Part shown: one piece after another, positions 1-64,000 of the stretch
How the letters are laid out: the number at the start of each line of letters is the position of its first letter
How positions within the stretch are numbered: position 1 is the stretch's first letter
Origin: Bolinopsis microptera
Lineage: Eukaryota
Length of the DNA stretch: 64,000 nucleotides
Assembly: GCF_026151205.1 (NCBI RefSeq)
Contig: NC_087080.1
Coordinates: forward strand, 4,938,797-5,002,796
Reading direction: 5' to 3'
Made by a program: the position numbers and the translations under genes
Notes under the pieces: generated by a model
What the model saw: only the letters and a program-made list of their open reading frames with translations
What the model was told of the DNA's origin: nothing
The model's database searches: none

Positions 1-1519
1 AGATGAAGGTTGTATGGTCACTGGTCAGACGAAGTTATTGTTGTTTGTTGAAGCACGGAAAGGAACTCACACTGCAACGAGACTAAAAAACCCGTTGGAG
101 CTCGCTGTGCAGTATGTTGGAGAGATATGACCAGATAACTGATGCAGTGCACGGACGTTTAGATGACTTGGAGCTAGGCAATCTAAAACTGAATGTAGAA
201 GAGACTGAGTTAGCTCTCGCACCGTTCAAGATTGTAACTGAGTTTTTTTGTAAAAGAGGAAGCATGCTCGCTCAAGCAGAAGTGATTATTTAGTTTATTG
301 ACAGCAGGCTAGAAGAGATCTGAGATAGACTCGCCACTTTCTCGAACCCTTCTCGATAGGCTACGTACACGATATGCCAAGAGAAAGAACCTTCACTTCG
401 TATCGCTGGTAAAGTTATACTCGGACCCCGTTATTCTAGATGAAGATGTAGGACAAGAATACAGAATGATCACAAAGTCAACCTTGATACGTAACTCTAA
501 GTCTCTGCACAAGCGGTTGTTTAAGCAGAAAGAGACTAAAAGCGATTGAGCTTCGCAAGTAGTTCGACAATTGGTCCTCAGGACTCACAGGCGACTCCCA
601 CAATTTCAGATGCCAGATTCCAATCATATCCTGCTGACAAAATAATTATCAGACCTACATTAGGGCAGCGATTCGACTACGGTAGCAAGGACAGATACCC
701 TTGCACGGGAGATAGGATTAGGTCTGTTCACAGCTAACAGGCAGCAAACTTTTTTTTTAAATTTTAAAAAGCAATAATTGTCTTTATATCTGTACTCATT
801 TTAATTTTTAGGTTCAATTACAAAAATGAAAGCTAAACAATTGGTCGAATGTATCAGTATAATTCCACTAAATTGTGTGAAGCGTTGCTAATGCTATGGA
901 ATGAATCCAGCTATAGAGCTATAGTTTGTAGTTCTTCTTCCATTGATACCGTTGAAATGGCTTACGATTAACGAATGTAAGTTATGAAGAATCATGAGTG
1001 TGGCCGTATTTACTTTTTTAGTTCATTTACAAAGATAATTTTTGTTCAATCAGACAAATCGGTACGATGAAAAATTGAAATAAATGATTTATACGACTTA
1101 GGTCAACATAAAAATGTTTAAAATAAAATACACATCAACAAACATCCGCAATTTCAACCTTTACCATCTAATCATAATGCAGCAACGTAATTCTATCCTG
1201 TATGAGTGTAAAGCAATGATAATGCACCAACCCACAATAATACTACATGGTTAAAAAAGGGAAAGACAAACCCTGGAGTGAAAATTCTTAAAAGCATGAG
1301 AGCTGGAAACTTTAAACTATGTTAAGCACGTGCAGTGTGAACAGGGGGTCGGCCGTCGGATTCCGAAAATTCCAGAATCCTCCCATGAAAAAATATATAT
1401 ATATATTTTTTCATATATATATACTTTTATATATAAAAGTTATTTCATTCACTCTAGGATCTGTCGTGTGTGGCAAAGCTGATATTCAGTGTCGTATAAA
1501 ACATGGGATATGACTTACT

Positions 1520-2110
1520 TGACTTGACTTTAGGCGGGTAGTGTTCTCCACAGCTTTCTGTCCTCCATCAGTCTAGCTATCACATCTACTGACTTCAGCC
1601 CAGTTTCTGCTTTCAGGTTATCTAGTAATGTTAAGTAAGGTAGCTCCCTGTTAGTATGCCCATGACTCGGCTTCCAGATATGCTGCTTTCAACGACTATA
1701 AGAACTAGAAGGCATGGAGTGACAAACTGCCTCTAAACAAACGTCTAATACTGTACAATGCTTTAGTCGTATCGGTTCTTATGTTCAACTTCAACTCATC
1801 CTGCTGGGCAGTCCTCAAACTATTCCTTATTCCTCAAGAAACTAAATGCTTTGAATATAAAGTACCCAGGAGTCATCTCCGACAAAAACTTGTATAAAAT
1901 TAAACGCTGCAATCATCGCAGCGTTTAATTTCAGTGCAATGCTTAACCATTGTCAGAAAAGGTGGACCGAAAAGGTGGAGAATGTTAGGACATGTTTTGC
2001 GGGGTCCTGTTGACGGACCAGCGTTTTCCTCCCTCATTTTTGCCATCGATACACCGGATTTACCAGCCAGAAGAGGAAGACCGTAAAGCAATTTATTTTC
2101 ACTGATTGTG
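1520..2110 (+). mobile_element. 3'-terminal fragment of an RTE-like non-LTR retrotransposon (RT C-terminal tail, internally deleted)
   Basis: Plus-strand translation gives ...KLPLNKRLILYNALVVSVLMFNFNSSCWAVLKL... and ...KRWRMLGHVLRG...PARRGRP. This matches the C-terminal tail of the RTE-like ORF at 33194-35437 (KLKLYEALVTSVLLYNCSS...ARWKMLGHVLRSGDD...GRRGRP). The frames are broken, so it is a decayed copy. Confidence 0.45.
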
Positions 2111-3862
2111 TAATTATCCCTTGTTTAGAACGTTTATTCAATAAATTTAATATTATAATCATTCCTTTTCTTACAGCTTTGTGTTAATTTTATTGTAATT
2201 TTTACTGCAATATGTGTCAAACCTGAATCATTTTTTAAACTTCCGGGTGTTTTTCCCCACTTAATCCATAACCCATATAAGGATAACGATGAACAACTGA
2301 ATAGAATTATTCCTGAGAAGCTGACTTATTATTGAAAACTAACCGGGGCTTCTGCACATAATCGGCAATGGCATAACACATACCTTAAAAACATTTTTAT
2401 CGAAGAAATTTCCGGAGCTTTTTCTGGAAATATTCAAAATTGACGTTACAACTTGCAGCAATTGTAGCAATTTTCATTTCTCATCGCTTTCTAATAATTT
2501 TTCTGAGAACTTCTTTCCCTACATTCCCATCAGAAGCTGAATCCACACCATGAAAAATCCAGGCTATGGCGGGGTAGGCTGGTACCACTATATACCTGAT
2601 CTGTGTACCTGATCAACTTTTAGTGCTTGGACCCCATCGCATGCTGACGAATGAGAATGGCCCTTCTGATGTGATATTCATTTGTTGAGAACTCTTTAAG
2701 TTTAATTTAGTATAGTTGGCTAAAATCTTCATAAAACTTGCATAATTTACGATAAACGTTCTAGTTTTATCTTAGAGTCGGCCGAAATTCCTTCGAAACA
2801 AATAACTCGACCTCAATTTTTAGATATAAGAAAATGAAGTAAATATGTTGTCCACATTAACAATACATCACATATTATCGACTACTAAGGTAACCTCAGT
2901 TAACCTCAGTTATACCTCAGTTATACACCCAAGCAAAAGCAACACCACTTGGCGGGAAGGGGAATCTGGTCAGAAAATAGTTCATAAAGAGATTAATTTA
3001 AAGCCAATTCATGCAACTGATACGCAAGAAGTGGTCAAGAGGTAAAACTTTAATCAGCAAAACTATTACTTTATCATACTAATATGTTAACAAAGCGTTA
3101 TCCATAATTTACTATATGTTCCATTGTGTGTATAACTAGCTAACAAGATTATTAGTATAAACATATTAAAGTTAAAAGTGAAATTCCGAGAGTTTGAATA
3201 TTCTGCAGTCCTAATGTCAATGATAGGTTGACTTGGAATTTAGTATTAAGGGAGGTATAAGTTAAACATTAACTGGATATATTATATTCTACAAAGGCAA
3301 AACTTTAACCATGTTATGGATCAGTAACGGAAGTTATATCAAGTTATGCAACAAGCGATAGTGCTCATTATATACAGGATTTTTATACAAACAAGGAAAT
3401 TAATAATCGATTATTACGAGCAAGCTGAAATGAAATCTCAACAGCTGAAATTGTTTAACCGACAATGTATTTAAATCGTATTAATTGTTTTCACAATTAA
3501 AAATCAAGCTTAACAAGATTATTAAATCAACGAAAAATGGAGAATAATACGATCCACGTATCATTTTCTAGATACTTATTTTTCCGTCATTCATCGTCAT
3601 TACCTCTAAACAGGCAGACGAAGCCAAGCTACAAAAAGTCATACTCATAATTTAGTGACATCCCTTCAGCAGGAATATCAAAGATGTATTACCCAATCAT
3701 TACGTGAATAGTCTATATTAATATATCATACAATTTGTAACACAAATCATTTTAACTGTTTTTAATCTGAAACGTAACGTTAATCAATCCCACAGAGAGT
3801 TCATGCATGCATCTAAGTTAAGATAACGGGGAAGGGAGCGAGGGAGTTACTTCAGCGAAGGT

Positions 3863-3933
3863 TCACTGCAGGGTACGGGTGATGTTGTTAGCCTCCACTA
3901 CATCGCATACCATCTCTACCAGAGAGGAGGAAT
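3863..3933 (-). CDS. CREB3-like bZIP transcription factor, last coding exon (luminal C-terminus, includes the stop codon)
   Basis: Acceptor tgttttatctcag|AT. The phase matches the upstream exon (G+AT gives Asp). It encodes DSSSLVEMVCDVVEANNITRTLQ, then TGA at 3863-3865. Confidence 0.5.
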
Positions 3934-4387
3934 CTGAGATAAAACACGGTTATTTATATGAACTGAAGCTGAGGGCTGAGGAGTATAGGTAGTCAGTACC
4001 GTACAATTAGGAGTTAATAATAACTAATGATAATTTAAAGATTTAACAACATAAATTGGTAATGAATAAAATGATAATGAACTTATTAAAATATTAGTTA
4101 TTGTTAAAACTAGCACATACCTCGATGGAGGGGTAGGATGACAGAAACTCTACTGCTATCACTTTCTACAGTAGCCGGCACGTAGAAATTGTTATAACCT
4201 GTCCAAATAATGTGTCAATGATAGCTCAATGAATAGTGTGATCAGACGCCTTTTTACAATAGAAATGAAGCTAGAGTTATTAGACATAGGTCTGAACAGA
4301 AATTTGAAGTAAGATACGATTTGGTAAAGATAATTCCTACGGGCTAAGACAAATAGAAATTTGAATAAAATGTATTAGTCAACTTAC

Positions 4388-4608
4388 CAGAGACGATATA
4401 CTGCTTGTCTGGAGCTGCGTTGAACCCAACTTCCACAGTCTTATGCCTCCCTTTTAAGTAATTATTAAGGGTATCGATACTTGGGTCGACATAGTTGCTG
4501 TACGAAGCTGTGTCCTTTCGTAAGCTGTACTGGTCTGTTGATAATAACGTTCTGCTATTGAAGCTCTGCTGGTGGTACTTCGGCAGCCCCGCTGAACTTT
4601 GAAACAAA
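4388..4608 (-). CDS. CREB3-like bZIP transcription factor, luminal-domain exon containing an RxxL (S1P-like) motif
   Basis: Acceptor aataatttcag|TTTG and donor TCTG|GTAAGTTG (consensus). It has a 221-nt open frame: (S)LFQSSAGLPKYHQQSFNSRTLLSTDQYSLRKDTASYSNYVDPSIDTLNNYLKGRHKTVEVGFNAAPDKQYIVSG. RTLL lies ~20 aa after the TM helix, as in site-1-protease substrates of the CREB3/ATF6 family. Phase is consistent with the exons on both sides. Confidence 0.65.
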
Positions 4609-6506
4609 CTGAAATTATTGAAACTGTTAAGTTGGATTGTATTGATTGTATTGATGAAAATATGTATGAAAAAATGTATGTATGTATGTATGACAAAATG
4701 TATTGATAAAAATATCCGGTCAAGCAGCTAATGATTAAATTGGAAGTCAAGGGCCACTCGCTTGTTGTTGTTTGTTGTACACTGCTGAAGTTATCGGTAT
4801 TTTATGCTTATTTAGCTAGCCATAACATGGGAAATATATATCCACGCGCGCGCGCGCGCGTAACGCGCACTTGGCTGACAACTACTACGCGTACTTTTTA
4901 CGATATTTCAGTCGAATTTTACTAGTACTGAAAGATAAAATAACATTAATGCGACTGATTAGTTGCCAAGTTTGCGCAACAACCTCGGTCCTATCGGATA
5001 TTCGGATATTGGTGATTGAACATATTAAAGTAAGGTGTCCCTTAAGTGTTGAAACAACAAAGGAAGCAAGTTCACAGCTTCTTGGACGGAACCTTCGCTG
5101 ATTGGACGACTGATAGTTCAAAGAGAACTCATGAAATAATGTCGCCTAGATTTAACCTAACTTTTAAATATTAGACTACCCCTCAAAGTAGATTTATAAT
5201 ATTAGACTACCCTCAAAGTATATTTATATTTACCATTATAATTTGACATAGCTCTTTAAGTACTCTAACTAAATGATATCCCTGTTCACCAAGGAGGCTA
5301 CAAACTGTTTTAGGTTCCCATTCCCTTCTCAGCATCAACTATTATATTTTATCATAATTATTCATATGAAATGACATAAATCCACCACCCGATTGAGTAA
5401 AATATAATATGGTTACTTCACGGCTATTCGGAGTGCGCGAGGAGTAATTTGAACTTCAGTTCAGTCCACCTTTAGGCCAATTAATGGATAATTCGATTTC
5501 CTGAGTTCCTTTTCAGATAAGGAACATATTATTTCTCTTTCGCAACTTCAAAAAATTCATTAGAATGGCGCCTGAACAGGTTGATATAAAGATTAACCCA
5601 TAATTCATCGTAACAAGCTAATTAAAAAGAATCCCTTATCACACTAAAGATAGAAGGACCATAAAGCCACACTACATGCGGCTTAAGACATCGATTTCCT
5701 GTAAACGGCCCACCTAATCTCCGTATATGTATGGTTCATATTTCATGATAAAGTGGGTTATTACAGTAGTATGTTAGATTGTTAGTCTTATATCAAATAT
5801 CCCGTGTGAACATTATATAAGGGAGCTAACATAATGGATAATGTGACCCAGCTTGAAGCTGTGTGATATCACGTACCATATCACGGACATCTTGATCCAG
5901 GTGTAATTGAGTTAGGGAAGTGAAAGATAAACAAATTAACGGTGTAAACGATTATATTTGCGTTTTATTTGGCCATGATCAAGTCCTAAAATCGGATTAC
6001 CTACACTCCGGGAGAAATATGAGTCTACGTACCGTGTGATAAATGTGGGATATATATGCAAGGGGACGCAAAGGGCGCTTTGAATTACACACCGAGAGCA
6101 GGAATATTTGTCTAAGCTTCAAAAATATTTGCAAAGAATCGGGCTTTGTCTAATTATAAGCTTGATTTAATCTGTAACCCTTCACATTGCAGACTTCATG
6201 TTGAATGGTATGTAGACATTTGGCCCTGTATATCTAAGATACCTCTGCAAACTTCCTGTGTTTGTGTTAAGAACGTTAGGATTTGCTGTATATGAGAAGT
6301 TAATATTTAAACGAGATGTGAACTAAAAACTAAATCTTGATGAGACAGACACGACGCAGTTTGAGGGGTTCTAACTTTGTACTTTTTAGTAGGGGTAGTG
6401 CTACATACAAATAGACCATGCACGAGAACTCAAGCGAAAACTGTTAACTGAAACCACACAATATCTCAACTCCTGTATAATGCGAGAGCTATTAAACATG
6501 ACATAC

Positions 6507-6727
6507 CTGAAGGGTCCCAGAGATAGAGCGAAGACGAACATGAAGAACATCATGAGAGCGGTGCCCTTAAACCGGGGGGAGGTAGTGCACGTGCCCTTCT
6601 CGTCACTCTTGGAATGTGGTGGAACATTGGCCGGATCCAGCTCCTCCAGTTTGCCCAGGTCGGTGGTGGAGGTTAGGTTTCCCAGCACTGAGTTCAGCCT
6701 GTCTAGCGCTTCACGGAGTAGCGTGTT
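6507..6727 (-). CDS. CREB3-like bZIP transcription factor, exon with end of leucine zipper plus transmembrane helix
   Basis: Acceptor tccctccccag|AAC and donor TTCAG|GTATGT. It encodes NTLLREALDRLNSVLGNLTSTTDLGKLEELDPANVPPHSKSDEKGTCTTSPRFKGTALMMFFMFVFALSLGPF. There is a hydrophobic 17-20 aa segment. Phase 0 at the start; it ends with AG left over, which pairs with the T of the next exon. Confidence 0.7.
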
Positions 6728-6884
6728 CTGGGGAGGGAGAAGTTAGGGTGAATATCACATATGTTGAGTGGGTTATGTGATTTAGCGGCATTACTTCAAA
6801 ACTACCTATTATCAAGTGAAGCCCCGCCCTGAGCATTCTGATGTTATTTACTTATATAATTATAACCCTTAAACATGGTACATT

Positions 6885-7625
6885 CTTAAGGGGGCAGGGG
6901 GGGGTCTTTATGAAATTTCTCTCAAAATTGATTTTATAGTTGTTTCTAATAGAGGGGAGTGATATCTATCTGCTACTTTTGGTCCCATGGAAAAATTTTG
7001 TTTCTAGCCGAAATTATTGCCGGTCAAAGGTCAGCGCTCATGTGTAATTGTATTGCGCGAGCGATTTTCAATCGCGCGCCCTGAAAATCGAGTCTAAAAA
7101 TCTATCTCCTCCTACATTTTTTGAGCAATCACCTTGAAACTTTCAGGATATGTTCTAAGGACCATTTAGAAACTTTTACTCTTTTTAGAATTTCGAGATA
7201 GGCCTTTAAAAAATTTTTATTCGATTTTGAAAATCTTGGACCTGAAAAAATCGTCAAAAAACGAGGTCCAAGATTTTCAAAATCGAATAAAAATTTTTTA
7301 AAGGCCTATCTCGAAATTCTAAAAAGAGTAAAAGTTTCTAAATGGTCCTTAGAACATATCCTGAAAGTTTCAAGGTGATTGCTCAAAAAATGTAGGAGGA
7401 GATAGATTTTTAGACTCGATTTTCAGGGCGCGCGATTGAAAATCGCTCGCGCAATACAATTACACATGAGCGCTGACCTTTGACCGGCAATAATTTCGGC
7501 TAGGAACAAAATTTTTCCATGGGACCAAAAATATCTGGTAGATATCACTCCCCTCTATCAGAAACAACTATAAAATCAATTTCGAGAGAAATTTCATAAA
7601 GACCCCCCCCTGCCCCCTTAACAGG
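6885..7625. repeat. Long near-perfect palindrome / foldback element (arms ~360 bp, ~22-bp loop centred near 7258) inside an intron of the CREB3-like gene
   Basis: 6885-7245 is the reverse complement of 7270-7625 at roughly 97% identity. Examples are gggggcaggggggggtctttatgaaatttctc versus gagaaatttcataaagacccccccctgccccc, and ccggtcaaaggtcagcgctcatgtg versus cacatgagcgctgacctttgaccgg. It is AT-rich and non-coding, and flanked by TTAA on both sides. Confidence 0.85.
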
Positions 7626-7661
7626 GAAAATTCTTAAACAAGAAATTCCAAGATTACAAAC

Positions 7662-7769
7662 CTCGTTCTTGAGGGAGCCGTTCTGTTTCCGTAAATCGTC
7701 ATTATCCCTCAGAATTTGTATGTTTTGTTCAGAGGAGATAGCTAGCTTCGTCTCTACGCTTTGTAAATA
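7662..7769 (-). CDS. CREB3-like bZIP transcription factor, leucine-zipper exon
   Basis: Acceptor ttctttaccctcag|TAT and donor GAG|GTTTGT. It has 36 codons: YLQSVETKLAISSEQNIQILRDNDDLRKQNGSLKNE. It joins in phase 0 to the basic-region exon to give SRKRKKE-YLQSVETK, the CREB3-family spacing (compare SRKKKKEYIDGLETR in vertebrate CREB3L). Confidence 0.75.
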
Positions 7770-10074
7770 CTGAGGGTAAAGAATAGTTAAGCACACAGTC
7801 TAGGTAAACACATTCTTGATACACATATATTATTTTAGGTACACAGACTGCACAGATTACACAGCACAGACTGCAGTTATACCGGGACAGCGGGGTATGT
7901 CTATATGTGGGACGGGATGTTACGATGAAAGCCAACACCCAGGCTGTTAAACCTAACCCAAAACCAATAGTACAGAATTCCCAGAATACGCAGTATTATG
8001 TGTTCTAATACAGGCCCCAATCTTTGTGGTTGCACAGAGACATGTAAACCGACCGGTTATTACTCTTGAATACTGGTATCGGTTAATCAGAGATTGACTG
8101 TCATACTTCGATTTGTAGAATTAGCGAAGGGTAGCAGGCACGATAATTACAACCATACAAATATTTAGCATCGCATATCTACTCAGTGCGTCGAAATATT
8201 TCCAGAATTCAGTCATATAATTTAGTACAGACTCTTACAATAGTATATTGCAACTTCAACTTTTTGGGCAAGGTGTTTATTATAACCATTATATCATCTC
8301 TCACCACGAATTTGAAATTCGACACATGAAATTTAGGAAACATAACGTGTACACTTTAAACCTTGTTTCCGAGTACTGACAGTTACTGAACCATAAATAC
8401 GCGATCAATTTATATCAACAGATCCTACATTTTAAGCGGTGGGTTGCAATATTACCTGAGTGTTGATCCTTAGGGTTAAGTTAACTTCATCGGCCTTGAT
8501 TCTGACGAACTTAATTTGGTCACAGAGGGACCTTAATGGCAATAATTAGAGCCTTCAGAATAAAAGCCACGAAATTAATCTCTGGTCAAGTTGTTTACGG
8601 CCGTTTAAACGTTTGCTTATAATTATAATTTCACTAAACATCACCATAATTATTACTTACCGCTTAACTTATACATACTTAATGTTATTTAGGTATGGCA
8701 AAATAAGGGCCAATAAAGTGTTCTCACAATTCACATCACACAAATCAATAAAAGTAATGATCTATTTATGGAATTATTGAATAATAAATAGCAGCCAATA
8801 AAACTGCAGTATTTATTGTATAATGTATCGGGCGCAGCCTTCTGCAGAGTACCCAGTGTCTGCTAATTAATCTCACACTGACTCAATATACTCCTTAGTT
8901 CAGGCCGGTCCCAGGTGTGTATTATACACATGTTCCTTTGTTTTGAGCTCCTTTATAAAACTAACGCACACCACACCACACGATGTGGACAGTAACCATT
9001 GGTATTATTCCGTGTGTAATGAGCACACTGGTCTCTCTGGTTTTTGTCTAAACACACAGATATTGTTCATGTAAAGCGCCGCATCATGAGAAAGCTGCCA
9101 GATTGTGTTTCATGTGTGGAAAACTGTCAAAGTGCAGTCACACAGGAAACAGTCAGTGTTCTGTTGATGCGGTCACAATTACTTTTATATTGTACAGTAA
9201 GGTGTAATTTAACTGGAATGAGTTAGGAATGAGGATGTATTGGCTTACCTTAGGTTACCGGTTCCGTGAGATATAATAATGAGAATTATTAATTAATAAT
9301 GAATTTAATATAATGTATAACTTCCAAAGTATGAGCATAGATAAATTATAATGTGTATTAATATAAATATAATAAGACATTTGAACGGCGGCACACATTG
9401 CACAACACATTTAAATAATGTAAGGCAGGAAGCAGCGTTCAAAAGACTCCGCTATATTACACTATATATTACGCTATATTACACGGTGTGTAAAACAAAG
9501 CGCCCTCCGACGCTATTGAGAAAACTATTGAGAGAAATATTGGCCTGTACGTCTTTTGTTATAACAACTCTTAGAACAATTGTACCTCAGTTCAATTGAC
9601 GCAATCTGTGCGGCAAAATTTAAAAGATAACGGTGGTTAAATATGTATATTGTATAACTTCGACGAATTATATCAGAGTAAGTTTTTAAAAGATAAGTTT
9701 ATCTTAGTTAAAATAAATTCAGTCGAAATAACACGCGATTGCACAAGACGTACAACCATGATGCTTGATAGCTATTCGTTTGTGCGTGGTGTGCATTATC
9801 ATTATGCTATAATTATGCTGGCTGAAATTCAAGTAACAGGCGATCTTTTAATAGATTTCGACAAAGATTGTGGCGGCAAACCTCCATATATTTAAAAGAT
9901 TTTACGATGACGCAACTGCTTGAAAATTTGTACGTCTGACCCAACAATTTAGCCTACTTCTCGGAATTAAATTTCTAAGCAAGATCCACACTCACAGTGG
10001 ATGGGTACAATAAGAATTTAAAACCTAGAAGATAAGTTTTCTCAAATTAACTAATATAATCACAACCAACCCAC

Positions 10075-10203
10075 CTCCTTTTTCCGTTTCCGGGAAAGAC
10101 AAGCACTCTCCCTGTTCTTTATCATTCTCTGCTGTCTCTTCCAGGTCTTTATCTCAGACTCTGTCTTGAGATGTGCTGGTACTGGGACACTTTGTCTTCC
10201 CGC
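10075..10203 (-). CDS. CREB3-like bZIP transcription factor, basic DNA-binding region exon
   Basis: Acceptor ctgtaacag|GCG and donor AAGGAG|GTGGGT. It has 43 codons: AGRQSVPVPAHLKTESEIKTWKRQQRMIKNRESACLSRKRKKE. The bZIP basic-region signature is R-x-x-R/K-N-R-E-S-A-x-x-S-R-x-R-K-K. Confidence 0.8.
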
Positions 10204-12596
10204 CTGTTACAGTTACTAATCAAGTTATTAATCGCGTTATGTAGTGAATGTACCGGATATCATTAAAGTTTAAAAGGTCTAGGTGCAGTATAACAGAATT
10301 TTTCATTGTAGAGAAGTAGAAATGTGTCGATAAGAGAGATCTTCCAAGAAACTTTAGGCTGATTCTAGGAAATTAGGCAAGCTAGAACCTAGAGAATATT
10401 GTTAAATCACTGACAGTGGAAATAGCATGATATCTAATACTAAGATAGTAACTAGATAACATCCAGAGACCAGATAACATCTCAACTTACCCTGCGACGG
10501 TCAGGCTCCTTCAAGCTGATAAACTTAGCGTAACTGGAGTACTCTGCTATTTCTGAAAGAGAACACCCTATCAGATAACCAGTTCAGATTACACTTAAAC
10601 CCCCGGTACTCATTACACCCACACTCACATTCACATTCACACGTTCCCGTTATGATAACAGGCGCCCTGCCGCCTGGTTTCTCTAATTAAATAATTTATA
10701 ACGAGGTCGCATGTTTCTGCACGATTTGGATCAAATTCAAAATCGATTCCAGACTTGTTAATTGAATTAAAGTGTGACCAAAAATTGGCATCGATCTATT
10801 ATATTCCAAATGTAGGCCGAGATACATGTAGAGTGTACCCATGCATTGTGAATAATATGGATCAGTCAAAGAACGCAAATGTTTTCAGAGACGGTGCACC
10901 GTAATTTAGAAAATTGTTTTAGACACAACAGGTCAGGTAATTTAACATGAAATTTAAACAGCAAGGTAACGTATTTGAGGCTACTAAGAGGTGGTATATT
11001 TACGACACCGGTCAAATATAAAAGGAATTTTCATCCTTACACCACTCTTATACATTTTCATTTACAGTCCTACTAAGTGCATTACGTAACAAAGTGGCCC
11101 CCACCCCCATTATAAGCAGGCTCTTTAACACCCACAGACAGAGCGCTTAGACCGGGAGAGCGCTTAGACCGAATATTTATAGTACATAATAATAACAGCT
11201 GTTCTAATTATAGTTAGAGGCCCCAGTCCCTCAATTGTGGACTGTGCAGGTACGCTTGACTTGTATATAATACGGGGTTTAAAGCTTACACAATAGTCAG
11301 AAATTGTGTCGCAATTGTTAGTGTGCTCGGAGACCCAGCAATAAGGTGAAAGGGCAATCAATTACCATGAATTTTATGAGAATTCTATGAAAACATGAAA
11401 GGGAGGTAGTATTGTGAAAGGTGTCTAATTTATAATTATAAATAGATATATATTAATTACGGCCCGAGGGCGATGGTGCCAAATAGGGCACCTAAGTGAG
11501 ATTTCTTACCGGGCATAGAGTCGAACTGGCTGCTCTCTGAAGACGAGGAGTGTTTTCTTTGGCTGACTTTAAAAACTACTGAGTCTTGATTATACCTGGA
11601 TAAAATTAATTGTAGATAAGTTAAACTTCCGTTTAAGACGAAGTAAAGGTGTGGGATGAAAGATTAAAACACATTTATGTTTTAAGTTCACGAGATTTCA
11701 CTCAGGTTAAAACTGAAATCAGATTTCAGTTTTAACCTAAAAACCTAACAAACAAGAATTTCGCCGCGGTTAAACCACGCACGATCAATTTTCCCTACGA
11801 TGTACTTGTACCATTAATTCTTTTGAGTGAAAAGTGTGACTGGAAAAAAGTACACCATATTTACATACTATGTTTTTTATAAATGAGTGGGATTCGTGCA
11901 TGGTAAAAATTAACGATTTATTTGACCAATGCAGCGCCACGCATCAAAAACAAAAAAAAGGATCCAGAAAATTGCGGAAAATAACTTTGCGAAGGAGGAA
12001 TTTCACTGTAATTAATTAACACATGGCTAGCGTCGCGCGCAGCATAACAGACACTTCCTATACACTTAATTTTAGGGGAGTGGTCTATATTGCGAAGGAG
12101 TAGACTTTTGTCATCATCGCAGGTCCATCGGGCCACCTCATATATCCAAACCCGATTACTTATTCCCTACGATCTTTTTGCCTTCGGCAAGAGTAGGGAA
12201 AAAAATTCAGCAAAATACCATACCCGTTATTATCGTGCTTCCACTTGTCTGGTTCAATGTAATGATTATTTTGTGAGGTGGGGGTATCGGTATTTTTCTT
12301 GCACACTCTTTCTTGGGAGTGTTTGCAGATGTTCAGCACTGTCTCCGATCTAGCAGAATATTTATTATTCGATAGTTAGATTGTTGGGATTTGGTCATTT
12401 TAGGAATAACTACAGGTATTTTAGGAAGAATAAAAATTGGAATAATATTGAATCTTCTCGACTGTTTCAACTTTTATTAAAGCTCATGAAGATAAGGATT
12501 GGCTTGATTAAAATTCTCACAATTCTCACGGGTAAAGGAAACGAAAGTCCTACTTTTGCCCCTTTATCGTAATTACCCGTGTTAAAGTCTAATTAC

Positions 12597-12903
12597 CTTG
12601 GTCTCTTCTGGGAGACTTCATGCTCCAATTTCCGCTTCTTATTCTCAAACTGGAAAGCATCATCTCCAGCCACTATCTCCTGCTTTACCAGAACCTTAGG
12701 AGTCACAATCTGTCGTTTAACCGGGGAGGCTGACGACGTGTTCATCACTGAAGGTATGGATTTTGGAGGGCTGGATTTGAGGTTTGGTGAGGAAGTTCGG
12801 ACGTTGGAAGAGATTGTACGGAGGTGTTGCGAGGTTTTGGTGAGGGCGGGTGAGGTTTTATTGACTGGAGGAGAGGGCGCTTTCTTCTCTTGGGATTGAG
12901 TCC
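12597..12903 (-). CDS. Probable Ser/Pro-rich internal exon of the CREB3-like gene (reading phase unresolved)
   Basis: Acceptor aatctcag|GAC and donor CCAAG|GTAATT. One frame is open across the whole exon: LNPKRRKRPLLQSIKPHPPSPKTSQHLRTISSNVRTSSPNLKSSPPKSIPSVMNTSSASPVKRQIVTPKVLVKQEIVAGDDAFQFENKKRKLEHEVSQKRP. This is typical of the S/P-rich linker before the basic region. That open frame does not fit the phase of the flanking exons I could find, so a missing micro-exon, a different splice site or an assembly indel is implied. Confidence 0.35.
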
Positions 12904-13033
12904 TGAGATTTTCTAATTAGAATTCTAGTCCTAGATAATATTAATAAGCCCGTTACATTTTTAGAACGAAACTACCAAACTCTTAAAAATGCCCTAGAAC
13001 GAAGAGAAACTTCTAAGTTTCACACCAACTAAC

Positions 13034-13281
13034 CTCTTGGTAGTGTCCACGTTAACAAACTTGATCTGATTCTCCTTTAGATTTGACTGGTTAGTCAGAG
13101 TCACGTGACCATCACGGGTAACGAACACTGCATTTCCATTGGGTGTTCGATACAACTTGTTTCCTACCGGGACCTTGATTATCTTGGGAATCTTCTTCAC
13201 CATGAGGGTGGTCACGGATTTAGTGACACAGGCATCATGTTGGTATATGTCAAGTTTGGTGTTGAGATCTATCTTGACTTC
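13034..13281 (-). CDS. Internal coding exon, same gene and strand as the CREB3-like gene
   Basis: Acceptor ttttcacag|GAA and donor AAGAG|GTTAGT. It has an 82-codon open frame: EVKIDLNTKLDIYQHDACVTKSVTTLMVKKIPKIIKVPVGNKLYRTPNGNAVFVTRDGHVTLTNQSNLKENQIKFVNVDTTK. It is phase-0 continuous with exon 13570-13761. Confidence 0.5.
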
Positions 13282-13569
13282 CTGTGAAAATTATATTATG
13301 TTAGGGATAGACAGTGCAGAAGCAATGTACATTGTAGTTTAACACGCCCTTTAATCTAAGACTTCAATTTTATTCAAGTTCTTTACTCGACTATAACAGC
13401 TTGACGATAATTGAGAAACGAAGCATAAAGTATTTTTCCAAAAACTTCACAAGACCTTAAATACTCTTTATCACTTGATTCTAGTGAGCTTTTCAATTTA
13501 AATGATCAGTTATTGTGAACTACAAACCCCAAAAACTGTAATACAATAAACAAGTAACATGTATCTCAC

Positions 13570-13761
13570 CTCTGACTGAGCGGTCTCCTCTGAAACTGGA
13601 AGTTTCTTGCCGAATAACCGTCCGGGAGAGGTTTTAGGGGACTCGTTCTTACACAGGACCTTGTTCTCTGGGGTAGTCGGAGGTTCCAACTTTATGAAGG
13701 GGTGAGGAGGCGACAATTCCTCTTTTTTAATCGTCATAGGTTTGGGGGCTTCTTCTGCCGG
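13570..13761 (-). CDS. Internal coding exon of the CREB3-like gene (IKxEP / Pro-rich region)
   Basis: Acceptor cttatttcag|CCG and donor GAG|GTGAGA. It has 64 codons: PAEEAPKPMTIKKEELSPPHPFIKLEPPTTPENKVLCKNESPKTSPGRLFGKKLPVSEETAQSE. The FIKLEPP motif resembles PVIKAEP in CREB3L proteins. Confidence 0.55.
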
Positions 13762-14744
13762 CTGAAATAAGTTTGTTAAATAACTCAATTTGTAATGGTT
13801 TTGATTATTACGAAATGGACGGACGTGATCTTAATTGTTTGTGGTTTTATATCTAGTTTTAAAAAGGCTTGACGTATTTATCAAGTAGTAAGTAGACTAA
13901 ATGTGACGAATTTTAAATGTGTAACGAAACTGTATTGTTGAGTGGGGATGGAGAGAGATAAAATGCATGTTGATCAGAGAAAATGTATAATTCAGCATGT
14001 GAGACGTCGTAATAAAAGCAATATTCAGCTAATGCGTTCCACTTTTCTGTTGTATTATTTGCAAGCATGGCCACCATTAACAAGTAAGGAAAAGAGTTGT
14101 TATTTGGGCAGATTCAGTTGGCGGCTAATTTACTACTGTGGGAAAGAAACTGTTTAAACGGCAACAGGTTTGAAAACTTCTGTACATGATTGTGGACAGA
14201 AATCTAGCATTCATTTTTTTCTGTCTTAATATCACAACAGTTTAAATATCAATGCACTAATATATTTAATGAAATATTTTAGATTAAAAACACTTCTATA
14301 TAATATAAAGTTATGTTATTTATATGTCACTCAAACTTAAAGTGCAGCTGTAAGAATCGGATAACATCACGACCCCAGTCCTCAAGCTCACGAGTATAAT
14401 TGTGATCACTCTGTAGGTCAAAATTTCAAATTTATTAAAAAATATGTGACTTGTGACAGTGTAATAAAGTAGTAATGTGTAGAAATGTGCAGCAAGAATC
14501 CTGCAATCTGCTTTCCTCGATACATCAATTGATATGATTACTACACACATATTACATCCAAGTCAAACAAATAATATGATTTGAAAGCTTCCCGCGCTTG
14601 AATATTGAGGCAACACCACTTCCCACATTGAGACTACCACACACAAACAGTACACTGTGTGTAGTGGTTTGGTCCAGGATCTTCTGAGTGTAACAATGTT
14701 TGGTTAGCGTGTCAGGACAAGGTCAGACCACTGCACTGAGCACC

Positions 14745-15710
14745 GGATACTGGCCACTGTGCAGTACTGACTAGTGGCTAGTACTGGCTCCTTATACTAC
14801 TGGCTAGTACTGGCTCCTGATACTACTGGCTAGTACTGGCTCCTGATACTACTGGCTAGTACTGGCTCATCATACTACTACTGGCTAGTACTGGCTCCTG
14901 ATACTACTGGCTAGTACTGGCTCCTCATACTACTGGCTACTGGCTAGTACTGGCTCCTCATACTACTGACTAGTACTGGCTCCTGATACTACTGGCTAGT
15001 ACTGGCTCCTCATACTACTGGCTAGTACTGGCTCCTCATACTACTGGCTAGTACTGGCTCCTGATACTACTGGCTAGTACTGGCTCCTGATACTACTTGC
15101 TAGTACTGGCTCCTGATACTACTGGCTACTGGCTAGTACTGGCTCCTCATACTACTGACTAGTACTGGCTCCTGATACTACTGGCTAGTACTGGCTCCTC
15201 ATACTACTGGCTAGTACTGGCTCCTGATACTACTGGCTAGTACTGGCTCCTGATACTACTGGCTAGTACTGGCTCCTGATACTACTGGCTACTGGCTAGT
15301 ACTGGCTCCTCATACTACTGACTAGTACTGGCTCCTGATACTACTGGCTAGTACTGGCTCCTCATACTACTGGCTAGTACTGGCTCCTCATACTACTGGC
15401 TAGTACTGGCTCCTGCTAAAACTGGCTAGTACTGGCTCCTCATACTACTGGCTAGTACTGGCTCCTGCTAAAACTGGCTAGTACTGGCTCCTCATACTAC
15501 TGGCTAGTACTGGCTCCTGATACTACTGGCTAGTACTGGCTCCTGCTACTACTGGCTAGTACTGGCTCCTGATACTACTGGCTAGTACTGGCTCCTGATA
15601 CTACTGGCTAGTACTATACTGGCTCCTCATTCTACTGGCTAGTACTGGCTCCTGATACTACTGGCTAGTACTGGCTCCTGATACTACTGGCTAGTACTGG
15701 CTCCTGATAT
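14745..15710. repeat. 26-bp-unit tandem satellite, ~37 copies (consensus tactggctagtactggctcctgatac with ctgat/ctcat variants and a 9-bp insertion variant), intronic
   Basis: The direct tandem array is visible in the sequence. It has two alternating variant units and occasional ctggctact insertions. Confidence 0.9.
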
Positions 15711-16898
15711 GTACATTACGCTGATCTGTTAACTAATTCTCATCATCAAAAAGAGTACATTCACGGAAATTTACCATACTGGATCTCTGCACGAGTCTTA
15801 TTTTCTGTAGAACCGCAGCTTTTACAAAAGCCGTTAGCTACCACTATGTGAAAACCGAACTAATTGCACCGTGCACTCTACTCAGATTTTAAATGGTTTG
15901 TGATTGTGTGAAATAAACATGGTGTATACTGTAGACCAGGTAGTTAGTTACAGAGACCAATTATTTGACTTACACTGAACAGCAGTAATCCTATGATAGT
16001 AAAGACTGTTTTACTCTTTCTCAGTACAGAAGGTCTGGAGAGAGAGGACACAATACTCCAAGCTCCAACTTAATTACTTAGACGGTCTGTATTCACAGAG
16101 TGCAGAACAATATAACATGTGATATCACGTGATGTAGAGATCGGACTCTGATTGGACAACTCTGTTCACGTGACTTGCAAGGTGCCCCTTATTTGTTGAG
16201 TTCGAACTTGTGATAATCTAGTTCTGCAGCGGTATTAAACAGGTGTGGTGGGTTTCGAACTTTAGCTTCAGCTGTTACACACACTAAATATTGGGTTTCA
16301 TTAACACTGAAAATTGACAAGTATATGAGAGGTGCGAGTGTGATACTGGAAATCTTAAATGAGGGCTTCCATTTATAATATGATGTAGATACAGCATGTA
16401 GAATGTAGATGTATCGATCTAGATCAGTCGTCATTAACTTGCATCTACTGCTTATTGAAAATATGGCTATATTACATATCTTATAATGCAATACAATGCA
16501 ATGTATTCAGATTGAAACATTTACATAATGTGTACAATTCCAGATAATTCAATTGTTTTAACAAGCTTCAGACTAGGATACTGGTGGGGAAATTTCTTCA
16601 ATCTATTTTCACACATGACAGCGATTTGTCCAGCCCTAAGTCCAGTCTATAACTCCTAAGTCCAGTTAAACTGATTGGTTCCTGCCAATCAGTTTAACTG
16701 TATTACAAACCAAATAATTCTCAAAAACTGAACTGACCTGGCCGACATCCAATTCTTTACTGTCATCAGAAACTGAAAAATGATAAAATGATAAGCTTAT
16801 CATGGTCAGGAAGAATTATTGAATATTATCGAGAGTGCAATCTAAATTCTGAATATCAATTATCTCTAAGTTCAAACAAATGAAAGTTATAATCTTAC

Positions 16899-17045
16899 CA
16901 GTTGTTGGGGTATTCATGAGCAAGGGATCCTCCATGAGGTCGAGACCCAGGGTTACATCTGAGTGGTCGTAGAGACCAGGCAAAGTGTTAAGTTCCTTTA
17001 GCAGATCCTCTTCAAAATCTAGATTGAAGGGATCATCCCACAGTG
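16899..17045 (-). CDS. CREB3-like gene, second coding exon (acidic transactivation region)
   Basis: Acceptor tactttcag|CA and donor AACTG|GTAAGATT. It encodes (A)LWDDPFNLDFEEDLLKELNTLPGLYDHSDVTLGLDLMEDPLLMNTPTT(G). Phase is consistent with exon 1. Confidence 0.6.
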
Positions 17046-17246
17046 CTGAAAGTATTGGTTTATTAAATATCATTGTTTGTCATGTAATTAGTAAAACAAG
17101 TGTCATCATTTAGCAAGCAATCAGAGTCTATTATTACTGCTTTCTGGTCCAACATTGGGAATCAGACAAAAGAGATACCAATTGGTTTTAAAAGGAGCCA
17201 ACGGAAAGTAAGGAGGAGCTAATAATACCTAATAAAGAATCTTACC

Positions 17247-17319
17247 TGTTTCATCTTTTTCCAGCATTGACATAGAATGATCAGGATCAAACTGCTTTAG
17301 AAAATCAACCGATGCCATG
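17247..17319 (-). CDS. CREB3-like gene, first coding exon with start codon
   Basis: ATG in the context gccATGG, encoding MASVDFLKQFDPDHSMSMLEKDET, then donor ACAG|GTAAGA. It is phase-compatible with exon 16899-17045. An acidic N-terminus is typical of CREB3L activation domains. Confidence 0.55.
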
Positions 17320-19419
17320 GCTAAAGAAACGACGAGAAATAGTTATTTAAGTCACTTTGATTATTATTAAATCTAAAATAGCTTATAGTGAAACAAATTT
17401 TTTTTTAAATCAATCAATTTGAGGTCTTTCGTTGAGGGAGTTGCCACATTTGTTGGTTAACAGTTCTCAACATAACATACACAAAGCTTGACCGCTTTAT
17501 TGACCCGCGTATAGGTACACATCCCAACACTAGTGTGTGACGACATAATGTTGGGCTGCTTCAGGAAGTGTTAGGATGCTTCAGCTCAGTGGAAGCAAGA
17601 GTCCTGATTTCCTGCCACATTGCATCTTAAAGTACCTGGCAGAGTGGTGGATTTTGGGGTCCAGAGATCTTCCCTCTTTAAAATGTTGTCATCCTCCTTT
17701 CAGATATGTGCCAAGAGTGAACAGTCTAGTTACTTAGATGTTTTCTTATATAGGAGGTTGCAACGCTGCGATTCAAGGTTGACAACTAAATAATACCAGA
17801 TGAAACTATTCACCTAAATTTGGTTCTCAACTCTCTAGTTAGCTAGATCCTGCAAAAATTCATTTAGTCCCCAGATAAATTCAACTCTTCTGATAAATGC
17901 TTTCTGCGTGCTGCTCTTAGTTGGAACCAAAACTTCTTCTTCCAACCAATAAAAACACCAGATGGGAATTCCAATCTCACAAGTTGAGAAATGAGAATAC
18001 TCAATGTCCAGATAGATTATAGACTGGTGCTTTGAGAGCGCATACGACTCCTGTGCATAGTCTCTCAGCTCTGTGGACCCAGTAACCACTTCAACTACAT
18101 CTTAACAAAAAGCATTTACTCACTACTTCAACATTTGCACGGGTTTCTAAAGCGCGCACGTACGTTTACTCTTGGCCGTGACATAACGTTTAAATATGAG
18201 GCAGTGACTGTAATTTTCTACAACAATTACCGAATTATCCATCCATCAAGTGATTTACAAAATGACACCTAAACCCACGTGTTCACTTACACAGTACTTG
18301 GCTGAACTGTGGTGTCTAACGTTTGCAGCTAGATTGGACTCTGATATTAGCAAATTTGTATGATTTTTAAAGAAGAAAAGTATTTATCATGCTCTGCAAC
18401 CTGGTAGCGCGGCTGACACAAAACAAAATGTTGCCTGGCTTTTGCATAGCGTAGTAAATAACACGCTCTCTGACAAAAGCCGTCTGGAGGAACTCCGCGA
18501 AATGTTCATTGTAGTCAACGGGCACAAAGAAGCATTATTAGCAATTGTGTCCTTTACCCTCCTACACAATTTGAACATTTTCGTGGCTAACTCATTGAAC
18601 AACATCTGACTTAATATGCATTTAGTATTAAACAATTCAGTGAGTTATCTTTTCATGTACGCGTACGCTGTACATTGTAGTTAGTAAATGCAAACCAAAC
18701 TTTTTCGATCAGCCGCGCGCTGAGCCAGTGTTGCAAGGTAAATTTGTGTATATTTTGTACATTTATCTGTTATCAGTGTAAATTAATTTATTAATTTATC
18801 ACTTGAACACGTATCACAAATTATTTTATTATAATGAAACCATTTCTGTGACATGGTAATCTTGACTTTAAATATTTGAACTAAATATGAATTGATTGTG
18901 GGTATAAAATAAAATTTGTTTTACTTGTTTTACTATTTTACATGCAAGAAATTTTTTTGCAATCACAAGCAAATAAACCCTGAGAAACATTTGCTGTTAC
19001 TAGTACAGCAATCTTTGTTAACTTGCATCTGGTTAACCATCTGGTTAATTGCAAAAAAATTCCTTGCATCAAAAATGCTTTTTGTTGTAGATTTGAACAA
19101 GTTTGCAGTTGATGAATGATAATAATACGATTCAAGGTATGACGATTCAAAATTTGGTAACATTTTTCCAACACAAATACAACCAAACCATATCAATTTA
19201 CAATTTATTGTCGGGATTACATAAAACAAAGTCGATAGAATCAAGTTAATGGTTGATACTCGTAAATATTTGTCCGTGTTGAAAATAGCCCCAAAGAAAA
19301 CCTGAGACGAAGATTGAACTCTAAAATTCCTCGCATCAACAATGCTTTTTGTTATAGATTTGAACAAGTCTGCAGTTGATGAATGATTAAAAATACTGAA
19401 TACAAAGCTACTTAGTACT

Positions 19420-21210
19420 CATAGCACTTTGCCTCGCGCCCATATTTCGAGATGAAAGCTGCACGCGCTACTTTGAAGAAATTAAGACGGGTATCATCCG
19501 TCAATTATGTAGCAAATGGGAGTTTATCTGTAATAGCAAATAGGTGACGTCATGACAATCTGCAGATCGTATACGACATACGAGCTTGAAACAGTTGATA
19601 AAGTTGTAACCCACTTTTCTCCCATTACACATCATTCTATTATATAGCCCAAATTGATAAAAGATTGCACTGCCAGCTGCGCTCGAGATAAAGTAAGTTT
19701 ACAACGTACAACACAAATAATTATAAAACACTGCGGCACGCAGAATTAAACAATTACCTTTCCTGTCCCATGCATCGTTGTAATTCGCAAAAGTGTTATT
19801 CATGTAACTTTGCCTCACGTCGTGTAGGACCGCCGCGCATAAGTGATAAGTGCACGGCGGTATAAAATGACAATGAGGGTCACAACGTAATACAAAGATA
19901 ACCAGCTTATTTCATTGATCATTTATCATTTATGATTTAACATTCTCATTATTTTTATTTAAATTCTTTTTGCTCCGATCTGGCATAATTTAAAACTTTT
20001 TTAAACCTTTGTTGTTTGTGTTTTTAAATTTTGTTTTACTTGTTGGTTTATAACTTACTAAACATTAAAATATGTAGCGCGATGTACTTGTCATTCGTTG
20101 TATGAGCCGCCGCGCACTTGACGGATGTTACTCGTCTAAATTTCTTGATCGAAGTAGCGCGCGCCGCTTTCTTCTCGAAATGCCCGATGGCAAGTGCTAC
20201 GAAGTAGCGCGCACCGGGCCAGACTATAAACAATGGTCAACATAATTGAGTGCCAGAAGCATAATTGAATGCGAGAAGCATAATTGAGGGCGCGGTGCGG
20301 CACAGTAACGCATCGCGCTATAAGTATAAACAGTACTTATTGTAGCGCGATGCACTACTGGGTCGCATCAAATAATGCTTCTCGCAGATCGGCGAGATGC
20401 TAAGGATTGACATCGTGAATCAGGGGTACTTAGTGAAACGAAAAGGCACAATGGGGGTCACGACGTGATACAACGTTACTGGGCGGCGCTCAGCCTTTCA
20501 TTCCGCCAAATCTCTATTCACTATTCGGCCTCAGCTATAATTATAAACATAAATATAATAGCATGGGGTCCCCAATTGACATAGCCATGTGTATACGCGT
20601 ACTGCGTGACGCGCTTGTTTCGGCGGTCGCGCTCTACTGCAAGCGAGAGGGCTCTGGTAAGAGCAAGTTCCCCAATAATTAATATACAACGTTACCTGAG
20701 GACCCCAGGCTATTATGTTCACAATAAAGATTTGGCGGAATGACAGGCTGAGCGCGGCCCAGTAATATACAACGATGCACTATTGGCATTGGGCCGCGCG
20801 GTGCATCAAATAATTTCAGATTTGTTCGCAACCACAGCTTCGTTAGATTAACGCGATTGGTGATGCATCATTAACCATTGGGCCACGCCGAACTGCGAAA
20901 GATTGACACCGTCGATCGATACTTAACTAAAACGTGCGCCAAATTGCTAATATTTAAAAAGTATTCAACGTTACGTTAATAAGCTTTCCCAGAAAACCTT
21001 ACCGGTAGGGGCCTACCTAACTTCGGAAGTAAAAGAAATAGAAAGTTTTGGTTTTCAACTCAATGATCGTCTCGTAAAACTATTGACGGATGTTACTTGT
21101 CTAAATTTCTTCGATGTAGCGCGCGCCGCTTTCTTCTCGAAATGGCCCGATGGCAAGTGCTACGAAGTAGCGCGCGCCGGGCCAGATCATTAACAATGGT
21201 CAAGTAAAAC
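19420..21210. repeat. Cluster 1 of GC-rich modular interspersed repeats (hairpin-forming modules; inverted-repeat pair 20468-20600 / 20695-20770; ~130-bp module at 20110-20245 and 21085-21205)
   Basis: Shared modules recur at 36480-37550 and 55630-57810 on both strands. Examples are gacggatgttactcgtctaaatttcttc-gaagtagcgcgcgccgc...cgaagtagcgcgcgccgggcc, ttactgggcggcgctcagcctttcattccgccaaatc, ggggtcacgacgtgatacaa and tgtcatacgttgtatgac. The GC content is far above the surrounding sequence. Confidence 0.7.
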
Positions 21211-21299
21211 TAAATCTAGTCTAGGTAAACTATAGGTAAAAATATAACCCCAGCTAGCCTACTCCGCTTTCATCTACGGAACCTCCAAAAGATGGAATT

Positions 21300-22682
21300 T
21301 TGTTTGCCGTACAACCCCAGGGATTTCCGACCATCTGAAACTCTTGGAATATTGTGTCAAGGAAGACTTTATACCAGCCATTATGGGCAAAAGGTTTGTG
21401 CCTGATCAAATCAGAAAAATAGCTTCACTTCCTGCAAGAATGGGCGGGCTGAGCATTCCAGACTGCACATCAACAGCAGAGATGGAGTACACTAACTCAG
21501 TAAATGCTACAAAACAGCTCACAGAAGCAGTTTTTCAACAGCTTACTACTTTCCAACTAAACGGAGAACTGCAGCATGACATCATAAGTGAAGTAAAGAA
21601 GCGTAAGGAAGAGCTTTACAAACACCAACGAGAAACTATTACGAATGAGGTATCCCCATCAACACAAAGGCAATTAGAACTCCTTAGTGAAAAAGGAGCA
21701 TCCATTTGGTTATCCACACTCCCTCTAAAAGCATGTGGGTACGTCCTTAACAAACAAGAATTCTTTGATGCCCTCTCACTCAGATATAATCTTACACTGT
21801 CTACAGCTAACAGAAGTCCCCTATGTGTATGTGGAAATCAAAATCATATCAACCATAATCTAACCTGCAAAATCGGAGGCTACGTTTCACTTAGACACAA
21901 TTCACTAAGAGATACAATAGCTGAACTCCTAACCACTGTTTGCAAAGACGTTGAAACAGAACCCCAGCTTCTCTCCGTTCCTCACACACTTGAACTATCT
22001 AATGGAACAAATAGACAGGATGGTGCAAGACTGGACATCAGTGCGAGATCGTTTTGGTCGCCGCTAGACAGGGCATTCACAGATGTAAGGGTACTTCACC
22101 CTCAAGCCCAGTCCAACAGTGACAAGAGCATCTCGCAGATGTACCAATCTCACGAGAAAAGCAAAAAACGTGAGTACAATGACAGAGTCCTCAATATTGA
22201 AAAGGCTACCGACCTTCACGCCACTGGTGTTCAGTACTACAGGAGGAATGGCAACTGAGGCTTCACAGTTCCTAAAACATCTCGCTGAAAAGATCAGCCT
22301 AAAGAAAGGCCAACGGTATTGTGATGTGATGTCATTTGTCAGACGCAGACTGCGTTTTGATCTACTCAGAACCTGTATAATCTCTATCAGGGGGTACAGA
22401 GGTACCAGAACCCTTCCACCCACGGCAATAAGTGATTTGGACCTTAACCTGATCAACACTCTTAAACCCTAAAAGGTCATGGAGTGCTTGTTGGATGGGG
22501 GTTTTAACTGCTTTTTGTTGTGATGTGATTTAGTGGATTTTATATATATTTATTACAAAGGGTTTTATTTTTACCTCAGTTTTTAAATTTGTAACATTTT
22601 TACAGAATTTTTATATAGGGTCATTGCTATATTATGTGTATATTGTTTGAATATTTTATTTAAAAAAAAAAAAAAAAAAAAG
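21300..22682 (+). mobile_element. 5'-truncated non-LTR retrotransposon copy ending in a poly(A) tract; C-terminal domain with a CCHC motif plus PD-(D/E)xK-like (R2-type restriction-like endonuclease) signature
   Basis: ORF 21344-22258 carries CVCGNQNHINHNLTC (C-x-C-x-H-x3-C), then LRHNSLRD, ETEP, ARLDISARSFW and FTDVRVLHP, followed by K-rich sequence. The frame-shifted continuation at 22119-22472 (FSTTGGMATEASQFLKHLAEKISLKKGQRYCDVMSFVRRRLRFDLLRTCIISIRGYRG) aligns with the intact copy at 61364-62104. An A22 tract lies at 22661-22682. Related fragments are at 54617-54985 and 61364-62104. Confidence 0.55.
21344..22472 (+). pseudogene. Frameshifted ORF of the RLE-type LINE copy (two overlapping frames, 21344-22258 and 22119-22472)
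   Basis: Comparison with the minus-strand copy at 61364-62104 shows that one continuous protein is split here by a frameshift. Confidence 0.55.
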
Positions 22683-23234
22683 GTAAAAATATAATATTAA
22701 TCATAAGCTAAAATGTACTAATCTTTGTATTCTAAATGGGGAAAAAGAAGAAACATTGTCAGTCAGTCGAGAAAATTGTCAGTCAGGCTATATGGCAGCT
22801 TTGTAGATGTTGTGACTATGCTAGTAGTGGTCCCAGGCTTGCGACTGGAATTGCGGTGTTAAATCGATTTAATGGTATACCAACGATCCACCTCCCACTT
22901 GTTGTTTGGTACTTAGCATTAATAGTGTTAGCTGTAGCCATTTATAGCAAGAATCTTAAAACTAAAGGGGATGACAAGGAAAAGAGGAAGGAAAAAGAAT
23001 AACGGAACAAACAATTAATTAAAGTATTTATAGGAGCATTAGATATTGTAATTACAAGCTTCAATAATAAATCACTGACTAAAACTTCTAATTAAAATGA
23101 CACTTGGTACGCTCGCCCATTTTCACTGGTCAGTCTGAACTTCGGTTTAGCACGTTGTACACTTATTCACCTAAGTTTCAGAATTTGTTCAGTTTAGCAG
23201 AGTTAGTACCCGTGTTTCAATAAATCAAAAGATA

Positions 23235-25472
23235 TCAGGGGAGTTCTTTAATAATGTTATGGTCATCTAGAATACCGAACTTCCTGAAAACGTTATCATA
23301 TTTCCTCAGACAACGTTTAATGCCTTTAATCAGTCTATCACGGCTATATCCTCTATCAATTAGAATTTTGAATATTTTGTGAAGATGGGAGGTAAAGATA
23401 TCCAATCTAGTGCAAACATTACCATATCTAAGAACTTGACTTGAAAAAACGTTGTAGTCAACCTCGGTTGGGATGTTACTGTGAGGAAATGTAAGGGATA
23501 CAACATGAAAATTAAAATCATCAGTTTTGTTGTACACTGATATTTCTAGTCCTTCTGTGGAAATATTAATATTTAAATCAAGGTAGTTAATGATTTTATT
23601 ATTGGAACCAGCTCGCTCCATCTCCAATGAATTAGGATAAATATCTTTAATCAATTGATGAAAGTAAAGGTAGTTAATAATAGATAAATCGTCAACATAT
23701 CGTTTATTATTGGATAGTATCTTTGCTAATCCCATTTTCTTTTCCTGAAGTAAACGTTTCATATAATTAAATTCCTTTTTGCCAACAGTGAGATCAGCTA
23801 TAGGGGAACTTGAATTCCCACCCATAGGAATACCCTTGGTTTGTATGAATACAATCCCACCGAAGACGACATAAGTGTTATAAATAATAAATTTAACAGC
23901 CTCTTTTAGGTCATCTTGACTAAAGCAGGCATGAGAATCATAGGTTTTATTGGAAAAGAAACATGTATTACTGTCTCTTTTAGAAATACAAATATATCTA
24001 TTACGGTCTGAAAATATTAAATCAACAACTTCATTAATCATATTCTCTACTTCAATCAAGTCTAATCTGGTATAAAGAGTAGTAAAATCATATACTTGTA
24101 TATTATAAACATCGCTATTTTTGATAGCTTCAAGGAATTCACTTGAGGAATCTATGCTCCAAAACATGTTTATACCGCTGTTGTTGTAGATTGCCTCGCA
24201 GTATTTCTTGAAGTATTTCCTCAAAAGTTTCAGACAACAGTTAACTTGGACGTTAAATTGTTTCGTAACGCAAAAACGGGCACCTGCAATGAACCTCGCC
24301 TTGTAAGGGTTCTTATGAAGCTTAGGGTTCCAGAAGATGCGTGCTAGTCGCAAGTTTTTATCTTCAACTTGTACATTAAATCTCTCCTTTAGACTCTCAG
24401 ATATTTTATTGACATAATGAGTCTCGTCTTCGCTACAGGGTTTATATGTATCATTACCTATACATTCTAGAGTATTAGGTTCAAAACCCATTTCATTGAC
24501 AAGAGTTTTTACATAAAACTTTTTACAAATAAATGAAAAATTACCAGAAGCTTTGTCGATACTACAAATAATGTATTTACTTTTCAGCAATTTAAGACTT
24601 CTTTTAACATCATCTTTTTCCAGTGTGTTTTCTTTTATTTCAAATGTTTTAGGAAAGTTTTTCTTGTAATATTCAATACGATTGGAAACTATTGATAACA
24701 CTTTTTCCTTCCAAGCGCTGAACTTTACTTCTTTTTGACAGTACTTTCTACTTTTTGATTTTATAAATTTATCGACAGCTTCGGTAACTGACATATATAT
24801 CTCATCTGGAGATTTAAATGTGGGAATTCTGTATTTACAACCGTAGGAAAGTACTTCCCTAAGTTCAACATTATCAACAATATCTAAATTACCAGTAACT
24901 ACATGTCCATGAGGAGGATAATTGAAAGGGGAGGAGTGACAATCGCATGGACTACCTAAAATAGATTTAATATCAGAAATAGAAAGTTTCTTTAAGAATG
25001 AAGCATAGTTACAAATAGAAAGACTTCTAGGATCATTATACTCATAATAAATCTGTAATGGTGTAAAAGACTGAATCAAAATGGGAAGCAAATCAATGAC
25101 TGAAGTGTCAGAGAAAATAGATTTTAGGTTAAGATTATCAATGAATTTGCAATTAAATGGAACAATTATAAATTCTCTATTACTGGATTCAGATTTGTTC
25201 TGATGGTATTTGGGGGAAAATGTTGAACAGAAAGAGGAACATACGTTGTAAATCAATCCTGAATTATTTTGACTCAAAGAGTAGAGAGTGTCTAAATCTG
25301 ATAAGCTATAACATTTTAATGTTTTGTATATGGAATGTTCTGAAGAGATGTTATCTTTCAGCCTGTTAATATCAGACTCTATGGTATCGAGAGACTTCTT
25401 AGGCTGAACTTTCTTCTTTCCATTCCCTCTGCCACGTTTGTATCGAGCAATCTGTCCACTAAAATAATTCAT
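23235..25472 (-). CDS. Penelope-like element (PLE) reverse transcriptase ORF, 745 aa
   Basis: It has the PLE-type N-terminal DKG-like motif (YIICSIDKASGNFSFICKKFY), the RT motif 1-2 KLHKNPYKARFIAGARFCVTK (compare K-I-H-K-x3-P-x-R-P-I-V-S of PLEs), GIPMGGNSSSPIADL, and the YxDD box RYVDDLSII. Confidence 0.6.
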   Translation of the reverse strand: MNYFSGQIARYKRGRGNGKKKVQPKKSLDTIESDINRLKDNISSEHSIYKTLKCYSLSDLDTLYSLSQNNSGLIYNVCSSFCSTFSPKYHQNKSESSNREFIIVPFNCKFIDNLNLKSIFSDTSVIDLLPILIQSFTPLQIYYEYNDPRSLSICNYASFLKKLSISDIKSILGSPCDCHSSPFNYPPHGHVVTGNLDIVDNVELREVLSYGCKYRIPTFKSPDEIYMSVTEAVDKFIKSKSRKYCQKEVKFSAWKEKVLSIVSNRIEYYKKNFPKTFEIKENTLEKDDVKRSLKLLKSKYIICSIDKASGNFSFICKKFYVKTLVNEMGFEPNTLECIGNDTYKPCSEDETHYVNKISESLKERFNVQVEDKNLRLARIFWNPKLHKNPYKARFIAGARFCVTKQFNVQVNCCLKLLRKYFKKYCEAIYNNSGINMFWSIDSSSEFLEAIKNSDVYNIQVYDFTTLYTRLDLIEVENMINEVVDLIFSDRNRYICISKRDSNTCFFSNKTYDSHACFSQDDLKEAVKFIIYNTYVVFGGIVFIQTKGIPMGGNSSSPIADLTVGKKEFNYMKRLLQEKKMGLAKILSNNKRYVDDLSIINYLYFHQLIKDIYPNSLEMERAGSNNKIINYLDLNINISTEGLEISVYNKTDDFNFHVVSLTFPHSNIPTEVDYNVFSSQVLRYGNVCTRLDIFTSHLHKIFKILIDRGYSRDRLIKGIKRCLRKYDNVFRKFGILDDHNIIKELP

Positions 25473-25526
25473 AACCCGATCTTGGGAGATGTTGCCCGTT
25501 CCTTTCTTCTTGTCATTAAGAATGAC

Positions 25527-25595
25527 ATGTAGTTACTGGTAATTTAGATATTGTTGATAATGTTGAACTTAGGGAAGTACTTTCCTACGGTTGTC
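25527..25595. repeat. 69-bp inverted duplicate of an internal RT-ORF segment (24838-24905), placed between the GIY-YIG remnant and the RT ORF
   Basis: cattaagaatgacatgtagttactggtaatttagatattgttgataatgttgaacttagggaagtactttcctacggttg is the exact reverse complement of 24838-24905. Confidence 0.8.
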
Positions 25596-25910
25596 ATTAA
25601 GACCAAGAGGGAATGCTGTCCCAAGCTTCTCTATCCAGTAATCCTCCAGGAGAAGTAAATCATTTTTGACATCGGTGGACATGTCAGAATCAACATAATC
25701 TACAATCTGTATGGAAGCATCTGAGAAGACGTGACCAGGAATATTAAAATGTTCATATAAAAATGTGGATGATTTGGCTTTGACACAATTTCTGTGGCCA
25801 TTGACTCTTTTATGAAGTGGTTGAGTTGTTTCTCCAACATATTGTTTTTTACAGGTAGAACAGGTAATAACATAAATAACATTATTAGTTTTACAATTAA
25901 ATATAAAATT
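25545..25910 (-). other. GIY-YIG endonuclease domain remnant lying upstream (N-terminal side) of the PLE RT, in a different frame (Naiad-like permuted PLE, decayed)
   Basis: Minus-strand translation gives KFIFGHTNFIFNCKTNNVIYVITCSTCKKQYVGETTQPLHKRVNGHRNCVKAKSSTFLYEHFNIPGHVFSDASIQIVDYVDSDMSTDVKNDLLLLEDYWIEKLGTAFPLGLNDN. The classic GIY...YIG...R...H...E..W core is all present. There is no Met, a stop lies upstream, and the frame differs from the RT. Confidence 0.65.
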
Positions 25911-26216
25911 TGTATGTCCAAAGATAAACTTTCAACACTACTATATAACAAATAATTTGAGGACCCCCAGTGGGAACTAATGCCTCGGTAAATGTAACGA
26001 CCATTACAGGTTGTATGTCAATGTAAATGGTTGTTGCATGATAAAGTTATCTTAAAGACATCCTAAGGACTATCAGACATCGATTTTTAAAGCAGTTTAC
26101 TCCCATCTATCACCTAAAGATTATCAGACATCATTTATCCTTATCCTCCGGAGTGCTACAAAGGTACTGTAATCATTAACTAAATTTCGAACAGTAGCAT
26201 CTTTTTGTGATAAACT

Positions 26217-27880
26217 ATGTCTAGAATACCAGAACTTGGCTCAAGAGATTACAATCTGAGATATCGAGGGAATGCTGTTAAATTCCCCAGTAATGGCTCT
26301 CGTCCTACTGATAAATGTTCAAATTGTTTAACTCTATTAAGAGAGAATGATCGTCTTCGTCGGCAAATTTCTATTCTCTATAAACAATTATCAGAAAGTG
26401 ACAGTGCACTCAAAGTTCCCCTCAGCAATAGTTCACTTGTCTCTGTGTTGCCCCAGGTACCTGATCACTGTGAACATTCTATCAAAGTTCCCCTCAGTAA
26501 TAGCTCATCCTCGCATCTTGTTTCTGAGTTAACCCAAGAGCTATCCAAATTAGCAGAAGACAGTGAACATTCAGCAGAAATTATCAATTCGGAAAATCCC
26601 AAACACTCTGTAAATGGTGTCAATGGTGTGACCAACTCTATCATTCCATACCAAGATTTGAGTCGAGGAGTTTTTCAGTTTGTTGACACTGCCAAGTTAG
26701 ATATAGAAACCCACTATACTCATGACTTTGAGAATAGGACAGTTGCATATTATGGGGACTTTCCCTACGCTTACAATGGAGGCTTTCATAACACAAGGCG
26801 TCAAGGCCAGTAGCAGACAATCCCTACCTAAAGTCTATTTTAGAACGATTACGCTCACAGTTCCCAAAGTTGAAATTCAATAGTGCTATGATTACCAAGT
26901 ATAGAAATGGTCAGCAAGGAATTCCCTTTCACTCGGATGACGAGAGGTCAATTTCACCAGGCTCCATGATCTCCACCATCTCTTTAGGGGCTACTAGAGT
27001 CCTAAGCTTCAGATCCAAACTTAGAGCTCATATTGCTGACCTTACCCTCTCCCATGGTGACATAATGAATATGACCAGACAATCCCAGACCAGCTTTGAA
27101 CACAGCCTCATCCAGGACAAGTCTGAAACCATGAGAATAAGCATTACTCTGCGCCTAATTGATGGCAGCGCAACCATATCTACTCTGTCTGATGTTTCCA
27201 GTCAAGTTAAGAACACTGAACCCTCGGCCCCTAAGACTAGATCAATAGAACATTCTGGTAAATCTTTGTGTGTCTACATTAGCTCTAGTATGTTCTCCAA
27301 ATTAGAGGGAGAAAAGCTATCGTCCAAACAACATGAGGCACATGTATTCAGCTACCCTGGTGCCACAGCCAATGCAATCAATGAACGGTTTCAATCAGAT
27401 GTAAGAAAAGACACTCTTAATACCAATAATGTGAAAAGCATTGTACTTATGTGTGGTACAAATGACGTGGACTCTATCCTGAACAGCCCTCGCAACATGA
27501 GGACTAAACTTCTGTGCCCTGATAGTTTTTCTGGTGATGCTAGAGCTCTTGACTTTACAAACAATTGTATTGAAAAACTTGTACTTTTCCTTCACAAGTG
27601 GGCACCTGGAGCTGATATTAAAATTGTTAACTTATTACCTCGGGAGAGTTTCTCCAGAAACAAGGTTATAACAGATATCAATGGATGTATATCAAATCTG
27701 CAAAGAAAATACACCTATGTAAAACTGCTCTCAACCGAGACAAATCGTTTCTTGTTTAGTGATAAGAAAGGCTTTAGAAAATCGTCATTTTTTAGTAGTT
27801 ATGGAGAGGATAATGTCCATCTCAATGATTATGGCATAGTTAAACTAGCAAGGCACTTGAAGTATCATGCACACCATTAG
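26217..27880 (+). pseudogene. LINE ORF1 (interrupted at 26814-26869): coiled-coil N-terminus plus AlkB-like 2OG-Fe(II) dioxygenase domain plus SGNH/GDSL esterase domain
   Basis: AlkB N-part in ORF 26217-26813: RTVAYYGDFPYAYNGGFH. AlkB core in ORF 26870-27880: FNSAMITKYRNGQQGIPFHSDDE...ISTISLGATRVLSFRS...LTLSHGDIMNMTRQSQTSFEHSL...RISITLRLI (HxD...H, a second His, R-x-S-x-T-x-R). SGNH blocks: VYISSSM (I), SYPGATANAI (II), LMCGTNDV (III), DNVHLNDYG (V). Esterase ORF1s are known from CR1-like LINEs. The two ORFs are separated by stops and a frameshift. Confidence 0.6.
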
Positions 27881-27952
27881 AATACTGCTGAATACTGACA
27901 TAACACTGGACTACCATCAGTTTTATTTTTACAGTACGACTTACTTTTTTTT

Positions 27953-28760
27953 TTACTTTGGGCGATGCTCGATCGAAATCTCCTCCACTCTACGTCTCCA
28001 GATGGTTCTGTCGCACATAACTGTTCGGAGATCTTCTACCCGCAACCCTGTGTCCCTGGCTACGGTGTCAAGAAAAGAGAGTGGTCTCCTCCCACGCCTG
28101 AACTGTGGCAGCCGCCAAGGAAGGATGGTAGAGATGACCTGGTCTGAAGCTCTCATGCAATGCCCAGCAAATCTGGCACGTCTCTGTGCGACGATGGTGG
28201 AGATGGAAGGGAGGTCACCATAGATTTGCTTTAGGGTTGGATGCTTCTTCCATGAAAGATTCCTGGCTTTCATTAGGAGCCTGGTGTAGCACCCGTCGAG
28301 ACGCTTCTCAAACTGCTTGTTCAAGGTCCAGGTTTCTGAGCCATACAGCAGAACAGGTTCGATGCATGCTCTGAAGAACTTGACTTTCAGCTGGTCAGAA
28401 ATGCCAGAGGTCCATACCTTCTGCAGTTTGATACAGGCTGACCAAGCCATGCCTTTCCTGGTGTTGAAGTCCTTCCTGCTCTCTGCAATATATGAGCCCA
28501 AGTATTTGAAGTCATCGACCTGCTTGATCTGGTAACCGGATATTGAGTTCACGGGGGCAGCATCAGGAATGTTGATGGTCATGTATTCGGTCTTGGAAGC
28601 ATTCATCGCAAGTCCGACATGTGCTGCTGCAGTCTCTAAATCCGAGAGCAGTTGCTGGACTTGCTCTATGGTATCGGCAGTCAAGGCCAGGTCGTCAGCG
28701 AAGTCAAGATCTGTGACTCTGACCGCAGGTACTCTACGACATCCAGACAAATACAACCTG
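27953..28760 (-). mobile_element. Nested 5'-truncated RTE-like LINE fragment (RT C-terminal half), GC-rich, inserted between ORF1 and ORF2 of the host LINE
   Basis: The 267-aa ORF carries FADDLAL (RT motif C), SKTEYM, YLGSYI and the tail ...KLQKVWTSGISDQLKVKFFRACIEPVLLYGSETWTL...RRARFAGHCMR. It is homologous to the 33194-35437 ORF tail. Its GC content is much higher than the flanking sequence. Confidence 0.7.
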
Positions 28761-28837
28761 CTTTTATTCTGTTTTTTAGTTTAAACACAACTTTACAACT
28801 TTTATTCATTCCATTGTGAATTAATAAGATTCACAAG

Positions 28838-30403
28838 ATGACAAATTTTAATAATGCAGCTGATAGGTTTCACAACCTCTGCATTGGTCACTGTAACATT
28901 CAAGGAGGGCTTCTTAATTTAGCTAAAAGTAATGAACTTTCCCAACTTATTAGAGATCATAAATTAGACATACTTTCCCTAAATGACATGAATCTTAATG
29001 ATACTATTGACACAGACACCATAAATATTCCTTCCTCCTTCAACCTTATGCGATGCGACAGGCCAAACAGTTCTAGTGGTGGTTGTGGCTTAATGATAAA
29101 CAAAAAACTAGCTTACACAGAATTAGTTATGGATAGTAAGCTTGATAACATTGAAGCATTATGGGTGAAGCTTAAGAATAGCAAGATCAATGTTTGCTGC
29201 TTCTATCGCTCTGGAAATTATTGCAGTGTTGATAACTTTATTGAGTACATTCATTTTTGCATGAAAAAATTGAATGGGAAAAAGGTTATCTGGATTGGGG
29301 ATATAAACATTGACCAGAATAATATCTCATCCACCCAGTACAAAAAATTAGATATGACCTTGAGATGTTACAATCTAGTTCAAACCATTCAAGGGATAAC
29401 TAGAGTTGCTAAACGTGGAGACAATTTTACCCAGACTACTATTGATGTAATATTCACTAACTGTTATGCAGATTTTGTTCAATCTTCTGTTCTTGATGAA
29501 CGTATTGGGGATCATCAAGCTATTATGTGTGAGATAGATTGTAAAGTACCTATAGCTCCTAAATTTGAAAAGGTTGAAATTAGAAATCATTGTAAACGTA
29601 ATGTTAAACAATTCTTAGACTATCTAGATACCTGTTCTGATTACAGTCCACTATTGGAAAGTACAGATGTTGAAGCTATCACTGCTGGCCTTTGTCATCA
29701 TATTGAACAGGCATATGCAACCTTCTTCCCTTGCAAGACCATAGAAAGGCATGAAAAGTTCATACATAAACCTTCTACTGAACTTTTAAATGCCATTAAT
29801 CATACACATTTTCTTCTAAAGAAATTCCGTAAAAAGAAGGATAAGAGAGACAATGGAAATTGCAATAAATGTGGTACATGTAGCAAATGTATAAAGTGTA
29901 ATGAGGCCTGGGATTGCTACAAGATTCAGAGAAATATTAGAAATAAATTAGCTAAAACCTGCAAAAAGGCTAATGTAATCGATGATCTACAAGTTAAAAG
30001 TGCCAAGAATGATCTTAAAGGGATATGGAAAACTATCAAACTGGCATCAAATATGACCCCTGGTACAAATAATTGTCAAACTATCAATGAGAATGATCCT
30101 GAGCTATTTAACTTTCATTTTGCAAATGTTGGATCAAGATTACAAAATCAGGCGCCCAATATTGAAAGAGTTAGTTTTACTGATTTTTTACCTCCTAGAA
30201 CTTCTAACATCTCATTTGATAGATTCCAAGAAATAAATGAAACTGATATCCTAATGTATGTCGAAACGCTCAAGAATGACAAGGCCTCATATGACGATGT
30301 GCCTCTATTTTTACTTAAGCAAGCTGTACCACACATAGTTGAACCACTGACCCATATTGTCAATTTGAGCCTTAATACAGGTGTTGTACCAACCCGTTTG
30401 TAA
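28838..30403 (+). CDS. LINE ORF2, N-terminal part: apurinic/apyrimidinic-type endonuclease (EEP) domain plus linker
   Basis: IGHCNIQGGLLNLAKSNELSQLIRDHKLDILSLNDMNL...IWIGDINIDQNN...TRVAKRGDNFTQTTIDVIFTN are the exo-endo-phosphatase motifs of LINE APE endonucleases. Confidence 0.7.
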   Translation: MTNFNNAADRFHNLCIGHCNIQGGLLNLAKSNELSQLIRDHKLDILSLNDMNLNDTIDTDTINIPSSFNLMRCDRPNSSSGGCGLMINKKLAYTELVMDSKLDNIEALWVKLKNSKINVCCFYRSGNYCSVDNFIEYIHFCMKKLNGKKVIWIGDINIDQNNISSTQYKKLDMTLRCYNLVQTIQGITRVAKRGDNFTQTTIDVIFTNCYADFVQSSVLDERIGDHQAIMCEIDCKVPIAPKFEKVEIRNHCKRNVKQFLDYLDTCSDYSPLLESTDVEAITAGLCHHIEQAYATFFPCKTIERHEKFIHKPSTELLNAINHTHFLLKKFRKKKDKRDNGNCNKCGTCSKCIKCNEAWDCYKIQRNIRNKLAKTCKKANVIDDLQVKSAKNDLKGIWKTIKLASNMTPGTNNCQTINENDPELFNFHFANVGSRLQNQAPNIERVSFTDFLPPRTSNISFDRFQEINETDILMYVETLKNDKASYDDVPLFLLKQAVPHIVEPLTHIVNLSLNTGVVPTRL

Positions 30404-31814
30404 AAAAGCTAGAGTAACTCCCATCCATAAGGCAGGAATGAAAGATGATCCTAATAATTACAGGCCAATATCCATCCTTCCACTTATAGGAAAACTTATA
30501 GAATACTTTGTCGGCAAGCAACTCACTGATTACATGGAAGAGAACAAATTTTTCATCCGGCATCAATATGGCTTTCGGAAAAATCACTCCACAACTTATT
30601 TGATGTACGATCTGATGGACGAAATATATATGAGTAAATCTAAGTCTTATAAACCAGGAATCATCTTTCTTGATCTTAAGAAGGCCTTTGACACAGTGAA
30701 TCATGAAATATTGCTTCAAAAATTGGCATATTATGGAATTGGTGGCATTGCTTTAACCTGGTTTAAGAACTTCTTATCTTGTAGATATCAATGCACAAGG
30801 ATCAATGGCAAAATAAGCTCATTTTTAGAAGTTCTGAGTGGTGTACCACAAGGAAGCATCATTGGGCCTATATTATTTAGTATCTTCATAAATGACATCA
30901 TTTATGCCTGTAACCTATCTAAGCCCTTTCTATTTGCAGATGATGGTGCACTATTCTTTGATCAAACCTGCAGAAGCACATTTATAAACATGAAAATAGA
31001 ACTTATGACAATCTTTAAATGGCTCAGTGTTAATAAATTATCACTCAATGAAAAGAAGACTGAATTCCTATTGTTTGATTCTGTTGATCAACATGATGAA
31101 TTAACCATTGAATGTAATGAGGTAACTTTCACAATCAAGGAGTGCAAAGAGACAAAATATCTTGGCCTCATTCTAGATAGTAAATTAAACTTCAAAAGCC
31201 ATGTAGATTATATTATTAGGAAGGTCATGAAGAGAATTGGTGCCATGTATAGAAGCAAAGCACTGCTACCCATTAAATATAGGAAAATGTTTGCCAATGC
31301 ACTCATGTTGCCACAATTCGATTATTTAGACACGATCTATTGTAGAGCTGGCAAGACAAAACTTGCTGAACTTGACACTCTGTACAAAAAGGTAGCCAAA
31401 ATAGCTCTCAACGTTCCACAAACAGAGAGCAGCCTTAATGTTTATAGAGACATGAAATGGTTACCACTCCATCTTAGACGACAACTCCATCTGTCTAATT
31501 ATATGTTTAGAATCATCCATGACAATTGTCCTACAAACTTTATGAACAAATTTAGTTACATATCAGGAGGTAGTAGGAGCGGCGAAAGCTGCAACCTATA
31601 TGTTAATAGATCAACATCACATAAAAACTTTCAATACTTGGGGGCAAAATGTTGGAATAATGTTCCAACAGATCTACGAAATCTGCCCGATGTTAAAAGC
31701 TTAAGTGATTCGTATAAGAAACAGCTACTCTCATCTATAACAACAGACCCTAATTACACCGTCGACAATTCATATGACAAATTTTACACTGCAATCATAG
31801 TCGACGATAACTAA
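30381..31814 (+). CDS. LINE ORF2, reverse transcriptase part (frame differs from the APE part; overlap 30381-30403)
   Basis: YRPISILPLIGKLIEY, GFRKNHSTT, IFLDLKKAFDTVNHEILL, SGVPQGSIIGPILFSIFIND and FADDGALFF are the LINE RT motifs 1-5 (CR1/L2-like). The APE-to-RT frame change indicates a decayed copy or a frameshift. Confidence 0.75.
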   Translation: MLYQPVCKKARVTPIHKAGMKDDPNNYRPISILPLIGKLIEYFVGKQLTDYMEENKFFIRHQYGFRKNHSTTYLMYDLMDEIYMSKSKSYKPGIIFLDLKKAFDTVNHEILLQKLAYYGIGGIALTWFKNFLSCRYQCTRINGKISSFLEVLSGVPQGSIIGPILFSIFINDIIYACNLSKPFLFADDGALFFDQTCRSTFINMKIELMTIFKWLSVNKLSLNEKKTEFLLFDSVDQHDELTIECNEVTFTIKECKETKYLGLILDSKLNFKSHVDYIIRKVMKRIGAMYRSKALLPIKYRKMFANALMLPQFDYLDTIYCRAGKTKLAELDTLYKKVAKIALNVPQTESSLNVYRDMKWLPLHLRRQLHLSNYMFRIIHDNCPTNFMNKFSYISGGSRSGESCNLYVNRSTSHKNFQYLGAKCWNNVPTDLRNLPDVKSLSDSYKKQLLSSITTDPNYTVDNSYDKFYTAIIVDDN

Positions 31815-33193
31815 GTATCTTCTTATTCTTTTAAATCTGAGGCATATATAATTTATGTCGAAAGGATATTCCCTTTTTGACCACCTTACCATTCTGATTG
31901 ATTTTGCACATGACTGACATGTTTTAACTGGAGAAGGGATTCGCACAGTGGTAGTTTTATAAACCACTTTTAATTTATTGACCTATTATACCTAGTGGTA
32001 GTTTTATAGACCACATTTAATTTATTAACTTATCATACTTAGTATTTATTTTTGGTGACTGTATCACCCAGTTTTAACATTTGATAATTGTACAGTTTAT
32101 TGACGACACATTGACTGAATGTTATTTTATATTCTAATTTATATTCTAGATATTTTATTTATTTTTCAACAGACGACAACTTCCTGTTTTTTCTTCTATT
32201 TTAGTTACTCATATCTCTTGTACAGACTGTTTTACAAGGACATTGACAGATGATACTCACATTAGGCATTCATTATTGCATCTAAATTATTTCACTTGCA
32301 TTAGGTTTAGAAATTTATTCTCTGGTTAACAGATTTCAAATGTTTAATCAATTTGTAGTATGACAGTAAGGTATATAAGAAGTTATTTAATTTTGCTTGG
32401 GCTATTATATTGACTATTGAGGTTTAATGATGATATGGAATTTGAATTCTATATAAATTTACACTATGTGGTTGGGGCATTTTGCATAGTAAATATGGTT
32501 ACTACTCCTATACGTATATCATATTATTTGATTGGTATTCGATTTCTGATTATTTCTTAGGAATATGATTATTATATCTCAATTTGGCTTTAGGTAGGGT
32601 GCCCCGCTAAAAGAACTGGATTCTTCCAGGAAGCATCCCGTGCACAGACCTTGGTCTACATATATATTAAATTATTAACCATTCATTCTGTATGTGCACG
32701 AAAATTTATTTCAATCAATCAATAAAATCATTATTAAAAGTACTGCTCCTAAATGTATTAACAGGATTAAAACTGTTGCAAGTGAGACAACCTCTACCAT
32801 TGCAACATCTAAAAGTGCTAGAAAAGACATTACTAGGGGTTACCCATTTATTCAAGGATTTTGAGAAAAATTTACCATTACGTTTAAGTCAAGAAGGTAA
32901 CATCATCCCTTTCGGCGTTTCCGCCTAGACCCAACGACTCGAGATAGGCCAAGGACAACGGGTCGGACATCAACCTATTGTCATGGGGCTGCCATGATTG
33001 GGCGGGCGTTAGATGTCATGAACCTAAATAGTTCTCCCACCGACGCAGTGTAGCCTGGCGAGATTCTTCGCGACCATAAAAATCTCTTAGAACCGGATCT
33101 TGCACTGCCGCTGTTTCTCGTACCGTAGCATGGCGGACAGCTCACGCCAGAAAATGAAATAAACAGGTAAATACAGGATAAATCAGGAGATGT

Positions 33194-35437
33194 ATGTACA
33201 ACAACAAGACTTCAAGGAGGGCGCCCAAGAAAACAAAGATCAACCAAATCTCGGAACCAATGGCCGGGAGAGATATAAATGTAATTATAATATATTATAT
33301 TAATATAATTAATGATTCTGATATTAAGTCTAAATTTTTTGATTCCTTTAAAAGTAATATTGATTGTAGAGTTTTAACTAATAATGCTATTTCTGAAAAT
33401 TCTGATATATTTGGTATATTGAGTAAATGTGCCGTCCAGGTGGTTGGTAAAGTGCCCCCGGGGAAGCCTCATCAGTACAGCGACGATCCAACTGTCGTTA
33501 AACTTTCAGCAGAGAGAAAGTCCCTTCAGCAAGAATGTAGTCTCACAGGGATAAGCGACAGGAGTGACCTCAGAAAAAGAATCAACCATCTCAAACGTAC
33601 CATCAAAAAGAGGTTGAAATCCATCAACGAGGCCACTGCTAACACCCTAGTAGATGTCATCAACAACACCGACAGCTGCAGAAGCATGTTTGAAGCAAAT
33701 AGAACTTTGGCCCAGTGTAGGATGAAGAAAGACGGAGTGACTGTCCACGATGCAGACGGGAACACCTTAGGTTCTGACTCATTAAAAGCAGAAGCTATTA
33801 AAGAATACTTTAATAATGAGTTCAATGACAAAGATGAACCCCACCTCCCAGCATTCATAGACCCTCCTGGAAGCCTCCTCTGTCCCATAACACCTGAAGA
33901 AGTTGGCCGTGCTGTTATGAAGCTGAAATCCGGTAGAGCGTGTGGCCCTGACGGTATACCTAATGAGCTAATGAAAGCTGCTGGATATCCCCTCCACTGT
34001 GAGTTGGCTAGGATCTATAATCTCTCCTTTGAGACCAACACATACATCCCAGCTATTGGAGAAGGTATCCTGACACCCCTTCAGAAGCCAGGAAAACCCC
34101 GAGGTCCGATAAAGTCTATCCGGCCCCTCACATTGCTAAATGGAACTAGAAAAGTCCTATCCCTCGTAGCCTTGAACAGAATCAATTACCACGTTGATAT
34201 GTACACTGGACCTTGGCAGGCGGCATACAAGCAGGGTCGCAGTTGTGCTGACCTGGTATGGTCTCAGAGAATGTTGACATCAGTGGTTACCAGGCGCGAG
34301 TTTGAGTATAGTAAAATCAACATCGACATGACCGCTGCGTTTAATACTATCCGCAGACAGACCATCATCAACCTCCTCATTGATGCAGGATGCTCTAGAG
34401 ACGACATTCGCCTAGTTCAGTACCTCCTCTCAAATACAAAGCTCAAGGTGACGGTCAACAGATCTGAGTCTGGTGAATTTGTGATTAATATTGGCGCTTA
34501 CCAGGGAGACAGTCTGGCAGGTAAAGTGTTTACATTGACCCTTGCCGGTGCCCTGAATCACATCAGAGCCGTGATCAGCGTCACGATTCCTAGACCGAAC
34601 CCCCCAGTCTCTGATAGAGGCCTCCCGTTAGAGTCCGCCTATGCTGACGATGCTGAGCTTCTGAGTGAAGATGGTCAGAGCCTGGTGAAGATACTAGAGA
34701 TTGCCAGTGATATACTGAAGGATTGGAGTCTCTTTGTTAACGAATCAAAGACGGTGTTTACAAGAGTGTATTTGGCAGATACAGATGCTTTAGATGCCCA
34801 TGGCAATAAAATTAGAGGAGATGAAGAGTGGCGAGAGTCAGTGCTATTAGGATCAAAGCTCTGCTCAGAAAGAGATATTGTCAACAGACGCAACAAAGCC
34901 AATGTTGCCTTCTACACCTACAAGAAAGTCTGGTTGAATAGTTCTGTTCAGATCAGTGAGAGTAGAAAGCTGAAGCTGTACGAAGCTCTTGTCACTTCAG
35001 TGTTGTTGTATAACTGTAGCAGCTGTGCTGCTCCTGAAACCGTAATGGCATCTGTCGACGTTCTTCAAAGGAAGCATCTGAGACAGATAATCAACACCTA
35101 TTGGCCTACGGTTATCAGTAACGAGAATTTATACAAGAGATGTAATGTCAGACCCCTTACTGAAAGGATCAAGAAAGCAAGATGGAAGATGCTTGGGCAC
35201 GTTCTCAGAAGCGGTGATGACACTCCCGCCTTCTTATCTTTCAGATTTGCATGTTTAGGATGTTTTGACTACAAAGGAAGGAGGGGCAGACCTCGTTCAA
35301 ATTTATTTGATTTATTATTAAAAGACATTATGACAAAACAAATTATTGTGATTGTAAATAAAAGATTTAGTTTAAGTAATTTCAACGATTTAGTGTACAA
35401 AGCTCATGATAGACGTCTTTGGAGAAGTTATGGGTGA
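33194..35437 (+). CDS. RTE-like LINE reverse transcriptase ORF (747 aa, no endonuclease domain, so 5'-truncated or decayed at the N-terminus)
   Basis: GPDGIPNELMKAAG, RPLTLLNGTRKVLSLVALNRI, IDMTAAFNTIRRQ, YADDAELLSED and the tail KLKLYEALVTSVLLYNCSSCA...ARWKMLGHVLRSGDD...GRRGRP. The N-terminal ~110 aa are low complexity. Confidence 0.7.
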   Translation: MYNNKTSRRAPKKTKINQISEPMAGRDINVIIIYYINIINDSDIKSKFFDSFKSNIDCRVLTNNAISENSDIFGILSKCAVQVVGKVPPGKPHQYSDDPTVVKLSAERKSLQQECSLTGISDRSDLRKRINHLKRTIKKRLKSINEATANTLVDVINNTDSCRSMFEANRTLAQCRMKKDGVTVHDADGNTLGSDSLKAEAIKEYFNNEFNDKDEPHLPAFIDPPGSLLCPITPEEVGRAVMKLKSGRACGPDGIPNELMKAAGYPLHCELARIYNLSFETNTYIPAIGEGILTPLQKPGKPRGPIKSIRPLTLLNGTRKVLSLVALNRINYHVDMYTGPWQAAYKQGRSCADLVWSQRMLTSVVTRREFEYSKINIDMTAAFNTIRRQTIINLLIDAGCSRDDIRLVQYLLSNTKLKVTVNRSESGEFVINIGAYQGDSLAGKVFTLTLAGALNHIRAVISVTIPRPNPPVSDRGLPLESAYADDAELLSEDGQSLVKILEIASDILKDWSLFVNESKTVFTRVYLADTDALDAHGNKIRGDEEWRESVLLGSKLCSERDIVNRRNKANVAFYTYKKVWLNSSVQISESRKLKLYEALVTSVLLYNCSSCAAPETVMASVDVLQRKHLRQIINTYWPTVISNENLYKRCNVRPLTERIKKARWKMLGHVLRSGDDTPAFLSFRFACLGCFDYKGRRGRPRSNLFDLLLKDIMTKQIIVIVNKRFSLSNFNDLVYKAHDRRLWRSYG

Positions 35438-35621
35438 GTCGAGACTACTCGGCCACTCGATTTTATGATTTAATTTATATTATCTTGTGTTTGCTGTAAA
35501 TAGTTGATTAATAATATAGAGCAATATCAAGAAAAGCTATCAATTATGTATCCAAGTTAGCTCCCCAGGAGCACAATTTGGGACAACGTAAATTTTGAAT
35601 GGTATGATTTTGGGCCAAATT

Positions 35622-36415
35622 CAGAGTTGAAAAATACGTGAGATAATTTTTTAAATACGCCGTATTTAACGTTTTTTTGCTTAGAAATAAAATACGTCAA
35701 AAATACGTAAAAATACGTTTGCCTATTTTTTTCGTAATTGCATTCAAAAACTTAATAAGTTATGTCTTTCGTTCGCAATTTTTTCAGGCACATCGTCATT
35801 ACGGTTCAATTTCATTTATTTTGTTCCCTTGAACGGGATTGGAATTTACTTTTGGAATTGAACGCAGAAAAATATTCATATTTGTGTAGAAAATCGTCCG
35901 TAAAAAAGTTTCAATAAATACACAATTAAGAACACAATTACTCAGATGAATCGTAATCATCATTGAAATCACATTTCTCCATGTTTTGGATAAGTCGAAG
36001 GTTGGCATTAATGCCTACTAGCTTTATGGCCTTATCCGTTGCTAGTCTATTTCTGCGTTTATCAACAATATATTCCCAAGAGGACCAGTTAGTTTCACAG
36101 GCAGACACACTACAGACGAGGCTCAGAATTTTAGCGCGCAATAATTCGTATTTGCACGCTTTGGTACGCTTTAGCACGTGCACAGTTCCCTTAAATCATA
36201 CGCGAGGTGATCAACTACAGAGCTACGCGAGTTTTAATCAAACTTTTAACTTGTATAATTAGAAATAGTACTTATTATTTCATTGGAGCTCTTAATGCTA
36301 CAAAATCACTTGTAACGTATTTTAACGAATTTTATTCAGCGAAAATAAAATACGCCGTATTTAACGTTTTTTTGATATTTTATAAAATACGTTAAATACG
36401 TATTTTTCAACTCTG
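35622..36415. mobile_element. Internally deleted (non-autonomous) hAT-superfamily DNA transposon with perfect 18-bp TIRs (cagagttgaaaaatacgt) and an 8-bp TSD
   Basis: Left end gccaaatt|cagagttgaaaaatacgt. Right end acgtatttttcaactctg|gccaaatt. The TSD GCCAAATT lies at 35614-35621 and 36416-36423. Subterminal aaatacg repeats are present. An internal ORF (35938-36183, minus) encodes a hAT C-terminal dimerisation motif: ACETNWSSWEYIVDKRRNRLATDKAIKLVGINANLRL. Confidence 0.8.
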
Positions 36416-36479
36416 GCCAAATTAAAGATCTCAGCTTTCTAACTTTGCAAATTAATGTTGTTGCCATGACTCCATGTGC

Positions 36480-37550
36480 CATGGCTGAATTTAGATTGTA
36501 ATTCACGCGTGCGATCAGTGAACATTACATCACGCGTGATATTGATAAACGACCACCACTAGTAACACTGTTGATTGACGATGTCAAATCCTTCGCAGCT
36601 CGGCGCGGCCCAGTAGTGCATCGCGCTACAAGTAACACTGCTAGCCGGTAACTTTTGCAGGGTTTGGCTTACCTGAGGACCCCAGGCTATTATGTTTATA
36701 AAGATTCGGCGGAATGACAGGCTGAGCGCCGCCCAGTAAGGTTTGGCTTTTTGTGTTATTATATTATTTACTTGCTGTCTGTTGTATTGGAACTCGAAAA
36801 TTTTAGCTTTGTAGCTTACTAACACGCGCGCTGAGTTCCTTCGCAACTTATCACGTCCATTTGCCATTGTTAATGGATTTACCCGGCGCGCGCTACTTAG
36901 ACTAAATTTAGACGAGTATCATTTAACATTTTGTAAGTTTATAACTTACCAAGCTAGACGTGAATACGAGCGCCGAGTTGGACGGTCGCGATTAGATTTT
37001 GACCGTTCTGTGTACATGCTTATAGTTATACGTTTTATTATATGAGTAAGCTGTGGTATTGTGAATGTAAGCTATACCAATGTATTTTACGCTGATTTCA
37101 AATAAGACCTTACTTGTCATACGTTGTAGACCTGCCGCGGACGAGTGCGCGGAGCTAGCTGTATCGTGGCTTTCGCCACGATACTACCACTTAGTGAAAC
37201 ACTGAAACGGCAAGCTCCTTGTTACCTGATCTTGAGGGGACGTATGACACCTCGTTAACCCAATCAATGTCTGGAAGGCTGCACATTTTCATATGCCAAA
37301 AACTTAAGATTCTCGTTGTGCGAGATGACGATAAATACTTACCATTAAAATCAAAATCAGCATTTACAAATGTTCACAGAACGGTCGAAATCTAATTGCA
37401 ACCGAGTTGGACTCGAGTATCACCCGTGAACCGTTAACTTAACGGGTGATACTCGTAAAATATCTGTTCCATATATTGGGACCGTCGACGAGTCCAACTC
37501 GGCGCGCGTCCTGGTAGGTTGTAAACCTACAAACCGTTAACTAAAATAGT
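36480..37550. repeat. Cluster 2 of the GC-rich modular repeats (shares modules with 19420-21210 and 55630-57810; internal inverted repeat 36960-37010 / 37375-37425)
   Basis: cgatgtcaaatccttcgcagctcggcgcggcccagtagtgcatcgcgc and ggaccccaggctattatg...cggcggaatgacaggctgagcgccgcccagtaa. Also gtcatacgttgtagacctgccgcggacgagtgcgcgg and cgtcgacgagtccaactcggcgcgcg (compare 56430-56470). Confidence 0.65.
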
Positions 37551-38454
37551 TCTCCAACATAACTCACCATATTTAACCCGGCCAACATAATATATAACTC
37601 TCCTAATTCAAGACTCAGATCTCCGCTAAGCCAAGACGTTATTTCAAAGCTAAAGAGCCAAAAGTTTGAGCTATTAAGCCAGAAATCTGAGCAAGTTATT
37701 CATAAACCTAAGCCTGTAATCCATAATCCATATATCTGAGCTAGTGAGCCAAATATATGAGTTAAATTGTACCTGGACTCGCGGATTGCCTGTTTTATTG
37801 TTTATGAATTGCGAATGTCAAAAGTGATTTTTGGCCTAAAATGTGATTATATTTAATCAACGGATTGCACTGGCTAACTTTTATGAATGATCCCTCAATT
37901 CTTTCTGATCCCATATATATATATCATTTCGTAGAGCCACATATTGAAGAGTTGAAGGAACCACAAATAATTATTTAATTAACTTTTAAAACCGAAATAC
38001 ACTGTATATGCTACTACAACTACAAGTACAAAGAAACAACCTGATAATTCAAAAATATATTTATTTATTTAGGTATGTGCTCTACTCATTTATATTCACT
38101 TGAAAGGAGAAAAATAACGTCGGTCATCCTACCCAATTAGGTTTAGTGTTTCGGTAAAATACGCTTCATCTAACATCTAAGTTAACGTTGAATAGCATAC
38201 TCAGATATATCTGATATGTTTTGGTTTTGACCACTGATCAGGAAAAGGACTCAGATCATTCAGATTAAATAAACAGTGTAATAATACTGTATGGCGAAAT
38301 AAACAGTAATGCTTGATGAATGTATCCTTCTGATAGTGATAACCAGAAATACGATTTAACTGTAATAGCTATTCAAAACAAAAAGTAACAAATATTAACT
38401 ATAAGTCAAGTAAATTTCACAAAAAAACTGAAAGTTTTGTGAAGATATCATGTA

Positions 38455-38588
38455 TCACCAGTGAAGATATTTTTCTACAATCAATCGGTTGATATATTCA
38501 ACGAGCTCCCCACATTCTATTGTGCCACTGTTGTCATCATCTATTGCTGCTAACAGATGCTTTAAATCTTCTTTAGTAGCTATCACAC
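38455..38588 (-). CDS. EF-hand calcium-binding protein, exon 2 (second EF hand, stop codon)
   Basis: Acceptor aactatgcag|GT. It encodes (G)VIATKEDLKHLLAAIDDDNSGTIECGELVEYINRLIVEKYLHW*. Phase is consistent with exon 1. The total protein is ~90 aa. Confidence 0.5.
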
Positions 38589-38729
38589 CTGCATAGTTGT
38601 ACAATATTTAAAAATACTACTGTAACATATACATGAATTAATCGATTATCCAATCATTGATGGATTTATAATAAAATATCTATTGCATAATAATATATTG
38701 CATAATGATGAAAATATAATCACTCTGAC

Positions 38730-38868
38730 CTAAATTGCTCATCATTTTAGCGAACTCGTCCAACTCCAGTGTTCCGCTTGCGTCATCGTCATACTTATCG
38801 AACAGTACGTAGAGTTCATCCACTTCCGCTTTGGTGAGTGCCGGAGCTCTAGATCTATGATCACCCAT
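38730..38868 (-). CDS. EF-hand calcium-binding protein, exon 1 (start codon, first EF hand)
   Basis: MGDHRSRAPALTKAEVDELYVLFDKYDDDASGTLELDEFAKMMSNL(G). It has the canonical 12-residue loop DKYDDDASGTLE, then donor G|GTCAGA. Confidence 0.5.
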
Positions 38869-39355
38869 TTTAATGCCTTAACTTTGTTTAGTTGTTAAAA
38901 GTTTTGTGATTTATAACGAGAACAGAACAAAACGAAGTGTAAGATTAAAATGGAGGTCGAGAACAGTAACAAAAGCCTAATCTATGTTATGCACATTAAA
39001 ATCCCGATTTACCTTGGGTAATTAATAAATAAAGTGAAGAAAGTTCAGCGAAAGAAGTAGAGACGAGGTGCTATGCACGATAGGCGAACACAGTCGTCAT
39101 GAAAATGTGAACTTGGGATGAAACCAGGACTGTTCGTGGATGAACTAAAAGTGAACTAGTTCTATAAGATGTGATGTACGGAAAACGATCGTGGTAAATC
39201 AGTGAAAGTCTGAGCTTGAAGTGAGTGATGATGCGACAAGTGACCTCAACTATACAAGATATATATGTACTTATAGTTATAGCCGAGGTATTTTGAGATA
39301 AGTAGAGGCGTACTTAGTACTTTAGTGAGACTAATCGACCAAATAGCTTGTGGTA

Positions 39356-40590
39356 AGTACTACTTACCACAAGCGATGTGGTCGATTTACGATTTGTCTA
39401 AAGCTTAACTAAAGTTAAACTAAGGACCTACCTTATCGGACGTTATTTGGCCGGAAATTGCGTGAACGTACATAATTCCAGCGTCCAATATAATGTCCGT
39501 TCAAATAAAGTCCGTTAAATTATTACTAATACTAGTACATTGCACAAAATCCAGGTTGAGTCAACCTGGATTTTGTCGAATACTACCACCTAGGCACCTA
39601 CAGGCCCCTTAGTTTTAAAGACATAAGTATTAGATCTCTTTTTCCTTTTCGACCATAAGTTTTGTCACCTCAATCAAGAAATCTGCTGAATTTCATGATT
39701 TCAATAACAAATAAATTCAGGTTTTGTTCTTTATTCCAGATAAATTTTTAACAGGAATAGTAAAAGAAGAAATGCAAACTCTAAGCATGTAGACAATGTA
39801 AATAAGCATATTTTATTTGTAGTGCTTAAAAAGGAGCATCACGAAATAAGCATCTTACTATTATGAAACTGGTCGGAGTTCGAGCCAAAATTCTTGGCAA
39901 AAAGAAGCCGAAAATTAATTATTTCCGCTCTTCTGTTTTCCTTGCGCTAGTCGCGAACTGTTTCATCTTGCAAGTACTTACCACAAGCGATGTGGTCGAT
40001 TTACGATTTGTCTAAAGCTTAACTAAAGTTAAACTAAGGACCTACCTTATCGGACGTTATTTGGCCGGAAATTGCGTGAACGTACATAATTCCAGCGTCC
40101 AATATAATGTCCGTTCAAATAAAGTCCGTTAAATTATTACTAATACTAGTACATTGCACAAAATCCAGGTTGAGTCAACCTGGATTTTGTCGAATACTAC
40201 CACCTAGGCACCTACAGGCCCCTTAGTTTTAAAGACATAAGTATTAGATCTCTTTTTCCTTTTCGACCATAAGTTTTGTCACCTCAATCAAGAAATCTGC
40301 TGAATTTCATGATTTCAATAACAAATAAATTCAGGTTTTGTTCTTTATTCCAGATAAATTTTTAACAGGAATAGTAAAAGAAGAAATGCAAACTCTAAGC
40401 ATGTAGACAATGTAAATAAGCATATTTTATTTGTAGTGCTTAAAAAGGAGCATCACGAAATAAGCATCTTACTATTATGAAACTGGTCGGAGTTCGAGCC
40501 AAAATTCTTGGCAAAAAGAAGCCGAAAATTAATTATTTCCGCTCTTCTGTTTTCCTTGCGCTAGTCGCGAACTGTTTCATCTTGCAAGAC
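39356..40590. repeat. Tandem duplication, 2 copies of ~613 bp, each with a 31-bp near-perfect palindrome (caaaatccaggttgagtcaacctggattttg); a palindromic junction lies at 39335-39380
   Basis: 39366-39968 is essentially identical to 39979-40588. At the left edge, cgaccaaatagcttgtggtaagtactacttaccacaagcgatgtggtcg forms an imperfect inverted repeat. Confidence 0.85.
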
Positions 40591-41494
40591 TAAAAAGGTA
40601 TCCTTACCATGGGCGCGGCCGGAAACGTTCATTTCAAAATTCAAACTACTGAAGATAATTATAAACAAATAATATATGTAAGTCTGTATGTAAATCTGAT
40701 TTACTTTGCACACCGTTTAACTGTCCAACTGCATCAATTCAAACGTAATCTATTCACAATTATCGTTAATTGGCCACAATTAATTCTCCCGAGGGTTGCG
40801 CGTGAATTCTGCGGAATAGTGACACAGGATAGAACCAGACTGATGAAAAAGACTACAGCTGGAGAGGAGTGGGCTAAGTGGTTTGAAACGTGGCCAAGTT
40901 GCGTCACCTGGCATGACCTAGCATGGACGGCCATAATCGGAGAAAATGTTCTGACGTTCAGCAGAAATGTTTCGGCGACCTCGAAGTGAGCGTTTATTTA
41001 TGAGGGAGACATTTTAGACAAATTTTAATAAAGCTATAAATATCATAGACATAACGTCACTACATACCTGGGTAGTTAATATGATCGTTAGCTCTAATGA
41101 TAGAATAATGGTCCTGTTAATTAACGACTAATGGCTGTTTAGCTGGCAAAATGGATTCCTTGACAATAGAGAAATGGCTCAGTTCACTTCACATAAGTCT
41201 GCGTGCTCGACAAACAGGACATTCTAGGAAAATATCTGATGCATTTCTCTTAAAAGGCTCATATCATTTCGCTCGCTCAAAAATTATCACGTGACTCTGG
41301 TTTTACGGTTTTGCAGCCGAATAAAATAGATTTACATAAGGACACGTTCATTTGAATTTGAGAGTATTGGTCAATATTAGTAACTCTATTAAAAGGCACG
41401 GTAAAGTTAACTTTGTCACAATATAAAACTATATAAACCATTCAACCCTTAATGGTTAGGATAATCGTTTTATCCTCTAGGCAAACTTTGTCAC

Positions 41495-44400
41495 ATAACA
41501 ATTTGAAAATGGGACAGAAGTTTGAAAATACAACTTTTCGTTTTGTTAACCTTTCTGCTGTGAGCCTCCTCCGACCGAGATCATACTTCCAGCACCTCAA
41601 TCGTGTCATATGCCATCTATAGTTGACCGACTAATTTGTTGCGGGTGACAAAATCAGTCAAAACTGTAAAATTTCGGTCCTGGAAATTTCATCTTCAAAA
41701 ACTGAAAATGGGACAGAGATTGGGACAATATGATTTTGCAATTTTATTCGGGATTTTGACTCCCAGTACCTCAATTTGGTTTCATACCATCACCAATTAA
41801 CAGATTAATTTGTATTTGGGCAAAAATTCCATCCAGTCTGTCAAATTTGTGTTCAGAAAATTTCATATTTGAAAATGGGACAGAAGTTTGAAAATACAAC
41901 TTTTCGTTTTGTTAACCTTTCTGCTTTGAACTTCCTCCGACCGAGATCAAACTTCCAGCACCTCAATCGTGTCATATGCCATCTATAGTTGACCGACTAA
42001 TTTGTTGCGGGTGAAAAAATCAGTCAAAACTGTAAAATTTCGGTCCTGGAAATTTCATCTTCAAAAACTGAAAATGGGACAGAGATTGGGACAATATGAT
42101 TTTGCAATTTTATTCGGGATTTTGACTCCCAGTACCTCAATTTGGTTTCATACCATCACCAATTAACAGACTAATTGGTATTTGGGCAAAAATTCCACCC
42201 AGTCTGTCAAATTTGTGTTCAGAAAATTTCATATTTTAAAATGGGACAGAAGTTTGAAAATACAACTTTTCGTTTTGTTAACCTTTCTGCTGTGAGCTTC
42301 CTCCGACCGAGATCAAACTTCCAGCACCTCAATCGTGTCATATGCCATCTATAGTTGACCGACTAATTGGTTGCGGGTAAAAAAATCAGTCAAAACTGTA
42401 AAATGTCGGTCCTGGAAACTTCATCTTTAAAAACTGAAAATGGGACAGAGATTGGGACAATATGATTTTGCAATTTTATTCGGGATTTTGACTCCCAGTA
42501 CCTCAATTTGGTTTCATACCATCACCAATTAACAGATTAATTGGTATTTGGGCAAAAATTCCACCCAGTCTGTCAAATTTGTGTTCAGAAAATTTCATAT
42601 TTGAAAATGGGACAGAAGTTTGAAAATACAACTTTTCGTTTTGTTAACCTTTCTGCTGTGAGCTTCCTCAGAACGAGATCAAACTTCCAGCACCTCAATC
42701 GTGCCATATGCCATCTATAGTTGACCGACTAATTTGTTGCGGGTGAAAAAATCAGTCAAAACTGTAAAATTTCGGTCCTGGAAATTTCATCTTCAAAAAC
42801 TGAAAATGGGACAGAGATTGGGACAATATGATTTTGCAATTTTATTCGGGATTTTGACTCCCAGTACCTCAATCTGGTTTCATACCATCACCAATTAACA
42901 GACTAATTGATATTTGTGCAAAAATTCCATCCAATCTGTCAAATTTGTGTTCAGAAAATTTCATATTTGAAAATGGGACAGAAGTTTGAAAATACAACTT
43001 TTCGTTTTGTTAACCTTTCTGCTGTGAGCTTCCTCCGATCGAGATCAAACTTCCAGCACCTCAATCGTGTCATATGCCATCTATAGTTGACCAACTAATT
43101 GGTTGTGGGTGAAAAAATCAGTCAAAACTGTACAATTTCGGTCCTGGAAATTTCATCTTCAAAAACTGAAAATGGGACAGAGATTGGGACAGTATGATTT
43201 TGCAATTTTAATCGAGATTTTGACTCCCAGTACCTCAATTTGGTTTCATACCATCACCAATTAACAGACTAATTGGTATTTGTGCAAAAATTCCATCCAA
43301 TCTGTCAAATTTATGTTCAGAAAATTTCATATTTTAAAATGGGACAGAAGTTTGAAAATACAACTTTTCGTTTTGTTAACCTTTCTGCTGTGAGCTTCCT
43401 CCGACCGAGATCAAACTTCCAGCACCTCAATCGTGTCATATGCCATCTATAGTTGACCGACTAATTTGTTGCAGGTGAAAAATCAGTCAAAACTGTAAAA
43501 TTTCGGTCCTGGAAATTTCATCTTCAAAAACTGAAAATGGGACAGTGATTGGGACAATATGATTTTGCAATTTTATTCGGGATTTTGACTCCCAGTACCT
43601 CAATTTGGTTTCATACCATCACCAATTAACTGACTAATTGGTATTTGGGCAAAAATTCCATCCAATCTGTCAAATTTATGTTCAGAAAATTTCATATTTG
43701 AAAATGGGACAGAAGTTTGAAAATACAACTTGTCGTTTTGTTAACCTTTCTGCTGTGAGCTTCCTCCGACCGAGATCAAACTTCCAGCAACTCAATCGTG
43801 TCATATGCCATCTATAGTTGACCGACTAATTGGTTGCGGGTAAAAAAATCAGTCAAAACTGTAAAATGTCGGTCCGGAAACTTCATCTTCAAAAACTGAA
43901 AATGGGACAGAGATTGGGACAATATGATTTTGCAATTTTATTCGGGATTTTGACTCCCAGTACCTCAATTTGGTTTCATACCATCACCAATTAACAGATT
44001 AATTGGTATTTGGGCAAAAATTCCACCCAGTCTGTCAAATTTGTGTTCAGAAAATTTCATATTTGAAAATGGGACAGAAGTTTGAAAATACAACTTTTCG
44101 TTTTGTTAACCTTTCTGCTGTGAGCTTCCTCAGAACGAGATCAAACTTCCAGCACCTCAATCGTGTCATATGCCATCTATAGTTGACCGACTAATTGGTT
44201 GCGGGTGAAAAAAATCAGTCAAAACTGTAAAATTTCGGTCCTGGAAATTTCATCTTCAAAAACTGAAAATGGGACAGAGATTGGGACAATATGATTTTGC
44301 AATTTTATTCGGGATTTTGACTCCCAGTACCTCAATTTGGTTTCATACCATCACCAATTAACAGACTAATTGGTATTTGTGCAAAAATTCCATCCAATCT

Positions 44401-47400
44401 GTCAAATTTGTGTTCAGAAAATTTCATATTTGAAAATGGGACAGAAGTTTGAAAATACAACTTTTCGTTTTGTTAACCTTTCTGCTGTGAGCTTCCTCCG
44501 ACCGAGATCAAACTTCCAGCACCTCAATCGTGTCATATGCCATCTATAGTTGACCAACTAATTGGTTGTGGGTGAAAAAATCAGTCAAAACTGTAAAATT
44601 TCGGTCCTGGAAATTTCATCTTCAAAAACTGAAAATGGGACAGAGATTGGGACAATATGATTTTGCAATTTTAATCGGGATTTTGACTCCCAGTACCTCA
44701 ATTTGGTTTCATACCATCACCAATTAACAGACTAATTGGTATTTGGGCAAAAATTCCATCCAATCTGTCAAATTTGTGTTCAGAAAATTTCATATTTGAA
44801 AATGGGACAGAAGTTTGAAAATACAACTTTTCGTTTTGTTAACCTTTCTGCTGTGAGCTTCCTCCGACCGAGATCAAACTTCCAGCACCTCAATCGTGTC
44901 ATATGCCATCTATAGTTGACCGACTAATTGGTTGTGGGTGAAAAATGAGTCAAAGCTGTAAAATTTTGGTCCTGGAAATTTCATCTTCAAAAACTGAAAA
45001 TGGGACAGAGATTGGGACAATATGATTTTGCAATTTTATTCGGGATTTTGACTCCCAGTACCTCAATTTGGTTTCATACCATCACCAATTAACAGACTAA
45101 TTGGTATTTGTGCAAAAATTCCATCCAATCTGTCAAATTTGTGTTCAGAAAATTTCATATTTGAAAATGGGACAGAAGTTTGAAAATACAACTTTTCGTT
45201 TTGTTAACCTTTCTGCTGTGAGCTTCCTCCGATCGAGATCAAACTTCCAGCACCTCAATCGTGTCATATGCCATCTATAGTTGACCGACTAATTGGTTGC
45301 GGGTGAAAAAATCAGTCAAAACTGTAAAATTTCGGTCCTGGAAATTTCATCTTCAAAAACTGAAAATGGGACAGAGATTGGGACAATATGATTTTGCAAT
45401 TTTATTCGGGATTTTGACTCCCAGTACCTCAATTTGGTTTCATACCATCACCAATTAACAGACTAATTGGTATTTGGGCAAAAATTCCATCCAGTCTGTC
45501 AAATTTGTGTTCAGAAAATTTCATATTTGAAAATGGGACAGAAGTTTGAAAATACAACTTTTCGTTTTGTTAACCTTTCTGCGGTGAGCTTCCTCCGACC
45601 GAGATCAAACTTCCAGCACCTCAATCGTGTCATATGCCATCTATAGTTGACCGACTAATTGGTTGCGGGTGAAAAAATCAGTCAAACTGTAAAATGTCGG
45701 TCCTGGAAACTTCATCTTCAAAAACTGAAAATGGGACAGAGATTGGGACAATATGATTTTGCAATTTTATTCGGGATTTTGACTCCCAGTACCTCAATTT
45801 GGTTTCATACCATCACCAATTAACAGATTAATTGGTATTTGGGCAAAAATTCCACCCAGTCTGTCAAATTTGTGTTCAGAAAATTTCATATTTGAAAATG
45901 GGACAGAAGTTTGAAAATACAACTTTTCGTTTTGTTAACCTTTCTGCTGTGAGCTTCCTCCGATCGAGATCAAACTTCCAGCACCTCAATCGTGTCATAT
46001 GCCATCTATAGTTGACCAACTAATTGGTTGTGGGTAAAAAAATCAGTCAAAACTGTAAAATTTCGGTCCTGGAAATTTGATCTTCAAAAACTGAAAATGG
46101 GACAGAGATTGGGACAATATGATTTTGCAATTTTATTCGGGATTTTGACTCCCAGTACCTCAATTTGGTTTCATACCATCACCAATTAACAGACTAATTG
46201 GTATTTGTGCAAAAATTCCATCCAATCTGTCAAATTTGTGTTCAGAAAATTTCATATTTGAAAATGGGACAGAAGTTTGAAAATACAACTTTTCGTTTTG
46301 TTAACCTTTCTGCTGTGAGCTTCCTCCGACCGAGATCAAACTTCCAGCACCTCAATCGTGTCATATGCCATCTATAGTTGACCAACTAATTGGTTGTGGG
46401 TGATAAAATCAGTCAAAACTGTAAAATTTCGGTCCTGGAAATTTCATCTTCAAAAACTGAAAATGGGACAGAGATTGGGACAATATGATTTTGCAATTTT
46501 AATCGGGATTTTGACTCCCAGTACCTCAATTTCGTTTCATACCATCACCAATTAACAGACTAATTGGTATTTGGGCAAAAATTCCATCCAATCTGTCAAA
46601 TTTGTGTTCAGAAAATTTCATATTAGGAAATGGGACAGAAGTTTGAAAATACAACTTTTCGTTTTGTTAACCTTTCTGCTGTGAGCTTCCTCCGATCGAG
46701 ATCAAACTTCCAGCACCTCAATCGTGTCATATGCCATCTATAGTTGACCAACTAATTGGTTGTGGGTAAAAAATCAGTCAAAACTGTAAAATTTCGGTCC
46801 TGGAAATTTCATCTTCAAAAACTGAAAATGGGACAGAGATTGGGACAATATGATTTTGCAATTTTATTCGGGATTTTGACTCCCAGTACCTCAATTTGGT
46901 TTCATACCATCACCAATTAACAGACTAATTGGTATTTGTGCAAAAATTCCATCCAATCTGTCAAATTTGTGTTCAGAAAATTTCATATTTGAAAATGGGA
47001 CAGAAGTTTGAAAATACAACTTTTCGTTTTGTTAACCTTTCTGCTGTGAGCTTCCTCCGATCGAGATCAAACTTCCAGCACCTCAATCGTGTCATATGCC
47101 ATCTATAGTTGACCAACTAATTGGTTGTGGGTGATAAAATCAGTCAAAACTGTAAAATTTCGGTCCTGGAAATTTGATCTTCAAAAACTGAAAATGGGAC
47201 AGAGATTGGGACAATATGATTTTGCAATTTTATTCGGGATTTTGACTCCCAGTACCTCAATTTGGTTTCATACCATCACCGATTAACAGATTAATTGGTA
47301 TTTGGGCAAAAATTCCATCCAGTCTGTCAAATTTGTGTTCAGAAAATTTCATATTTGAAAATGGGACAGAAGTTTGAAAATACAACTTTTCGTTTTGTTA

Positions 47401-50400
47401 ACCTTTCTGCGGTGAGCTTCCTCCGACCGAGATCAAACTTCCAGCACCTCAATCGTGTCATATGCCATCTATAGTTGACCGACTAATTGGTTGCGGGTGA
47501 AAAAATCAGTCAAACTGTAAAATGTCGGTCCTGGAAACTTCATCTTCAAAAACTGAAAATGGGACAGAGATTGGGACAATATGATTTTGCAATTTTATTC
47601 GGGATTTTGACTCCCAGTACCTCAATTTGGTTTCATACCATCACCAATTAACAGATTAATTGGTATTTGGGCAAAAATTCCACCCAGTCTGTCAAATTTG
47701 TGTTCAGAAAATTTCATATTTGAAAATGGGACAGAAGTTTGAAAATACAACTTTTCGTTTTGTTAACCTTTCTGCTGTGAGCTTCCTCCGATCGAGATCA
47801 AACTTCCAGCACCTCAATCGTGTCATATGCCATCTATAGTTGACCAACTAATTGGTTGTGGGTAAAAAAATCAGTCAAAACTGTAAAATTTCGGTCCTGG
47901 AAATTTGATCTTCAAAAACTGAAAATGGGACAGAGATTGGGACAATATGATTTTGCAATTTTATTCGGGATTTTGACTCCCAGTACCTCAATTTGGTTTC
48001 ATACCATCACCGATTAACAGATTAATTGGTATTTGGGCAAAAATTCCATCCAGTCTGTCAAATTTGTGTTCAGAAAATTTCATATTTGAAAATGGGACAG
48101 AAGTTTGAAAATACAACTTTTCGTTTTGTTAACCTTTCTGCTGTGAGCTTCCTCCGACCGAGATCAAACTTCCAGCACCTCAATCGTGCCATATGCCATC
48201 TATAGTTGACCGACTAATTTGTTGCGGGTGAAAAAATCAGTCAAAACTGTAAAATTTCGGTCCTGGAAATTTCATCTTCAAAAACTGAAAATGGGGCAGA
48301 GATTGGGACAATATGATTTTGCAATTTTAATCGGGATTTTGACTCCCAGTACCTCAATTTGGTTTCATACCATCACCAATTAACAGATTAATTGGTATTT
48401 GGGCAAAAATTCCACCCAGTCTGTCAAATTTGTGTTCAGAAAATTTCATATTTGAAAATGGGACAGAAGTTTGAAAATACAACTTTTCGTTTTGTTAACC
48501 TTTCTGCTGTGAGCTTCCTCCGATCGAGATCAAACTTCCAGCACCTCAATCGTGTCATATGCCATCTATAGTTGACCAACTAATTGGTTGTGGGTGAAAA
48601 AAATCAGTCAAAACTGTAAAATTTCGGTCCTGGAAATTTCATCTTCAAAAACTGAAAATGGGACAGAGATTGGGACAATATGATTTTGCAATTTTATTCG
48701 GGATTTTGACTCCCAGTACCTCAATTTGGTTTCATACCATCACCGATTAACAGATTAATTGGTATTTGGGCAAAAATTCCATCCAGTCTGTCAAATTTGT
48801 GTTCAGAAAATTTCATATTTGAAAATGGGACAGAAGTTTGAAAATACAACTTTTCGTTTTGTTAACTTTTCTGCGGTGAGCTTCCTCCGACCGAGATCAA
48901 ACTTCCAGCACCTCAATCGTGTCATATGCCATCTATAGTTGACCGACTAATTGGTTGCGGGTGAAAAATCAGTCAAAACTGTAAAATGTCGGTCCTGGAA
49001 ACTTCATCTTCAAAAACTGAAAATGGGACAGAGATTGGGACAATATGATTTTGCAATTTTATTCGGGATTTTGACTCCCAGTACCTCAATTTGGTTTCAT
49101 ACCATCACCAATTAACAGATTAATTGGTATTTGGGCAAAAATTCCACCCAGTCTGTCAAATTTGTGTTCAGAAAATTTCATATTTGAAAATGGGACAGAA
49201 GTTTGAAAATACAACTTTTCGTTTTGTTAACCTTTCTGCTGTGAGCTTCCTCAGAACGAGATCAAACTTCCAGCACCTCAATCGTGCCATATGCCATCTA
49301 TAGTTGACCGACTAATTTGTTGCGGGTGAAAAAATCAGTCAAAACTGTAAAATTTCGGTCCTGGAAATTTCATCTTCAAAAACTGAAAATGGGGCAGAGA
49401 TTGGGACAATATGATTTTGCAATTTTATTCGGGATTTTGACTCCCAGTACCTCAATTTGGTTTCATACCATCACCAATTAACAGACTAATTGGTATTTGT
49501 GCAAAAATTCCATCCAATCTGTCAAATTTGTGTTCAGAAAATTTCATATTTGAAAATGGGACAGAAGTTTGAAAATACAACTTTTCGTGTTGTTAACCTT
49601 TCTGCTGTGAGCTTCCTCCGACCGAGATCAAACTTCCAGCACCTCAATCGTGTCATATGCCATCTATAGTTGACCGACTAATTGGTTGCGGGTGAAAAAA
49701 TCAGTCAAAACTGTAAAATTTCGGTCCTGGAAACTTCATCTTCAAAAACTGAAAATGGGACAGAGATTGGGACAATATGATTTTGCAATTTTATTCGGGA
49801 TTTTGACTCCCAGTACCTCAATTTGGTTTCATACCATCACCAATTAACAGATTAATTGGTATTTGGGCAAAAATTCCTTCCAATCTGTCAAATTTGTGTT
49901 CAGAAAATTTCATATTTGAAAATGGGACAGAAGTTTGAAAATAAAACTTTTCGTTTTGTTAACCTTTCTGCTTTGAACTTCCTCCGACCGAGATCAAACT
50001 TCCAGCACCTCAATCGTGTCATATGCCATCTATAGTTGACCGACTAATTGGTTGCGGGTGAAAAAATCAGTCAAAACTGTAAAATTTCGGTCCTGGAAAT
50101 TTCATCTTCAAAAACTGAAAATGGGGCAGAGATTGGGACAATATGATTTTGCAATTTTATTCGGGATTTTGACTCCCAGTACCTCAATTTGGTTTCATAC
50201 CATCACCAATTAACAGATTAATTGGTATTTGGGCAAAAATTCCACCCAGTCTGTCAAATTTGTGTTCAGAAAATTTCATATTTGAAAATGGGACAGAAGT
50301 TTGAAAATACAACTTTTCGTTTTGTTAACCTTTCTGCTGTGAGCTTCCTCAGAACGAGATCAAACTTCCAGCACCTCAATCGTGCCATATGCCATCTATA

Positions 50401-50600
50401 GTTGACCGACTAATTTGTTGCGGGTGAAAAAATCAGTCAAAACTGTAAAATTTCGGTCCTGGAAATTTCATCTTCAAAAACTGAAAATGGGGCAAAGATT
50501 GGGACAATATGATTTTGCAATTTTATTCGGGATTTTGACTCCCAGTACCTCAATTTGGTTTCATACCATCACCAATTAACATACTAATTATATTCACTGT
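41495..50600. repeat. Higher-order satellite DNA, ~25 tandem copies of a 366-bp unit made of two diverged ~183-bp monomers (A/B dimer)
   Basis: The landmark gaaaatgggacagaagtttg recurs at 41505, 41871, 42237 and 42603 (period 366). Half-units A (gaaaatgggacagaagtttgaaaatacaac...) and B (gaaaatgggacagagattgggacaatatg...) share conserved blocks. Unit variants (ccgaccgag / ccgatcgag / cagaacgag; gtgtcat / gtgccat) indicate subfamilies. Confidence 0.95.
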
Positions 50601-51830
50601 ACTGTACTAATTGGTCGCTGGGCAAAAGTGCTTCCAATAGTGCGCGTGCGCGCTCGCCCGGTCTACGTAATCGAGTGCTGATATTACTGAAAAAAATGTG
50701 TGTCGCTCGCGGCCAGGACTAGAAGCATGTTCCAGACATATTCTTAGAAGAGCTGTATCGATATTGACTATTTATAGTAAGTACTAATTTTGTTGTTCTG
50801 CCGGCCTTGAAATATATCCGACTCTGCTGTCTTCTCTTTTAACAAGAAACTGTCCTCTATTTTAGTGTGAAAATACCCGACTATGTTGTTGTTCTGTTGT
50901 TGTTTTATCTAACACCATCGCGATTAGGGGCTAAAAAGTGATCACTTAACGTATGTGAACAACCCCTTACTCAATACTCACCCAATCAACATCGGCCACT
51001 AAATGATAATAATAAAAAAAATTGTACTACTTTTTAGTTTCAAAATTACAATGAAATTACTATTACATACTAATTGAGTATTATATCATACTTTTATATA
51101 CACCATTCCACAATCAAAAAAAGACTGGTAAAAATCAAACTATTAACTACGCTATAGTCTAAACATCCGATCCTAAAACGATATCAGAAAAGATAAAAGA
51201 TGAAAAATTGAAGTAATTTGCAACCCCCGAAAAGATTAAATGTTATGTTTTATCTAGAATTTAAATTCCCAGAAAACAGAAAAATTGAATTTCATGAATA
51301 CCTCAAAACTTTAGCTGTGGAAAATAAATGGACAATTTTGTATTTTAAAACTGAGTTCTGATAATATATCGTATATGATTATTTAATACATTGATTAGTG
51401 ACGAAGAAGTAGGAGCTTGGAAAGTGGCACACTTGGCTTTGTGAAATGTTTCCGTTTTAACTCAACCTGAAAACAATGAATATCGTTTAGTAAATCCTGT
51501 AATACATGTTGTACTTTATAAAGTACCTATATATACGATTATAACTTACTAAGTAATATCACGACTTAATACTTCAATTATTTAACTAATAACACCGAAG
51601 ATGATGTTAGATAAATAAGTTTAAGTTTGATTATTGTCCTAATTGCACTACAAGATATGGAAATTGTTGTATCATCCATCTGCAGAACATTATACTAGGA
51701 ATCAAAGAGTGCGATCAGTGAAAACAACGGCACTGCTACTAACACAAGTGCAGTTTTATAATAACTTTAACAGTGAAAACTTTTGATAATAAAGTGGCTG
51801 TTTAACTTCAGTGGATAATGGAATGAAGCT

Positions 51831-51854
51831 CTAAATTTCAACGTATGATTTCAT
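51831..51854 (-). CDS. Unidentified gene, tentative terminal micro-exon (MKSYVEI*)
   Basis: Acceptor gttttaaacatcag|ATG in phase 0 after exon 5, then stop TAG at 51831. This is tentative. Confidence 0.2.
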   Translation of the reverse strand: MKSYVEI

Positions 51855-52018
51855 CTGATGTTTAAAACAATTACATCTGACAAGCATAGTCATAACACGA
51901 ATTACATATTTATAGTGGTTATATGCACTACGTATCACAATTATCATCTCTAAGTGCATGCCAATGATCATGTTTATAACGAAATAATAAGTTGAAAAAA
52001 ATCTGAATAAGTGACTAC

Positions 52019-52174
52019 CTCGACCACATTGATAGGAAGATGAGAGGTGCACTTTAGCCGGGAATACTGGGATATAGCGACTATAGCCATCCTGTCAGCT
52101 TTAGTAGCAGCAGACATTACTGCTACACTGTTGTACCCCATATCACTAACTATACTGTAGATATCTTCCTCGAA
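52019..52174 (-). CDS. Unidentified gene, exon 5
   Basis: Acceptor tcacttcag|TTC and donor GAG|GTAGTC. It has 52 codons: FEEDIYSIVSDMGYNSVAVMSAATKADRMAIVAISQYSRLKCTSHLPINVVE. Confidence 0.5.
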
Positions 52175-52475
52175 CTGAAGTGAGTCAATAATAAGTAAAG
52201 ATGGTGCAATTGCTTTTATAAGTAGAAGCAGTCATGAAGTCGAGTAGAATATGTGGGGGTCCATATTTATTTGGATTACCTCCACCTGAAATTCAGGCGG
52301 AAGTAATCCAATATACATTATACATGTCATCTGATTCGAACTGAAATATTCGAGGTTCTGGAAACATAATTTGAATACTTCCAAGTTTAACAAATATAAC
52401 TCAGCTAATTTCAAGCATCTAATTATCATAGTCCAAGCATCTAATTATCATAAGTCGTTCAGTGCTCACTATTAC

Positions 52476-52578
52476 CTGTTTGATCGTTTTACAAGATACG
52501 TTTTCAAGCTCAGCTCGGATTGATTTGGATATCTTCTTGTACCTCGACTTGCTTTCAGCCTCTGGACCCACAGACAGC
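52476..52578 (-). CDS. Unidentified gene, exon 4
   Basis: Acceptor atatcttttag|G and donor CAG|GTAATA. The phase is consistent: AT+G gives Met, then LSVGPEAESKSRYKKISKSIRAELENVSCKTIKQ. Confidence 0.55.
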
Positions 52579-52779
52579 CTAAAAGATATGGTACATAATT
52601 AGCTGTAAGATAATGTACATCAGCAATTAAGGAACTTAATAAAATGGCAGTACATTGAAGATACATCATGCATTAGTATTTATTCATTAGCTGATCACGT
52701 GTCAATTTCAAGGATAGTGTATACAAGTATTAAATAACTACTACTACAACTACTACTAGAATTTGATAGTGTCACTTAC

Positions 52780-52988
52780 ATCTTATCCTGAACATCCTCA
52801 GCTGAGTCAATAAAAACCAACCAGATTTTCATCTTATCAGGATCACCGAATAGGGAGGAGAGAGGAGAATTGTGAGAGGGTGTGATGTCTTGTAACTCTG
52901 GATCAATCTGATAGGATTCACAATTTACACCCACACAGTTTCCATAAGAATTAAGAAATAATGGTCCTTTTAATTTGTGATGAGTTAT
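52780..52988 (-). CDS. Unidentified gene, exon 3
   Basis: Acceptor ttactgacag|ATA and donor AT|GTAAGTGA. It encodes ITHHKLKGPLFLNSYGNCVGVNCESYQIDPELQDITPSHNSPLSSLFGDPDKMKIWLVFIDSAEDVQDK(M). Confidence 0.5.
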
Positions 52989-53035
52989 CTGTCAGTAACT
53001 GAACACTTGTTGAAGAAAGAAGAGGGATTACAAAC

Positions 53036-53167
53036 CCCTAATTCAGAAGCTAGCTCCTTCAAGAAGATGTCGTTGCTTTTCTTACAATTGTAGATGTTTC
53101 CAGAATGGTTAAGTTTATTTCCTGGCCTTTTCTTCCTTCTCACTCTCTTCAGCACAGTGTCTATGGA
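53036..53167 (-). CDS. Unidentified gene, exon 2 (basic, NLS-like)
   Basis: Acceptor aaaatttcag|TCC and donor GGG|GTTTGT. It has 44 codons in phase 0: SIDTVLKRVRRKKRPGNKLNHSGNIYNCKKSNDIFLKELASELG. Confidence 0.5.
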
Positions 53168-53410
53168 CTGAAATTTTATTGATAGGAACTGCTACTATGC
53201 TAGATTGCTAGAAACACAATTCGATTTGAACCTTTGGAGTATAAAACATAATATTTGCAAAAAAGTGTCAATTTTCTTGTCAAACAGTTTTACTTACTTT
53301 TACAGTTAATTTACAGCAATCACGTGATCATTAAACATGATTAATTAACGAAACTTTGCACCCTTTAGCAGAATTGACTCACTAAATAGAAAAAAATGAT
53401 CAGATTGTAC

Positions 53411-53521
53411 CTGATTTTGGTGAAGATCGTCTGTGTCTGAGGACAATATCTCATTAATTCCGTTAAGCTCATTGATGGATCTAGTGATCGCATCTCTAGC
53501 ACTTTCCCTACCCACGCCCAT
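53411..53521 (-). CDS. Unidentified protein-coding gene, exon 1 (start codon)
   Basis: ATG in Kozak context cccaggccATGG, encoding MGVGRESARDAITRSINELNGINEILSSDTDDLHQNQ, then donor CAG|GTACAA. Confidence 0.45.
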
Positions 53522-53543
53522 GGCCTGGGCTCAACTTCCTTAC

Positions 53544-53553
53544 CTATATAAAC
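53544..53553 (-). promoter_or_regulatory. TATA-box-like element (minus-strand TTTATATAG) ~25 bp upstream of the ATG of the unidentified gene
   Basis: Plus strand ctatataaac. On the minus strand this reads gtttatatagGTAAGGAAGTTGAGCCCAGGCCATGG. Confidence 0.3.
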
Positions 53554-54599
53554 ACAAATTCTCGAATTACATCCGATACAAACTAGAATATAAAATTAAG
53601 ATGTTACATGGCAATACCCAATGAATCTTTAATGAAAAGTTATTTGAACTAGAATTGAATAAAAATCTAATCTTTGGAAGAAAATGAGTGATGCCAGCAC
53701 AAGGCTTGAGTACTTCTCGGGAAAATTGAGCTTCAGGTTAATTTGACAATTGACTATAAATCACCGGAGACCGCTTTTAATCGATTCAATCAAAAATATG
53801 TGTAAAAGATTGGTTTTATGATTCTAATGTATCCTCGTGGCTTGTAACTATCCCTAGCTCCAGTCACAAGACCTTGCAACTGGTTAAGATGTAGTTTACT
53901 GTTAAAGTGGTTACTGGGCCCTCAGAGCTGTAGGACAATGCCCCCACATAAGAGGTAAATGCTCAAAACACCAGTCTATAATCGATCTGGATGTTGAGTA
54001 TTCTAAACTGGCATGGTGGGAATTATGTTAAACAAAAAATTTCAATTTTATGCCATTTATTACTATTGGAAAAAACTAGATTACAAACAAATTAAATTGA
54101 TATTTAAAGGAAGCCTTCATGAAATTCCCATCTGGTGGGTCTACTGCAACAGCTCTACTTATTGCACTCCTTATTGAGTTTTTTTAAAACATTTTTAATC
54201 GCCCACGCATTGCAATAGACTATGCAGACATCAGATAAAATCAAATAATCTAAATTAATCCAAATGGACTAAGAAACTTTTCATCTGATTTAAAATGTTA
54301 CAAACTTGATCGAATTGGAAACAGTGTTTATATATTTTTTAGATCTTATTCTAAGATTTTTTAAATAATCAACTTGTTCATTTTAAAACTTATTTTTATT
54401 TAGCCTACAAATAAGAGCTTTGGTTAAATAAAGTTCTGAGTTTGCTGGCCATGATAATGAACGGGTACCTTTCAGTACACGATAGGTTAATAAATAAGTA
54501 AGCCTAAATTTTGTAAAAAACATTGTTCAGTACACATAAAAACAAAACTGTATATAATATTCTTGTTAAAACTTCTTTCGAAACATTACAAAAATAAAA

Positions 54600-55100
54600 A
54601 GTCATTTACAATACATTTAGAAATCGTATCCTTTTTTAAAACTTTGTTTGTTCATCAGATATCCATACTCTTTTAAAGGTAGTGCTGTTAACCAAGCACT
54701 TGCCCCTTTCTCAGCAGCTAGTTGGAACATCAACTTTGCCAGTGGTGTTGACTCAAGCTGCTGGCGTATTTCTGCTTGTTTTTGTAGATAGAAGAGATTC
54801 CGTTCGGTCGTTATTTCGGTTTTCACTCCTTTGCTGTGTTTCCAATCCTCTGTGTAGTTGTCTACCTGCTTGAGAATGGCTTCTTTTAGATGTTTTGTAG
54901 CTTTACAGGAGAATTTGTACTCTCGATCTGCCATGACCATCATAACTGGAATACCTAATCCTCCATATCTTGGTGGTAGAGCCATTATGTTCCTTAAATC
55001 ATCAGTGCAGCTAAACAGTCTGTTGATGATAGCTGGGATAAATTCATCACGTGTTACTTGTTCCAGAGGAGTAAGCCTATCAGCAACTTCTGGAAAATTT
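54600..55100 (-). mobile_element. Fragment of the same RLE-type LINE family as 21300-22682
   Basis: ORF 54617-54985: ALPPRYGGLGIP...LAAEKGASAWLTALPLKEYGYLMNKQSF aligns with SLPARMGGLSIPD...LSEKGASIWLSTLPLKACGYVLNKQEF in the 21344 ORF. It is truncated. Confidence 0.55.
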
Positions 55101-55210
55101 CTGATTCACTCATATGAAATAGCCAGCAAAGTTCACAACGGTTCATATCTATTCTGGAAAAGTTCAGATTCGCTCATATGAAATAGCCAGCAAAGTTCGC
55201 AACGGTTCAT
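55088..55210. repeat. Tandem duplication of a ~61-bp unit (2 copies)
   Basis: cattcactcatatgaaatagccagcaaagttcacaacggttcatatctat is repeated immediately, as ttcgctcatatgaaatagccagcaaagttcgcaacggttcatatctat. Confidence 0.8.
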
Positions 55211-55629
55211 ATCTATAATTTCCTAAGTGCGAATTATCGTCACTCCAGAGAGTAAGATTGTCTCTTTACAACTGCATGATTAACGTGCTGCCCTTATACG
55301 ATTCCTCCTTCAGATTATCAAGCATACTGTTTACTTACCTGATTACTTACCTGATAATAGGATGTGTGGATACCAACTCTTTCTTAGAAATATTCTATGC
55401 ATCCTGATAAACTTGCCTAGCTTTATTTATGCTGTTCTTTTCATCAGTCTCCTTCTGAATTTCAGCAAGATATGGTAAATAATCTCGTTTTCAGTAACAA
55501 AACAGTTTTTCTTTACTTTCACTGGCATTTGGTATTAAAAGGTTATCAAGAATCCTCGCGACTTCATTACAAAGATCTGTAATTTTTACTATTGTTACAT
55601 CAAAAGTTCATCAAACTTCGAAATCTGCA

Positions 55630-57810
55630 AGAAACGGGTTGTTTTGCCGCCTTCGGCGGTCACGCGCTACTGCAAGCGAGAGGGCTCTGATTAGAGCAAT
55701 CACGCGCACACTATCTTCCAATTAGCATCCGCACTTTTTCAGTGCCCAGTTAGTAAACTTTTGTCATACGTTGTATGACCCACCGCGTGCATGAGTGCGT
55801 GGCCCGGCGCCCCGTAGAATTAACGCTACAGGGGTAACGACAATGGGGTTTACGACGTGATATACAAGTAAACTTATAGCTATGTGAAGTTTTGTCATAC
55901 GTTGTATGACCCGCTGCGCACGAGTGCTCGGCTACACTGTATCGTAAAACATCTACAGTGAAACGACATTTGGGGTCACGACGTGATACAAACCTTGATA
56001 TGAGCCGCGCGTTCAGCATTGAACGCAGTAATTTTAATTAATATTTAAATTTCATATTCCAAGTGTTGATTGTTGTTAAAAATAAAATCTCCTGTCACTT
56101 TCACAATTTACAAAAAACAAACATAATATATGCAGGTACGCAGATAAATCCAAATTGCAAATGTTATTATTGTGATTGCACCAGCCCACATCAAATTTGT
56201 CATACGTTGTATGACCCGCCGTGCACGAGTGCGCGGCTCCCCCTGTATCGTCAGGACGATAAAGGTGAAACAACCGTGGGGGTCACAACGTGATACAACA
56301 TCAAATATGGGCGAAATTTTTATTTTAATCGATTTTATTTTCATCGTTCTGACTTTTGTATAGCATGTTTATTTGTTTTTGTTTACGAGTTTAACGGATG
56401 ATACTAATTATAAAATATTTGTTTCAAAGACCGTCGACGAGTCCAACTATGCGCGCGTTTTGGTAAGTTATAAACCTATAATTTGCAATTACGAGTAAGC
56501 TGTGGTATTAATTTGACGGATGTTACTCGTCTAAATTTCTTCGAAGTAGCGCGCGCCGCTTCCTTCTCGAAATGTTGCCCGATGGCAAGTGCTACGAAGT
56601 AGCGCGCGCCGGGCCAGATCATTAACAATGGTCAAGTATTAATTGACGATGTCAATTCATCGCAGCTTGGCGAGGCCAAGTAGCAAATCGCTTTTTCCTC
56701 ACAAACACTCGACATGAAAACAGATCTGTTCACCGTTTGTACATTTTAGTTCGATCTTCCGTCTATCTAATATTGAGAAAAGAAAATTTCGAATTTATTA
56801 CACAATCAATTATAAGGAAAACAAATTTTAGGAAAACAAATTTAAATTTTGGTATTTATTAGTAACAATCAAAACATATCATATCATAAAAATAAAGCCG
56901 CGCGTTGGTTGACTGCCTCAGTAAGGTGAATAATATAACATATAAGCTCGAAGGTGCCCTGTGCATTTACAGAAAGTCACGCGGCGATCACATGATCATG
57001 AGGACCTGTGAGCGCCAAATTTAATTTAAATTTTCTAGAAATCATACATCACTACAAGTTACTCATGCTTTTTTTAAATTTTTATAGGAGTGTAGATTGT
57101 CAGGTATTTCATTCATTCATACTTTGTCGGTTTAAAGCTGTATATTTAGAACTCACTATTGTTTAAACTATGAAAGCAGAACGTAGGTAATGGACAATAT
57201 ACCGACGACAATACCAAGGACCCGAGTGCCACAATGACTTTTCCGGATCCGTTTTTACCGAGGGCTTATCCACCAGTTACTCATGCTGCATGTATAGTCT
57301 GGTAATATTTATTCGTTTTATTCTATAGCAAGCATTCTGTAAATTGAAGTGTCGTATTTATTATAAAAGAGCCAGCCAACCTCCGCATTATAATCTTTTG
57401 TGTGCCAAGTTCGTTTGTAAAATCTTATCATATAATTGATTCACGATGTCAATCCTTCGCAGCTCGGTGAGGCACAGTGGTGCATCTCGCCGATCTACCG
57501 AAGGATTGATGCATAACAACAAGACACGCGCCAAAGACGCGCAGTTTACTGAGTGATGCCCACGATTTCTTTAAACACATTGATGTCATTATAATTTAGC
57601 GTGACCGGTGATAGTACGAGAATGGAAATGTGGTTGCGAGAAGCATTATTTGATGCGCGCGCGACCCAGTAGTGCATTGCGCTACAAATCATATAATAAA
57701 ATTGATCCAATTATATAAGATGAACGGTATATATCATAGCTCATCGTTACTGGGCCGCGCTCAGCCTGTCATTCCGCCAAATCTATATTAATGAACATAA
57801 TAGCCTGGGG
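55630..57810. repeat. Cluster 3 of GC-rich modular repeats, including 3 tandem-ish copies of a ~110-bp hairpin module (55768-55870, 55882-55990, 56196-56300) and the ~130-bp module at 56512-56640
   Basis: The module consensus is tgtcatacgttgtatgacccgccgcgcacgagtgcgcgg...tgtatcgt...gtgaaac...ggggtcacgacgtgatacaa. The start and end elements are palindromic. Copies are also present in clusters 1 and 2. Confidence 0.7.
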
Positions 57811-58746
57811 TCCTTAGGTAAAGCTCATCGTTATTAAAATCCGAATGGATGAATTAATCAAGTAATGTTCCCTTTCAACACAACTAAACAACAAACAAAT
57901 GCTTGCTCACCAGTGGTGACGCAATCGTAGGGGCATGCAGTTATTTCGGATAACTCTCACCCCGACGACGGCGTCGAAAAATAATCAAATTATGCATCTG
58001 CGCCATACTGGACACATTTTATATTTAATATTCTACAGTTTGTAGAAATTAGTGTTATCTACAGTATAGCTTAACTGGCGAGCAAGCATCGTTTCACTCG
58101 GCCGGGACGAAAATACCGAGTCCAATCACAGAAAGTTAACCATAAACTAAAGATAAATATAAGAGCTCGGACATCGACAAAAATCACACACTCCAGACGA
58201 CGGGGGAAGAGATAGCTGCTGGCTAAAGGAAAGAAAGCTGCTGGCTCAACAAATTTTGATAATTGTAAACAAATTTGTTCTTGTGCCCTATAATAATTTG
58301 GTATTGAGGTATGACCCTGTACTGTGCGTGATGGTGAAAGTGAAAGTGAATGTGAATCTATAATGCAAACGAAGTGAGTTGTGGCCAAACGATTCTTCAA
58401 TTTTAAAATAACAAAGTCGAAGGACTCTGTTTTAAAACACAAGCTCATTCTTATCGAAGTTTAATTCTGTCCATTCTAATTCTCCGTACCTGGACTGTAT
58501 CTTGAGTAGCTCACTTTTCAGTGTTACTTTAACTAAGTTTGTTGACTTAGTAAAGCTTATCAAACTGTCAATTTTTCGACAGTCGTTCCACATTTTTGTT
58601 GATTGATAAATGAAAGAGGAGGATGGGTTCGGGGTGATGAACTGGTCTGAACGTCTTTGTGATGGTGATCTGTGGAGTAAAGATAGGAGTGAGATTGGAG
58701 ATTCTAATCTGACAATTTTGAACAGTTCTAATAGACATGTGTATTT

Positions 58747-59425
58747 TTACAGGTTGTGGACGGTAAGAATGCCGTTCTTGTTAAACAACGGCTTTGTTTG
58801 CTCTTTTTCAAAGAATTCCCTTCCTAGGATTTGTTCATCTATACAACGTGTTCTGGCACATGTTCTAAACTTATCTAGATATGCTTCAAGGTCACCAAAT
58901 AGTATTCTGATACATTTTTTCTGAGTGATGAAGATAGGTTGAAGCATATTGTTACTCGACCCACCCCATACCGATATTCCAAATCTTAGGTGAGACTCAA
59001 ATAACGTGTGGTACAATTCTTTATGGTGTTTTTTTAGGGATAACGTGTCGTATTCTACTGAGTCTTCCGATCTCACATCTAAGTTTCGAGTTGAGGGCTC
59101 TTATTTGAACATCCCATTTTAGCTTTTCGTCAATAATAACACCTATAAACTTGGTCTCTTTAACTTGCTTTATTACAGTATTATTCAGAGTTAGTATATA
59201 TTCTGATTCGTTATCTGCCTCATTATCAGTAGCTGTACGTGACGGCTTGAAGTGAATGTAGCAGCATTTCTTTATATTTATATGTAATAGGTTGCATTTC
59301 ATGTACTGGTGTAACAAATGGATACATACATCAGAATAAGTTTGAATTGATACACGTTGTAAACCCCTTTTCGCGTGCCTAAACGTGTACTCGTATTTTA
59401 CGTTTTGGAGGATTGGAAAAATCAT
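58747..59425 (-). mobile_element. 5'-truncated LINE fragment (RT C-terminal region, CR1/jockey-like tail)
   Basis: ORFs 59021-59425 and 58747-59076: ETKFIGVIIDEKLKWDVQIRALNSKL and HLRFGISVWGGSSNNMLQPIFITQKKCIRILFG. These are the typical YLGV-IDxKLxW and CxxVW...L..LQ.RaiR motifs of LINE RT tails. Confidence 0.55.
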
Positions 59426-59992
59426 GACATGATCAATCCATGAACTCTCAACGCATTGTCATGCTTCAATTTTTTCCTTTGATCTCTCCTCGATCCCCCA
59501 ATTTTTGGAAGCTTCACTCTACTCAGTGATCGTAATGCGTTCTGCCTTACTTCTCGAATATTTGATCTTTTTGTAGTAAGTCAAAGAAGAAATGCTGAGC
59601 TCAAGATCACTGATTGTACACGATAAAACTTGCCTGGATGCTCAATTGTCGTCCGATCCATTTAACTGATAATCGTTTTTAATAGTTGTTGCAAGTTGTT
59701 CATGATTAGATTAGATTAGATTAGATTAAGAATAATGACATAAACATCATCACTAGTTTTAAACATTCTTTCAAACACTCTTTCATGGTTGTTACAAATA
59801 CAGAAAAGGTCCCCAAAGGTCATTCAAATGATATTTACATACAATCAAATCAGGCTTTGCAATTGGCAGAGCAGGTAATACATACAATATGAACTCATGA
59901 TTTACGCCGTCACAGGGACAGTGATAATGTTGTACGAAACTTACAATAGAGGGCAGGATCCGAGAGTGCCCTATGTCATGACAATTTTACAA

Positions 59993-60240
59993 CAAGATGT
60001 GACAATATGAGCAGGGAATGACAGTGAACGACAGGGAACGACAGGGAATGACAAGGAATGACAAGGAATATTAATAATAATAATAAATTAATGTTATTTT
60101 TATACAGCACCAAAAGGTTAAATAATTTAAATTTAACCCTTATGCTCAGCTTTAAATGACAGGGAATGACACTAGGGATTGACAAGGAATGACAGGAAAT
60201 GACAAGGAATGAAAGGAAACGACAATACAAGACAAACCGT
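59993..60240. repeat. 10-bp minisatellite (gacagggaat / gacaaggaat)n in two blocks (59993-60066 and 60157-60240), with a (gatta)n microsatellite at 59693-59717
   Basis: Direct tandem repeats are visible in the sequence. Confidence 0.85.
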
Positions 60241-60469
60241 GGGTAGAGGGGCACTCTCGGTTCCTGCCCTTAGCAGGGCATCCGGCATTCTATACACAGT
60301 TTTTGAATCGATTTGAACGTTTTGCACACTTTTTAGTAAAAGTAAAAGTAAAAAAACACTGAATAGCAGATACTCCAGTAGCAAGGAGGAGTTGAGTGTG
60401 CACTTCGATGTCCACAGTTTTTTGCTGTTGAATCGGGTTAAATAGGTCATTGGTAACTCAAAAAATCGA

Positions 60470-61080
60470 GGGCCGCATGTTGTGTCGCTAGTCCCAACCC
60501 TGTGGAGCCACGCCCATATTTCATACCAGGTGCGTATATGGGAAATATTTATCTCAGCTTCTGAAGGGCTTAGAGACTTAAACTTGGGTTTAAAATGACC
60601 GCAATGCACATGTTTATATTGGTACTATGAAGGTCATGAAAGCCCAAAATGCTTATTTTTGGAAAAAATTCAGAAAAACCAATTTTCACTTGGGCGCGAG
60701 TAAAAAATTTACACCCTATAAATTAAGTGAAAATCGAGTAAGCAGTTCAGTGACTACAACATTTCTAAACACAGGATCCTCTGCTAGGTCATTCTAAATC
60801 GGAATTGGTAAAGTAAGCAAATTCTTTTAGTAGTTTTAACCCTATGGAGCCACGCCCATATTTCATATTATGTGCGAATATGGGAAATTTGTATCTCAGC
60901 TTCTGAAGGACTTAGAGACTCAAAAGTGGGCTTAAAATGACCGCAATGTACATGTTTATATTGGCACTATGAGGGTCATGAAGGCCCAAAATGCTTATTT
61001 TTTGGAAAAATTCAGTAAAACCGATTTTCACTTGGGGCGTGAGTAAAAATTTCGACTCTTAGAAGTTAAGTCAATTATAG
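60470..61080. repeat. Two adjacent copies of a ~360-bp repeat family (third copy at 63620-63990)
   Basis: ccctgtggagccacgcccatatttcat...gggaaatatttatctcagcttctgaagggcttagagact...aaaatgaccgcaatgcacatgtttatattgg...cccaaaatgcttatttttgg recurs at 60482, 60842 and, partially, 63760-63990. Confidence 0.7.
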
Positions 61081-61363
61081 CAACAATTTTTTTTACTGAA
61101 GAAAAGAATATTCAAACAATATACACATAATATAGCAATGGCCAATTGGCTGACTATAAGGTCATGGCCTGAACTAACAATTTTTTTAAATAGTCAAGTG
61201 ATGCTAAAGCAGAGCACAAATGTGTAATAAGTTAATAGATAAAAATACTGATTCAATGATTAAAATTATAGCTGTGAGTGTCAATAAATTACTGTGTCAT
61301 AAAAAAAGGAACGATGTACACGTGATCTGAGATACCAATATCTCAATATCAAAAGGATAGTGT

Positions 61364-62190
61364 CTAGAAACATTCATAGTTCATGGTGGCAGGTATCAAG
61401 TTAAACGAAGTTACACTGACTGGCAATGTATACGATTGCCGTCTCCCTCTCTCACCCCTGACCGCTATCAGGGTGCTCCTGAGGATTGAGAATCTAATCC
61501 TGGTGCGCATGTAACACATAATAGCCGCATAGTCTTCTCCTCTCTTCTGGGATAGTTTTTCAGCGAGTCTCTTGTGGTATCTTGTGGCTTGTGGACCCCA
61601 TCCGCCATTTGTTGAGTATATAAGTGGGGTAAAGGTGCCTTTTTCCACCTGGATGATTCTGTTGTTGTACTTTTTCATTTTCCTCATTTCATGAGCTTTA
61701 TAGATCTGTTCCATATCTTTTTTGTCATATGTGGGTGAGTTGGGGTGGGTAACACAGACATCAAAGAATGTTCGTTCAAATGTGCTCCAGAGACCTCGTG
61801 AGGATACATCAGGTGCAGCTCTATCAGCATTGGTACCAACAATTTCTTCATTATCAAGGGGTATCAATGCTGGCTCAGTCACTACATCTCTGCATACTTC
61901 ACGCTGCAGCTCTGCATTTAGATCGCGGATGTTGTTGTGTCTCATAGAAACATAGCCACCTTTCTTGCATATAAGTGTGTGATTCACATTATTTCTCTCT
62001 CCACAAGCACAGTGAAATGGGGTGTTAGGGATCTCCCAACCATAACGCAAGTACAGAGCATCACGGAACTCAATCTTGTTTAGGGAGTAGCCAAATCTCT
62101 TCAATGGAAGTGCAGTAAGCCAACATCCTGAACCTTTCTCTTTGATGAACTGGAGAGATCTCTTTAGGTTGGGATCTCTTACACTGTCCT
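61364..62190 (-). mobile_element. Fragment of the RLE-type LINE family (most intact copy of the CCHC plus PD-(D/E)xK-like C-terminal domain)
   Basis: ORF 61364-62104 carries CACGERNNVNHTLIC, MRHNNIRD, TEPALIP, AAPDVSSRGLW and FFDVCVTHP, then ...IYSTNGGWGPQATRYHKRLAEKLSQKRGEDYAAIMCYMRTRIRFSILRSTLIAVRGERG. It aligns along its length with the 21344 and 22119 ORFs. Confidence 0.55.
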
Positions 62191-63408
62191 TGTTAGATGG
62201 CCTCTAGTTGAACAATAAAACCCGTATTTGTCGTATGTACAAAACCTGTAAAACAAAATACTTTATTACATAATAGAATAACTTTAACTCAGCAAAGTAG
62301 ATTAGCTCCCTAAATTAGCTACAAACATATTATATACGCAGATATATTATTATGTTTACCTGCGACCACATTCTTTTGCAAATTAAAATGAAATATACAA
62401 ACTTAAAATAAAAACTGACGAGACGAAATAATATATACTCCTGACATTGCTCAGCAATTAACTCGTAAAAAACGACTAAAACACGATTCTACGAATCATG
62501 GAACTGAATTTACATACTGAATATTACTCTTATTTCTTATAAACAGACATAAATGACTCATTTCTAAATTTATTATCATAGAATCCGACAATAAAATGCG
62601 ATAAAAACTTAAAACACGACACAGAACATTCATTTGATTGCCTTCTTGTTTCTCAATCAAGATACTTTTCAAAATCTACTCTGAACAAAGGTTTTTATGT
62701 ATTGCTAGCTCTCTCGATCATTCCGTATTTCCAAGGTCAGCATCCTCAGATCCGGGAAACTCATCCTCTTGTCTTTGATCTCGTGAGAATGTGTTGAATG
62801 AACACTGAGCAACCATATGACCTGATTGGTGGCATATAAAACAACATACCTTAGTTGTCTATATCTTCTCCATCTCCTCTCCTGTATCCCTCAAAATCAT
62901 CTATTGCCTTAAAAAAAGACTGGGTACTGTCCTTCTTATACAGTTTGTCCAGTCCGGCAATGAGTTTAACAACTCCATCTTCTGCCCCTAGCACCTCTAA
63001 TGTCATGTTTATAGAGACCTCCTGTGGTCTACCTTTCATGTTCATAATCAGCTTACTAGTTTGCTGTTTCGTTGATGCTGCGGTGCCAAGCTGCCATATT
63101 AGCACTTTCTTCTTCCATGTGCTGTAGTCAGCGCTGTCGTCTAAAACTGGTATCTCACGAAGACTCGTGGTTATAGTACGACTAAACAAACTCTAAAACT
63201 GTCTCTCAATTAGTCTCTAAATTAGTCTCTAAATTGTAGTCTAAGTAACACACAAACAAAGTGCCACTGTCCGGTCATTGCGTAGAACGTTTTCCAACTT
63301 CCTGCTATCACTGTTAGATGGCCTCTAGTTGAACAATAAAACCCGTATTTGTCGTATGTACAAAACCTGTAAAACAAAATACTTTATTACATAATAGAAT
63401 AACTTTAC
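62191..63408. repeat. Pair of 97-bp perfect direct repeats (62191-62287 and 63312-63408) flanking ~1 kb that contains a possible gag-like ORF (62851-63189, minus)
   Basis: tgttagatggcctctagttgaacaataaaacccgtatttgtcgtatgtacaaaacctgtaaaacaaaatactttattacataatagaataacttta occurs twice, identically. Confidence 0.7.
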
Positions 63409-64000
63409 CACCAAATTAAACCAATTCCAAATAAATACCTAATAACTAAACATTATAAATACTTACCGATTGGACGGTAGTGTGCTGCCAATGTTCCACT
63501 CCTCCCCAGTCCAATTGGTTATCCTTCTTTGCTTGTCATTGCTAGAAAAGGTAAACACGGTTAGAAGTATTCTGTCACGAAAGAGAGAGAAAGGTGTGAA
63601 CAGTAATAACAGTCCTCTATTGATTTGCTTAGAAGTTAAGTGAAATCGAGTATGAAGTTCAGTGTCTGCAACGTTTCTATACACAGGATCCTTTGTAAGG
63701 TCATTCTGAATCAGAAATGATAAGGTACGCAAATTCTATTAGTAGTTTCAACCCTAGGGTGCAAAACTCCTAAATTACCTCCAGGCGCAAATATATGCCC
63801 TATATGACTTTTCTATCTCGGCTTCTGAATGTTGTAGGGGCCTCTCTTTGAGCTCAAAGTAACTACGATGGCCACATTTACATACCAACTGCATAGCTGC
63901 AACTGTAAAGAAACATAGGGTCTATACTCTATAGTGCTTAGTTTTTAAAAACTCATTAAAAACTGTTTTAACCTTCATGCATCATAAAATAGTAGTCATA

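What the first reader, a model, noticed from the sequence alone, without database searches (positions are those of the whole stretch)
19420..21210. GC-rich hairpin-forming modular repeats at three loci, two of them adjacent to fragments of an RLE-type (site-specific-like) LINE
The same ~70-130-bp GC-rich modules recur on both strands at 19.4-21.2 kb, 36.5-37.6 kb and 55.6-57.8 kb, in an otherwise AT-rich region. Two modules contain short palindromes (tgtcatac g ttgtatgac; tcacg a cgtga) and so could form structured RNAs or hairpin DNA. Cluster 1 abuts the 5' end of the RLE-LINE fragment at 21300, and cluster 3 lies close to the fragment at 54600-55100. LINEs with CCHC plus PD-(D/E)xK endonucleases (R2, NeSL, CRE and related clades) are typically site-specific for multicopy RNA genes or simple repeats. 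So these modules could be a target array (an unidentified small-RNA gene family), or composite MITE-like elements. I could not match them to U1-U6, 5S or SL RNA by eye.
Basis: partly seen in the sequence, partly recalled or inferred. Interest (0 to 1): 0.65.

Follow-up and report, generated by a model that had tools for sequence, protein, structure and literature searches.

The report
Tiny hairpin-ended transposons nested in clusters
The GC-rich repeats are at least six families of very short (about 60-125 bp) mobile DNA elements that duplicate 9 bp of their target and pile up in and beside one another; they are not small-RNA genes and not a landing pad for the neighbouring LINE, though their ends share an unusual conserved stem-loop shape.

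Summary
The same GC-rich modules recur on both strands, and only at 19.4-21.2, 36.5-37.6 and 55.6-57.85 kb.

The LINE-target / small-RNA-gene reading is not supported:
- Rfam and tRNA scans find nothing.
- The adjacent LINE (21248-22680) has a poly-A tail and its own 14-bp target-site duplication (TSD) in AT-rich DNA, outside any module.
- That LINE is absent from all module-bearing loci fetched elsewhere.

The modules resolve into six families (A-F) of non-coding elements, mostly 61-125 bp. Each is bounded by 5'-TT...AA-3' and flanked by a 9-bp TSD (10 perfect cases in the window). For family D in marine metagenomes, 20 of 29 unique copies have 7-9-bp TSDs, against 0 of 812 mismatched flank pairs. 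They behave as MITE-like non-autonomous DNA transposons.

Two features are unusual:
- All ten termini of families A-E carry a 7-bp stem / 3-nt loop exactly 2 nt from the end. Sequences differ but pairing is kept (90% of cells paired versus 53% in shuffles).
- New copies often insert on or next to the termini of resident copies. This would explain the nests, which look like CpG islands.

No transposase was found, so the superfamily (Mutator/Foldback-like or Merlin-like) is inferred from TSD length only. The host is probably a bryozoan.

The parts
19419..19506 (-). Family A copy, 3'-truncated, about 80% identical to the full copies
19806..19890 (+). Old, diverged family B-like copy
   Evidence: by eye, plus a weak BLAST match
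20088..20117 (+). Family B 5' part (B6), cut off inside its second hairpin by the insertion of A1
20118..20240 (+). Family A copy (A1), 123 bp, inserted into B6; no TSD recognisable
20270..20422 (.). Two family C-related pieces in inverted orientation
20420..20474 (+). Family B 3' half (B7), ending ...GTCACGACGTGATACAA. Its terminus is the target of the D1 and D2 insertions.
20476..20682 (+). Family D long variant (D1), flanked by GATACAACG / TATACAACG (8/9); carries F1 nested inside
   Evidence: (I7)
20576..20666 (+). Family F copy (F1), 91 bp, nested in the 3' stem-loop of D1; TSD GGTCCCCAA / GTTCCCCAA (8/9)
20692..20765 (-). Family D copy (D2), 74 bp; perfect 9-bp TSD TATACAACG at 20683-20691 and 20766-20774, the same target 9-mer as D1
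21083..21203 (+). Family A copy (A2), 121 bp; perfect 9-bp TSD GTAAAACTA at 21074-21082 and 21204-21212
21248..22680 (+). 5'-truncated, poly-A-tailed LINE copy with CCHC and nuclease-like motifs; own 14-bp TSD AGGTAAAAATATAA at 21234-21247 and 22681-22694. Not part of the module system; listed because the finding links it to the modules.
36571..36631 (+). Family C copy (C1), 61 bp; perfect 9-bp TSD GTAACACTG
36670..36739 (-). Family D copy (D3); 9-bp TSD GGTTTGGCT at 36661-36669 and 36740-36748 (the terminal T/A is ambiguous)
36864..36925 (-). Internally deleted family A fragment
37114..37250 (+). Family B variant (B4) with a true inverted repeat, TTGTCATACGT...ACGTATGACA; folds with z = -4.1
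37360..37438 (-). 5' end of an older E-like element (E-like resident). Its first 8 nt plus 1 flanking nt form the target of E1.
   Evidence: read by eye
37439..37532 (+). Family E copy (E1), 94 bp; perfect 9-bp TSD ACCGTTAAC; folds with z = -5.0
55637..55699 (+). Family F copy (F2); 5' end not resolved
55761..55866 (+). Family B copy (B1); 9-bp TSD AGTAAACTT at 55752-55760 and 55867-55875
55892..55990 (+). Family B copy (B2); no TSD recognisable
56197..56297 (+). Family B copy (B3), 101 bp; perfect 9-bp TSD ACATCAAAT; folds with z = -3.3
56391..56481 (+). Family E copy (E2), older (77% identical to E1)
56513..56635 (+). Family A copy (A3); TSD GTATTAAT(T), 9/9 if the first T is counted with the target. 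Inserted onto the 5' terminus of C2.
56639..56691 (+). Family C copy (C2), the resident element whose terminus was hit by A3
57436..57687 (+). Long family C variant, 252 bp, with family C termini; perfect 9-bp TSD ATCATATAA
57747..57821 (+). Family D copy (D4), 75 bp; perfect 9-bp TSD AGCTCATCG

Best explanation
The three clusters are nests of at least six families (A-F) of ultra-short, non-coding, non-autonomous DNA transposons (MITE-like).

Shown:
- Each element begins 5'-TT and ends AA-3'.
- In families A-E, a 7-bp stem with a 3-nt loop sits exactly 2 nt inside each end.
- The interior is GC- and CpG-rich and holds further small hairpins.
- Each integration duplicates 9 bp of target.
- The elements are dispersed in the host genome, including the untranslated regions of cDNA-like contigs. 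They also sit in and beside each other, several times exactly on a resident element's terminus.

Inferred:
- They are moved in trans by a DDE-type transposase that was not found. It would make 9-bp staggered cuts, as in the Mutator/Foldback or Merlin superfamilies.
- That enzyme reads the TT/AA ends plus the shape of the terminal stem-loop rather than a fixed sequence.
- Its affinity for element ends biases new insertions toward resident ends. This would build the clusters.

The neighbouring LINE is an unrelated, independent insertion.
For: TSDs:
- Ten window copies from five families have perfect 9-bp flanking duplications, and two more match 8/9.
- In family D, 20 of 29 unique copies from metagenomes and the window have 7-9-bp TSDs (8 perfect 9-mers). 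None of 812 mismatched flank pairs do, and no TSD is longer than 9.
- Family E copies from other contigs also have 8-9-bp TSDs. Family F has a 9-bp TSD in L014.

Reconstructed empty sites:
- Removing E plus one TSD copy in L040 restores an intact D terminus.
- The same holds for A3 in C2 and F1 in D1.

Dispersal:
- 51 metagenome loci match the D core, about 45 of them eukaryote-like, with unrelated flanks.

Terminal structure:
- The last 22 nt of A, C, D and E fold to the same dot-bracket, '...(((((((...)))))))..'.
- Five of 12 termini are perfect 7/7 in that register. Only 0.16% of background 17-mers are.
- Across ten termini, 90% of cells pair versus 53% in shuffles (0/500). There are 29 double-sided changes versus 9.5 (0/500). 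Slid registers give 26-37%.
- A detector that uses only structure plus a 9-bp repeat finds 19 elements in about 300 kb and none in shuffles.

Clustering elsewhere:
- D-selected contigs also carry A, B, C, E and F.
- Independently chosen E-selected loci L060-L062 are dense nests of all six families.

End-targeting:
- Three (regex) to five (by eye) of 35 TSD-flanked insertions span a resident terminus, against 1.8% of random sites.

No coding capacity, no Rfam family and no tRNA.
Against: - No transposase or autonomous relative was found in the window or in the roughly 300 kb of related DNA examined. The superfamily and the DDE mechanism rest on TSD length and on the inverted symmetry of the ends.
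- Conventional terminal inverted repeats are weak: about 12-13 of 19 positions match in A and B.
- Nine of 29 D copies, and A1 and B2 in the window, show no TSD.
- Within family D there is no compensatory change because the copies are too alike. The structural argument therefore rests on comparison between families and between the two ends of an element.
- Family F fits the 7-3-7 register poorly.
- End-targeting rests on few events, and most D insertions are in unique DNA.
- D target sites are not more hairpin-prone than random sites (p = 0.37).
Confidence: 0.75

Rival explanations
1. The modules are an array of small structured-RNA genes, or another multicopy target, into which a site-specific RLE-type LINE inserts.
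For: A LINE fragment with a CCHC-like and a PD-(D/E)xK-like motif lies 35 bp from cluster 1, and another lies about 0.5 kb from cluster 3. Both have their 5' side facing the cluster. The modules fold well: z = -3.3 to -5.0 for B3, B4 and E.
Against: - The LINE has its own 14-bp TSD and a poly-A tail in AT-rich non-module DNA.
- The three LINE fragments are only 37-47% identical to each other.
- There is no LINE match in any module-bearing locus.
- There are no Rfam or tRNA hits.
- Every module has its own 9-bp TSD, which marks it as an insertion rather than a resident gene.
Confidence: 0.02
2. The modules are SINE-like retroposons copied through RNA by a LINE or Penelope-like reverse transcriptase that recognises the 3' stem-loop. 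The TSD would then come from target-primed reverse transcription.
For: - LINEs and a Penelope-like element are abundant in the window.
- A 3' stem-loop followed by a short tail is how 'stringent' LINE/SINE pairs are recognised (own knowledge).
- D is present in cDNA-like contigs.
- The wobble pairs lean toward one strand, but the test was inconclusive.
Against: - TSD length is tightly 9 (8) bp and never longer.
- There is no A-rich or microsatellite tail, and no pol III head (no tRNA or Rfam match).
- Both ends are precise and mirror each other structurally.
- No 5'-truncated series was seen.
- No LINE or Penelope-like element in the window shares sequence with any module.
- D lies in both orientations relative to the host ORFs.
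Confidence: 0.07
3. The modules are single-strand (HUH / tyrosine-nuclease) transposons of the Helitron/Helentron or IS200/IS605 kind, whose ends are recognised as DNA hairpins.
For: - The terminal stem-loops are conserved in shape but not in sequence. That is the recognition logic of IS200/IS605 and REP/RAYT systems (own knowledge).
- One head-to-tail D-D dimer without a spacer occurs at L021 1436-1590.
Against: - Those families make no target-site duplication and insert at a fixed short motif (own knowledge). Here a 9-bp TSD of varied sequence flanks most copies.
- No Rep or helicase ORF was found.
Confidence: 0.05
4. The clusters are segmental duplications or composite units copied as blocks, not independent insertions.
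For: - L060 678-1278 and L061 6531-7131 are 97% identical over 608 bp that include nested E copies. Some nests are therefore duplicated secondarily.
- The D1...D2 pair could also be read as one 290-bp unit with 43-bp inverted ends.
Against: The order, orientation and flanks of the modules differ between the three window clusters. Homology stops at the module ends, and individual modules carry their own TSDs.
Confidence: 0.03

Closest known systems
MITEs of the Mutator/Foldback kind, e.g. Tm1 of root-knot nematodes (PMC3169594)
   Same: Both are non-coding, MITE-like derivatives. Tm1 has TSDs of 8-10 bp, most often 9, with no target consensus, and nested copies occur.
   Different: Tm1 has long composite inverted repeats built of 14-bp tandem units and a known MULE-like transposase. 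The elements here are 61-125 bp, have almost no conventional inverted repeat, carry a 17-nt stem-loop at each end, and have no known transposase.
Merlin superfamily MITEs (IS1016/IS1595-related; own knowledge, not checked here)
   Same: The TSD is 8 or 9 bp, they occur in diverse invertebrates, and many copies are short and non-autonomous.
   Different: Merlin ends are ordinary inverted repeats of 20 bp or more. No DDE_Tnp_IS1595 ORF was found here.
Nested MITEs of maize and rice (Jiang & Wessler 2001; own knowledge)
   Same: MITEs insert into other MITEs more often than chance would give, building compound clusters.
   Different: Those are AT-rich Tourist/Stowaway elements with TA or TAA targets. 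Here the elements are GC/CpG-rich, the TSD is 9 bp, and several hits fall exactly on a resident element's terminus.
IS200/IS605 elements and REP/BIME-RAYT repeats of bacteria (own knowledge)
   Same: The ends are defined by small imperfect hairpins whose shape is kept while the sequence varies. BIMEs are modular, GC-rich, occur on both strands and are clustered.
   Different: They are prokaryotic, use an HUH tyrosine nuclease on single strands, and make no TSD. This is an analogy of recognition logic only.
IR-targeting by bacterial IS30-type elements and P-element homing (own knowledge)
   Same: A transposase's affinity for element ends biases new insertions to resident ends.
   Different: The elements and hosts are different. 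Here the bias is inferred from 3-5 events.
Enigmatic ~90-bp palindromic insertion-polymorphic motifs and ~300-bp MITEs in the chaetognath Spadella (PMC2997562)
   Same: They are very short, palindrome-containing, insertion-polymorphic elements of unknown mechanism in a marine invertebrate.
   Different: The Spadella motif is described as its own reverse complement. No sequence was available for comparison, and the host is different.

Membership tests
MITE / non-autonomous class II DNA transposon | Short, non-coding, multicopy, dispersed in unrelated flanks | tested here: met
   The elements are 61-252 bp with no ORF. There are 29 unique D copies with unrelated flanks.
MITE / non-autonomous class II DNA transposon | Target-site duplication of fixed length at both ends | tested here: met
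   A 9-bp TSD is found in families A-F (8/9 in the window F copy, 9/9 in L014). The control gives 0 of 812.
MITE / non-autonomous class II DNA transposon | Terminal inverted repeats | tested here: inconclusive
   Only TT...AA plus about 12-13 of 19 matching positions in A and B. The ends mirror each other in structure (stem-loop) more than in sequence. B4 has a true 10-11-nt inverted repeat.
MITE / non-autonomous class II DNA transposon | An autonomous relative with the same ends that encodes a transposase | tested here: inconclusive
   None was found in the window or in about 300 kb of related loci. The source genome could not be searched.
Mutator/MULE-Foldback superfamily | TSD of 9 bp (range 8-11) | tested here: met
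   compare Tm1
Mutator/MULE-Foldback superfamily | MULE transposase; long or composite inverted repeats | tested here: not met
   No MULE domain appears in any ORF scanned. The ends are 19-nt stem-loop units, not long repeats.
Merlin superfamily | TSD of 8-9 bp | tested here: met
   (8 perfect 9-mers; 6 perfect 8-mers, of which 5 are also compatible with 9)
Merlin superfamily | IS1595-type DDE transposase | not testable with these tools
   The source genome is not searchable. None was seen in the ORFs scanned.
Known structured-RNA families (snRNA, 5S, SL RNA, tRNA, ribozymes) | Match to a curated covariance model | tested here: not met
   Rfam at gathering score gives 0 hits in the window. At E<=1 there are three sub-threshold matches (E 0.3-0.9) in cluster 1 and none in clusters 2 and 3. 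ARAGORN finds 0 tRNAs.
Target site of a site-specific RLE LINE (R2/NeSL/CRE-like) | LINE junctions recur at one fixed position inside the target unit | tested here: not met
   The LINE TSD lies in AT-rich non-module DNA. The LINE is absent from all module-bearing loci elsewhere.
SINE | Pol III-type head, LINE-related or A-rich 3' tail, variable TSD, 5' truncation | tested here: not met
   There is no tRNA, 5S or 7SL match. There is no tail and the TSD is fixed. No sequence is shared with any LINE in the window.
Helitron/Helentron or IS200/IS605-type HUH elements | No TSD; insertion at a fixed short motif | tested here: not met
   9-bp TSDs of varied sequence are present.

The most novel reading that the evidence does not exclude
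These elements may represent a eukaryotic DNA-transposon system whose ends are recognised as stem-loops (cruciform or single-stranded DNA) rather than by sequence. One enzyme, making a 9-bp staggered cut, could then mobilise several sequence-unrelated families. Because it binds ends, it would also direct new copies onto the ends of resident copies, building self-reinforcing, CpG-island-like nests.
Probability: 0.2. Interest if true: 0.7.

Novelty: new variant of a known kind. Interest (0 to 1): 0.4.

Why it matters
As MITEs they are ordinary genome furniture. The practical gain is a correct annotation: they are not RNA genes and not a LINE target.

Two things go beyond that. First, the ends of five sequence-unrelated families keep the same 7-3-7 stem-loop at the same distance from the tip through compensatory changes. 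This hints that the mobilising enzyme reads DNA shape, which is known for bacterial single-strand transposons but not for eukaryotic elements that make a TSD. Second, self-targeting of element ends would give a simple mechanism for how GC/CpG-rich islands of nested repeats arise in an AT-rich invertebrate genome.

The structural signature (TT, stem-loop ... stem-loop, AA, plus a 9-bp repeat) is specific enough to annotate the class automatically: 19 hits against 0 in shuffles.

Tried and rejected
1. Rfam at gathering score on the whole window and at E<=1 on all three clusters; tRNA scan. Result: no hits above threshold.
2. Interrupted-LINE idea, that cluster 1 sits inside a LINE whose 5' half lies upstream. 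No RT-like ORF lies upstream, and the LINE has its own TSD.
3. Preference of D for hairpin-forming targets. Reconstructed empty sites fold no better than random sites (p = 0.37), so this was rejected.
4. Within-family covariation in D. None was found because the copies are too similar.
5. Strand asymmetry of folding (RNA or single-strand intermediate). Inconclusive, because element orientation is arbitrary and the number of cases is small.
6. Search for an autonomous partner. Pfam scans of all long ORFs in the window, the D loci and L060-L061 found only RT, APE, GIY-YIG and host genes. D 5' halves without 3' halves did not lead to coding elements.
7. Viral-contig scans for D and A cores gave 0 hits.
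8. Exact look-up of a window ORF to find the source contig: not on record.
9. Naming the organism from accession numbers or from a possible spliced leader failed. The leader-like sequence is not the calanoid copepod SL.
10. De novo search for further families with the TT...AA plus 9-bp signature found none beyond A-F in the DNA available.
Full report
**1. The observation**

The window is eukaryotic and rich in transposable elements. It is about 37% GC and contains LINE RT/APE ORFs, a Penelope-like element and a 366-bp satellite. BLAST of each reported region against the whole window shows that the GC-rich modules recur on both strands at 74-96% identity. They occur only inside 19.4-21.2, 36.5-37.6 and 55.6-57.85 kb; there is no copy in the remaining ~58 kb.

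**2. What the modules are**

Read with their flanks, the modules resolve into six families.

| Family | Typical size | Ends |
|---|---|---|
| A | ~122 bp | TTGACGGATG...CAATGGTCAA |
| B | ~101-107 bp | TTGTCATACG...CGTGATACA(A) |
| C | 61 bp (one 252-bp variant) | TTGATTGACG...GCGCTACAA |
| D | ~75 bp | TTACTGGGCC...CCCAGGTAA |
| E | ~91-94 bp | TTAACGGGTG...AACCTACAA |
| F | ~91 bp | ends ...AGAGCAA |

Ten window copies from five families are flanked by perfect 9-bp direct repeats of unrelated sequence:
- A2 GTAAAACTA
- A3 GTATTAATT
- B1 AGTAAACTT
- B3 ACATCAAAT
- C1 GTAACACTG
- C-long ATCATATAA
- D2 TATACAACG
- D3 GGTTTGGCT
- D4 AGCTCATCG
- E1 ACCGTTAAC

Two more (D1, F1) match 8/9.

One scan of JGI metagenome contigs with a 19-specified-base core of D returned 51 loci, about 45 of them eukaryote-like, mostly North Sea and other marine samples. 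Of 29 unique full-length D copies, 20 carry 7-9-bp target-site duplications (TSDs):
- 8 are perfect 9-mers.
- 6 are perfect 8-mers, and 5 of these are equally compatible with 9 because the terminal A is ambiguous.
- None is longer than 9.
- None of 812 mismatched left/right flank pairs shows any such repeat.

Family E copies from other contigs show the same pattern, and F has a 9-bp TSD in L014. Removing an element plus one TSD copy restores the host sequence. In L040 this recreates an intact D terminus from TTTACCTGG[E]TTTACCTGGGGACCCC. These are therefore mobile, non-coding insertions that make a 9-bp duplication, which is MITE-like behaviour.

**3. The LINE link**

The LINE next to cluster 1 spans 21248-22680. 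It is 5'-truncated, ends in poly-A, and is flanked by its own perfect 14-bp TSD AGGTAAAAATATAA (21234-21247 and 22681-22694). That target lies in AT-rich DNA, outside module A2 and A2's intact TSD.

The other two LINE fragments (54638-55066 and 61634-62173, both on the minus strand) share only 37% and 47% protein identity with it. They lie about 0.5 kb and 4 kb from cluster 3. The LINE ORF has no tblastn match in any of the module-bearing loci retrieved elsewhere. No module shares sequence with any LINE or Penelope-like element in the window. The adjacency is that of neighbours in a TE-rich region.

**4. The RNA-gene idea**

- Rfam finds nothing at gathering score in the window.
- At E<=1 it gives three sub-threshold matches (E 0.3-0.9) in cluster 1 and none in clusters 2 and 3.
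- ARAGORN finds no tRNA.
- D does occur in transcripts, but passively. It lies in the untranslated regions, in either orientation, of contigs carrying complete intron-free ORFs: a sugar transporter, sphingolipid desaturase, Rab GTPase and a PWWP protein. I take these contigs to be cDNA-derived; that is an inference.

**5. The unusual part: the ends**

Folding the last 22 nt of A, C, D and E gives the same dot-bracket, '...(((((((...)))))))..'. That is a 7-bp stem, a 3-nt loop and then exactly two bases, AA. The 5' ends of B, D and E mirror it.

In that single register, all ten termini of A-E have at least 5 of 7 positions paired, and five are perfect. Only 0.16% of background 17-mers are perfect (binomial P about 1e-11).

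The ten termini align without gaps. Only the final AA is invariant, yet:
- 90% of stem cells pair, against 53% in shuffles (0 of 500 shuffles reach it).
- 29 cells have changes on both sides, against 9.5 expected (0 of 500).
- Sliding the register gives 26-37%.

The two ends of a single element differ by compensatory changes. In B the ends are GGGTCAC/GTGATAC and GTCATAC/GTATGAC. In A they are GATCATT/AATGGTC and GACGAGT/ATCCGTC.

A detector that uses only TT, the two stem-loops, AA and a 9-bp repeat with at most one mismatch finds 19 elements in about 300 kb. All belong to A, C, D or E, and there are none in shuffled controls.

Within family D there is no covariation, because the copies are too similar. 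Family F has a different geometry: a 5-bp stem and 4-nt loop before the AA.

My inference is that the shape of the end, together with TT/AA and a mostly G...C closing pair, is what is selected, rather than a fixed sequence. It is not shown whether this shape acts in duplex DNA (a palindromic binding site or cruciform) or in a single strand. A test of strand asymmetry was inconclusive.

**6. Why they cluster**

Each nest is a series of separate insertions. Order, orientation and flanks differ between nests, and each element has its own TSD.

Several insertions sit exactly on a resident element's terminus:
- E1 on an older E-like end (TSD = 1 flanking nt + first 8 nt of the resident).
- E on a D end in L040 (same geometry).
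- A3 on the 5' end of C2.
- D1 and D2 both in the same 9-mer at the 3' end of B7, leaving three copies of ATACAACG.
- F1 inside the 3' stem-loop of D1.

An automated count gives 3 of 35 TSD-flanked insertions spanning a terminus, or 5 by eye, against 1.8% of random sites. This is an enrichment, not a rule.

Clustering is not peculiar to this window. D-selected contigs also hold A, B, C, E and F. Three loci chosen independently by an E motif are dense nests of all six families. A preference for hairpin-forming targets was tested and rejected.

My explanation is that a transposase with affinity for element ends biases integration toward resident ends. This is an inference by analogy with IR-targeting of IS30-type elements.

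**7. Mechanism and family**

A fixed 9-bp TSD, precise and mirror-symmetric ends, and the absence of tails and 5' truncation point to a DDE-type transposase acting in trans. The TSD length fits two superfamilies:
- Mutator/Foldback: Tm1 has 8-10 bp, mostly 9 (PMC3169594).
- Merlin: 8-9 bp (own knowledge).

No transposase was found in the window or in any related locus. Superfamily membership is therefore not established. The hairpin-defined ends work like those of IS200/IS605 or REP elements, but the TSD excludes membership of those families.

**8. Source organism**

- The Penelope-like ORF has 98% identical relatives in Tara, ENA and Logan marine assemblies.
- A desaturase on a D-bearing contig has no named relative above about 61% identity; the best are molluscs, hemichordates and crustaceans.
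- The E motif hits two contigs filed under a 'Candidatus Endobugula sp.' MAG. Those stretches have low coding density, an RT ORF, and a 1.57-kb segment 94% identical to contig L001, whose Penelope-like element is 97% identical to the window's copy. They are host DNA.
- Endobugula is the symbiont of bugulid bryozoans (PMC11480708). The host is therefore probably a bryozoan; this is an inference.

**9. Verdict**

The LINE-target and RNA-gene interpretation is wrong, and the 'MITE-like' alternative is right. Most of this is ordinary: new MITE families in an unannotated invertebrate genome. The conserved stem-loop geometry of the termini across unrelated families, and the end-on-end nesting, make it a new variant worth a modest follow-up.

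Noticed in passing
window 41648-50739: A 366-bp satellite in 25 tandem copies, 97-100% identical, with a degenerate last unit.
   Followed up: no
window 23235-25931 (-): A Penelope-like retroelement. The RT ORF 23235-25472 has 98% identical relatives in Tara, ENA and Logan marine assemblies. A GIY-YIG ORF (25572-25931) lies upstream on the same strand, so the nuclease is N-terminal, as in the permuted Naiad/Chlamys-type elements.
   Followed up: partly
window 26870-27880 (+): An ORF combining a 2OG-Fe(II) oxygenase (AlkB-like) domain with a weak GDSL-lipase-like match. It lies just upstream of LINE APE and RT ORFs at 28838-31814.
   Followed up: no
window 6886-7621: A 358-nt inverted repeat, 98% complementary, with a 20-nt spacer (I1).
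   Followed up: no
L028 1-11 and L053 16-26: Two unrelated cDNA-like contigs both carry ...AATAATTTGAG just upstream of the ORF. This could be the 3' end of a spliced leader. It differs from the calanoid copepod SL.
   Followed up: partly
L060, L061 (CBDDBR010000011.1, 2.36 Mb) and L062 (CBDDBR010000004.1): Contigs of a GTDB species-representative MAG labelled 'Candidatus Endobugula sp.' look like animal host DNA. They have few ORFs, an RT ORF, and 94% identity over 1.57 kb to contig L001, which shares a 97% identical Penelope-like element with the window. This is probably host contamination of the bin.
   Followed up: partly
L021 1436-1590: Two D copies abut head to tail with no spacer and no intervening TSD. 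This is a dimer that simple insertion does not explain.
   Followed up: no
window 19.4-21.2, 36.5-37.6, 55.6-57.85 kb: The nests have CpG o/e of about 1.4, against 0.68 in the rest of the window. They are CpG-island-like patches created by insertions.
   Followed up: partly
L002 50-1290: A tandem array with a period of about 46 bp (TTGACATTTTGGGCCGGGTTTTAGC...) in a related contig. It turned up as noise in the TSD scan.
   Followed up: no
L060 678-1278 and L061 6531-7131: A 608-bp segment including nested E copies is duplicated at 97% identity within one 2.36-Mb contig. Some nests are therefore copied secondarily as blocks.
   Followed up: no

What the first reader, a model, noticed from the sequence alone, without database searches (positions are those of the whole stretch)
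23100..25950. Penelope-like retroelement with permuted domain order (GIY-YIG upstream of RT), i.e. Naiad/Chlamys-type
Canonical PLEs encode RT followed by a C-terminal GIY-YIG nuclease. Here, an unmistakable GIY-YIG core (VIYVITCSTCKKQYVGETTQPLHKRVNGHRN...EDYWIEKLG) lies on the N-terminal side of a PLE-type RT. The RT has the DKG-like motif, KLHK..P..RFIAG and YVDD, and no GIY-YIG at its own C-terminus. This fits the recently recognised permuted PLE clade. The copy is degraded: the GIY-YIG is out of frame, and an inverted 69-bp copy of RT sequence sits between the two domains.
Basis: partly seen in the sequence, partly recalled or inferred. Interest (0 to 1): 0.6.

Follow-up and report, generated by a model that had tools for sequence, protein, structure and literature searches.

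The report
Naiad retroelement carrying a twister ribozyme
This is a dead, truncated copy of a Naiad-type Penelope-like retrotransposon (nuclease placed before the reverse transcriptase), and its 3' untranslated region holds a twister self-cleaving ribozyme motif that is conserved in many distant relatives, although this clade was described as lacking ribozymes.

Summary
On the minus strand, window 21220-25928 is a solo, 5'-truncated copy of a Naiad-type Penelope-like element (PLE): a GIY-YIG nuclease lies upstream of a telomerase-like reverse transcriptase (RT). All Naiad linker motifs are present (KR-rich block, CxC, GxKY, DKA), and there is no C-terminal nuclease. Intact relatives encode nuclease and RT in one ORF of about 900 aa.

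One detail is wrong. The GIY-YIG is in the same frame as the RT. The ORF is broken by an in-frame 81-bp insertion with two TAA stops. That insertion is a 71-nt inverted copy of 24837-24907 flanked by an 11-bp target duplication, and it is found only in this copy.

The sense-strand 3' UTR (22825-22900) contains a type-P5 twister ribozyme motif.
- The same motif sits 30-454 nt after the ORF stop, always on the sense strand, in about 20 relatives with protein identity down to about 30%.
- It also occurs upstream of the ORF in tandem arrays.
- Stems and both pseudoknots show compensatory changes, and one relative passes Rfam's gathering score.

Naiads were published as lacking hammerhead ribozymes. 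I found no paper linking twister to PLEs. Self-cleavage is untested.

The parts
21220..25928 (-). Whole Naiad-type PLE copy. It is solo and 5'-truncated: it lacks the ~485-nt 5' UTR and the first 54 codons, including the CX5CxxC finger. It is ~98.2% identical to the family consensus (L003, unit 3748 bp). It includes a nested foreign insertion at 21248-22681.
   Evidence: blastn against L001-L006. End sequences. The same 3' terminus (...TTTACCTAGA[TT]) occurs in an independent copy, L091.
25605..25898 (-). GIY-YIG endonuclease domain remnant with the CCHH motif (VIYVITCSTCKKQYVGETTQPLHKRVNGH...EDYWIEKLG). It is in the same frame as the RT ORF.
   Evidence: Pfam PF01541, E 5.2e-7. Frame shown.
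25510..25590 (-). Copy-specific, in-frame 81-bp insertion with two TAA stops. It consists of a 71-nt inverted copy of 24837-24907 (exact match 25524-25594, whose first 4 nt, ACAA, overlap the target), then ATT, then the second copy of an 11-bp target duplication CTTAATGACAA (25591-25601 and 25510-25520).
   Evidence: Absent from L001-L009 and L013.
24837..24907 (-). Source of the inverted duplicate. It encodes the region just after the CxC motif, through GxKY.
23235..25472 (-). Intact 745-aa ORF: linker plus RT. Motifs: KR-rich block 25410-25445, CxC 24936-24950, GxKY 24828-24845, DKA 24540-24560, RT1-2 24279-24323, RT3(A) 24069-24095, RT4(B) 23802-23837, RT5(C) YVDD 23685-23702.
   Evidence: 98% identical to P0001. 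TERT-like fold.
22682..23234 (-). Main part of the 3' UTR. The remaining part is 21220-21247, beyond the nested insertion. It contains an 82-bp segment (23012-23093) absent from all other copies.
22825..22900 (-). Type-P5 twister ribozyme motif on the element's sense strand. P5 is 22895-22899 with 22826-22830. P2 is 22889-22892 with 22855-22858. Loop GAUCG is 22884-22888. The closed P1 hairpin region is 22862-22883. P4 is 22845-22848 with 22833-22836, with loop UCGCAAGC at 22837-22844. Pseudoknot T1 pairs 22853-22854 with 22837-22838. Pseudoknot T2 pairs 22884-22886 with 22841-22843. The predicted cleavage site is between U22861 and A22860.
   Evidence: Rfam RF02684: 28.7 bits, full model, E 6.5e-4 on 701 nt. 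Own covariance models R1 and R2. Covariation counts.
21248..22681 (+). Not part of the element. This is a 5'-truncated non-LTR (LINE-like) fragment inserted into the Naiad 3' UTR. Its poly(A) is at 22662-22681. The 13-bp target duplication TTATATTTTTACC is at 21235-21247 and 22682-22694.

Best explanation
Window 21220-25928 (minus strand) is a young but dead copy of a Naiad-type Penelope-like retrotransposon.

How the family is built and moves. The family encodes one polyprotein: Zn-finger, GIY-YIG endonuclease, KR-rich/CxC linker, telomerase-like RT. By analogy with other EN+ PLEs, the nuclease nicks the target and the RT copies the element RNA from its 3' end by target-primed reverse transcription. 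That produces 5'-truncated copies with a fixed 3' terminus, and partial head-to-tail tandems (pseudo-LTRs).

What happened to this copy.
- It was truncated on insertion.
- It later acquired an 81-bp templated inverted duplication that stops the ORF between EN and RT. By inference, this came from a template switch or break repair using microhomology ACAA.
- It also acquired an 82-bp insert and a nested LINE fragment in its 3' UTR.

The ribozyme. The element's sense-strand 3' UTR carries a type-P5 twister ribozyme motif. By inference, it self-cleaves element transcripts at U22861^A22860, 195 nt before the element's 3' end. In tandem or read-through transcripts this would cut out unit-length RNAs with 5'-OH and 2',3'-cyclic-phosphate ends. 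That is the role proposed for the hammerhead ribozymes of canonical PLE pseudo-LTRs, which Naiads lack.

Shown: domain order, motifs, fold, truncation and insertions, tandem structure in relatives, and the conservation and covariation of the twister motif. Inferred: retrotransposition mechanism, catalytic activity and the biological role of the ribozyme.
For: Architecture and family:
- GIY-YIG lies in frame with and upstream of the RT ORF.
- There are 112 homologues, those with Pfam GIY-YIG having it N-terminal.
- The CxC, DKA and RT catalytic residues are invariant in a 14-sequence alignment and match the Naiad diagnosis in PMC8557442.
- The AlphaFold model (pLDDT 85.5) has TERT as its top 16 PDB hits, E 7.6e-12 to 4.6e-7.
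- Relatives L034, L040 and L084 have SECIS-like hits at the ORF stop, as in published selenoprotein Naiads; L069 has one 55 nt after it.

Copy structure:
- blastn against ~98% copies.
- Two independent 5'-truncated copies share one 3' end.
- Tandem units and pseudo-LTRs occur in L002, L003, L007, L039 and L040.
- The insertion is absent from 10 copies.

Twister:
- Rfam Twister-P5 matches the full model in the window, L003, L087, L065 and L070. L062 reaches 38.8 bits, above the gathering score of 37.6.
- With my model R2, all 25 hits at E<=1 in 353 kb are on the sense strand and lie 3' of the ORF or in an upstream tandem copy. The distance from the stop is 30-454 nt.
- Twister-negative loci give only <=12-bit hits, on both strands.
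- Helices: 95.5% of cells paired, 14 of 15 pairs with changes on both sides, 0/500 shuffles as good, against 40-51% paired when the partners are slid.
- The two pseudoknots were not part of the model. They are 96.2% paired against 21-49% when slid. The first T1 pair occurs as GC (6), AU (5) and CG (4) with no mismatch.
- Between the 98% and 81% families the 3' UTR is mostly ~40-60% identical outside the motif (28-83% per 40-nt window), but the twister core window is 98% identical. Six of the 7 differences form a compensated hairpin swap, GGUAUACC to GACGCGUC.
Against: - No reference-based RT phylogeny was possible.
- The window's twister scores below Rfam's gathering threshold (28.7 against 37.6).
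- Its loop reads GAUCG instead of the usual GAGGG. It could alternatively pair with CGAUU as an extended P1.
- The minimum-free-energy fold is not better than shuffles (z = -0.81).
- The motif was not found in roughly half of the relatives with >=400 nt of 3' flank, including the 58-63% identity families. It is therefore not universal in the clade.
- Both solo insertions (window and L091) retain 195 nt downstream of the predicted cleavage site. The RNA that was reverse-transcribed was therefore not one ending at the twister cut. That argues against a simple 3'-end-forming role and leaves the function open.
- No cleavage or expression data exist here.
- The host organism is unknown. The closest copies come from marine metagenome assemblies.
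Confidence: 0.85

Rival explanations
1. The arrangement is the junction of two tandem copies of a canonical PLE. The GIY-YIG would be the C-terminal nuclease of an upstream copy and the RT would belong to the next copy. There would then be no permuted ORF.
For: PLEs do form partial tandems, and relatives of this element do so too (L002, L003, L007). The window copy has stops between EN and RT.
Against: - In 10 copies about 98% identical the EN-RT junction is an uninterrupted reading frame.
- Intact relatives of 887-1025 aa have EN at residues about 50-170 and nothing after the RT.
- The RT ORF ends 482 nt before the unit end with no nuclease.
- The stops in the window lie entirely inside a copy-specific 81-bp insertion.
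Confidence: 0.02
2. The twister-like motif is a conserved structured RNA of the 3' UTR, for example an RT-binding or stability element. On this view it derives from, or converges on, the twister fold but no longer self-cleaves.
For: - The window family has GAUCG rather than GAGGG and a sub-threshold Rfam score.
- Integrated copies keep the 195 nt downstream of the predicted cut, as expected if the retrotransposition template is uncleaved.
- L044 has the stems but lacks the CAAGC loop.
Against: - The nucleotides that make up the twister core are kept across lineages with about 30% protein identity: GA of the loop, N^AA at the site, the T1 and T2 partners and AAG in the P4 loop.
- Both pseudoknots covary. 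That is what selection for the catalytic fold predicts.
- L062 passes Rfam's curated threshold. L069, L077 and L078 have the canonical GAGGG/UCCC.
Confidence: 0.12
3. The twister belongs to an independent small non-autonomous element (retrozyme- or SINE-like) that repeatedly parasitises Naiad 3' UTRs. It would not be a component of the Naiad itself.
For: - Distribution across the RT tree is patchy.
- Craig et al. raise the idea that hammerheads may 'simply parasitize PLEs'.
- Twister variants are known at the 5' ends of RTE-type LINEs in Schistosoma (PMC8501958; PMC7761336).
Against: - Strand is the same in every positive lineage, and position is similar (30-454 nt after the stop).
- The motif is flanked by family-specific UTR sequence with no target duplications.
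- Sequence similarity of the motif follows RT relatedness: window/L087/L014, the L034/L039/L084/L037 group, and the L070/L062/L068/L052 group.
Confidence: 0.08
4. The 71-nt inverted repeat between EN and RT is a functional long-range RNA or DNA hairpin of the element.
For: The arms are 97-100% complementary and 616 nt apart.
Against: It is present only in the window copy, not in 10 other copies about 98% identical nor in L087. It introduces two stop codons. It is flanked by an 11-bp target duplication with 4-nt microhomology, the signature of a templated insertion.
Confidence: 0.01

Closest known systems
Naiad clade of Penelope-like elements (Craig, Yushenova, Rodriguez & Arkhipova 2021, Mol Biol Evol, PMC8557442)
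   Same: N-terminal GIY-YIG with CCHH and an upstream CX2-5CxxC finger. KR-rich block, CxC motif, GxKF/Y and DKA instead of DKG. A long RT3(A)-RT4(B) spacer. Unit of ~3.7 kb (published range 3.4-4.4 kb). Heavy 5' truncation, partial tandems (pseudo-LTRs) and no canonical hammerhead. Relatives carry a SECIS at or shortly after the ORF stop.
   Different: The paper reports no ribozyme in Naiads and never mentions twister. Here a twister motif sits in the 3' UTR or pseudo-LTR of this family and about 20 relatives. The two insertion sites seen here are not (TA)n microsatellites. The family consensus has no AUG at the start of the conserved ORF.
Canonical EN+ PLEs (Penelope/Poseidon, Neptune, Nematis, Hydra) with hammerhead ribozymes in their pseudo-LTRs (Cervera & de la Pena 2014, as cited in PMC8557442 and PMC6765202)
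   Same: A TERT-like RT plus a GIY-YIG nuclease in one ORF, tandem pseudo-LTR organisation, and a small self-cleaving ribozyme on the sense strand near the 3' end or in the pseudo-LTR.
   Different: The domain order is reversed. The ribozyme class is twister (pseudoknotted and, in characterised examples as I recall, fast as a monomer) instead of a minimal type I hammerhead, which is thought to act as a dimer.
Twister ribozyme, type P5 (Rfam RF02684, clan CL00120; Roth et al. 2014, from my own knowledge)
   Same: P2, P4 and P5 stems, a closed P1, both pseudoknots, N^AA cleavage-site context, GA in the internal loop and AAG in the P4 loop. L062 passes the gathering score.
   Different: The window family has GAUCG/UCGC in place of GAGGG/UCCC (a compensated change in T2). 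Several relatives have AC...GU or CC...GG in place of GC...GC in T1. Some have an extra P3 hairpin. Activity is untested.
Twister variants at the 5' end of Perere-3/RTE non-LTR retrotransposons in Schistosoma mansoni (Liu et al. 2021, PMC8501958)
   Same: A twister-class ribozyme built into a retrotransposon transcript and proposed to process it.
   Different: Those are truncated T-variants at the 5' end of LINEs. They use the target duplication as P1 and define the element's 5' end. Here a complete type-P5 twister lies in the 3' UTR of a PLE, 195 nt from the 3' end.

Membership tests
Naiad (N-terminal-EN Penelope-like elements) | GIY-YIG endonuclease N-terminal to the RT in a single ORF, with none at the C-terminus | tested here: met
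   The family consensus L003 has one open frame, 516-3296. Pfam positions in P0010, P0011, P0094 and P0075. The window copy is in the same frame but interrupted by a private 81-bp insertion.
Naiad (N-terminal-EN Penelope-like elements) | CCHH motif inside the GIY-YIG core, and a CX2-5CxxC finger upstream of it | tested here: met
   CCHH is present in the window copy: ITCSTC...HKRVNGH. CX5CxxC (CNGRGCLTC) is present in L003, L087 and L088 and in P0011; P0010 has CGSQRCKTC. It is lost from the window copy by 5' truncation.
Naiad (N-terminal-EN Penelope-like elements) | KR-rich block, CxC motif and GxKF/Y motif between EN and RT; DKG modified to DKA | tested here: met
   RYKRGRGNGKKK, PCDCH, YGCKYR and IDKASGN. 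C176, C178, D306, K307 and A308 are invariant in 14 sequences.
Naiad (N-terminal-EN Penelope-like elements) | Insertion-in-fingers domain: RT3(A)-RT4(B) about 20 aa longer than in canonical PLEs | tested here: inconclusive
   85 residues lie between the motif A Asp (D462) and the motif B Gly (G547), with extra predicted helices and strands. TERTs are the best fold matches. No canonical PLE was available for a direct length comparison.
Naiad (N-terminal-EN Penelope-like elements) | RT groups with Naiads in a phylogeny with reference PLE clades and TERT | not tested
   No reference sequences were available: the paper's supplements are not held. Surrogates are the motif set and the TERT-first fold ranking.
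Naiad (N-terminal-EN Penelope-like elements) | PLE-type insertion structure: frequent 5' truncation and partial tandems (pseudo-LTRs) | tested here: met
   The window and L091 copies are 5'-truncated with a shared 3' end. Tandems occur in L002, L003, L007, L039 and L040.
Naiad (N-terminal-EN Penelope-like elements) | No canonical hammerhead ribozyme | tested here: met
   No hammerhead hit at E<=1 in the window or L001-L003, nor at E<=5 in 17 relatives. None at gathering score in the whole window.
Naiad (N-terminal-EN Penelope-like elements) | Preference for (TA)n microsatellite targets | tested here: not met
   The flanks of the two solo insertions (window 21219 and below, 25929 and above; L091) are not microsatellites. 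This is a tendency rather than a strict criterion, and n = 2.
Chlamys (N-terminal-EN PLEs of green algae and protists) | Lacks the CCHH motif in the GIY-YIG | tested here: not met
   CCHH is present. The element is therefore not filed under Chlamys.
Canonical EN+ PLE (Penelope/Poseidon, Neptune, Nematis, Hydra) | GIY-YIG C-terminal to the RT; hammerhead in the pseudo-LTR | tested here: not met
Twister ribozyme (Rfam clan CL00120, type P5 RF02684) | P2 and P4 (plus P1/P5) helices supported by covariation | tested here: met
   18 sequences: 95.5% paired, 14 of 15 pairs with changes on both sides, 0/500 shuffles, against 40-51% paired when slid. Caveat: the alignment was fitted to these helices.
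Twister ribozyme (Rfam clan CL00120, type P5 RF02684) | Two pseudoknots: T1 (dinucleotide after P2 with GC of the P4 loop) and T2 (internal-loop 3' nucleotides with the P4 loop 5' nucleotides) | tested here: met
   These pairs were not in the covariance model. They are 96.2% paired against 21-49% when slid. The first T1 pair is GC (6), AU (5) or CG (4). The T2 middle pair is CG, GC, UA or UG. The assignment of partners rests on my recollection of the published structures.
Twister ribozyme (Rfam clan CL00120, type P5 RF02684) | Score at or above Rfam's gathering threshold (37.6 bits) | tested here: inconclusive
   Window copy 28.7, L065 27.5, L087 26.7 and L070 36.3 are all below. L062, at 38.8, is above.
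Twister ribozyme (Rfam clan CL00120, type P5 RF02684) | Site-specific self-cleavage leaving 2',3'-cyclic phosphate and 5'-OH ends | not testable with these tools
   Requires a cleavage assay or end-specific RNA sequencing.

The most novel reading that the evidence does not exclude
Twister is the Naiad counterpart of the hammerhead of canonical Penelope-like elements. If so, a sense-strand self-cleaving ribozyme in the pseudo-LTR would be a general, functionally required feature of endonuclease-bearing PLEs, filled by different ribozyme classes in different clades. [quoted passage not shown] The AUG-less ORF of this family would then point to cap-independent translation of ribozyme-processed RNA, as proposed for R2 and Perere-3. 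In five families an in-frame stop sits where a relative has its start codon.
Probability: 0.4. Interest if true: 0.8.

Novelty: new variant of a known kind. Interest (0 to 1): 0.62.

Why it matters
The element itself is one more member of a clade described in 2021, and this copy is dead. Taken alone, that is ordinary.

What matters is the ribozyme. The paper that defined Naiads singled out the absence of hammerhead ribozymes as their notable difference from all other endonuclease-bearing PLEs. It argued that ribozymes may therefore be dispensable parasites of PLEs. A conserved, covarying twister in the equivalent position would reverse that argument for part of the clade.

It would also give eukaryotic twister ribozymes a second defined genomic context. 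Their biological role is largely unknown outside one schistosome LINE. The hypothesis is directly testable: cleavage assays, end-mapping in host RNA, and a scan of existing Naiad consensus libraries.

It also sharpens an unsolved question. Integrated copies retain 195 nt beyond the cut site, so the ribozyme cannot simply define the template's 3' end. Any model of PLE replication has to accommodate this.

Tried and rejected
- My first Pfam scan of the 'GIY-YIG ORF' 25700-25951 used the wrong frame and found nothing. The correct frame gave PF01541.
- Pfam finds no RVT_1 in the window ORF at E<=1. Only weaker relatives show sub-threshold RVT_1.
- A profile search of PDB sequences with the 14-sequence alignment found no relative. 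The fold search was needed to see TERT.
- A strict regular expression and a home-made twister descriptor found only this family and L065. They also gave a false lead in L055, L063 and L066, a different conserved multi-hairpin region 5' of the ORF. Covariance models were needed to reach the other lineages.
- The minimum-free-energy fold of the twister region is not better than shuffles (z = -0.81). This is uninformative for a pseudoknotted RNA.
- No twister, hammerhead or other ribozyme was found in the 58-63% identity relatives L010, L012, L089 and L090, even with filters off, nor in L092 and L093.
- SECIS and selenocysteine as an explanation for the in-frame stop at the ORF start was rejected. 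No SECIS hit occurs in L001-L003, and one family has TAA there.
- An intron supplying the AUG was considered. The region after the stop is conserved as protein and has no AG acceptor at the boundary.
- Host identification failed. The closest copies are in marine metagenome or Logan assemblies with uninformative names.
- The supplements of the Naiad paper (consensus sequences) are not held, so no reference phylogeny and no direct scan of published Naiads was possible.

Full report
**1. What is in the window**

The window is AT-rich (about 33-44% GC) and packed with retroelement ORFs.

On the minus strand, 23235-25472 is an intact 745-aa ORF. Translating the minus strand upstream of it in the same frame gives ...NCKTNNVIYVITCSTCKKQYVGETTQPLHKRVNGHRN...EDYWIEKLGTAFPLGLND. 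Then come 27 codons containing two TAA stops. Then comes KKKGTGNISQDRVMNYFSGQIARYKRGRGNGKKK..., which runs into the ORF.

The upstream segment is a GIY-YIG domain (PF01541, E 5.2e-7, above the curated cut-off).

**2. The interruption between the two domains**

The interruption is a private mutation of this copy.
- The repeat finder and blastn show that 25524-25594 is an exact inverted copy of 24837-24907 (76 nt at 97%).
- Ten copies about 98% identical from other assemblies have the uninterrupted junction GGTCTTAATGACAAGAAGAAAGGA.
- The window has 81 extra bases: the inverted copy, entered through an ACAA microhomology, then ATT, then a second copy of the 11-bp target CTTAATGACAA.

This is the signature of a templated insertion, either a template switch or break repair. 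That reading is inference.

**3. Extent and history of the copy**

Comparison with contigs that encode a 98%-identical protein (L001-L006) shows the following.
- The element begins at 25928, which is position 678 of the 3748-bp unit that L003 represents as a circularly assembled tandem. It thus lacks the 5' UTR and the first 54 codons.
- It continues through the ORF and a 3' UTR.
- The 3' UTR carries an extra 82 bp at 23012-23093.
- A nested LINE-like fragment in the plus orientation (21248-22681) also lies in the 3' UTR. It has poly(A) and a 13-bp target duplication.
- The element ends at 21220.

A second, independent 5'-truncated copy in a 170-kb contig (L091) ends within 2 nt of the same position. 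That position is therefore the true 3' terminus. The pattern of variable 5' truncation with a fixed 3' end is what target-primed reverse transcription produces.

Partial or full head-to-tail tandems (pseudo-LTRs) are seen in L002, L003, L007, L039 and L040.

**4. Identity**

The 745-aa ORF has 112 homologues at E<=1e-3, the best at E = 0. Complete relatives of 887-1025 aa read, in order:
- CX2-5CxxC finger
- GIY-YIG with CCHH
- KR-rich block
- CxC
- GxKF/Y
- DKA
- RT motifs 1-7

This is exactly the diagnosis of Naiads in Craig et al. 2021 (PMC8557442).

Pfam places GIY-YIG at the N-terminus and the RT at about 590-800 in all relatives tested. The family consensus is open from 516 to 3296. CCHH is present, so this is not Chlamys.

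An AlphaFold model built on the 14-sequence alignment is confident (pLDDT 85.5, pTM 0.73). Its 16 best PDB matches are all telomerase RTs (E 7.6e-12 to 4.6e-7). They rank ahead of DRT2, group II intron, retron and LINE-1 RTs. That is expected for a PLE-type RT.

Three relatives (L034, L040, L084) have SECIS-like hits starting at the ORF stop, and L069 has one 55 nt after it. Published selenoprotein Naiads have this feature.

No hammerhead is detectable, again as published. I could not build a reference phylogeny because the supplements are not held.

**5. The unexpected part: a twister motif**

An Rfam scan of the element gave a single hit. It is Twister-P5 (RF02684), full model length, on the element's sense strand in the 3' UTR, at window 22892-22833. 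The score is 28.7 bits, against a gathering score of 37.6, with E 6.5e-4 on a 701-nt search.

The sequence is GGUG-GAUCG-[P1 hairpin]-UAA-CACC-GCAAUU-CCAG-UCGCAAGC-CUGG, enclosed by AGUGG...CCACU.

I fetched 80 related loci and four contigs of closer relatives. I then built covariance models. These found the motif in about 20 loci representing at least ten lineages, with protein identity to the window ORF of 81%, 47% and about 30%.

- Strand: every one of the 25 hits at E<=1 is on the sense strand.
- Position: they lie 30-454 nt after the ORF stop, or in the upstream copy of a tandem.
- Negative control: loci without the motif give only <=12-bit hits, on both strands and inside ORFs.
- Rfam threshold: L062 passes Rfam's own threshold (38.8 bits) and L070 nearly does (36.3).

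**6. Comparative support for the fold**

On 18 sequences the four helices are 95.5% paired, and 14 of 15 pairs show changes on both sides. No shuffle out of 500 did as well, and slid controls gave 40-51% paired. That alignment was fitted to the helices.

The stronger test is therefore the two pseudoknots, which were not in the model. They are 96.2% paired, against 21-49% for slid controls. The first T1 pair is GC in 6 sequences, AU in 5 and CG in 4, never mismatched. The T2 partners change together: GAUCG/UCGC, GAUUG/UCAA, GACCG/UUGG, GAGUG/UCAC and GAGGG/UCCC.

Between the 98% family and the 81% family the 3' UTR is mostly about 40-60% identical outside the motif, with 71-83% in some windows near the 3' end. 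The 40-nt window over the twister core is 98% identical. Six of the seven differences in the motif convert one perfect hairpin tip (GGUAUACC) into another (GACGCGUC).

**7. What the ribozyme would do**

The predicted cut is U22861^A22860. It lies 248+ nt after the stop and 195 nt before the element's 3' end.

In a tandem or read-through transcript, two such cuts would release a unit-length RNA with 5'-OH and cyclic-phosphate ends. This is the role proposed for hammerheads in canonical PLE pseudo-LTRs (PMC6765202).

Against a simple 3'-end-forming role, both solo insertions keep the 195 nt beyond the cut. Their template was therefore uncut, multimeric or circular. The function is inferred, not shown, and activity is untested.

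The motif is absent from about half of the relatives with enough flank. It is a feature of part of the clade.

**8. Literature**

- The Naiad paper states that Naiads lack canonical hammerheads and never mentions twister.
- The 2026 preprint on animal retrozymes and PLEs does not mention twister either.
- Twister variants have been tied to RTE/Perere-3 LINEs.
- Searches combining twister with Penelope-like, Naiad, GIY-YIG or retrotransposon found no paper linking twister to PLEs.
- The library omits most subscription papers, so prior publication cannot be excluded.

**9. Verdict**

The Naiad interpretation is supported. As an element, this is a new member of a known kind, and a dead copy.

The twister in its 3' UTR, conserved across distant Naiads, makes it a new variant of a known kind. 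It is the reason for the score.

Noticed in passing
L003 513-545; L087 590-620; L088 38-70; L089 637-670; L090 418-450 (the window copy lacks this region): In five families (62-98% protein identity) the conserved N-terminal peptide L[KR]RNGK.F.K..NKWV.P.N is directly preceded by an in-frame stop (TGA in four, TAA in one, always followed by CTTA). The stop sits exactly where relative P0020 has its ATG. There is no ATG until deep inside the GIY-YIG domain. How translation starts is unexplained; candidates are read-through of a leaky UGA-C, non-AUG initiation or ribozyme-linked initiation.
   Followed up: partly
L034 3505-3567; L040 5356-5418; L084 3367-3428; L069 1913-1977: SECIS_1-like hits (28-30 bits, below the gathering score of 35) start at the ORF stop in three loci and 55 nt after it in L069, as in the published selenoprotein Naiads. 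The same loci carry a twister 276-306 nt after the stop, in this group with an extra P3 hairpin.
   Followed up: partly
window 26217-27880 (+): Two adjacent ORFs (198 and 336 aa) lie here. The second starts with the C-terminal half of an AlkB-type 2OG-Fe(II) oxygenase (PF13532, E 2.4e-16), followed by a tail that looks like an SGNH/GDSL esterase. They lie just upstream of a LINE endonuclease+RT (28838-31814, +), with a minus-strand RT fragment (27953-28756) in between. This may be an unusual ORF1 of a non-LTR element.
   Followed up: no
window 21248-22681 (+): A 5'-truncated LINE-like fragment is nested in the Naiad 3' UTR. It has a 20-nt poly(A) at 22662-22681 and a 13-bp target duplication TTATATTTTTACC. 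Its 304-aa ORF (21344-22258) has no Pfam hit.
   Followed up: partly
window 23012-23093: An 82-bp AT-rich segment in the 3' UTR is absent from all other copies of the family, including L091. It has no obvious target duplication and its origin is unknown.
   Followed up: no
L063 ~790-900; L066 ~800-910; L055 ~100-215: A conserved multi-hairpin region lies about 900 nt upstream of the RT match in one subclade of relatives. It shows compensatory changes between L063 and L055 (for example CUUGGUCAGGG/CCCUGACCAAG against CAAGUCCAGGG/CCCUGGACUUG). It has no Rfam match and is not a twister, despite a regular-expression hit.
   Followed up: no
L003 ~400-440; L087 ~480-510; L090 ~310-340: A conserved 5' UTR hairpin, CAUGGCAGCCCCAUG, lies about 100 nt upstream of the ORF in families down to 62% identity.
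   Followed up: no
L012 347-487: A Metazoa_SRP-like hit (42 bits, E 2e-7, below the gathering score) lies upstream of a Naiad copy. It is probably an SRP-derived SINE, which points to a metazoan host for that contig.
   Followed up: no
L044 2844-2933: A twister-like motif keeps P5, P2, the UAA and a P4 stem, but the CAAGC loop is replaced by a 17-nt hairpin. It is either a decayed copy or a structural variant.
   Followed up: no

What the first reader, a model, noticed from the sequence alone, without database searches (positions are those of the whole stretch)
26217..27880. LINE ORF1 fusing an AlkB-like 2OG-Fe(II) dioxygenase domain to an SGNH esterase
ORF1 of this CR1/L2-like LINE carries a complete AlkB-family core: YGxxYxY, then FHSDDE, ISLGATRxxxF, HGDxxxM, FEHS and RISxTxR. 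This sits immediately N-terminal to a complete SGNH hydrolase (blocks I, II, III and V). Esterase ORF1s are established for CR1-like LINEs. AlkB domains are established in plant RNA-virus replicases and in cellular RNA/DNA demethylases (the ALKBH/FTO family). I am not aware of an AlkB domain described in a LINE ORF1. By inference, an element-encoded demethylase could remove m1A/m3C damage or m6A marks from the retrotransposition RNA intermediate, which would counter m6A-based host control. This copy is interrupted by stops at 26814-26869, so function would have to be sought in intact paralogues.
Basis: partly seen in the sequence, partly recalled or inferred. Interest (0 to 1): 0.78.

Follow-up and report, generated by a model that had tools for sequence, protein, structure and literature searches.

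The report
LINE ORF1 with AlkB demethylase domain
This jumping gene (a LINE retrotransposon, probably from a comb jelly) encodes a first protein that joins a DNA/RNA methyl-damage repair enzyme of the ALKBH2/3 type to the usual esterase, and the whole element family keeps this domain under selection, which I could not find described in the literature I could search.

Summary
Window 25929-32723 holds one full-length but dead LINE. ORF1 (26217-27880) reads N-terminal helix, AlkB dioxygenase domain, linker, SGNH esterase. ORF2 is an APE endonuclease plus reverse transcriptase.

ORF1 is broken by a single 8-bp insertion (26799-26806), not by a run of stops. The copy also carries a nested LINE fragment between the ORFs and a 1-bp insertion in ORF2.

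The AlkB domain is not a one-off capture:
- A 96-99% identical element (L007) has both ORFs intact.
- All 16 related loci long enough to judge show an AlkB-esterase ORF1 followed by an APE-RT ORF2. Ten have both ORFs intact.
- The family has 532 cluster representatives (50% identity) at E<=1e-30.
- The Fe(II) and 2-oxoglutarate ligands and the esterase Ser/Gly/Asn are invariant.
- AlkB-domain dN/dS is about 0.1.

By sequence profile and predicted fold the domain belongs with ALKBH2/ALKBH3, the 1-methyladenine/3-methylcytosine repair enzymes. It is not close to ALKBH5 or FTO. The likeliest role is therefore removal of methyl lesions that block reverse transcription from the element's own RNA, not m6A erasure. 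This is inferred, not shown.

Named relatives are all from the ctenophore Mnemiopsis leidyi. No prior description turned up. I rate it a new variant of a known kind, of moderately high interest.

The parts
25929..26216 (+). 5' UTR of the LINE. Homology to other copies begins at 25929.
   Evidence: Alignment with L001 and L007 starts at CTTTCAACAC.
26217..27880 (+). ORF1, 551 aa once the 8-bp insertion is removed. Order: N-terminal helix, disordered region, AlkB domain, linker, SGNH esterase.
   Evidence: AF2 model with two domains at pLDDT >90.
26319..26399 (+). Predicted long alpha-helix (aa 35-61), preceded by a conserved CxNC. Candidate multimerisation coiled coil.
   Evidence: AF2 helix 35-61 at pLDDT ~60. 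Conserved C34, L47 and the LRRQIA consensus. The coiled-coil role is inferred by analogy with ZfL2-1 ORF1p (PMC3905857).
26637..27184 (+). AlkB (Fe(II)/2-oxoglutarate dioxygenase) domain, aa ~141-320, of the ALKBH2/3 type. H236 lies at 26930-26932, D238 at 26936-26938, H293 at 27101-27103, R304 at 27134-27136 and R310 at 27152-27154.
   Evidence: Pfam PF13532 E=1.4e-18. PDB: ALKBH2 7e-14 and ALKBH3 3e-12. Family profile: ALKBH3 2e-25. Foldseek: ALKBH2 TM 0.70, rmsd 2.2 A. The five listed residues are invariant in 58 sequences.
26799..26806 (+). 8-bp insertion (cgtcaagg, a near-duplication of the preceding caagg) that frameshifts ORF1 inside the AlkB domain.
   Evidence: Intact paralogues P0127, P0122, P0003-5 read GGFHNTRPVADNPYL. 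Removing the 8 bp restores one 551-aa frame.
27185..27253 (+). Disordered linker between the AlkB and esterase domains. Its length varies: L007/P0127 has 26 extra residues here.
   Evidence: pLDDT <50 at aa 321-343. Indel seen.
27254..27877 (+). SGNH/GDSL esterase domain (aa 344-551). Block I SSS lies at 27281-27289, block II G379 at 27359-27361, block III N413 at 27461-27463, and block V D529 and H532 at 27809-27811 and 27818-27820.
   Evidence: Invariant S353-355, G379 and N413; D529 and H532 conserved in >=90% of 58 sequences and invariant in the 23-sequence domain alignment. AF2 pLDDT 92 and Foldseek hits to PAF-AH Ib, 2hsj, TesA and Oskar CTD. Profile hit to 2hsj at 2.7e-5. Pfam GDSL passes its cut-off in relatives.
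27941..28734 (-). Nested 5'-truncated fragment of an unrelated LINE (RT C-terminal part plus an A10 tail), inserted in the ORF1-ORF2 spacer and flanked by the 6-bp target-site duplication TACGAC.
   Evidence: L007 is continuous across this point. RVT_1 hit on the minus-strand ORF 27953-28756.
28838..31814 (+). ORF2. The APE endonuclease spans ~28892-29524 and the reverse transcriptase ~30429-31172. A 1-bp insertion (G at 30396) breaks the frame.
   Evidence: Pfam Exo_endo_phos 7.6e-6 and RVT_1 6.9e-36. The intact 991-aa ORF2 in L007 lacks the extra G.
31815..32723 (+). 3' UTR. It ends in a short (CAAT)n/(TCAA)n repeat with no poly(A).
   Evidence: Window and L007 diverge right after tcaatcaat. 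The repeat spans 32711-32723.

Best explanation
Window 25929-32723 is a dead copy of a ~6-kb APE/RT LINE. It belongs to a large, recently active family found in ctenophore-type genomes.

The family's ORF1 protein is the esterase class of LINE ORF1p (N-terminal helix, linker, SGNH esterase) with an extra enzyme inserted in the linker. That enzyme is a complete Fe(II)/2-oxoglutarate AlkB dioxygenase of the ALKBH2/ALKBH3 subfamily.

Shown: the architecture, its conservation across the family, the intact catalytic residues, purifying selection, and the subfamily affinity.

Inferred: the domain is an active oxidative demethylase. ORF1p loads onto the RNA that encodes it, so the enzyme would be carried on the element's own ribonucleoprotein. 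There it would remove 1-methyladenine/3-methylcytosine-type methyl groups from the single-stranded RNA template, and possibly from single-stranded target DNA. Those lesions sit on the Watson-Crick face and stall reverse transcriptases and ribosomes. Clearing them would raise the yield of full-length cDNA during target-primed reverse transcription. Plant RNA viruses use a replicase-embedded AlkB in the same way.

My sub-confidences are: architecture and family-level feature 0.97, catalytically active dioxygenase 0.8, main substrate being m1A/m3C-type lesions on the element's own RNA about 0.5.
For: Domain identity:
- Pfam PF13532 E=1.4e-18.
- Family profile against the PDB: ALKBH3 2e-25, ALKBH2 1e-23, E. 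coli AlkB 7e-5, ALKBH8 9e-4, ALKBH5 0.08, FTO and ALKBH1 absent.
- The AF2 model matches ALKBH2 (TM 0.70, rmsd 2.2 A, 29% identity) and ALKBH3 (TM 0.72).
- The HSDDE metal/substrate motif is identical to that of ALKBH3. The family consensus has 'IPKD' where ALKBH3 has 'VPKE' (this copy reads LIQDKS); ALKBH2 has RKK at this point.

Functional constraint:
- H236, D238, H293, R304, R310 and N219 are invariant in 58 sequences at 30-80% identity.
- AlkB-domain dN/dS is 0.09-0.12, CI 0.04-0.20, between two subfamilies.
- AlkB is the slowest-evolving part of ORF1: dN 0.12, against 0.24 for the esterase and ~0.7 for the N-terminus.

Family-level feature:
- 16 loci have an AlkB-esterase ORF1 followed by an APE/RT ORF2, and 10 have both ORFs intact.
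- 532 representatives at 50% identity score E<=1e-30.

Analogy and rationale:
- m3C and related marks are hard stops for reverse transcription and are removable by AlkB (PMC7969016).
- Viral replicase AlkB domains repair 1-meA/3-meC and prefer RNA over DNA (PMC2553587).
- ALKBH3 demethylates m1A/m3C in RNA (PMC6411830, abstract).
- Esterase-type ORF1ps otherwise lack any nucleic-acid-binding domain (PMC3905857).
Against: No biochemical or expression data exist, so activity and substrate are inferred from homology only.

The two closest solved relatives differ in preference. ALKBH2 prefers dsDNA and ALKBH3 prefers ssDNA/RNA. The profile scores them almost equally, so RNA versus DNA is not resolved.

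Whether LINE RNA in these animals carries m1A/m3C at a level that matters is unknown.

Most LINEs do well without such a domain, so the benefit may be lineage-specific or unrelated to template repair.

No proper phylogeny against ctenophore ALKBH2/3, bacterial or viral AlkB could be built with the tools left.
Confidence: 0.6

Rival explanations
1. The AlkB domain is an m6A eraser, like ALKBH5 or FTO. It strips m6A from the LINE transcript to escape m6A-dependent host silencing or sequestration.
For: TE-encoded and host m6A demethylases are known to favour retroelements in plants. The orchid Ty3/Gypsy AlkB is an active m6A demethylase (PMC9289625). Arabidopsis ALKBH9B promotes Onsen mobilisation (PMC10686560, abstract). 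AlkB-family substrate range is hard to predict from sequence.
Against: The family profile matches ALKBH3/ALKBH2 at 1e-23 to 2e-25, but ALKBH5 only at E=0.08, and FTO not at all. FTO appears in the fold search, but far down the list and with poor superposition. The HSDDE motif is that of the 1-meA/3-meC repair enzymes. For mammalian L1, m6A was reported to promote rather than restrict retrotransposition (cited in PMC9289625).
Confidence: 0.1
2. The domain acts on DNA rather than on the RNA template, as ALKBH2/3 do in DNA repair. Possible substrates are methyl lesions in single-stranded target-site DNA exposed during target-primed reverse transcription, or in the new cDNA.
For: The closest solved relatives are DNA repair enzymes. 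ALKBH2 was solved on dsDNA and ALKBH3 on ssDNA. Target-primed reverse transcription exposes single-stranded DNA.
Against: The family lacks ALKBH2's RKK duplex-contact loop and resembles ALKBH3 there. Freshly made cDNA has had little time to accumulate lesions. ORF1 proteins are thought to act mainly on the RNA in the cytoplasmic RNP (PMC3905857). Viral AlkB domains in an analogous position prefer RNA.
Confidence: 0.15
3. The AlkB fold has been kept mainly as a nucleic-acid-binding module. It would supply the RNA-binding function that esterase-type ORF1ps lack, and catalysis would be irrelevant.
For: Esterase ORF1ps in RepBase have no recognised RNA-binding domain (PMC3905857). AlkB domains bind single-stranded nucleic acid. 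The catalytically dead orchid AlkB mutant still binds RNA (PMC9289625).
Against: All three Fe(II) ligands and both 2-oxoglutarate-binding arginines are invariant across 58 sequences that share only 30-80% identity. That is not expected if only binding mattered. Binding and catalysis are also not mutually exclusive.
Confidence: 0.1
4. A one-off chimeric capture or an assembly artefact in this copy only.
For: Only one copy lies in the window, and that copy is broken.
Against: Independent contigs from several assemblies and from the Mnemiopsis leidyi chromosomes carry the same architecture. The family numbers hundreds of 50%-identity clusters.
Confidence: 0.01

Closest known systems
Esterase-type LINE ORF1p (ZfL2-1 of zebrafish; CR1/L2, RTEX and Penelope esterases; PDB 4c1a/4c1b; PMC3905857)
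   Same: Both have an N-terminal helix or coiled coil, a poorly conserved linker and a C-terminal SGNH esterase with a Ser/Asp/His triad and Gly/Asn oxyanion hole. Both lie upstream of an APE/RT ORF2. The structural relatives are the same set: PAF-AH Ib, TesA/TAP and Oskar.
   Different: Here a ~180-aa AlkB dioxygenase domain sits between the helix and the esterase. Schneider et al. state that none of the esterase ORF1ps in RepBase had another structural nucleic-acid-binding domain. No sequence-level hit to 4c1b was obtained.
Human ALKBH3 and ALKBH2 (1-methyladenine/3-methylcytosine oxidative demethylases)
   Same: Best sequence and fold match over the whole catalytic domain. Shared features are the HxD...H iron triad, the RxxxxxR 2OG site, the HSDDE motif and the FNS..Y motif.
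   Different: Identity is only 25-30%. The domain is embedded in a retrotransposon ORF1 protein, fused to an esterase. It lacks ALKBH2's RKK loop. Substrate is untested.
AlkB domains in replicase polyproteins of plant RNA viruses (Flexiviridae and others; PMC2553587, PMC544882)
   Same: A selfish RNA-based replicator with tight coding capacity embeds an AlkB repair domain in the protein that handles its own RNA. Those domains were shown to repair 1-meA/3-meC with a preference for RNA.
   Different: The replicator class differs (RNA virus against a reverse-transcribing LINE), as do the host kingdom and the protein context. The phylogenetic relation between the two AlkB lineages was not tested here.
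AlkB ORF of Phalaenopsis orchid Ty3/Gypsy LTR retrotransposons (PMC9289625)
   Same: A retrotransposon lineage that has fixed an AlkB-family domain.
   Different: That one is ALKBH5-like, has demonstrated m6A demethylase activity, lies in a separate ORF2 of a 25-kb LTR element, and is found in plants. The present one is ALKBH2/3-like, lies inside a LINE ORF1, and is found in animals (ctenophores).

Membership tests
AlkB family of Fe(II)/2-oxoglutarate dioxygenases (Pfam PF13532) | Significant match to the family profile above the curated cut-off | tested here: met
   68.3 bits against a cut-off of 31.2, E=1.4e-18. Up to 114 bits in relatives.
AlkB family of Fe(II)/2-oxoglutarate dioxygenases (Pfam PF13532) | HxD...H iron-binding triad and RxxxxxR 2-oxoglutarate-binding arginines | tested here: met
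   H236, D238, H293, R304 and R310 are present in the window copy and invariant in 58 family members.
AlkB family of Fe(II)/2-oxoglutarate dioxygenases (Pfam PF13532) | Double-stranded beta-helix fold with a nucleotide-recognition lid | tested here: met
   AF2 pLDDT >90 over aa 140-320. Foldseek hits ALKBH2 at TM 0.70 and rmsd 2.2 A over 174 columns, and ALKBH3 at TM 0.72. This is a predicted structure, not a solved one.
AlkB family of Fe(II)/2-oxoglutarate dioxygenases (Pfam PF13532) | Oxidative demethylase activity | not testable with these tools
   Needs an enzyme assay.
ALKBH2/ALKBH3 subfamily (1-meA/3-meC repair) | Closer to ALKBH2/3 than to other AlkB subfamilies | tested here: met
   Profile E-values: ALKBH3 2e-25, ALKBH2 1e-23, EcAlkB 7e-5, ALKBH8 9e-4, ALKBH5 0.08. 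The HSDDE motif is shared. No tree was built, so orthology is not shown.
ALKBH5/FTO-type m6A demethylases | Sequence or fold affinity to ALKBH5 or FTO | tested here: not met
   ALKBH5 E=0.08, FTO no sequence hit. FTO appears only at rank >40 in the fold search, with rmsd 7-19 A.
SGNH/GDSL hydrolases | Blocks I (Ser), II (Gly), III (Asn) and V (Asp-x-x-His) | tested here: met
   S353-355, G379 and N413 are invariant. D529 and H532 are conserved in >=90% of 58 sequences and invariant in the 23-sequence domain alignment.
SGNH/GDSL hydrolases | Profile match above the curated cut-off | tested here: inconclusive
   The window copy scores 19.6-20 bits against a cut-off of 32.9. Relatives P0266, P0249 and P0260 pass at 34.8-44 bits. 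The fold match to SGNH hydrolases is at E~1e-8.
Esterase-class LINE ORF1p (ZfL2-1 type) | Coiled coil, linker and esterase, encoded upstream of an APE/RT ORF2 | tested here: met
   Helix 35-61, esterase 344-551, and ORF2 with APE and RT. The same order is seen in 16 loci. Multimerisation through the helix was not tested.
Esterase-class LINE ORF1p (ZfL2-1 type) | Direct sequence homology to the ZfL2-1 esterase (PDB 4c1b) | tested here: not met
   No hit at E<=10 with a single sequence or with profiles. 4c1b is not in the top 50 Foldseek matches. That crystal is a split half-domain form, which hampers matching.
CR1-group LINEs (CR1/L2 and allies) | RT phylogeny placing ORF2 inside the CR1 group | not tested
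   No reference RT set was available. The homologue search gave no named LINE relatives. The PDB holds only R2 and L1 RTs, both equally distant at ~1e-10 to 1e-12.
CR1-group LINEs (CR1/L2 and allies) | No poly(A); 3' end is a short microsatellite; esterase ORF1 | tested here: met
   The element ends in (CAAT)2-3 in both the window and L007. Lack of poly(A) is typical of the CR1 group except Zenon (PMC13343379). Esterases also occur in RTEX and Penelope elements, so this is supportive, not diagnostic.

The most novel reading that the evidence does not exclude
Base methylation of the Watson-Crick face (m1A/m3C), whether chemical damage or deliberately written by the host, is a real barrier to LINE reverse transcription in these animals. 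This LINE lineage has answered it by building an ALKBH3-like eraser into the protein that coats its own RNA. That would be the first retrotransposon-encoded template-repair or counter-defence enzyme in a non-LTR element. It would open m1A/m3C as a possible axis of conflict between host and transposon.
Probability: 0.3. Interest if true: 0.85.

Novelty: new variant of a known kind. Interest (0 to 1): 0.68.

Why it matters
LINE ORF1 proteins are usually thought of as RNA chaperones or packaging proteins. The esterase class is already an unexplained oddity. A second, nucleic-acid-modifying enzyme, conserved across a large and recently active family, says that the chemical state of the RNA template matters for target-primed reverse transcription.

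It gives a directly testable hypothesis: demethylase assays and active-site mutants, using the intact copies found here. It also extends the short list of selfish replicators that carry AlkB (plant RNA viruses, one orchid LTR lineage) to animal non-LTR elements, and to the ALKBH2/3 repair subfamily.

It is also a practical warning for genome annotation. 'ALKBH' gene-family counts in ctenophore genomes will be inflated by these elements, since Mnemiopsis 'hypothetical proteins' such as KAL5252013.1 are LINE ORF1s.

Tried and rejected
- **Paralogues inside the window.** tblastn and blastn found none other than the copy itself.
- **ZfL2-1 esterase structure (4c1b).** It was never hit by single-sequence or profile searches of the PDB, nor in the top 50 Foldseek matches of the esterase model.
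- **LINE clade.** The ORF2 homologue search returned about 150 close relatives but no informative names; one was mislabelled as a Tenacibaculum MAG. The PDB holds only R2 and L1 RTs, both distant. CR1/L2 membership therefore stays untested.
- **3' stem-loop.** Folding the last 133 nt gave a hairpin, but it was no better than shuffles (z=-1.16, 24 of 200 shuffles as good). I make no claim of a conserved 3' structure.
- **NCBIfam.** Only weak, sub-threshold hits to bacterial AlkB equivalogs. This fits the domain not being of the E. coli type.
- **Literature.** Nine full-text searches found AlkB in an orchid Gypsy element and in plant viruses, but nothing on AlkB in a LINE or in a ctenophore TE. 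A tubeworm genome paper that mentions AlkB proved irrelevant. Repbase Reports and subscription journals are not covered, so absence is not proof.
- **dN/dS between more distant subfamilies.** Synonymous sites were saturated, so only the unsaturated pairs were used.
- **Window against L007.** The N-terminal region gives dN/dS of about 2.2, but with a wide CI (0.8-5.7) on few changes. I did not read this as positive selection.
Full report
**1. What is in the window**

The region 24-34 kb is a pile of retroelements at about 37% G+C. The finding's coordinates (26217-27880) cover two ORFs in different frames, 26217-26813 and 26870-27880. Translating all three frames shows they are one gene split by a frameshift. 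Frame 0 ends '...YYGDFPYAYNGGFHNTRRQGQ*' and frame 2 continues '...PVADNPYLKSILERLRSQFPKLKFNSAMITKYRNGQQGIPFHSDDE...'.

Intact relatives read 'GGFHNTRPVADNPYL'. The defect is therefore an 8-bp insertion, cgtcaagg, at 26799-26806. Deleting it gives a single 551-aa ORF.

Alignment with a 6132-bp contig, L007, which carries a 96-99% identical element, delimits the element.
- Window 25933-27940 and 28735-32719 match L007 end to end.
- A second relative, L001, places the 5' end at 25929.
- The 794 bp in between (27941-28734) are a minus-strand, 5'-truncated fragment of an unrelated LINE with an A10 tail. It is flanked by the target-site duplication TACGAC.
- ORF2 (28838-31814) has APE endonuclease and reverse-transcriptase domains (Exo_endo_phos 7.6e-6, RVT_1 6.9e-36). 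A single extra G at 30396 breaks it, relative to the intact 991-aa ORF2 of L007.
- The 3' UTR ends in (CAAT)2-3 without poly(A), in both the window and L007.

The window copy is therefore full-length but dead three times over.

**2. Is the AlkB plus esterase reading real?**

Yes. Pfam 2OG-FeII_Oxy_2 scores 68 bits (cut-off 31.2, E=1.4e-18) on the repaired ORF1, and 61 bits on the raw downstream ORF alone.

An AlphaFold2 model built on a 58-sequence alignment has the following parts.

| Residues | Feature | Confidence |
|---|---|---|
| 35-61 | long N-terminal helix | pLDDT ~60 |
| 62-139 | disordered | low |
| 140-320 | AlkB domain | pLDDT >90 |
| 321-343 | disordered linker | low |
| 345-551 | esterase domain | pLDDT >90 |

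The esterase scores only 20 bits on Lipase_GDSL_2 in this copy, below the cut-off. More divergent relatives pass at 34.8-44 bits. The family profile hits a PAF-acetylhydrolase-like SGNH protein, 2hsj, at 2.7e-5. A domain-only model (pLDDT 92) matches PAF-AH Ib, sialate O-acetylesterases, TesA and the Oskar C-terminal domain at E down to 9e-9. Schneider et al. reported the same circle of relatives for the ZfL2-1 LINE esterase (PMC3905857).

**3. Family feature or one-off?**

It is a family feature.
- A search of 5.8 billion proteins gave 148 hits. Most are 520-600 aa long and carry PF13532, with or without PF13472.
- The exhaustive profile search of 1.84 billion representatives gave 532 clusters (50% identity) at E<=1e-30. 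About 100 of the best 150 span both domains in one stretch.
- I fetched genomic context for 18 related loci. All 16 that extend far enough have the AlkB-esterase ORF1 followed, 70-250 bp later, by an APE/RT ORF2.
- Ten of them have both ORFs intact: L003, L005, L007, L008, L010, L011, L013, L015, L016 and L017.
- The Mnemiopsis leidyi locus L002 also has ORF2 homology downstream.
- Cluster mates of the window's ORF1 at >=90% identity include intact 550-aa and 576-aa proteins.

**4. Selection**

In the 58-sequence alignment (30-80% identity to the window protein), these AlkB residues are invariant: H236, D238, H293 (iron triad), R304, R310 (2-oxoglutarate) and N219. The invariant esterase residues are S353-355, G379 and N413. 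D529 and H532 are conserved in >=90%.

Between the two ORF1 subfamilies where synonymous sites are not saturated, AlkB-domain dN/dS is 0.09-0.12, with a bootstrap 95% CI of 0.04-0.20. AlkB is the most conserved part of ORF1: dN is 0.12, against 0.24 for the esterase and about 0.7 for the N-terminal region. Two copies in one genome (L004, L005) differ only at synonymous sites (dN=0, dS=0.013).

**5. Which AlkB?**

| PDB relative | Single-sequence E | Family-profile E |
|---|---|---|
| ALKBH3 | 3e-12 | 2e-25 |
| ALKBH2 | 7e-14 | 1e-23 |
| E. coli AlkB | no hit at E<=1 | 7e-5 |
| ALKBH8 | no hit at E<=1 | 9e-4 |
| ALKBH5 | no hit at E<=1 | 0.08 |
| FTO, ALKBH1 | no hit at E<=1 | no hit |

Foldseek agrees: ALKBH2 at TM 0.70 and rmsd 2.2 A, ALKBH3 at TM 0.72. 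The metal/substrate motif HSDDE is identical to ALKBH3's. The loop before the RxxxxxR motif reads 'IPKD' in the family consensus, like ALKBH3's 'VPKE' and unlike ALKBH2's duplex-contacting 'RKK' (the window copy reads LIQDKS there).

The domain therefore belongs with the 1-methyladenine/3-methylcytosine repair enzymes and leans towards the single-strand/RNA-active ALKBH3. This is a similarity ranking, not a phylogeny.

**6. How it most likely works**

Shown: an apparently catalytically competent ALKBH2/3-type domain is built into the ORF1 protein of a recently active LINE family and is kept by selection.

The following steps are inferred.
- ORF1 proteins assemble on the RNA that encodes them.
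- m1A, m3C and related marks block the Watson-Crick face and are 'hard stops' for reverse transcriptases. AlkB treatment removes them, which is the basis of ARM-seq and DM-tRNA-seq (PMC7969016).
- ALKBH3 demethylates m1A/m3C in RNA (PMC6411830, abstract).
- Plant-virus replicase AlkB domains repair such lesions and prefer RNA (PMC2553587).

The most economical reading is template hygiene. The enzyme would clear RT-blocking and translation-blocking methyl groups from the element's own RNA, and perhaps from exposed single-stranded target DNA. This would raise the yield of full-length copies.

It may also supply the nucleic-acid-binding surface that esterase-type ORF1ps otherwise lack. The m6A-eraser idea is disfavoured by the subfamily assignment. 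Reports that m6A promotes mammalian L1 also count against it (cited in PMC9289625).

**7. Where it occurs**

Every named family member is from the ctenophore Mnemiopsis leidyi: KAL5252013.1, KAL5261821.1, KAL5270367.1 and KAL5264234.1. The rest come from unnamed ENA, JGI and Logan assemblies, several labelled marine metagenome.

The megabase contigs of sample ERZ25071805, which carry many intact copies, belong to a ctenophore-like host. A neighbouring MatE transporter gene has as its only named relatives Mnemiopsis (56%) and Bolinopsis (46%). The window's own species is not identified. It is probably another ctenophore. This is inference.

**8. Comparison with what is known, and novelty**

The element works like an esterase-class LINE (ZfL2-1 type) with an added repair enzyme. 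It parallels the AlkB domains of plant RNA-virus replicases, and the separate AlkB ORF of orchid Ty3/Gypsy elements, which is ALKBH5-like and an m6A demethylase.

Schneider et al. found no further structural domain in any RepBase esterase ORF1p. A 2026 survey of vertebrate CR1-group elements lists only esterase ORF1s in CR1 and L2. Nine full-text searches found no LINE-encoded AlkB. Repbase Reports and subscription journals are outside the library, so prior mention cannot be excluded.

I class it as a new variant of a known kind. Both the element type and TE- or virus-borne AlkB are known. This combination, subfamily and host group are not.

**9. Limits**

- There is no enzymology or expression evidence.
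- There is no RT or AlkB tree.
- Clade (CR1/L2 against RTEX) and host species are unresolved.
- The structures are predictions.

Noticed in passing
L010 and L001 against L007 and window 25929-32723: These elements are mosaics. Their ORF2 plus 3' UTR are 97-100% identical in DNA to the window/L007 element, but their 5' UTR plus ORF1 are only 53-82% identical. The breakpoint is sharp and lies at the start of ORF2 (L007 ~2200-2260). Both ORF1 variants keep the AlkB and esterase domains. This points to a recent swap of the ORF1 module between subfamilies by recombination.
   Followed up: partly
window 27941-28734 (minus strand): A 5'-truncated fragment of a different, poly(A)-tailed LINE (RT C-terminal part, A10 tail) is inserted in the ORF1-ORF2 spacer. 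It is flanked by the 6-bp target-site duplication TACGAC.
   Followed up: yes
L008 (ENA ERZ27293624 k119_795574), 218-9083: This is a giant relative. Its ORF1 is 1575 aa, with about 1000 N-terminal residues that have no Pfam hit, then AlkB (1135-1269) and the esterase. Its ORF2 is 1356 aa with APE and RT. What the N-terminal extension encodes is unknown.
   Followed up: partly
window 23235-25472 (minus strand): An intact 745-aa ORF lies next to the LINE's 5' end. By eye it contains RT-like motifs (GIPMGG...SP, RYVDDL, YLDL...VYNKTDD...FPHSN) that resemble a Penelope-like RT. It has no Pfam hit at E<=0.1 and no PDB sequence hit. It may be a divergent retroelement polymerase that current profiles miss.
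   Followed up: partly
window 27185-27253 against L007 1267-1334: The AlkB-esterase linker is polymorphic in length. P0127/L007 and P0003 carry a 26-residue segment (KLSHNMIALEETVPSIVCKPSLKNIS) that is absent from the window copy and from P0122.
   Followed up: no
window 33194-35437 (+) and 21344-22258 (+): The first is an intact 747-aa RT ORF (RVT_1 9e-19, weak DUF6451) with no endonuclease hit. The second is a 304-aa ORF with a weak, sub-threshold Methyltransf_28 match. No clear host gene was seen anywhere in the 64 kb.
   Followed up: no
protein P0414: A 972-aa LINE ORF2 that is 52% identical to this family is deposited in NCBI as a 'Tenacibaculum sp.' MAG protein. This is almost certainly eukaryotic (ctenophore or zooplankton) contamination of a bacterial bin.
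   Followed up: no
window 25924-25928 and 32722-32726: ATAAA flanks both ends of the whole element and may be a 5-bp target-site duplication. It is too short and too A/T-rich to be sure.
   Followed up: no

What the first reader, a model, noticed from the sequence alone, without database searches (positions are those of the whole stretch)
41495..50600. 9.1-kb higher-order satellite: 366-bp dimers of two diverged ~183-bp monomers
The A/B alternating structure, ~25 copies and unit subfamilies look like a centromeric or pericentromeric HOR array. The ~180-bp monomer length is close to nucleosomal spacing. The array lies right after a 613-bp tandem duplication and a GC-rich orphan ORF.
Basis: seen in the sequence. 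Interest (0 to 1): 0.6.

Follow-up and report, generated by a model that had tools for sequence, protein, structure and literature searches.

The report
Young dimeric satellite array, ctenophore genome
A 9.1-kb non-coding block made of 25 near-identical copies of a 366-bp two-part unit sits between transposons in what is almost certainly a comb-jelly (Bolinopsis) genome. It is a recent local expansion of an older repeat that related species carry only as scattered one- or two-copy stubs, and nothing ties it to a centromere.

Summary
The array is real. It spans 41501-50589, with period 366 bp, 24.8 copies and 97% identity. Each unit is a strict A-B dimer, but the monomers are 199 bp and 167 bp, not about 183 bp each. 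A and B are clearly homologous (67% identity, z = 23).

The window is eukaryotic and transposon-rich, most likely Bolinopsis microptera: a LINE ORF is 99.7% identical to an annotated B. microptera protein, and a neighbouring EF-hand gene is closest to Mnemiopsis.

The array has no ORF above 59 aa, no Rfam or tRNA match, and no unusual fold.

Translated satellite pseudo-ORFs and a DNA pattern scan recovered 8 other loci from at least 7 public marine assemblies. All keep the same A-B alternation at 82-92% identity. All are only about 1-2.5 dimers long, with different truncation points and, in the three loci compared, unrelated flanks.

The window array is therefore best read as a young in-situ amplification (units 1.4-3.3% from consensus) of an old, dispersed dimeric satellite family. 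Irregular 4-5-dimer duplications are superimposed on it, and its right edge keeps an ancestral-state B remnant.

A centromeric role is untested and not favoured. A transposon-borne origin found no support. This is an ordinary kind of feature in a phylum whose satellites are undescribed in the papers searched.

The parts
41501..50589 (.). Tandem array of 24.8 copies of a 366-bp A-B dimer (25 A monomers, 24 full B monomers plus one truncated B)
   Evidence: TRF. Alternating 199/167 spacing. Pairwise differences between dimers of 0-19 per 366 bp.
41506..41704 (+). First A monomer (199 bp), in the register starting at AAAATGGGACAG. Later A monomers start every ~366 bp.
   Evidence: The A consensus is conserved at 85-91% (full-length A copies) in loci L003-L005 and L007-L009.
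41705..41871 (+). First B monomer (167 bp). It is 67% identical to A and lacks a ~26-bp block present in A.
   Evidence: The B consensus is conserved at 82-95% in loci L003-L009.
50594..50638 (+). Diverged B-monomer remnant at the right edge (B positions ~88-133). It follows a short unmatched stretch (50590-50593) after the last, truncated B, whose positions 88-106 it partly repeats. At 3 of 3 informative sites it carries the base seen in the relatives, not the base fixed in the array.
   Evidence: Local alignment score 24 against 8.7 +/- 1.5 for 2000 shuffles. Sequence read.
39361..40588 (.). Context only: a perfect 2 x 614-bp tandem duplication 0.9 kb to the left of the array, starting at the centre of a 55-bp palindrome (39333-39387). 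It is unrelated in sequence to the satellite.
38455..38868 (-). Context only: two exons (38868-38730 and 38588-38455) encoding the N-terminal EF-hand pair of a calmodulin-like protein. The array lies 2.6 kb upstream of its ATG.
   Evidence: Sequence and splice sites read. Pfam EF-hand_7 at E = 1.7e-14. Best named homologue is Mnemiopsis leidyi at 67% identity.

Best explanation
The array is a non-coding satellite (a macrosatellite-sized tandem array) in the nuclear genome of a lobate ctenophore, most likely Bolinopsis microptera.

Its repeat unit is an old two-part dimer: A of 199 bp and B of 167 bp. A and B descend from one ancestral monomer. The dimer was already fixed before this species split from at least one related species.

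In relatives the family survives as dispersed stubs of 1-2.5 dimers. At this locus one dimer variant of such a stub was amplified in place to about 25 copies, most likely by unequal crossing-over or replication slippage between out-of-register repeats. Later exchanges duplicated blocks of 2-3 neighbouring dimers at offsets of 4-5 dimers, which produced the unit subfamilies. The right-hand edge copy escaped homogenisation and kept ancestral bases.

Shown: the anatomy, the youth of the copies, the conservation of the dimer in other assemblies, and the absence of coding or structured-RNA signals.

Inferred: the amplification mechanism, and that the array has no demonstrated cellular function, centromeric or otherwise. 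The slower evolution of the positions shared by A and B hints at some constraint, such as a protein-binding block like AAAATGGGACAG. That is not demonstrated.
For: Array anatomy:
- Period 366, 24.8 copies, 97% identity.
- Strict 199/167 alternation.
- A/B homology at z = 23.

Youth and common origin of the copies:
- Every full dimer is 2-12 differences (0.5-3.3%) from the consensus. Mean pairwise difference is about 10 per 366 bp.
- The array consensus carries substitutions absent from every copy in other assemblies, for example TCACCAATTAACAG against TCATCAATTAACTG and CCAGTCTG against CCAATCTG.

Block duplications:
- Units 12 and 17 are identical, units 13 and 18 differ at 4 sites, and units 3-4 resemble units 7-8 and 21-22.
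- Lag-5 excess similarity has p = 0.0008 and lag-4 has p = 0.04.

Edge remnant: ancestral states at the right edge.

Old, dispersed family:
- 13 pseudo-ORF protein hits, all single-member clusters, and 2 DNA pattern hits.
- These led to loci L003-L010 from ERZ25073835, Ga0115560, UOYH01, ERZ1764477, ERZ23491292 and a Tara assembly.
- All have the A-B order at 82-95% identity, spanning 0.3-1 kb. Truncation points differ, and the flanks of L003-L005 are unrelated to each other and to the window's.

Non-coding:
- The longest ORF is 59 aa and none of the array ORFs is in the protein collection.
- No Rfam or tRNA hit.
- Fold z-scores are +0.14 (DNA) and -0.54 (RNA).

Organism:
- The LINE ORF is 99.7% and 98.7% identical to B. 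microptera XP_063684498 and XP_063688345.
- The EF-hand gene is 67% identical to a Mnemiopsis protein and 88% identical to an ENA fragment.

Rate heterogeneity: positions identical in A and B match across relatives at 93.5%, against 83.6% for the other positions. Fisher p = 7e-13, with the caveat that the copies are not independent.
Against: - I could not search the genome of the source species itself, so larger arrays of the same satellite elsewhere (including at centromeres) cannot be excluded.
- Five of the eight related loci (L006-L010) come from short metagenome contigs of 0.7-2 kb, mostly short-read assemblies, which cannot hold long arrays. Only the three ERZ25073835 contigs (7, 236 and 518 kb) could, and they show short arrays.
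- The pseudo-ORF search only finds copies that happen to have ORFs long enough to be called as genes.
- The left edge shows no significant degenerate remnant (p = 0.14), so the 'pre-existing stub' model rests on the right edge alone.
- The species of the related assemblies is unknown. If they were the same species, 'conserved across species' would become 'old paralogous copies'. The near absence of shared high-identity transposons argues for a different species.
- Array length could be mis-assembled.
Confidence: 0.7

Rival explanations
1. Centromeric or pericentromeric higher-order-repeat satellite. On this reading the dimer is the species' centromere repeat, and this 9-kb block is a centromere core or a pericentromeric outlier.
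For: - It has a dimeric HOR-like organisation, with 97% identity between dimers and 67% between monomers.
- Monomers are of nucleosomal size.
- The neighbourhood is transposon-dense and gene-poor.
- Motif blocks are conserved between A and B and across relatives.
- No paper on ctenophore centromeric DNA turned up, so nothing contradicts this reading.
Against: - The array is only 9.1 kb and is bounded on both sides inside the window.
- A probable gene start lies 2.6 kb away.
- In relatives only 1-2.5-dimer stubs were found, including within 236-kb and 518-kb contigs and near Copine/C2 exons.
- All satellite pseudo-ORF clusters have a single member, whereas the neighbouring LINE's cluster has 56 members, so the repeat does not look abundant.
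- There is no dyad-symmetry signal.
Confidence: 0.12
2. Internal tandem repeat of a mobile element, such as a Helitron/Helentron, a MITE or another non-autonomous transposon. The element would have spread the dimer around the genome, and the array would have expanded inside one copy.
For: - The family occurs as dispersed short arrays at many unrelated loci.
- Other elements are found in or beside them: a MITE with 27-bp terminal inverted repeats inside L004, and the same element end in both L005 and L009.
- A GC-rich near-palindrome lies just right of the window array.
Against: - The window array and all 8 related loci start and end at different positions within A or B, so there are no common termini.
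- The flanks of L003, L004, L005 and the window share no sequence apart from one unrelated ~80-bp interspersed fragment more than 0.7 kb away.
- The window flanks are unique within the window and absent from the loci fetched up to then, L001-L007.
- No terminal inverted repeat was reported around the array, and no target-site duplication was evident on reading the two junctions.
Confidence: 0.1
3. Functional cis-element array: repeated binding sites for a DNA-binding or architectural protein, or a source of repeat-derived small or long RNAs, acting on the neighbouring EF-hand gene or on local chromatin.
For: - Positions shared by A and B evolve more slowly across relatives: 93.5% match against 83.6%.
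- The block AAAATGGGACA is invariant at 9 of the 10 A or B monomer starts recovered from the relatives in that alignment.
- The array lies 2.6 kb upstream of a gene start.
Against: - No structured-RNA signal.
- The rate heterogeneity could come from A/B gene conversion or from mutational cold spots, and the copies are not independent.
- The relatives' loci have unrelated neighbours, so there is no conserved gene association.
- No expression or binding data are available.
Confidence: 0.06
4. Assembly artefact: a short array inflated by the assembler.
For: The perfect 614-bp duplication next door shows that exact local duplications exist in this assembly. No read data were available.
Against: The 25 dimers are not identical. 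They carry 51 variable columns arranged in nested subfamilies, which is expected of real diverged copies resolved by accurate long reads and not of a collapsed or looped graph.
Confidence: 0.02

Closest known systems
Dimeric alpha-satellite higher-order repeats of primates (A/B-type monomer dimers of ~340 bp)
   Same: Two diverged, roughly nucleosome-sized monomers alternate strictly. Dimers are homogenised to 97% or more, while the monomers inside them stay about 30% apart. Unit subfamilies arise from multi-unit unequal exchange.
   Different: Alpha-satellite arrays span hundreds of kilobases to megabases at every centromere and bind CENP-A and CENP-B. This array is 9.1 kb, bounded by unique sequence and next to a gene, and no chromatin data exist. 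There is no sequence relationship. (Properties of alpha satellite are from general knowledge, not tested here.)
Satellite families that also occur as dispersed short euchromatic arrays (for example the Drosophila 1.688/359-bp family, or the Tribolium Cast satellites)
   Same: The same repeat occurs as 1-5-unit stubs at many unrelated, gene-containing loci, with occasional longer arrays. Array ends are random. The unit is conserved across related species, as in the 'library' model.
   Different: For those families the large heterochromatic arrays and the regulatory or small-RNA roles are documented. Here neither a large array nor any activity is known, and the genome-wide copy number in the source species could not be measured. 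(Comparison from general knowledge.)
Macrosatellite/VNTR loci (single-locus arrays of units of 100 bp or more)
   Same: A single bounded intergenic array of a few dozen long units with high inter-unit identity, and probably variable in copy number.
   Different: Classical macrosatellites have kilobase-sized units and are usually locus-specific. This unit belongs to a dispersed multi-locus family.

Membership tests
Centromeric HOR satellite | Tandem monomers of roughly nucleosomal length, organised in a multimeric unit whose copies are far more alike than the monomers within it | tested here: met
   Monomers are 199 and 167 bp. Dimers are ~97% alike and A versus B is 67%.
Centromeric HOR satellite | Long homogeneous arrays (typically 100 kb or more) that occupy the centromere of most or all chromosomes | tested here: not met
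   At this locus the array is 9.1 kb with unique flanks on both sides. Relatives show only 0.3-1-kb stubs. Genome-wide distribution in the source species is not testable with these tools.
Centromeric HOR satellite | Association with CENP-A/CenH3 chromatin or the primary constriction | not testable with these tools
   No ChIP, FISH or chromosome coordinates were available. No literature on ctenophore centromeres was found.
Transposon-borne internal tandem repeats (Helitron/MITE-associated satellites) | Copies share flanking element sequence with defined termini (terminal inverted repeats or a hairpin end) and target-site duplications | tested here: not met
   The window array and the 8 related loci all have different truncation points. 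The flanks of L003-L005 and the window share no sequence. No terminal inverted repeat was reported around the window array and no target-site duplication was evident at the junctions.
Dispersed satellite DNA family ('library'-type satDNA) | The same repeat unit is present in tandem at several independent loci and in related taxa, with array-specific homogenised variants | tested here: met
   Loci L003-L010 come from at least 7 assemblies and carry the A-B order at 82-95% identity. The window array carries its own fixed substitutions.
Dispersed satellite DNA family ('library'-type satDNA) | Non-coding, with no transposition machinery and no structured-RNA family | tested here: met
   ORFs are 59 aa or shorter and absent from the protein collection. 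No Rfam or tRNA hit. Fold z-scores are close to 0.
Protein-coding tandem-repeat exon | An open reading frame maintained through the units (366 = 3 x 122) | tested here: not met
   Stop codons occur in all frames of every unit, and unit lengths vary between 365 and 367 bp.

The most novel reading that the evidence does not exclude
The A-B dimer may be a selectively maintained element of bolinopsid ctenophore genomes. It could be the still-unknown centromere repeat of these animals, or an array of binding sites for a lineage-specific DNA-binding protein. On that reading the conserved blocks shared by A and B (AAAATGGGACAG, ACTYCCAGYACCTCAAT, GACTAATTGGT) would be the recognition sites, and this locus would be a recently expanded instance.
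Probability: 0.1. Interest if true: 0.7.

Novelty: new member of a known kind. Interest (0 to 1): 0.3.

Why it matters
As it stands this is an ordinary satellite array. It matters mainly as annotation: the region should be masked as a tandem repeat and not mined for genes.

It has some added value because I found no description of ctenophore satellite DNA or centromeric DNA in the searchable literature. A dimeric repeat conserved between related comb jellies, with slow-evolving blocks shared by both monomers, is a concrete probe for FISH or CenH3 ChIP in Bolinopsis or Mnemiopsis. It is also a clean small example of how a dispersed repeat stub expands into an array.

Tried and rejected
Look-ups that found nothing:
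- Exact look-ups of window ORFs to find the same locus in another assembly all failed: 23235-25472, 33194-35437, 40609-40989 and the B. microptera protein P0137. I therefore could not obtain chromosome coordinates or a second assembly of the array.
- Exact look-up of nine satellite pseudo-ORF variants found none in the collection.
- The first metagenome scan, with the A-monomer 26-mer, gave 0 hits. The second, with a B-monomer 28-mer, gave 2. The viral-contig scan gave 0.
- Rfam and tRNA scans of the whole window were empty.

Analyses that gave no signal:
- DNA and RNA folding of the dimer showed no excess structure.
- There is no ~10-bp AA/TT phasing.
- The left flank tested as a degenerate B remnant is not significant, p = 0.14.
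- CpG columns are variable more often than other columns, but only marginally: 5 of 16 against 46 of 351, p = 0.056.

Literature:
- Searches for ctenophore satellites or centromeres, and for run ERR4352664, returned nothing relevant.
- The GC-rich loop-anchor motif of Mnemiopsis (PMC12221973) is not printed in the text, so it could not be compared with the GC-rich block to the right of the array.

Readings rejected:
- A coding repeat, because every frame contains stops.
- A structured RNA.
- A transposon with defined ends.


Full report

Yes. Tandem Repeats Finder reports a single array at 41501-50589 with period 366, 24.8 copies, 97% matches and no indels.

Using the motif AAAATGGG as an anchor, the spacing alternates 199, 167, 199, 167 and so on, without exception, through the array. 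The unit is therefore a strict A-B dimer.

The two consensus sequences are homologous. They match at 112 of 166 aligned columns (67%), and A carries an extra block of about 26 bp and another of 7 bp. The alignment score is 23 standard deviations above shuffled sequence.

Neither monomer occurs anywhere else in the 64-kb window, either by sensitive blastn or by an nhmmer profile built from the 25 dimers.

- A perfect 2 x 614-bp tandem duplication lies at 39361-40588.
- A 126-aa ORF lies at 40609-40989. It has no Pfam match and is not on record as a called gene.

**2. Where does the window come from?**

The window is eukaryotic, about 37% G+C and dense in retroelements. It contains several reverse-transcriptase and endonuclease ORFs and a hAT remnant.

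- The LINE ORF at 33194-35437 falls in a 90%-identity cluster that contains annotated Bolinopsis microptera proteins. It is 99.7% and 98.7% identical to XP_063684498 and XP_063688345 over 339 and 313 residues.
- A two-exon EF-hand gene on the minus strand (38868-38730 and 38588-38455) is 67% identical to a Mnemiopsis leidyi protein and 88% identical to an unnamed ENA fragment.

The source is therefore a lobate ctenophore, most likely B. microptera. The array lies in intergenic DNA 2.6 kb upstream of that gene's ATG. Only the N-terminal half of the gene is present in the window.

**3. What is the array made of?**

- It does not code. The longest ORFs are 53-59 aa, every frame has stops in every unit, and unit lengths vary between 365 and 367 bp.
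- Nine ORF variants are absent from the 15-billion-protein collection.
- There is no Rfam family, no tRNA, and no folding energy beyond shuffled controls as DNA (z = +0.14) or RNA (z = -0.54).
- There is no ~10-bp AA/TT phasing.

**4. Internal structure**

The 24 full dimers differ from their consensus at 2-12 positions (0.5-3.3%). Mean pairwise difference is about 10 per 366 bp.

Of 51 variable columns, 26 carry variants shared by two or more units. These define subfamilies such as {3,7,12,17,21}, {4,8,22,25}, {16,18,20} and {13,15}. Units 12 and 17 are identical, units 13 and 18 differ at 4 sites, and units 3-4 resemble units 7-8 and 21-22.

A permutation test shows excess similarity at a lag of 5 dimers (p = 0.0008) and, more weakly, at 4 dimers (p = 0.04). 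No other lag stands out. This is the footprint of a few multi-dimer unequal exchanges, not a regular higher-order repeat above the dimer.

CpG columns vary somewhat more often than other columns (5 of 16 against 46 of 351, p = 0.056), and four of the five changes are CpG transitions. That is a weak hint of methylation-driven decay.

**5. Edges**

The left boundary is sharp. The flank is not significantly B-like (p = 0.14).

At the right boundary the last B is truncated at about position 106. A few unmatched bases later comes a diverged B remnant at 50594-50638, with score 24 against 8.7 +/- 1.5 for shuffles. At the three sites where the array consensus differs from the relatives' consensus, this remnant carries the relatives' base. 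An edge copy that escaped homogenisation is what unequal-exchange models predict. It suggests that an older stub existed here before the expansion.

The flanks on both sides are unique within the window and absent from the related loci fetched up to that point, L001-L007.

**6. Relatives elsewhere**

DNA of eukaryotic assemblies cannot be searched directly with these tools. I therefore used the satellite's two short ORF translations as a protein query.

That search returned 13 proteins at 66-88% identity with E of 2e-7 or better, all from ENA assemblies and each a single-member cluster. Fetching their contigs, plus one DNA-pattern scan of metagenomes, gave eight loci from at least seven datasets:
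- L003, L004 and L005, from ERZ25073835 contigs of 518, 236 and 7 kb
- L006, from JGI Ga0115560
- L007, from UOYH01
- L008, from ERZ1764477
- L009, from ERZ23491292
- L010, from a Tara assembly

.

Every one carries the same A-B alternation at 82-95% identity to the window consensus, but only 1-2.5 dimers (0.3-1 kb). They start and end at different monomer positions. The flanks of L003-L005 are unrelated to each other and to the window's.

The long contigs show no larger array within 10 kb on either side. L004 lies about 6 kb from Copine/C2 exons.

These assemblies share almost no high-identity transposon sequence with the window, so they are probably a related but different species. The dimer therefore predates that split.

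The window array has its own fixed substitutions that none of the other copies show. That is consistent with amplification from one founder variant.

**7. Constraint?**

Positions that are identical between A and B also match across the relatives' copies more often: 93.5% against 83.6% (Fisher p = 7e-13). The copies are not independent, and A/B gene conversion or mutational cold spots could contribute. I treat this as a hint of constraint on blocks such as AAAATGGGACAG, ACTYCCAGYACCTCAAT and GACTAATTGGT, not as a demonstration.

**8. Interpretation**

The best-supported reading (confidence about 0.7) is a young, in-situ tandem amplification of an old, dispersed dimeric satellite family. The amplification arose by unequal exchange or slippage, and no function has been demonstrated.

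*Centromeric or pericentromeric HOR (about 0.12).* The dimeric organisation fits. The small bounded size, the nearby gene, the short stubs in relatives and the apparent low abundance do not. On abundance, the satellite clusters are single-member, while the adjacent LINE's cluster has 56 members. The reading cannot be excluded, because the source genome could not be searched and no paper on ctenophore centromeric DNA was found.

*Transposon-borne origin (about 0.1).* This found no support. There are no common termini or shared flanks, no terminal inverted repeat was reported around the array, and no target-site duplication was evident at the junctions.

*Regulatory or binding-site array (about 0.06).* This rests only on the rate heterogeneity and the position upstream of a gene.

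*Assembly artefact (about 0.02).* This is unlikely given the nested variant structure.

**9. Comparison with known systems**

In architecture the array behaves like dimeric alpha-satellite HORs. In genomic distribution it resembles satellite families with dispersed euchromatic stubs, such as Drosophila 1.688 or the Tribolium Cast satellites. These comparisons come from general knowledge.

It meets the defining features of a dispersed satellite DNA family. It fails the tested features of a centromeric array (size), a transposon component (termini and flanks) and a coding repeat (open frame).

**10. Verdict**

The 'satellite with dimeric higher-order unit' reading is right. The centromere reading is unsupported.

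This is a new member of a known kind, of modest interest (0.3). The interest is raised slightly because ctenophore satellites and centromeres are undescribed in the searchable literature and the dimer is conserved between species.

Noticed in passing
window 26217-27880 (+), upstream of 28838-31814: Two consecutive ORFs, the second with an AlkB-like 2OG-Fe(II) oxygenase domain (PF13532, E = 2.4e-16) followed by a GDSL/SGNH-like stretch. They sit directly upstream of an intact LINE endonuclease and reverse-transcriptase ORF pair. This may be a LINE ORF1 carrying an AlkB domain, which would be unusual.
   Followed up: partly
window 39333-40588: A 100%-identical 2 x 614-bp tandem duplication whose first copy starts exactly at the centre of a 55-bp palindrome (39333-39387). 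It is either a very recent palindrome-associated duplication or an assembly artefact.
   Followed up: partly
window 38455-38868 (-): An EF-hand (calmodulin-like) gene of which only the N-terminal two EF-hands are found. The C-terminal half of the 154-aa Mnemiopsis homologue has no counterpart in the window, so the gene may be truncated or interrupted by transposons.
   Followed up: partly
window 14770-15709: A 26-bp minisatellite of 35 copies at 88% identity (ACTACTGGCTAGTACTGGCTCCTGAT), unrelated to the 366-bp array.
   Followed up: no
window 23235-25472 (-): An intact 745-aa ORF with an RT-like YVDD motif but no Pfam hit at E of 0.01 or below. It is not on record as a called protein and may be a divergent retroelement polymerase.
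   Followed up: no
window 50640-50662: A GC- and CpG-rich near-palindromic block (GTGCGCGTGCGCGCTCGCCCGG) immediately after the array's degenerate edge. It could not be compared with the GC-rich CTEP1/2 loop-anchor motif reported for Mnemiopsis, because the paper's text does not print that motif.
   Followed up: partly
L004 ~10515-10885; L005 from 5696; L009 from 1316: Other mobile elements are inserted into the satellite stubs of relatives. L004 has a ~370-bp MITE with 27-bp terminal inverted repeats (GGCGCGGTTTATATCTCCGCCAAAAGC). L005 and L009 both have the same element end (TGRGGTCGTTCACAT) inside B monomers at different positions, which may indicate a target preference.
   Followed up: no
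L008 1500-2026: Telomere-like (CCCTAA)n tracts, interspersed with a GCCGGCTTATAGCCGG-type repeat and a ~200-bp tandem repeat, lie about 0.7 kb from the satellite stub. That copy may be subtelomeric.
   Followed up: no
window 20684-20774, 36670-36739, 57747-57821; L004 11737-11844; L005 6910-6991: A short (~80-100 bp) interspersed repeat shared at 77-85% identity between the window and the related assemblies. It is probably a SINE or MITE fragment common to both species.
   Followed up: no
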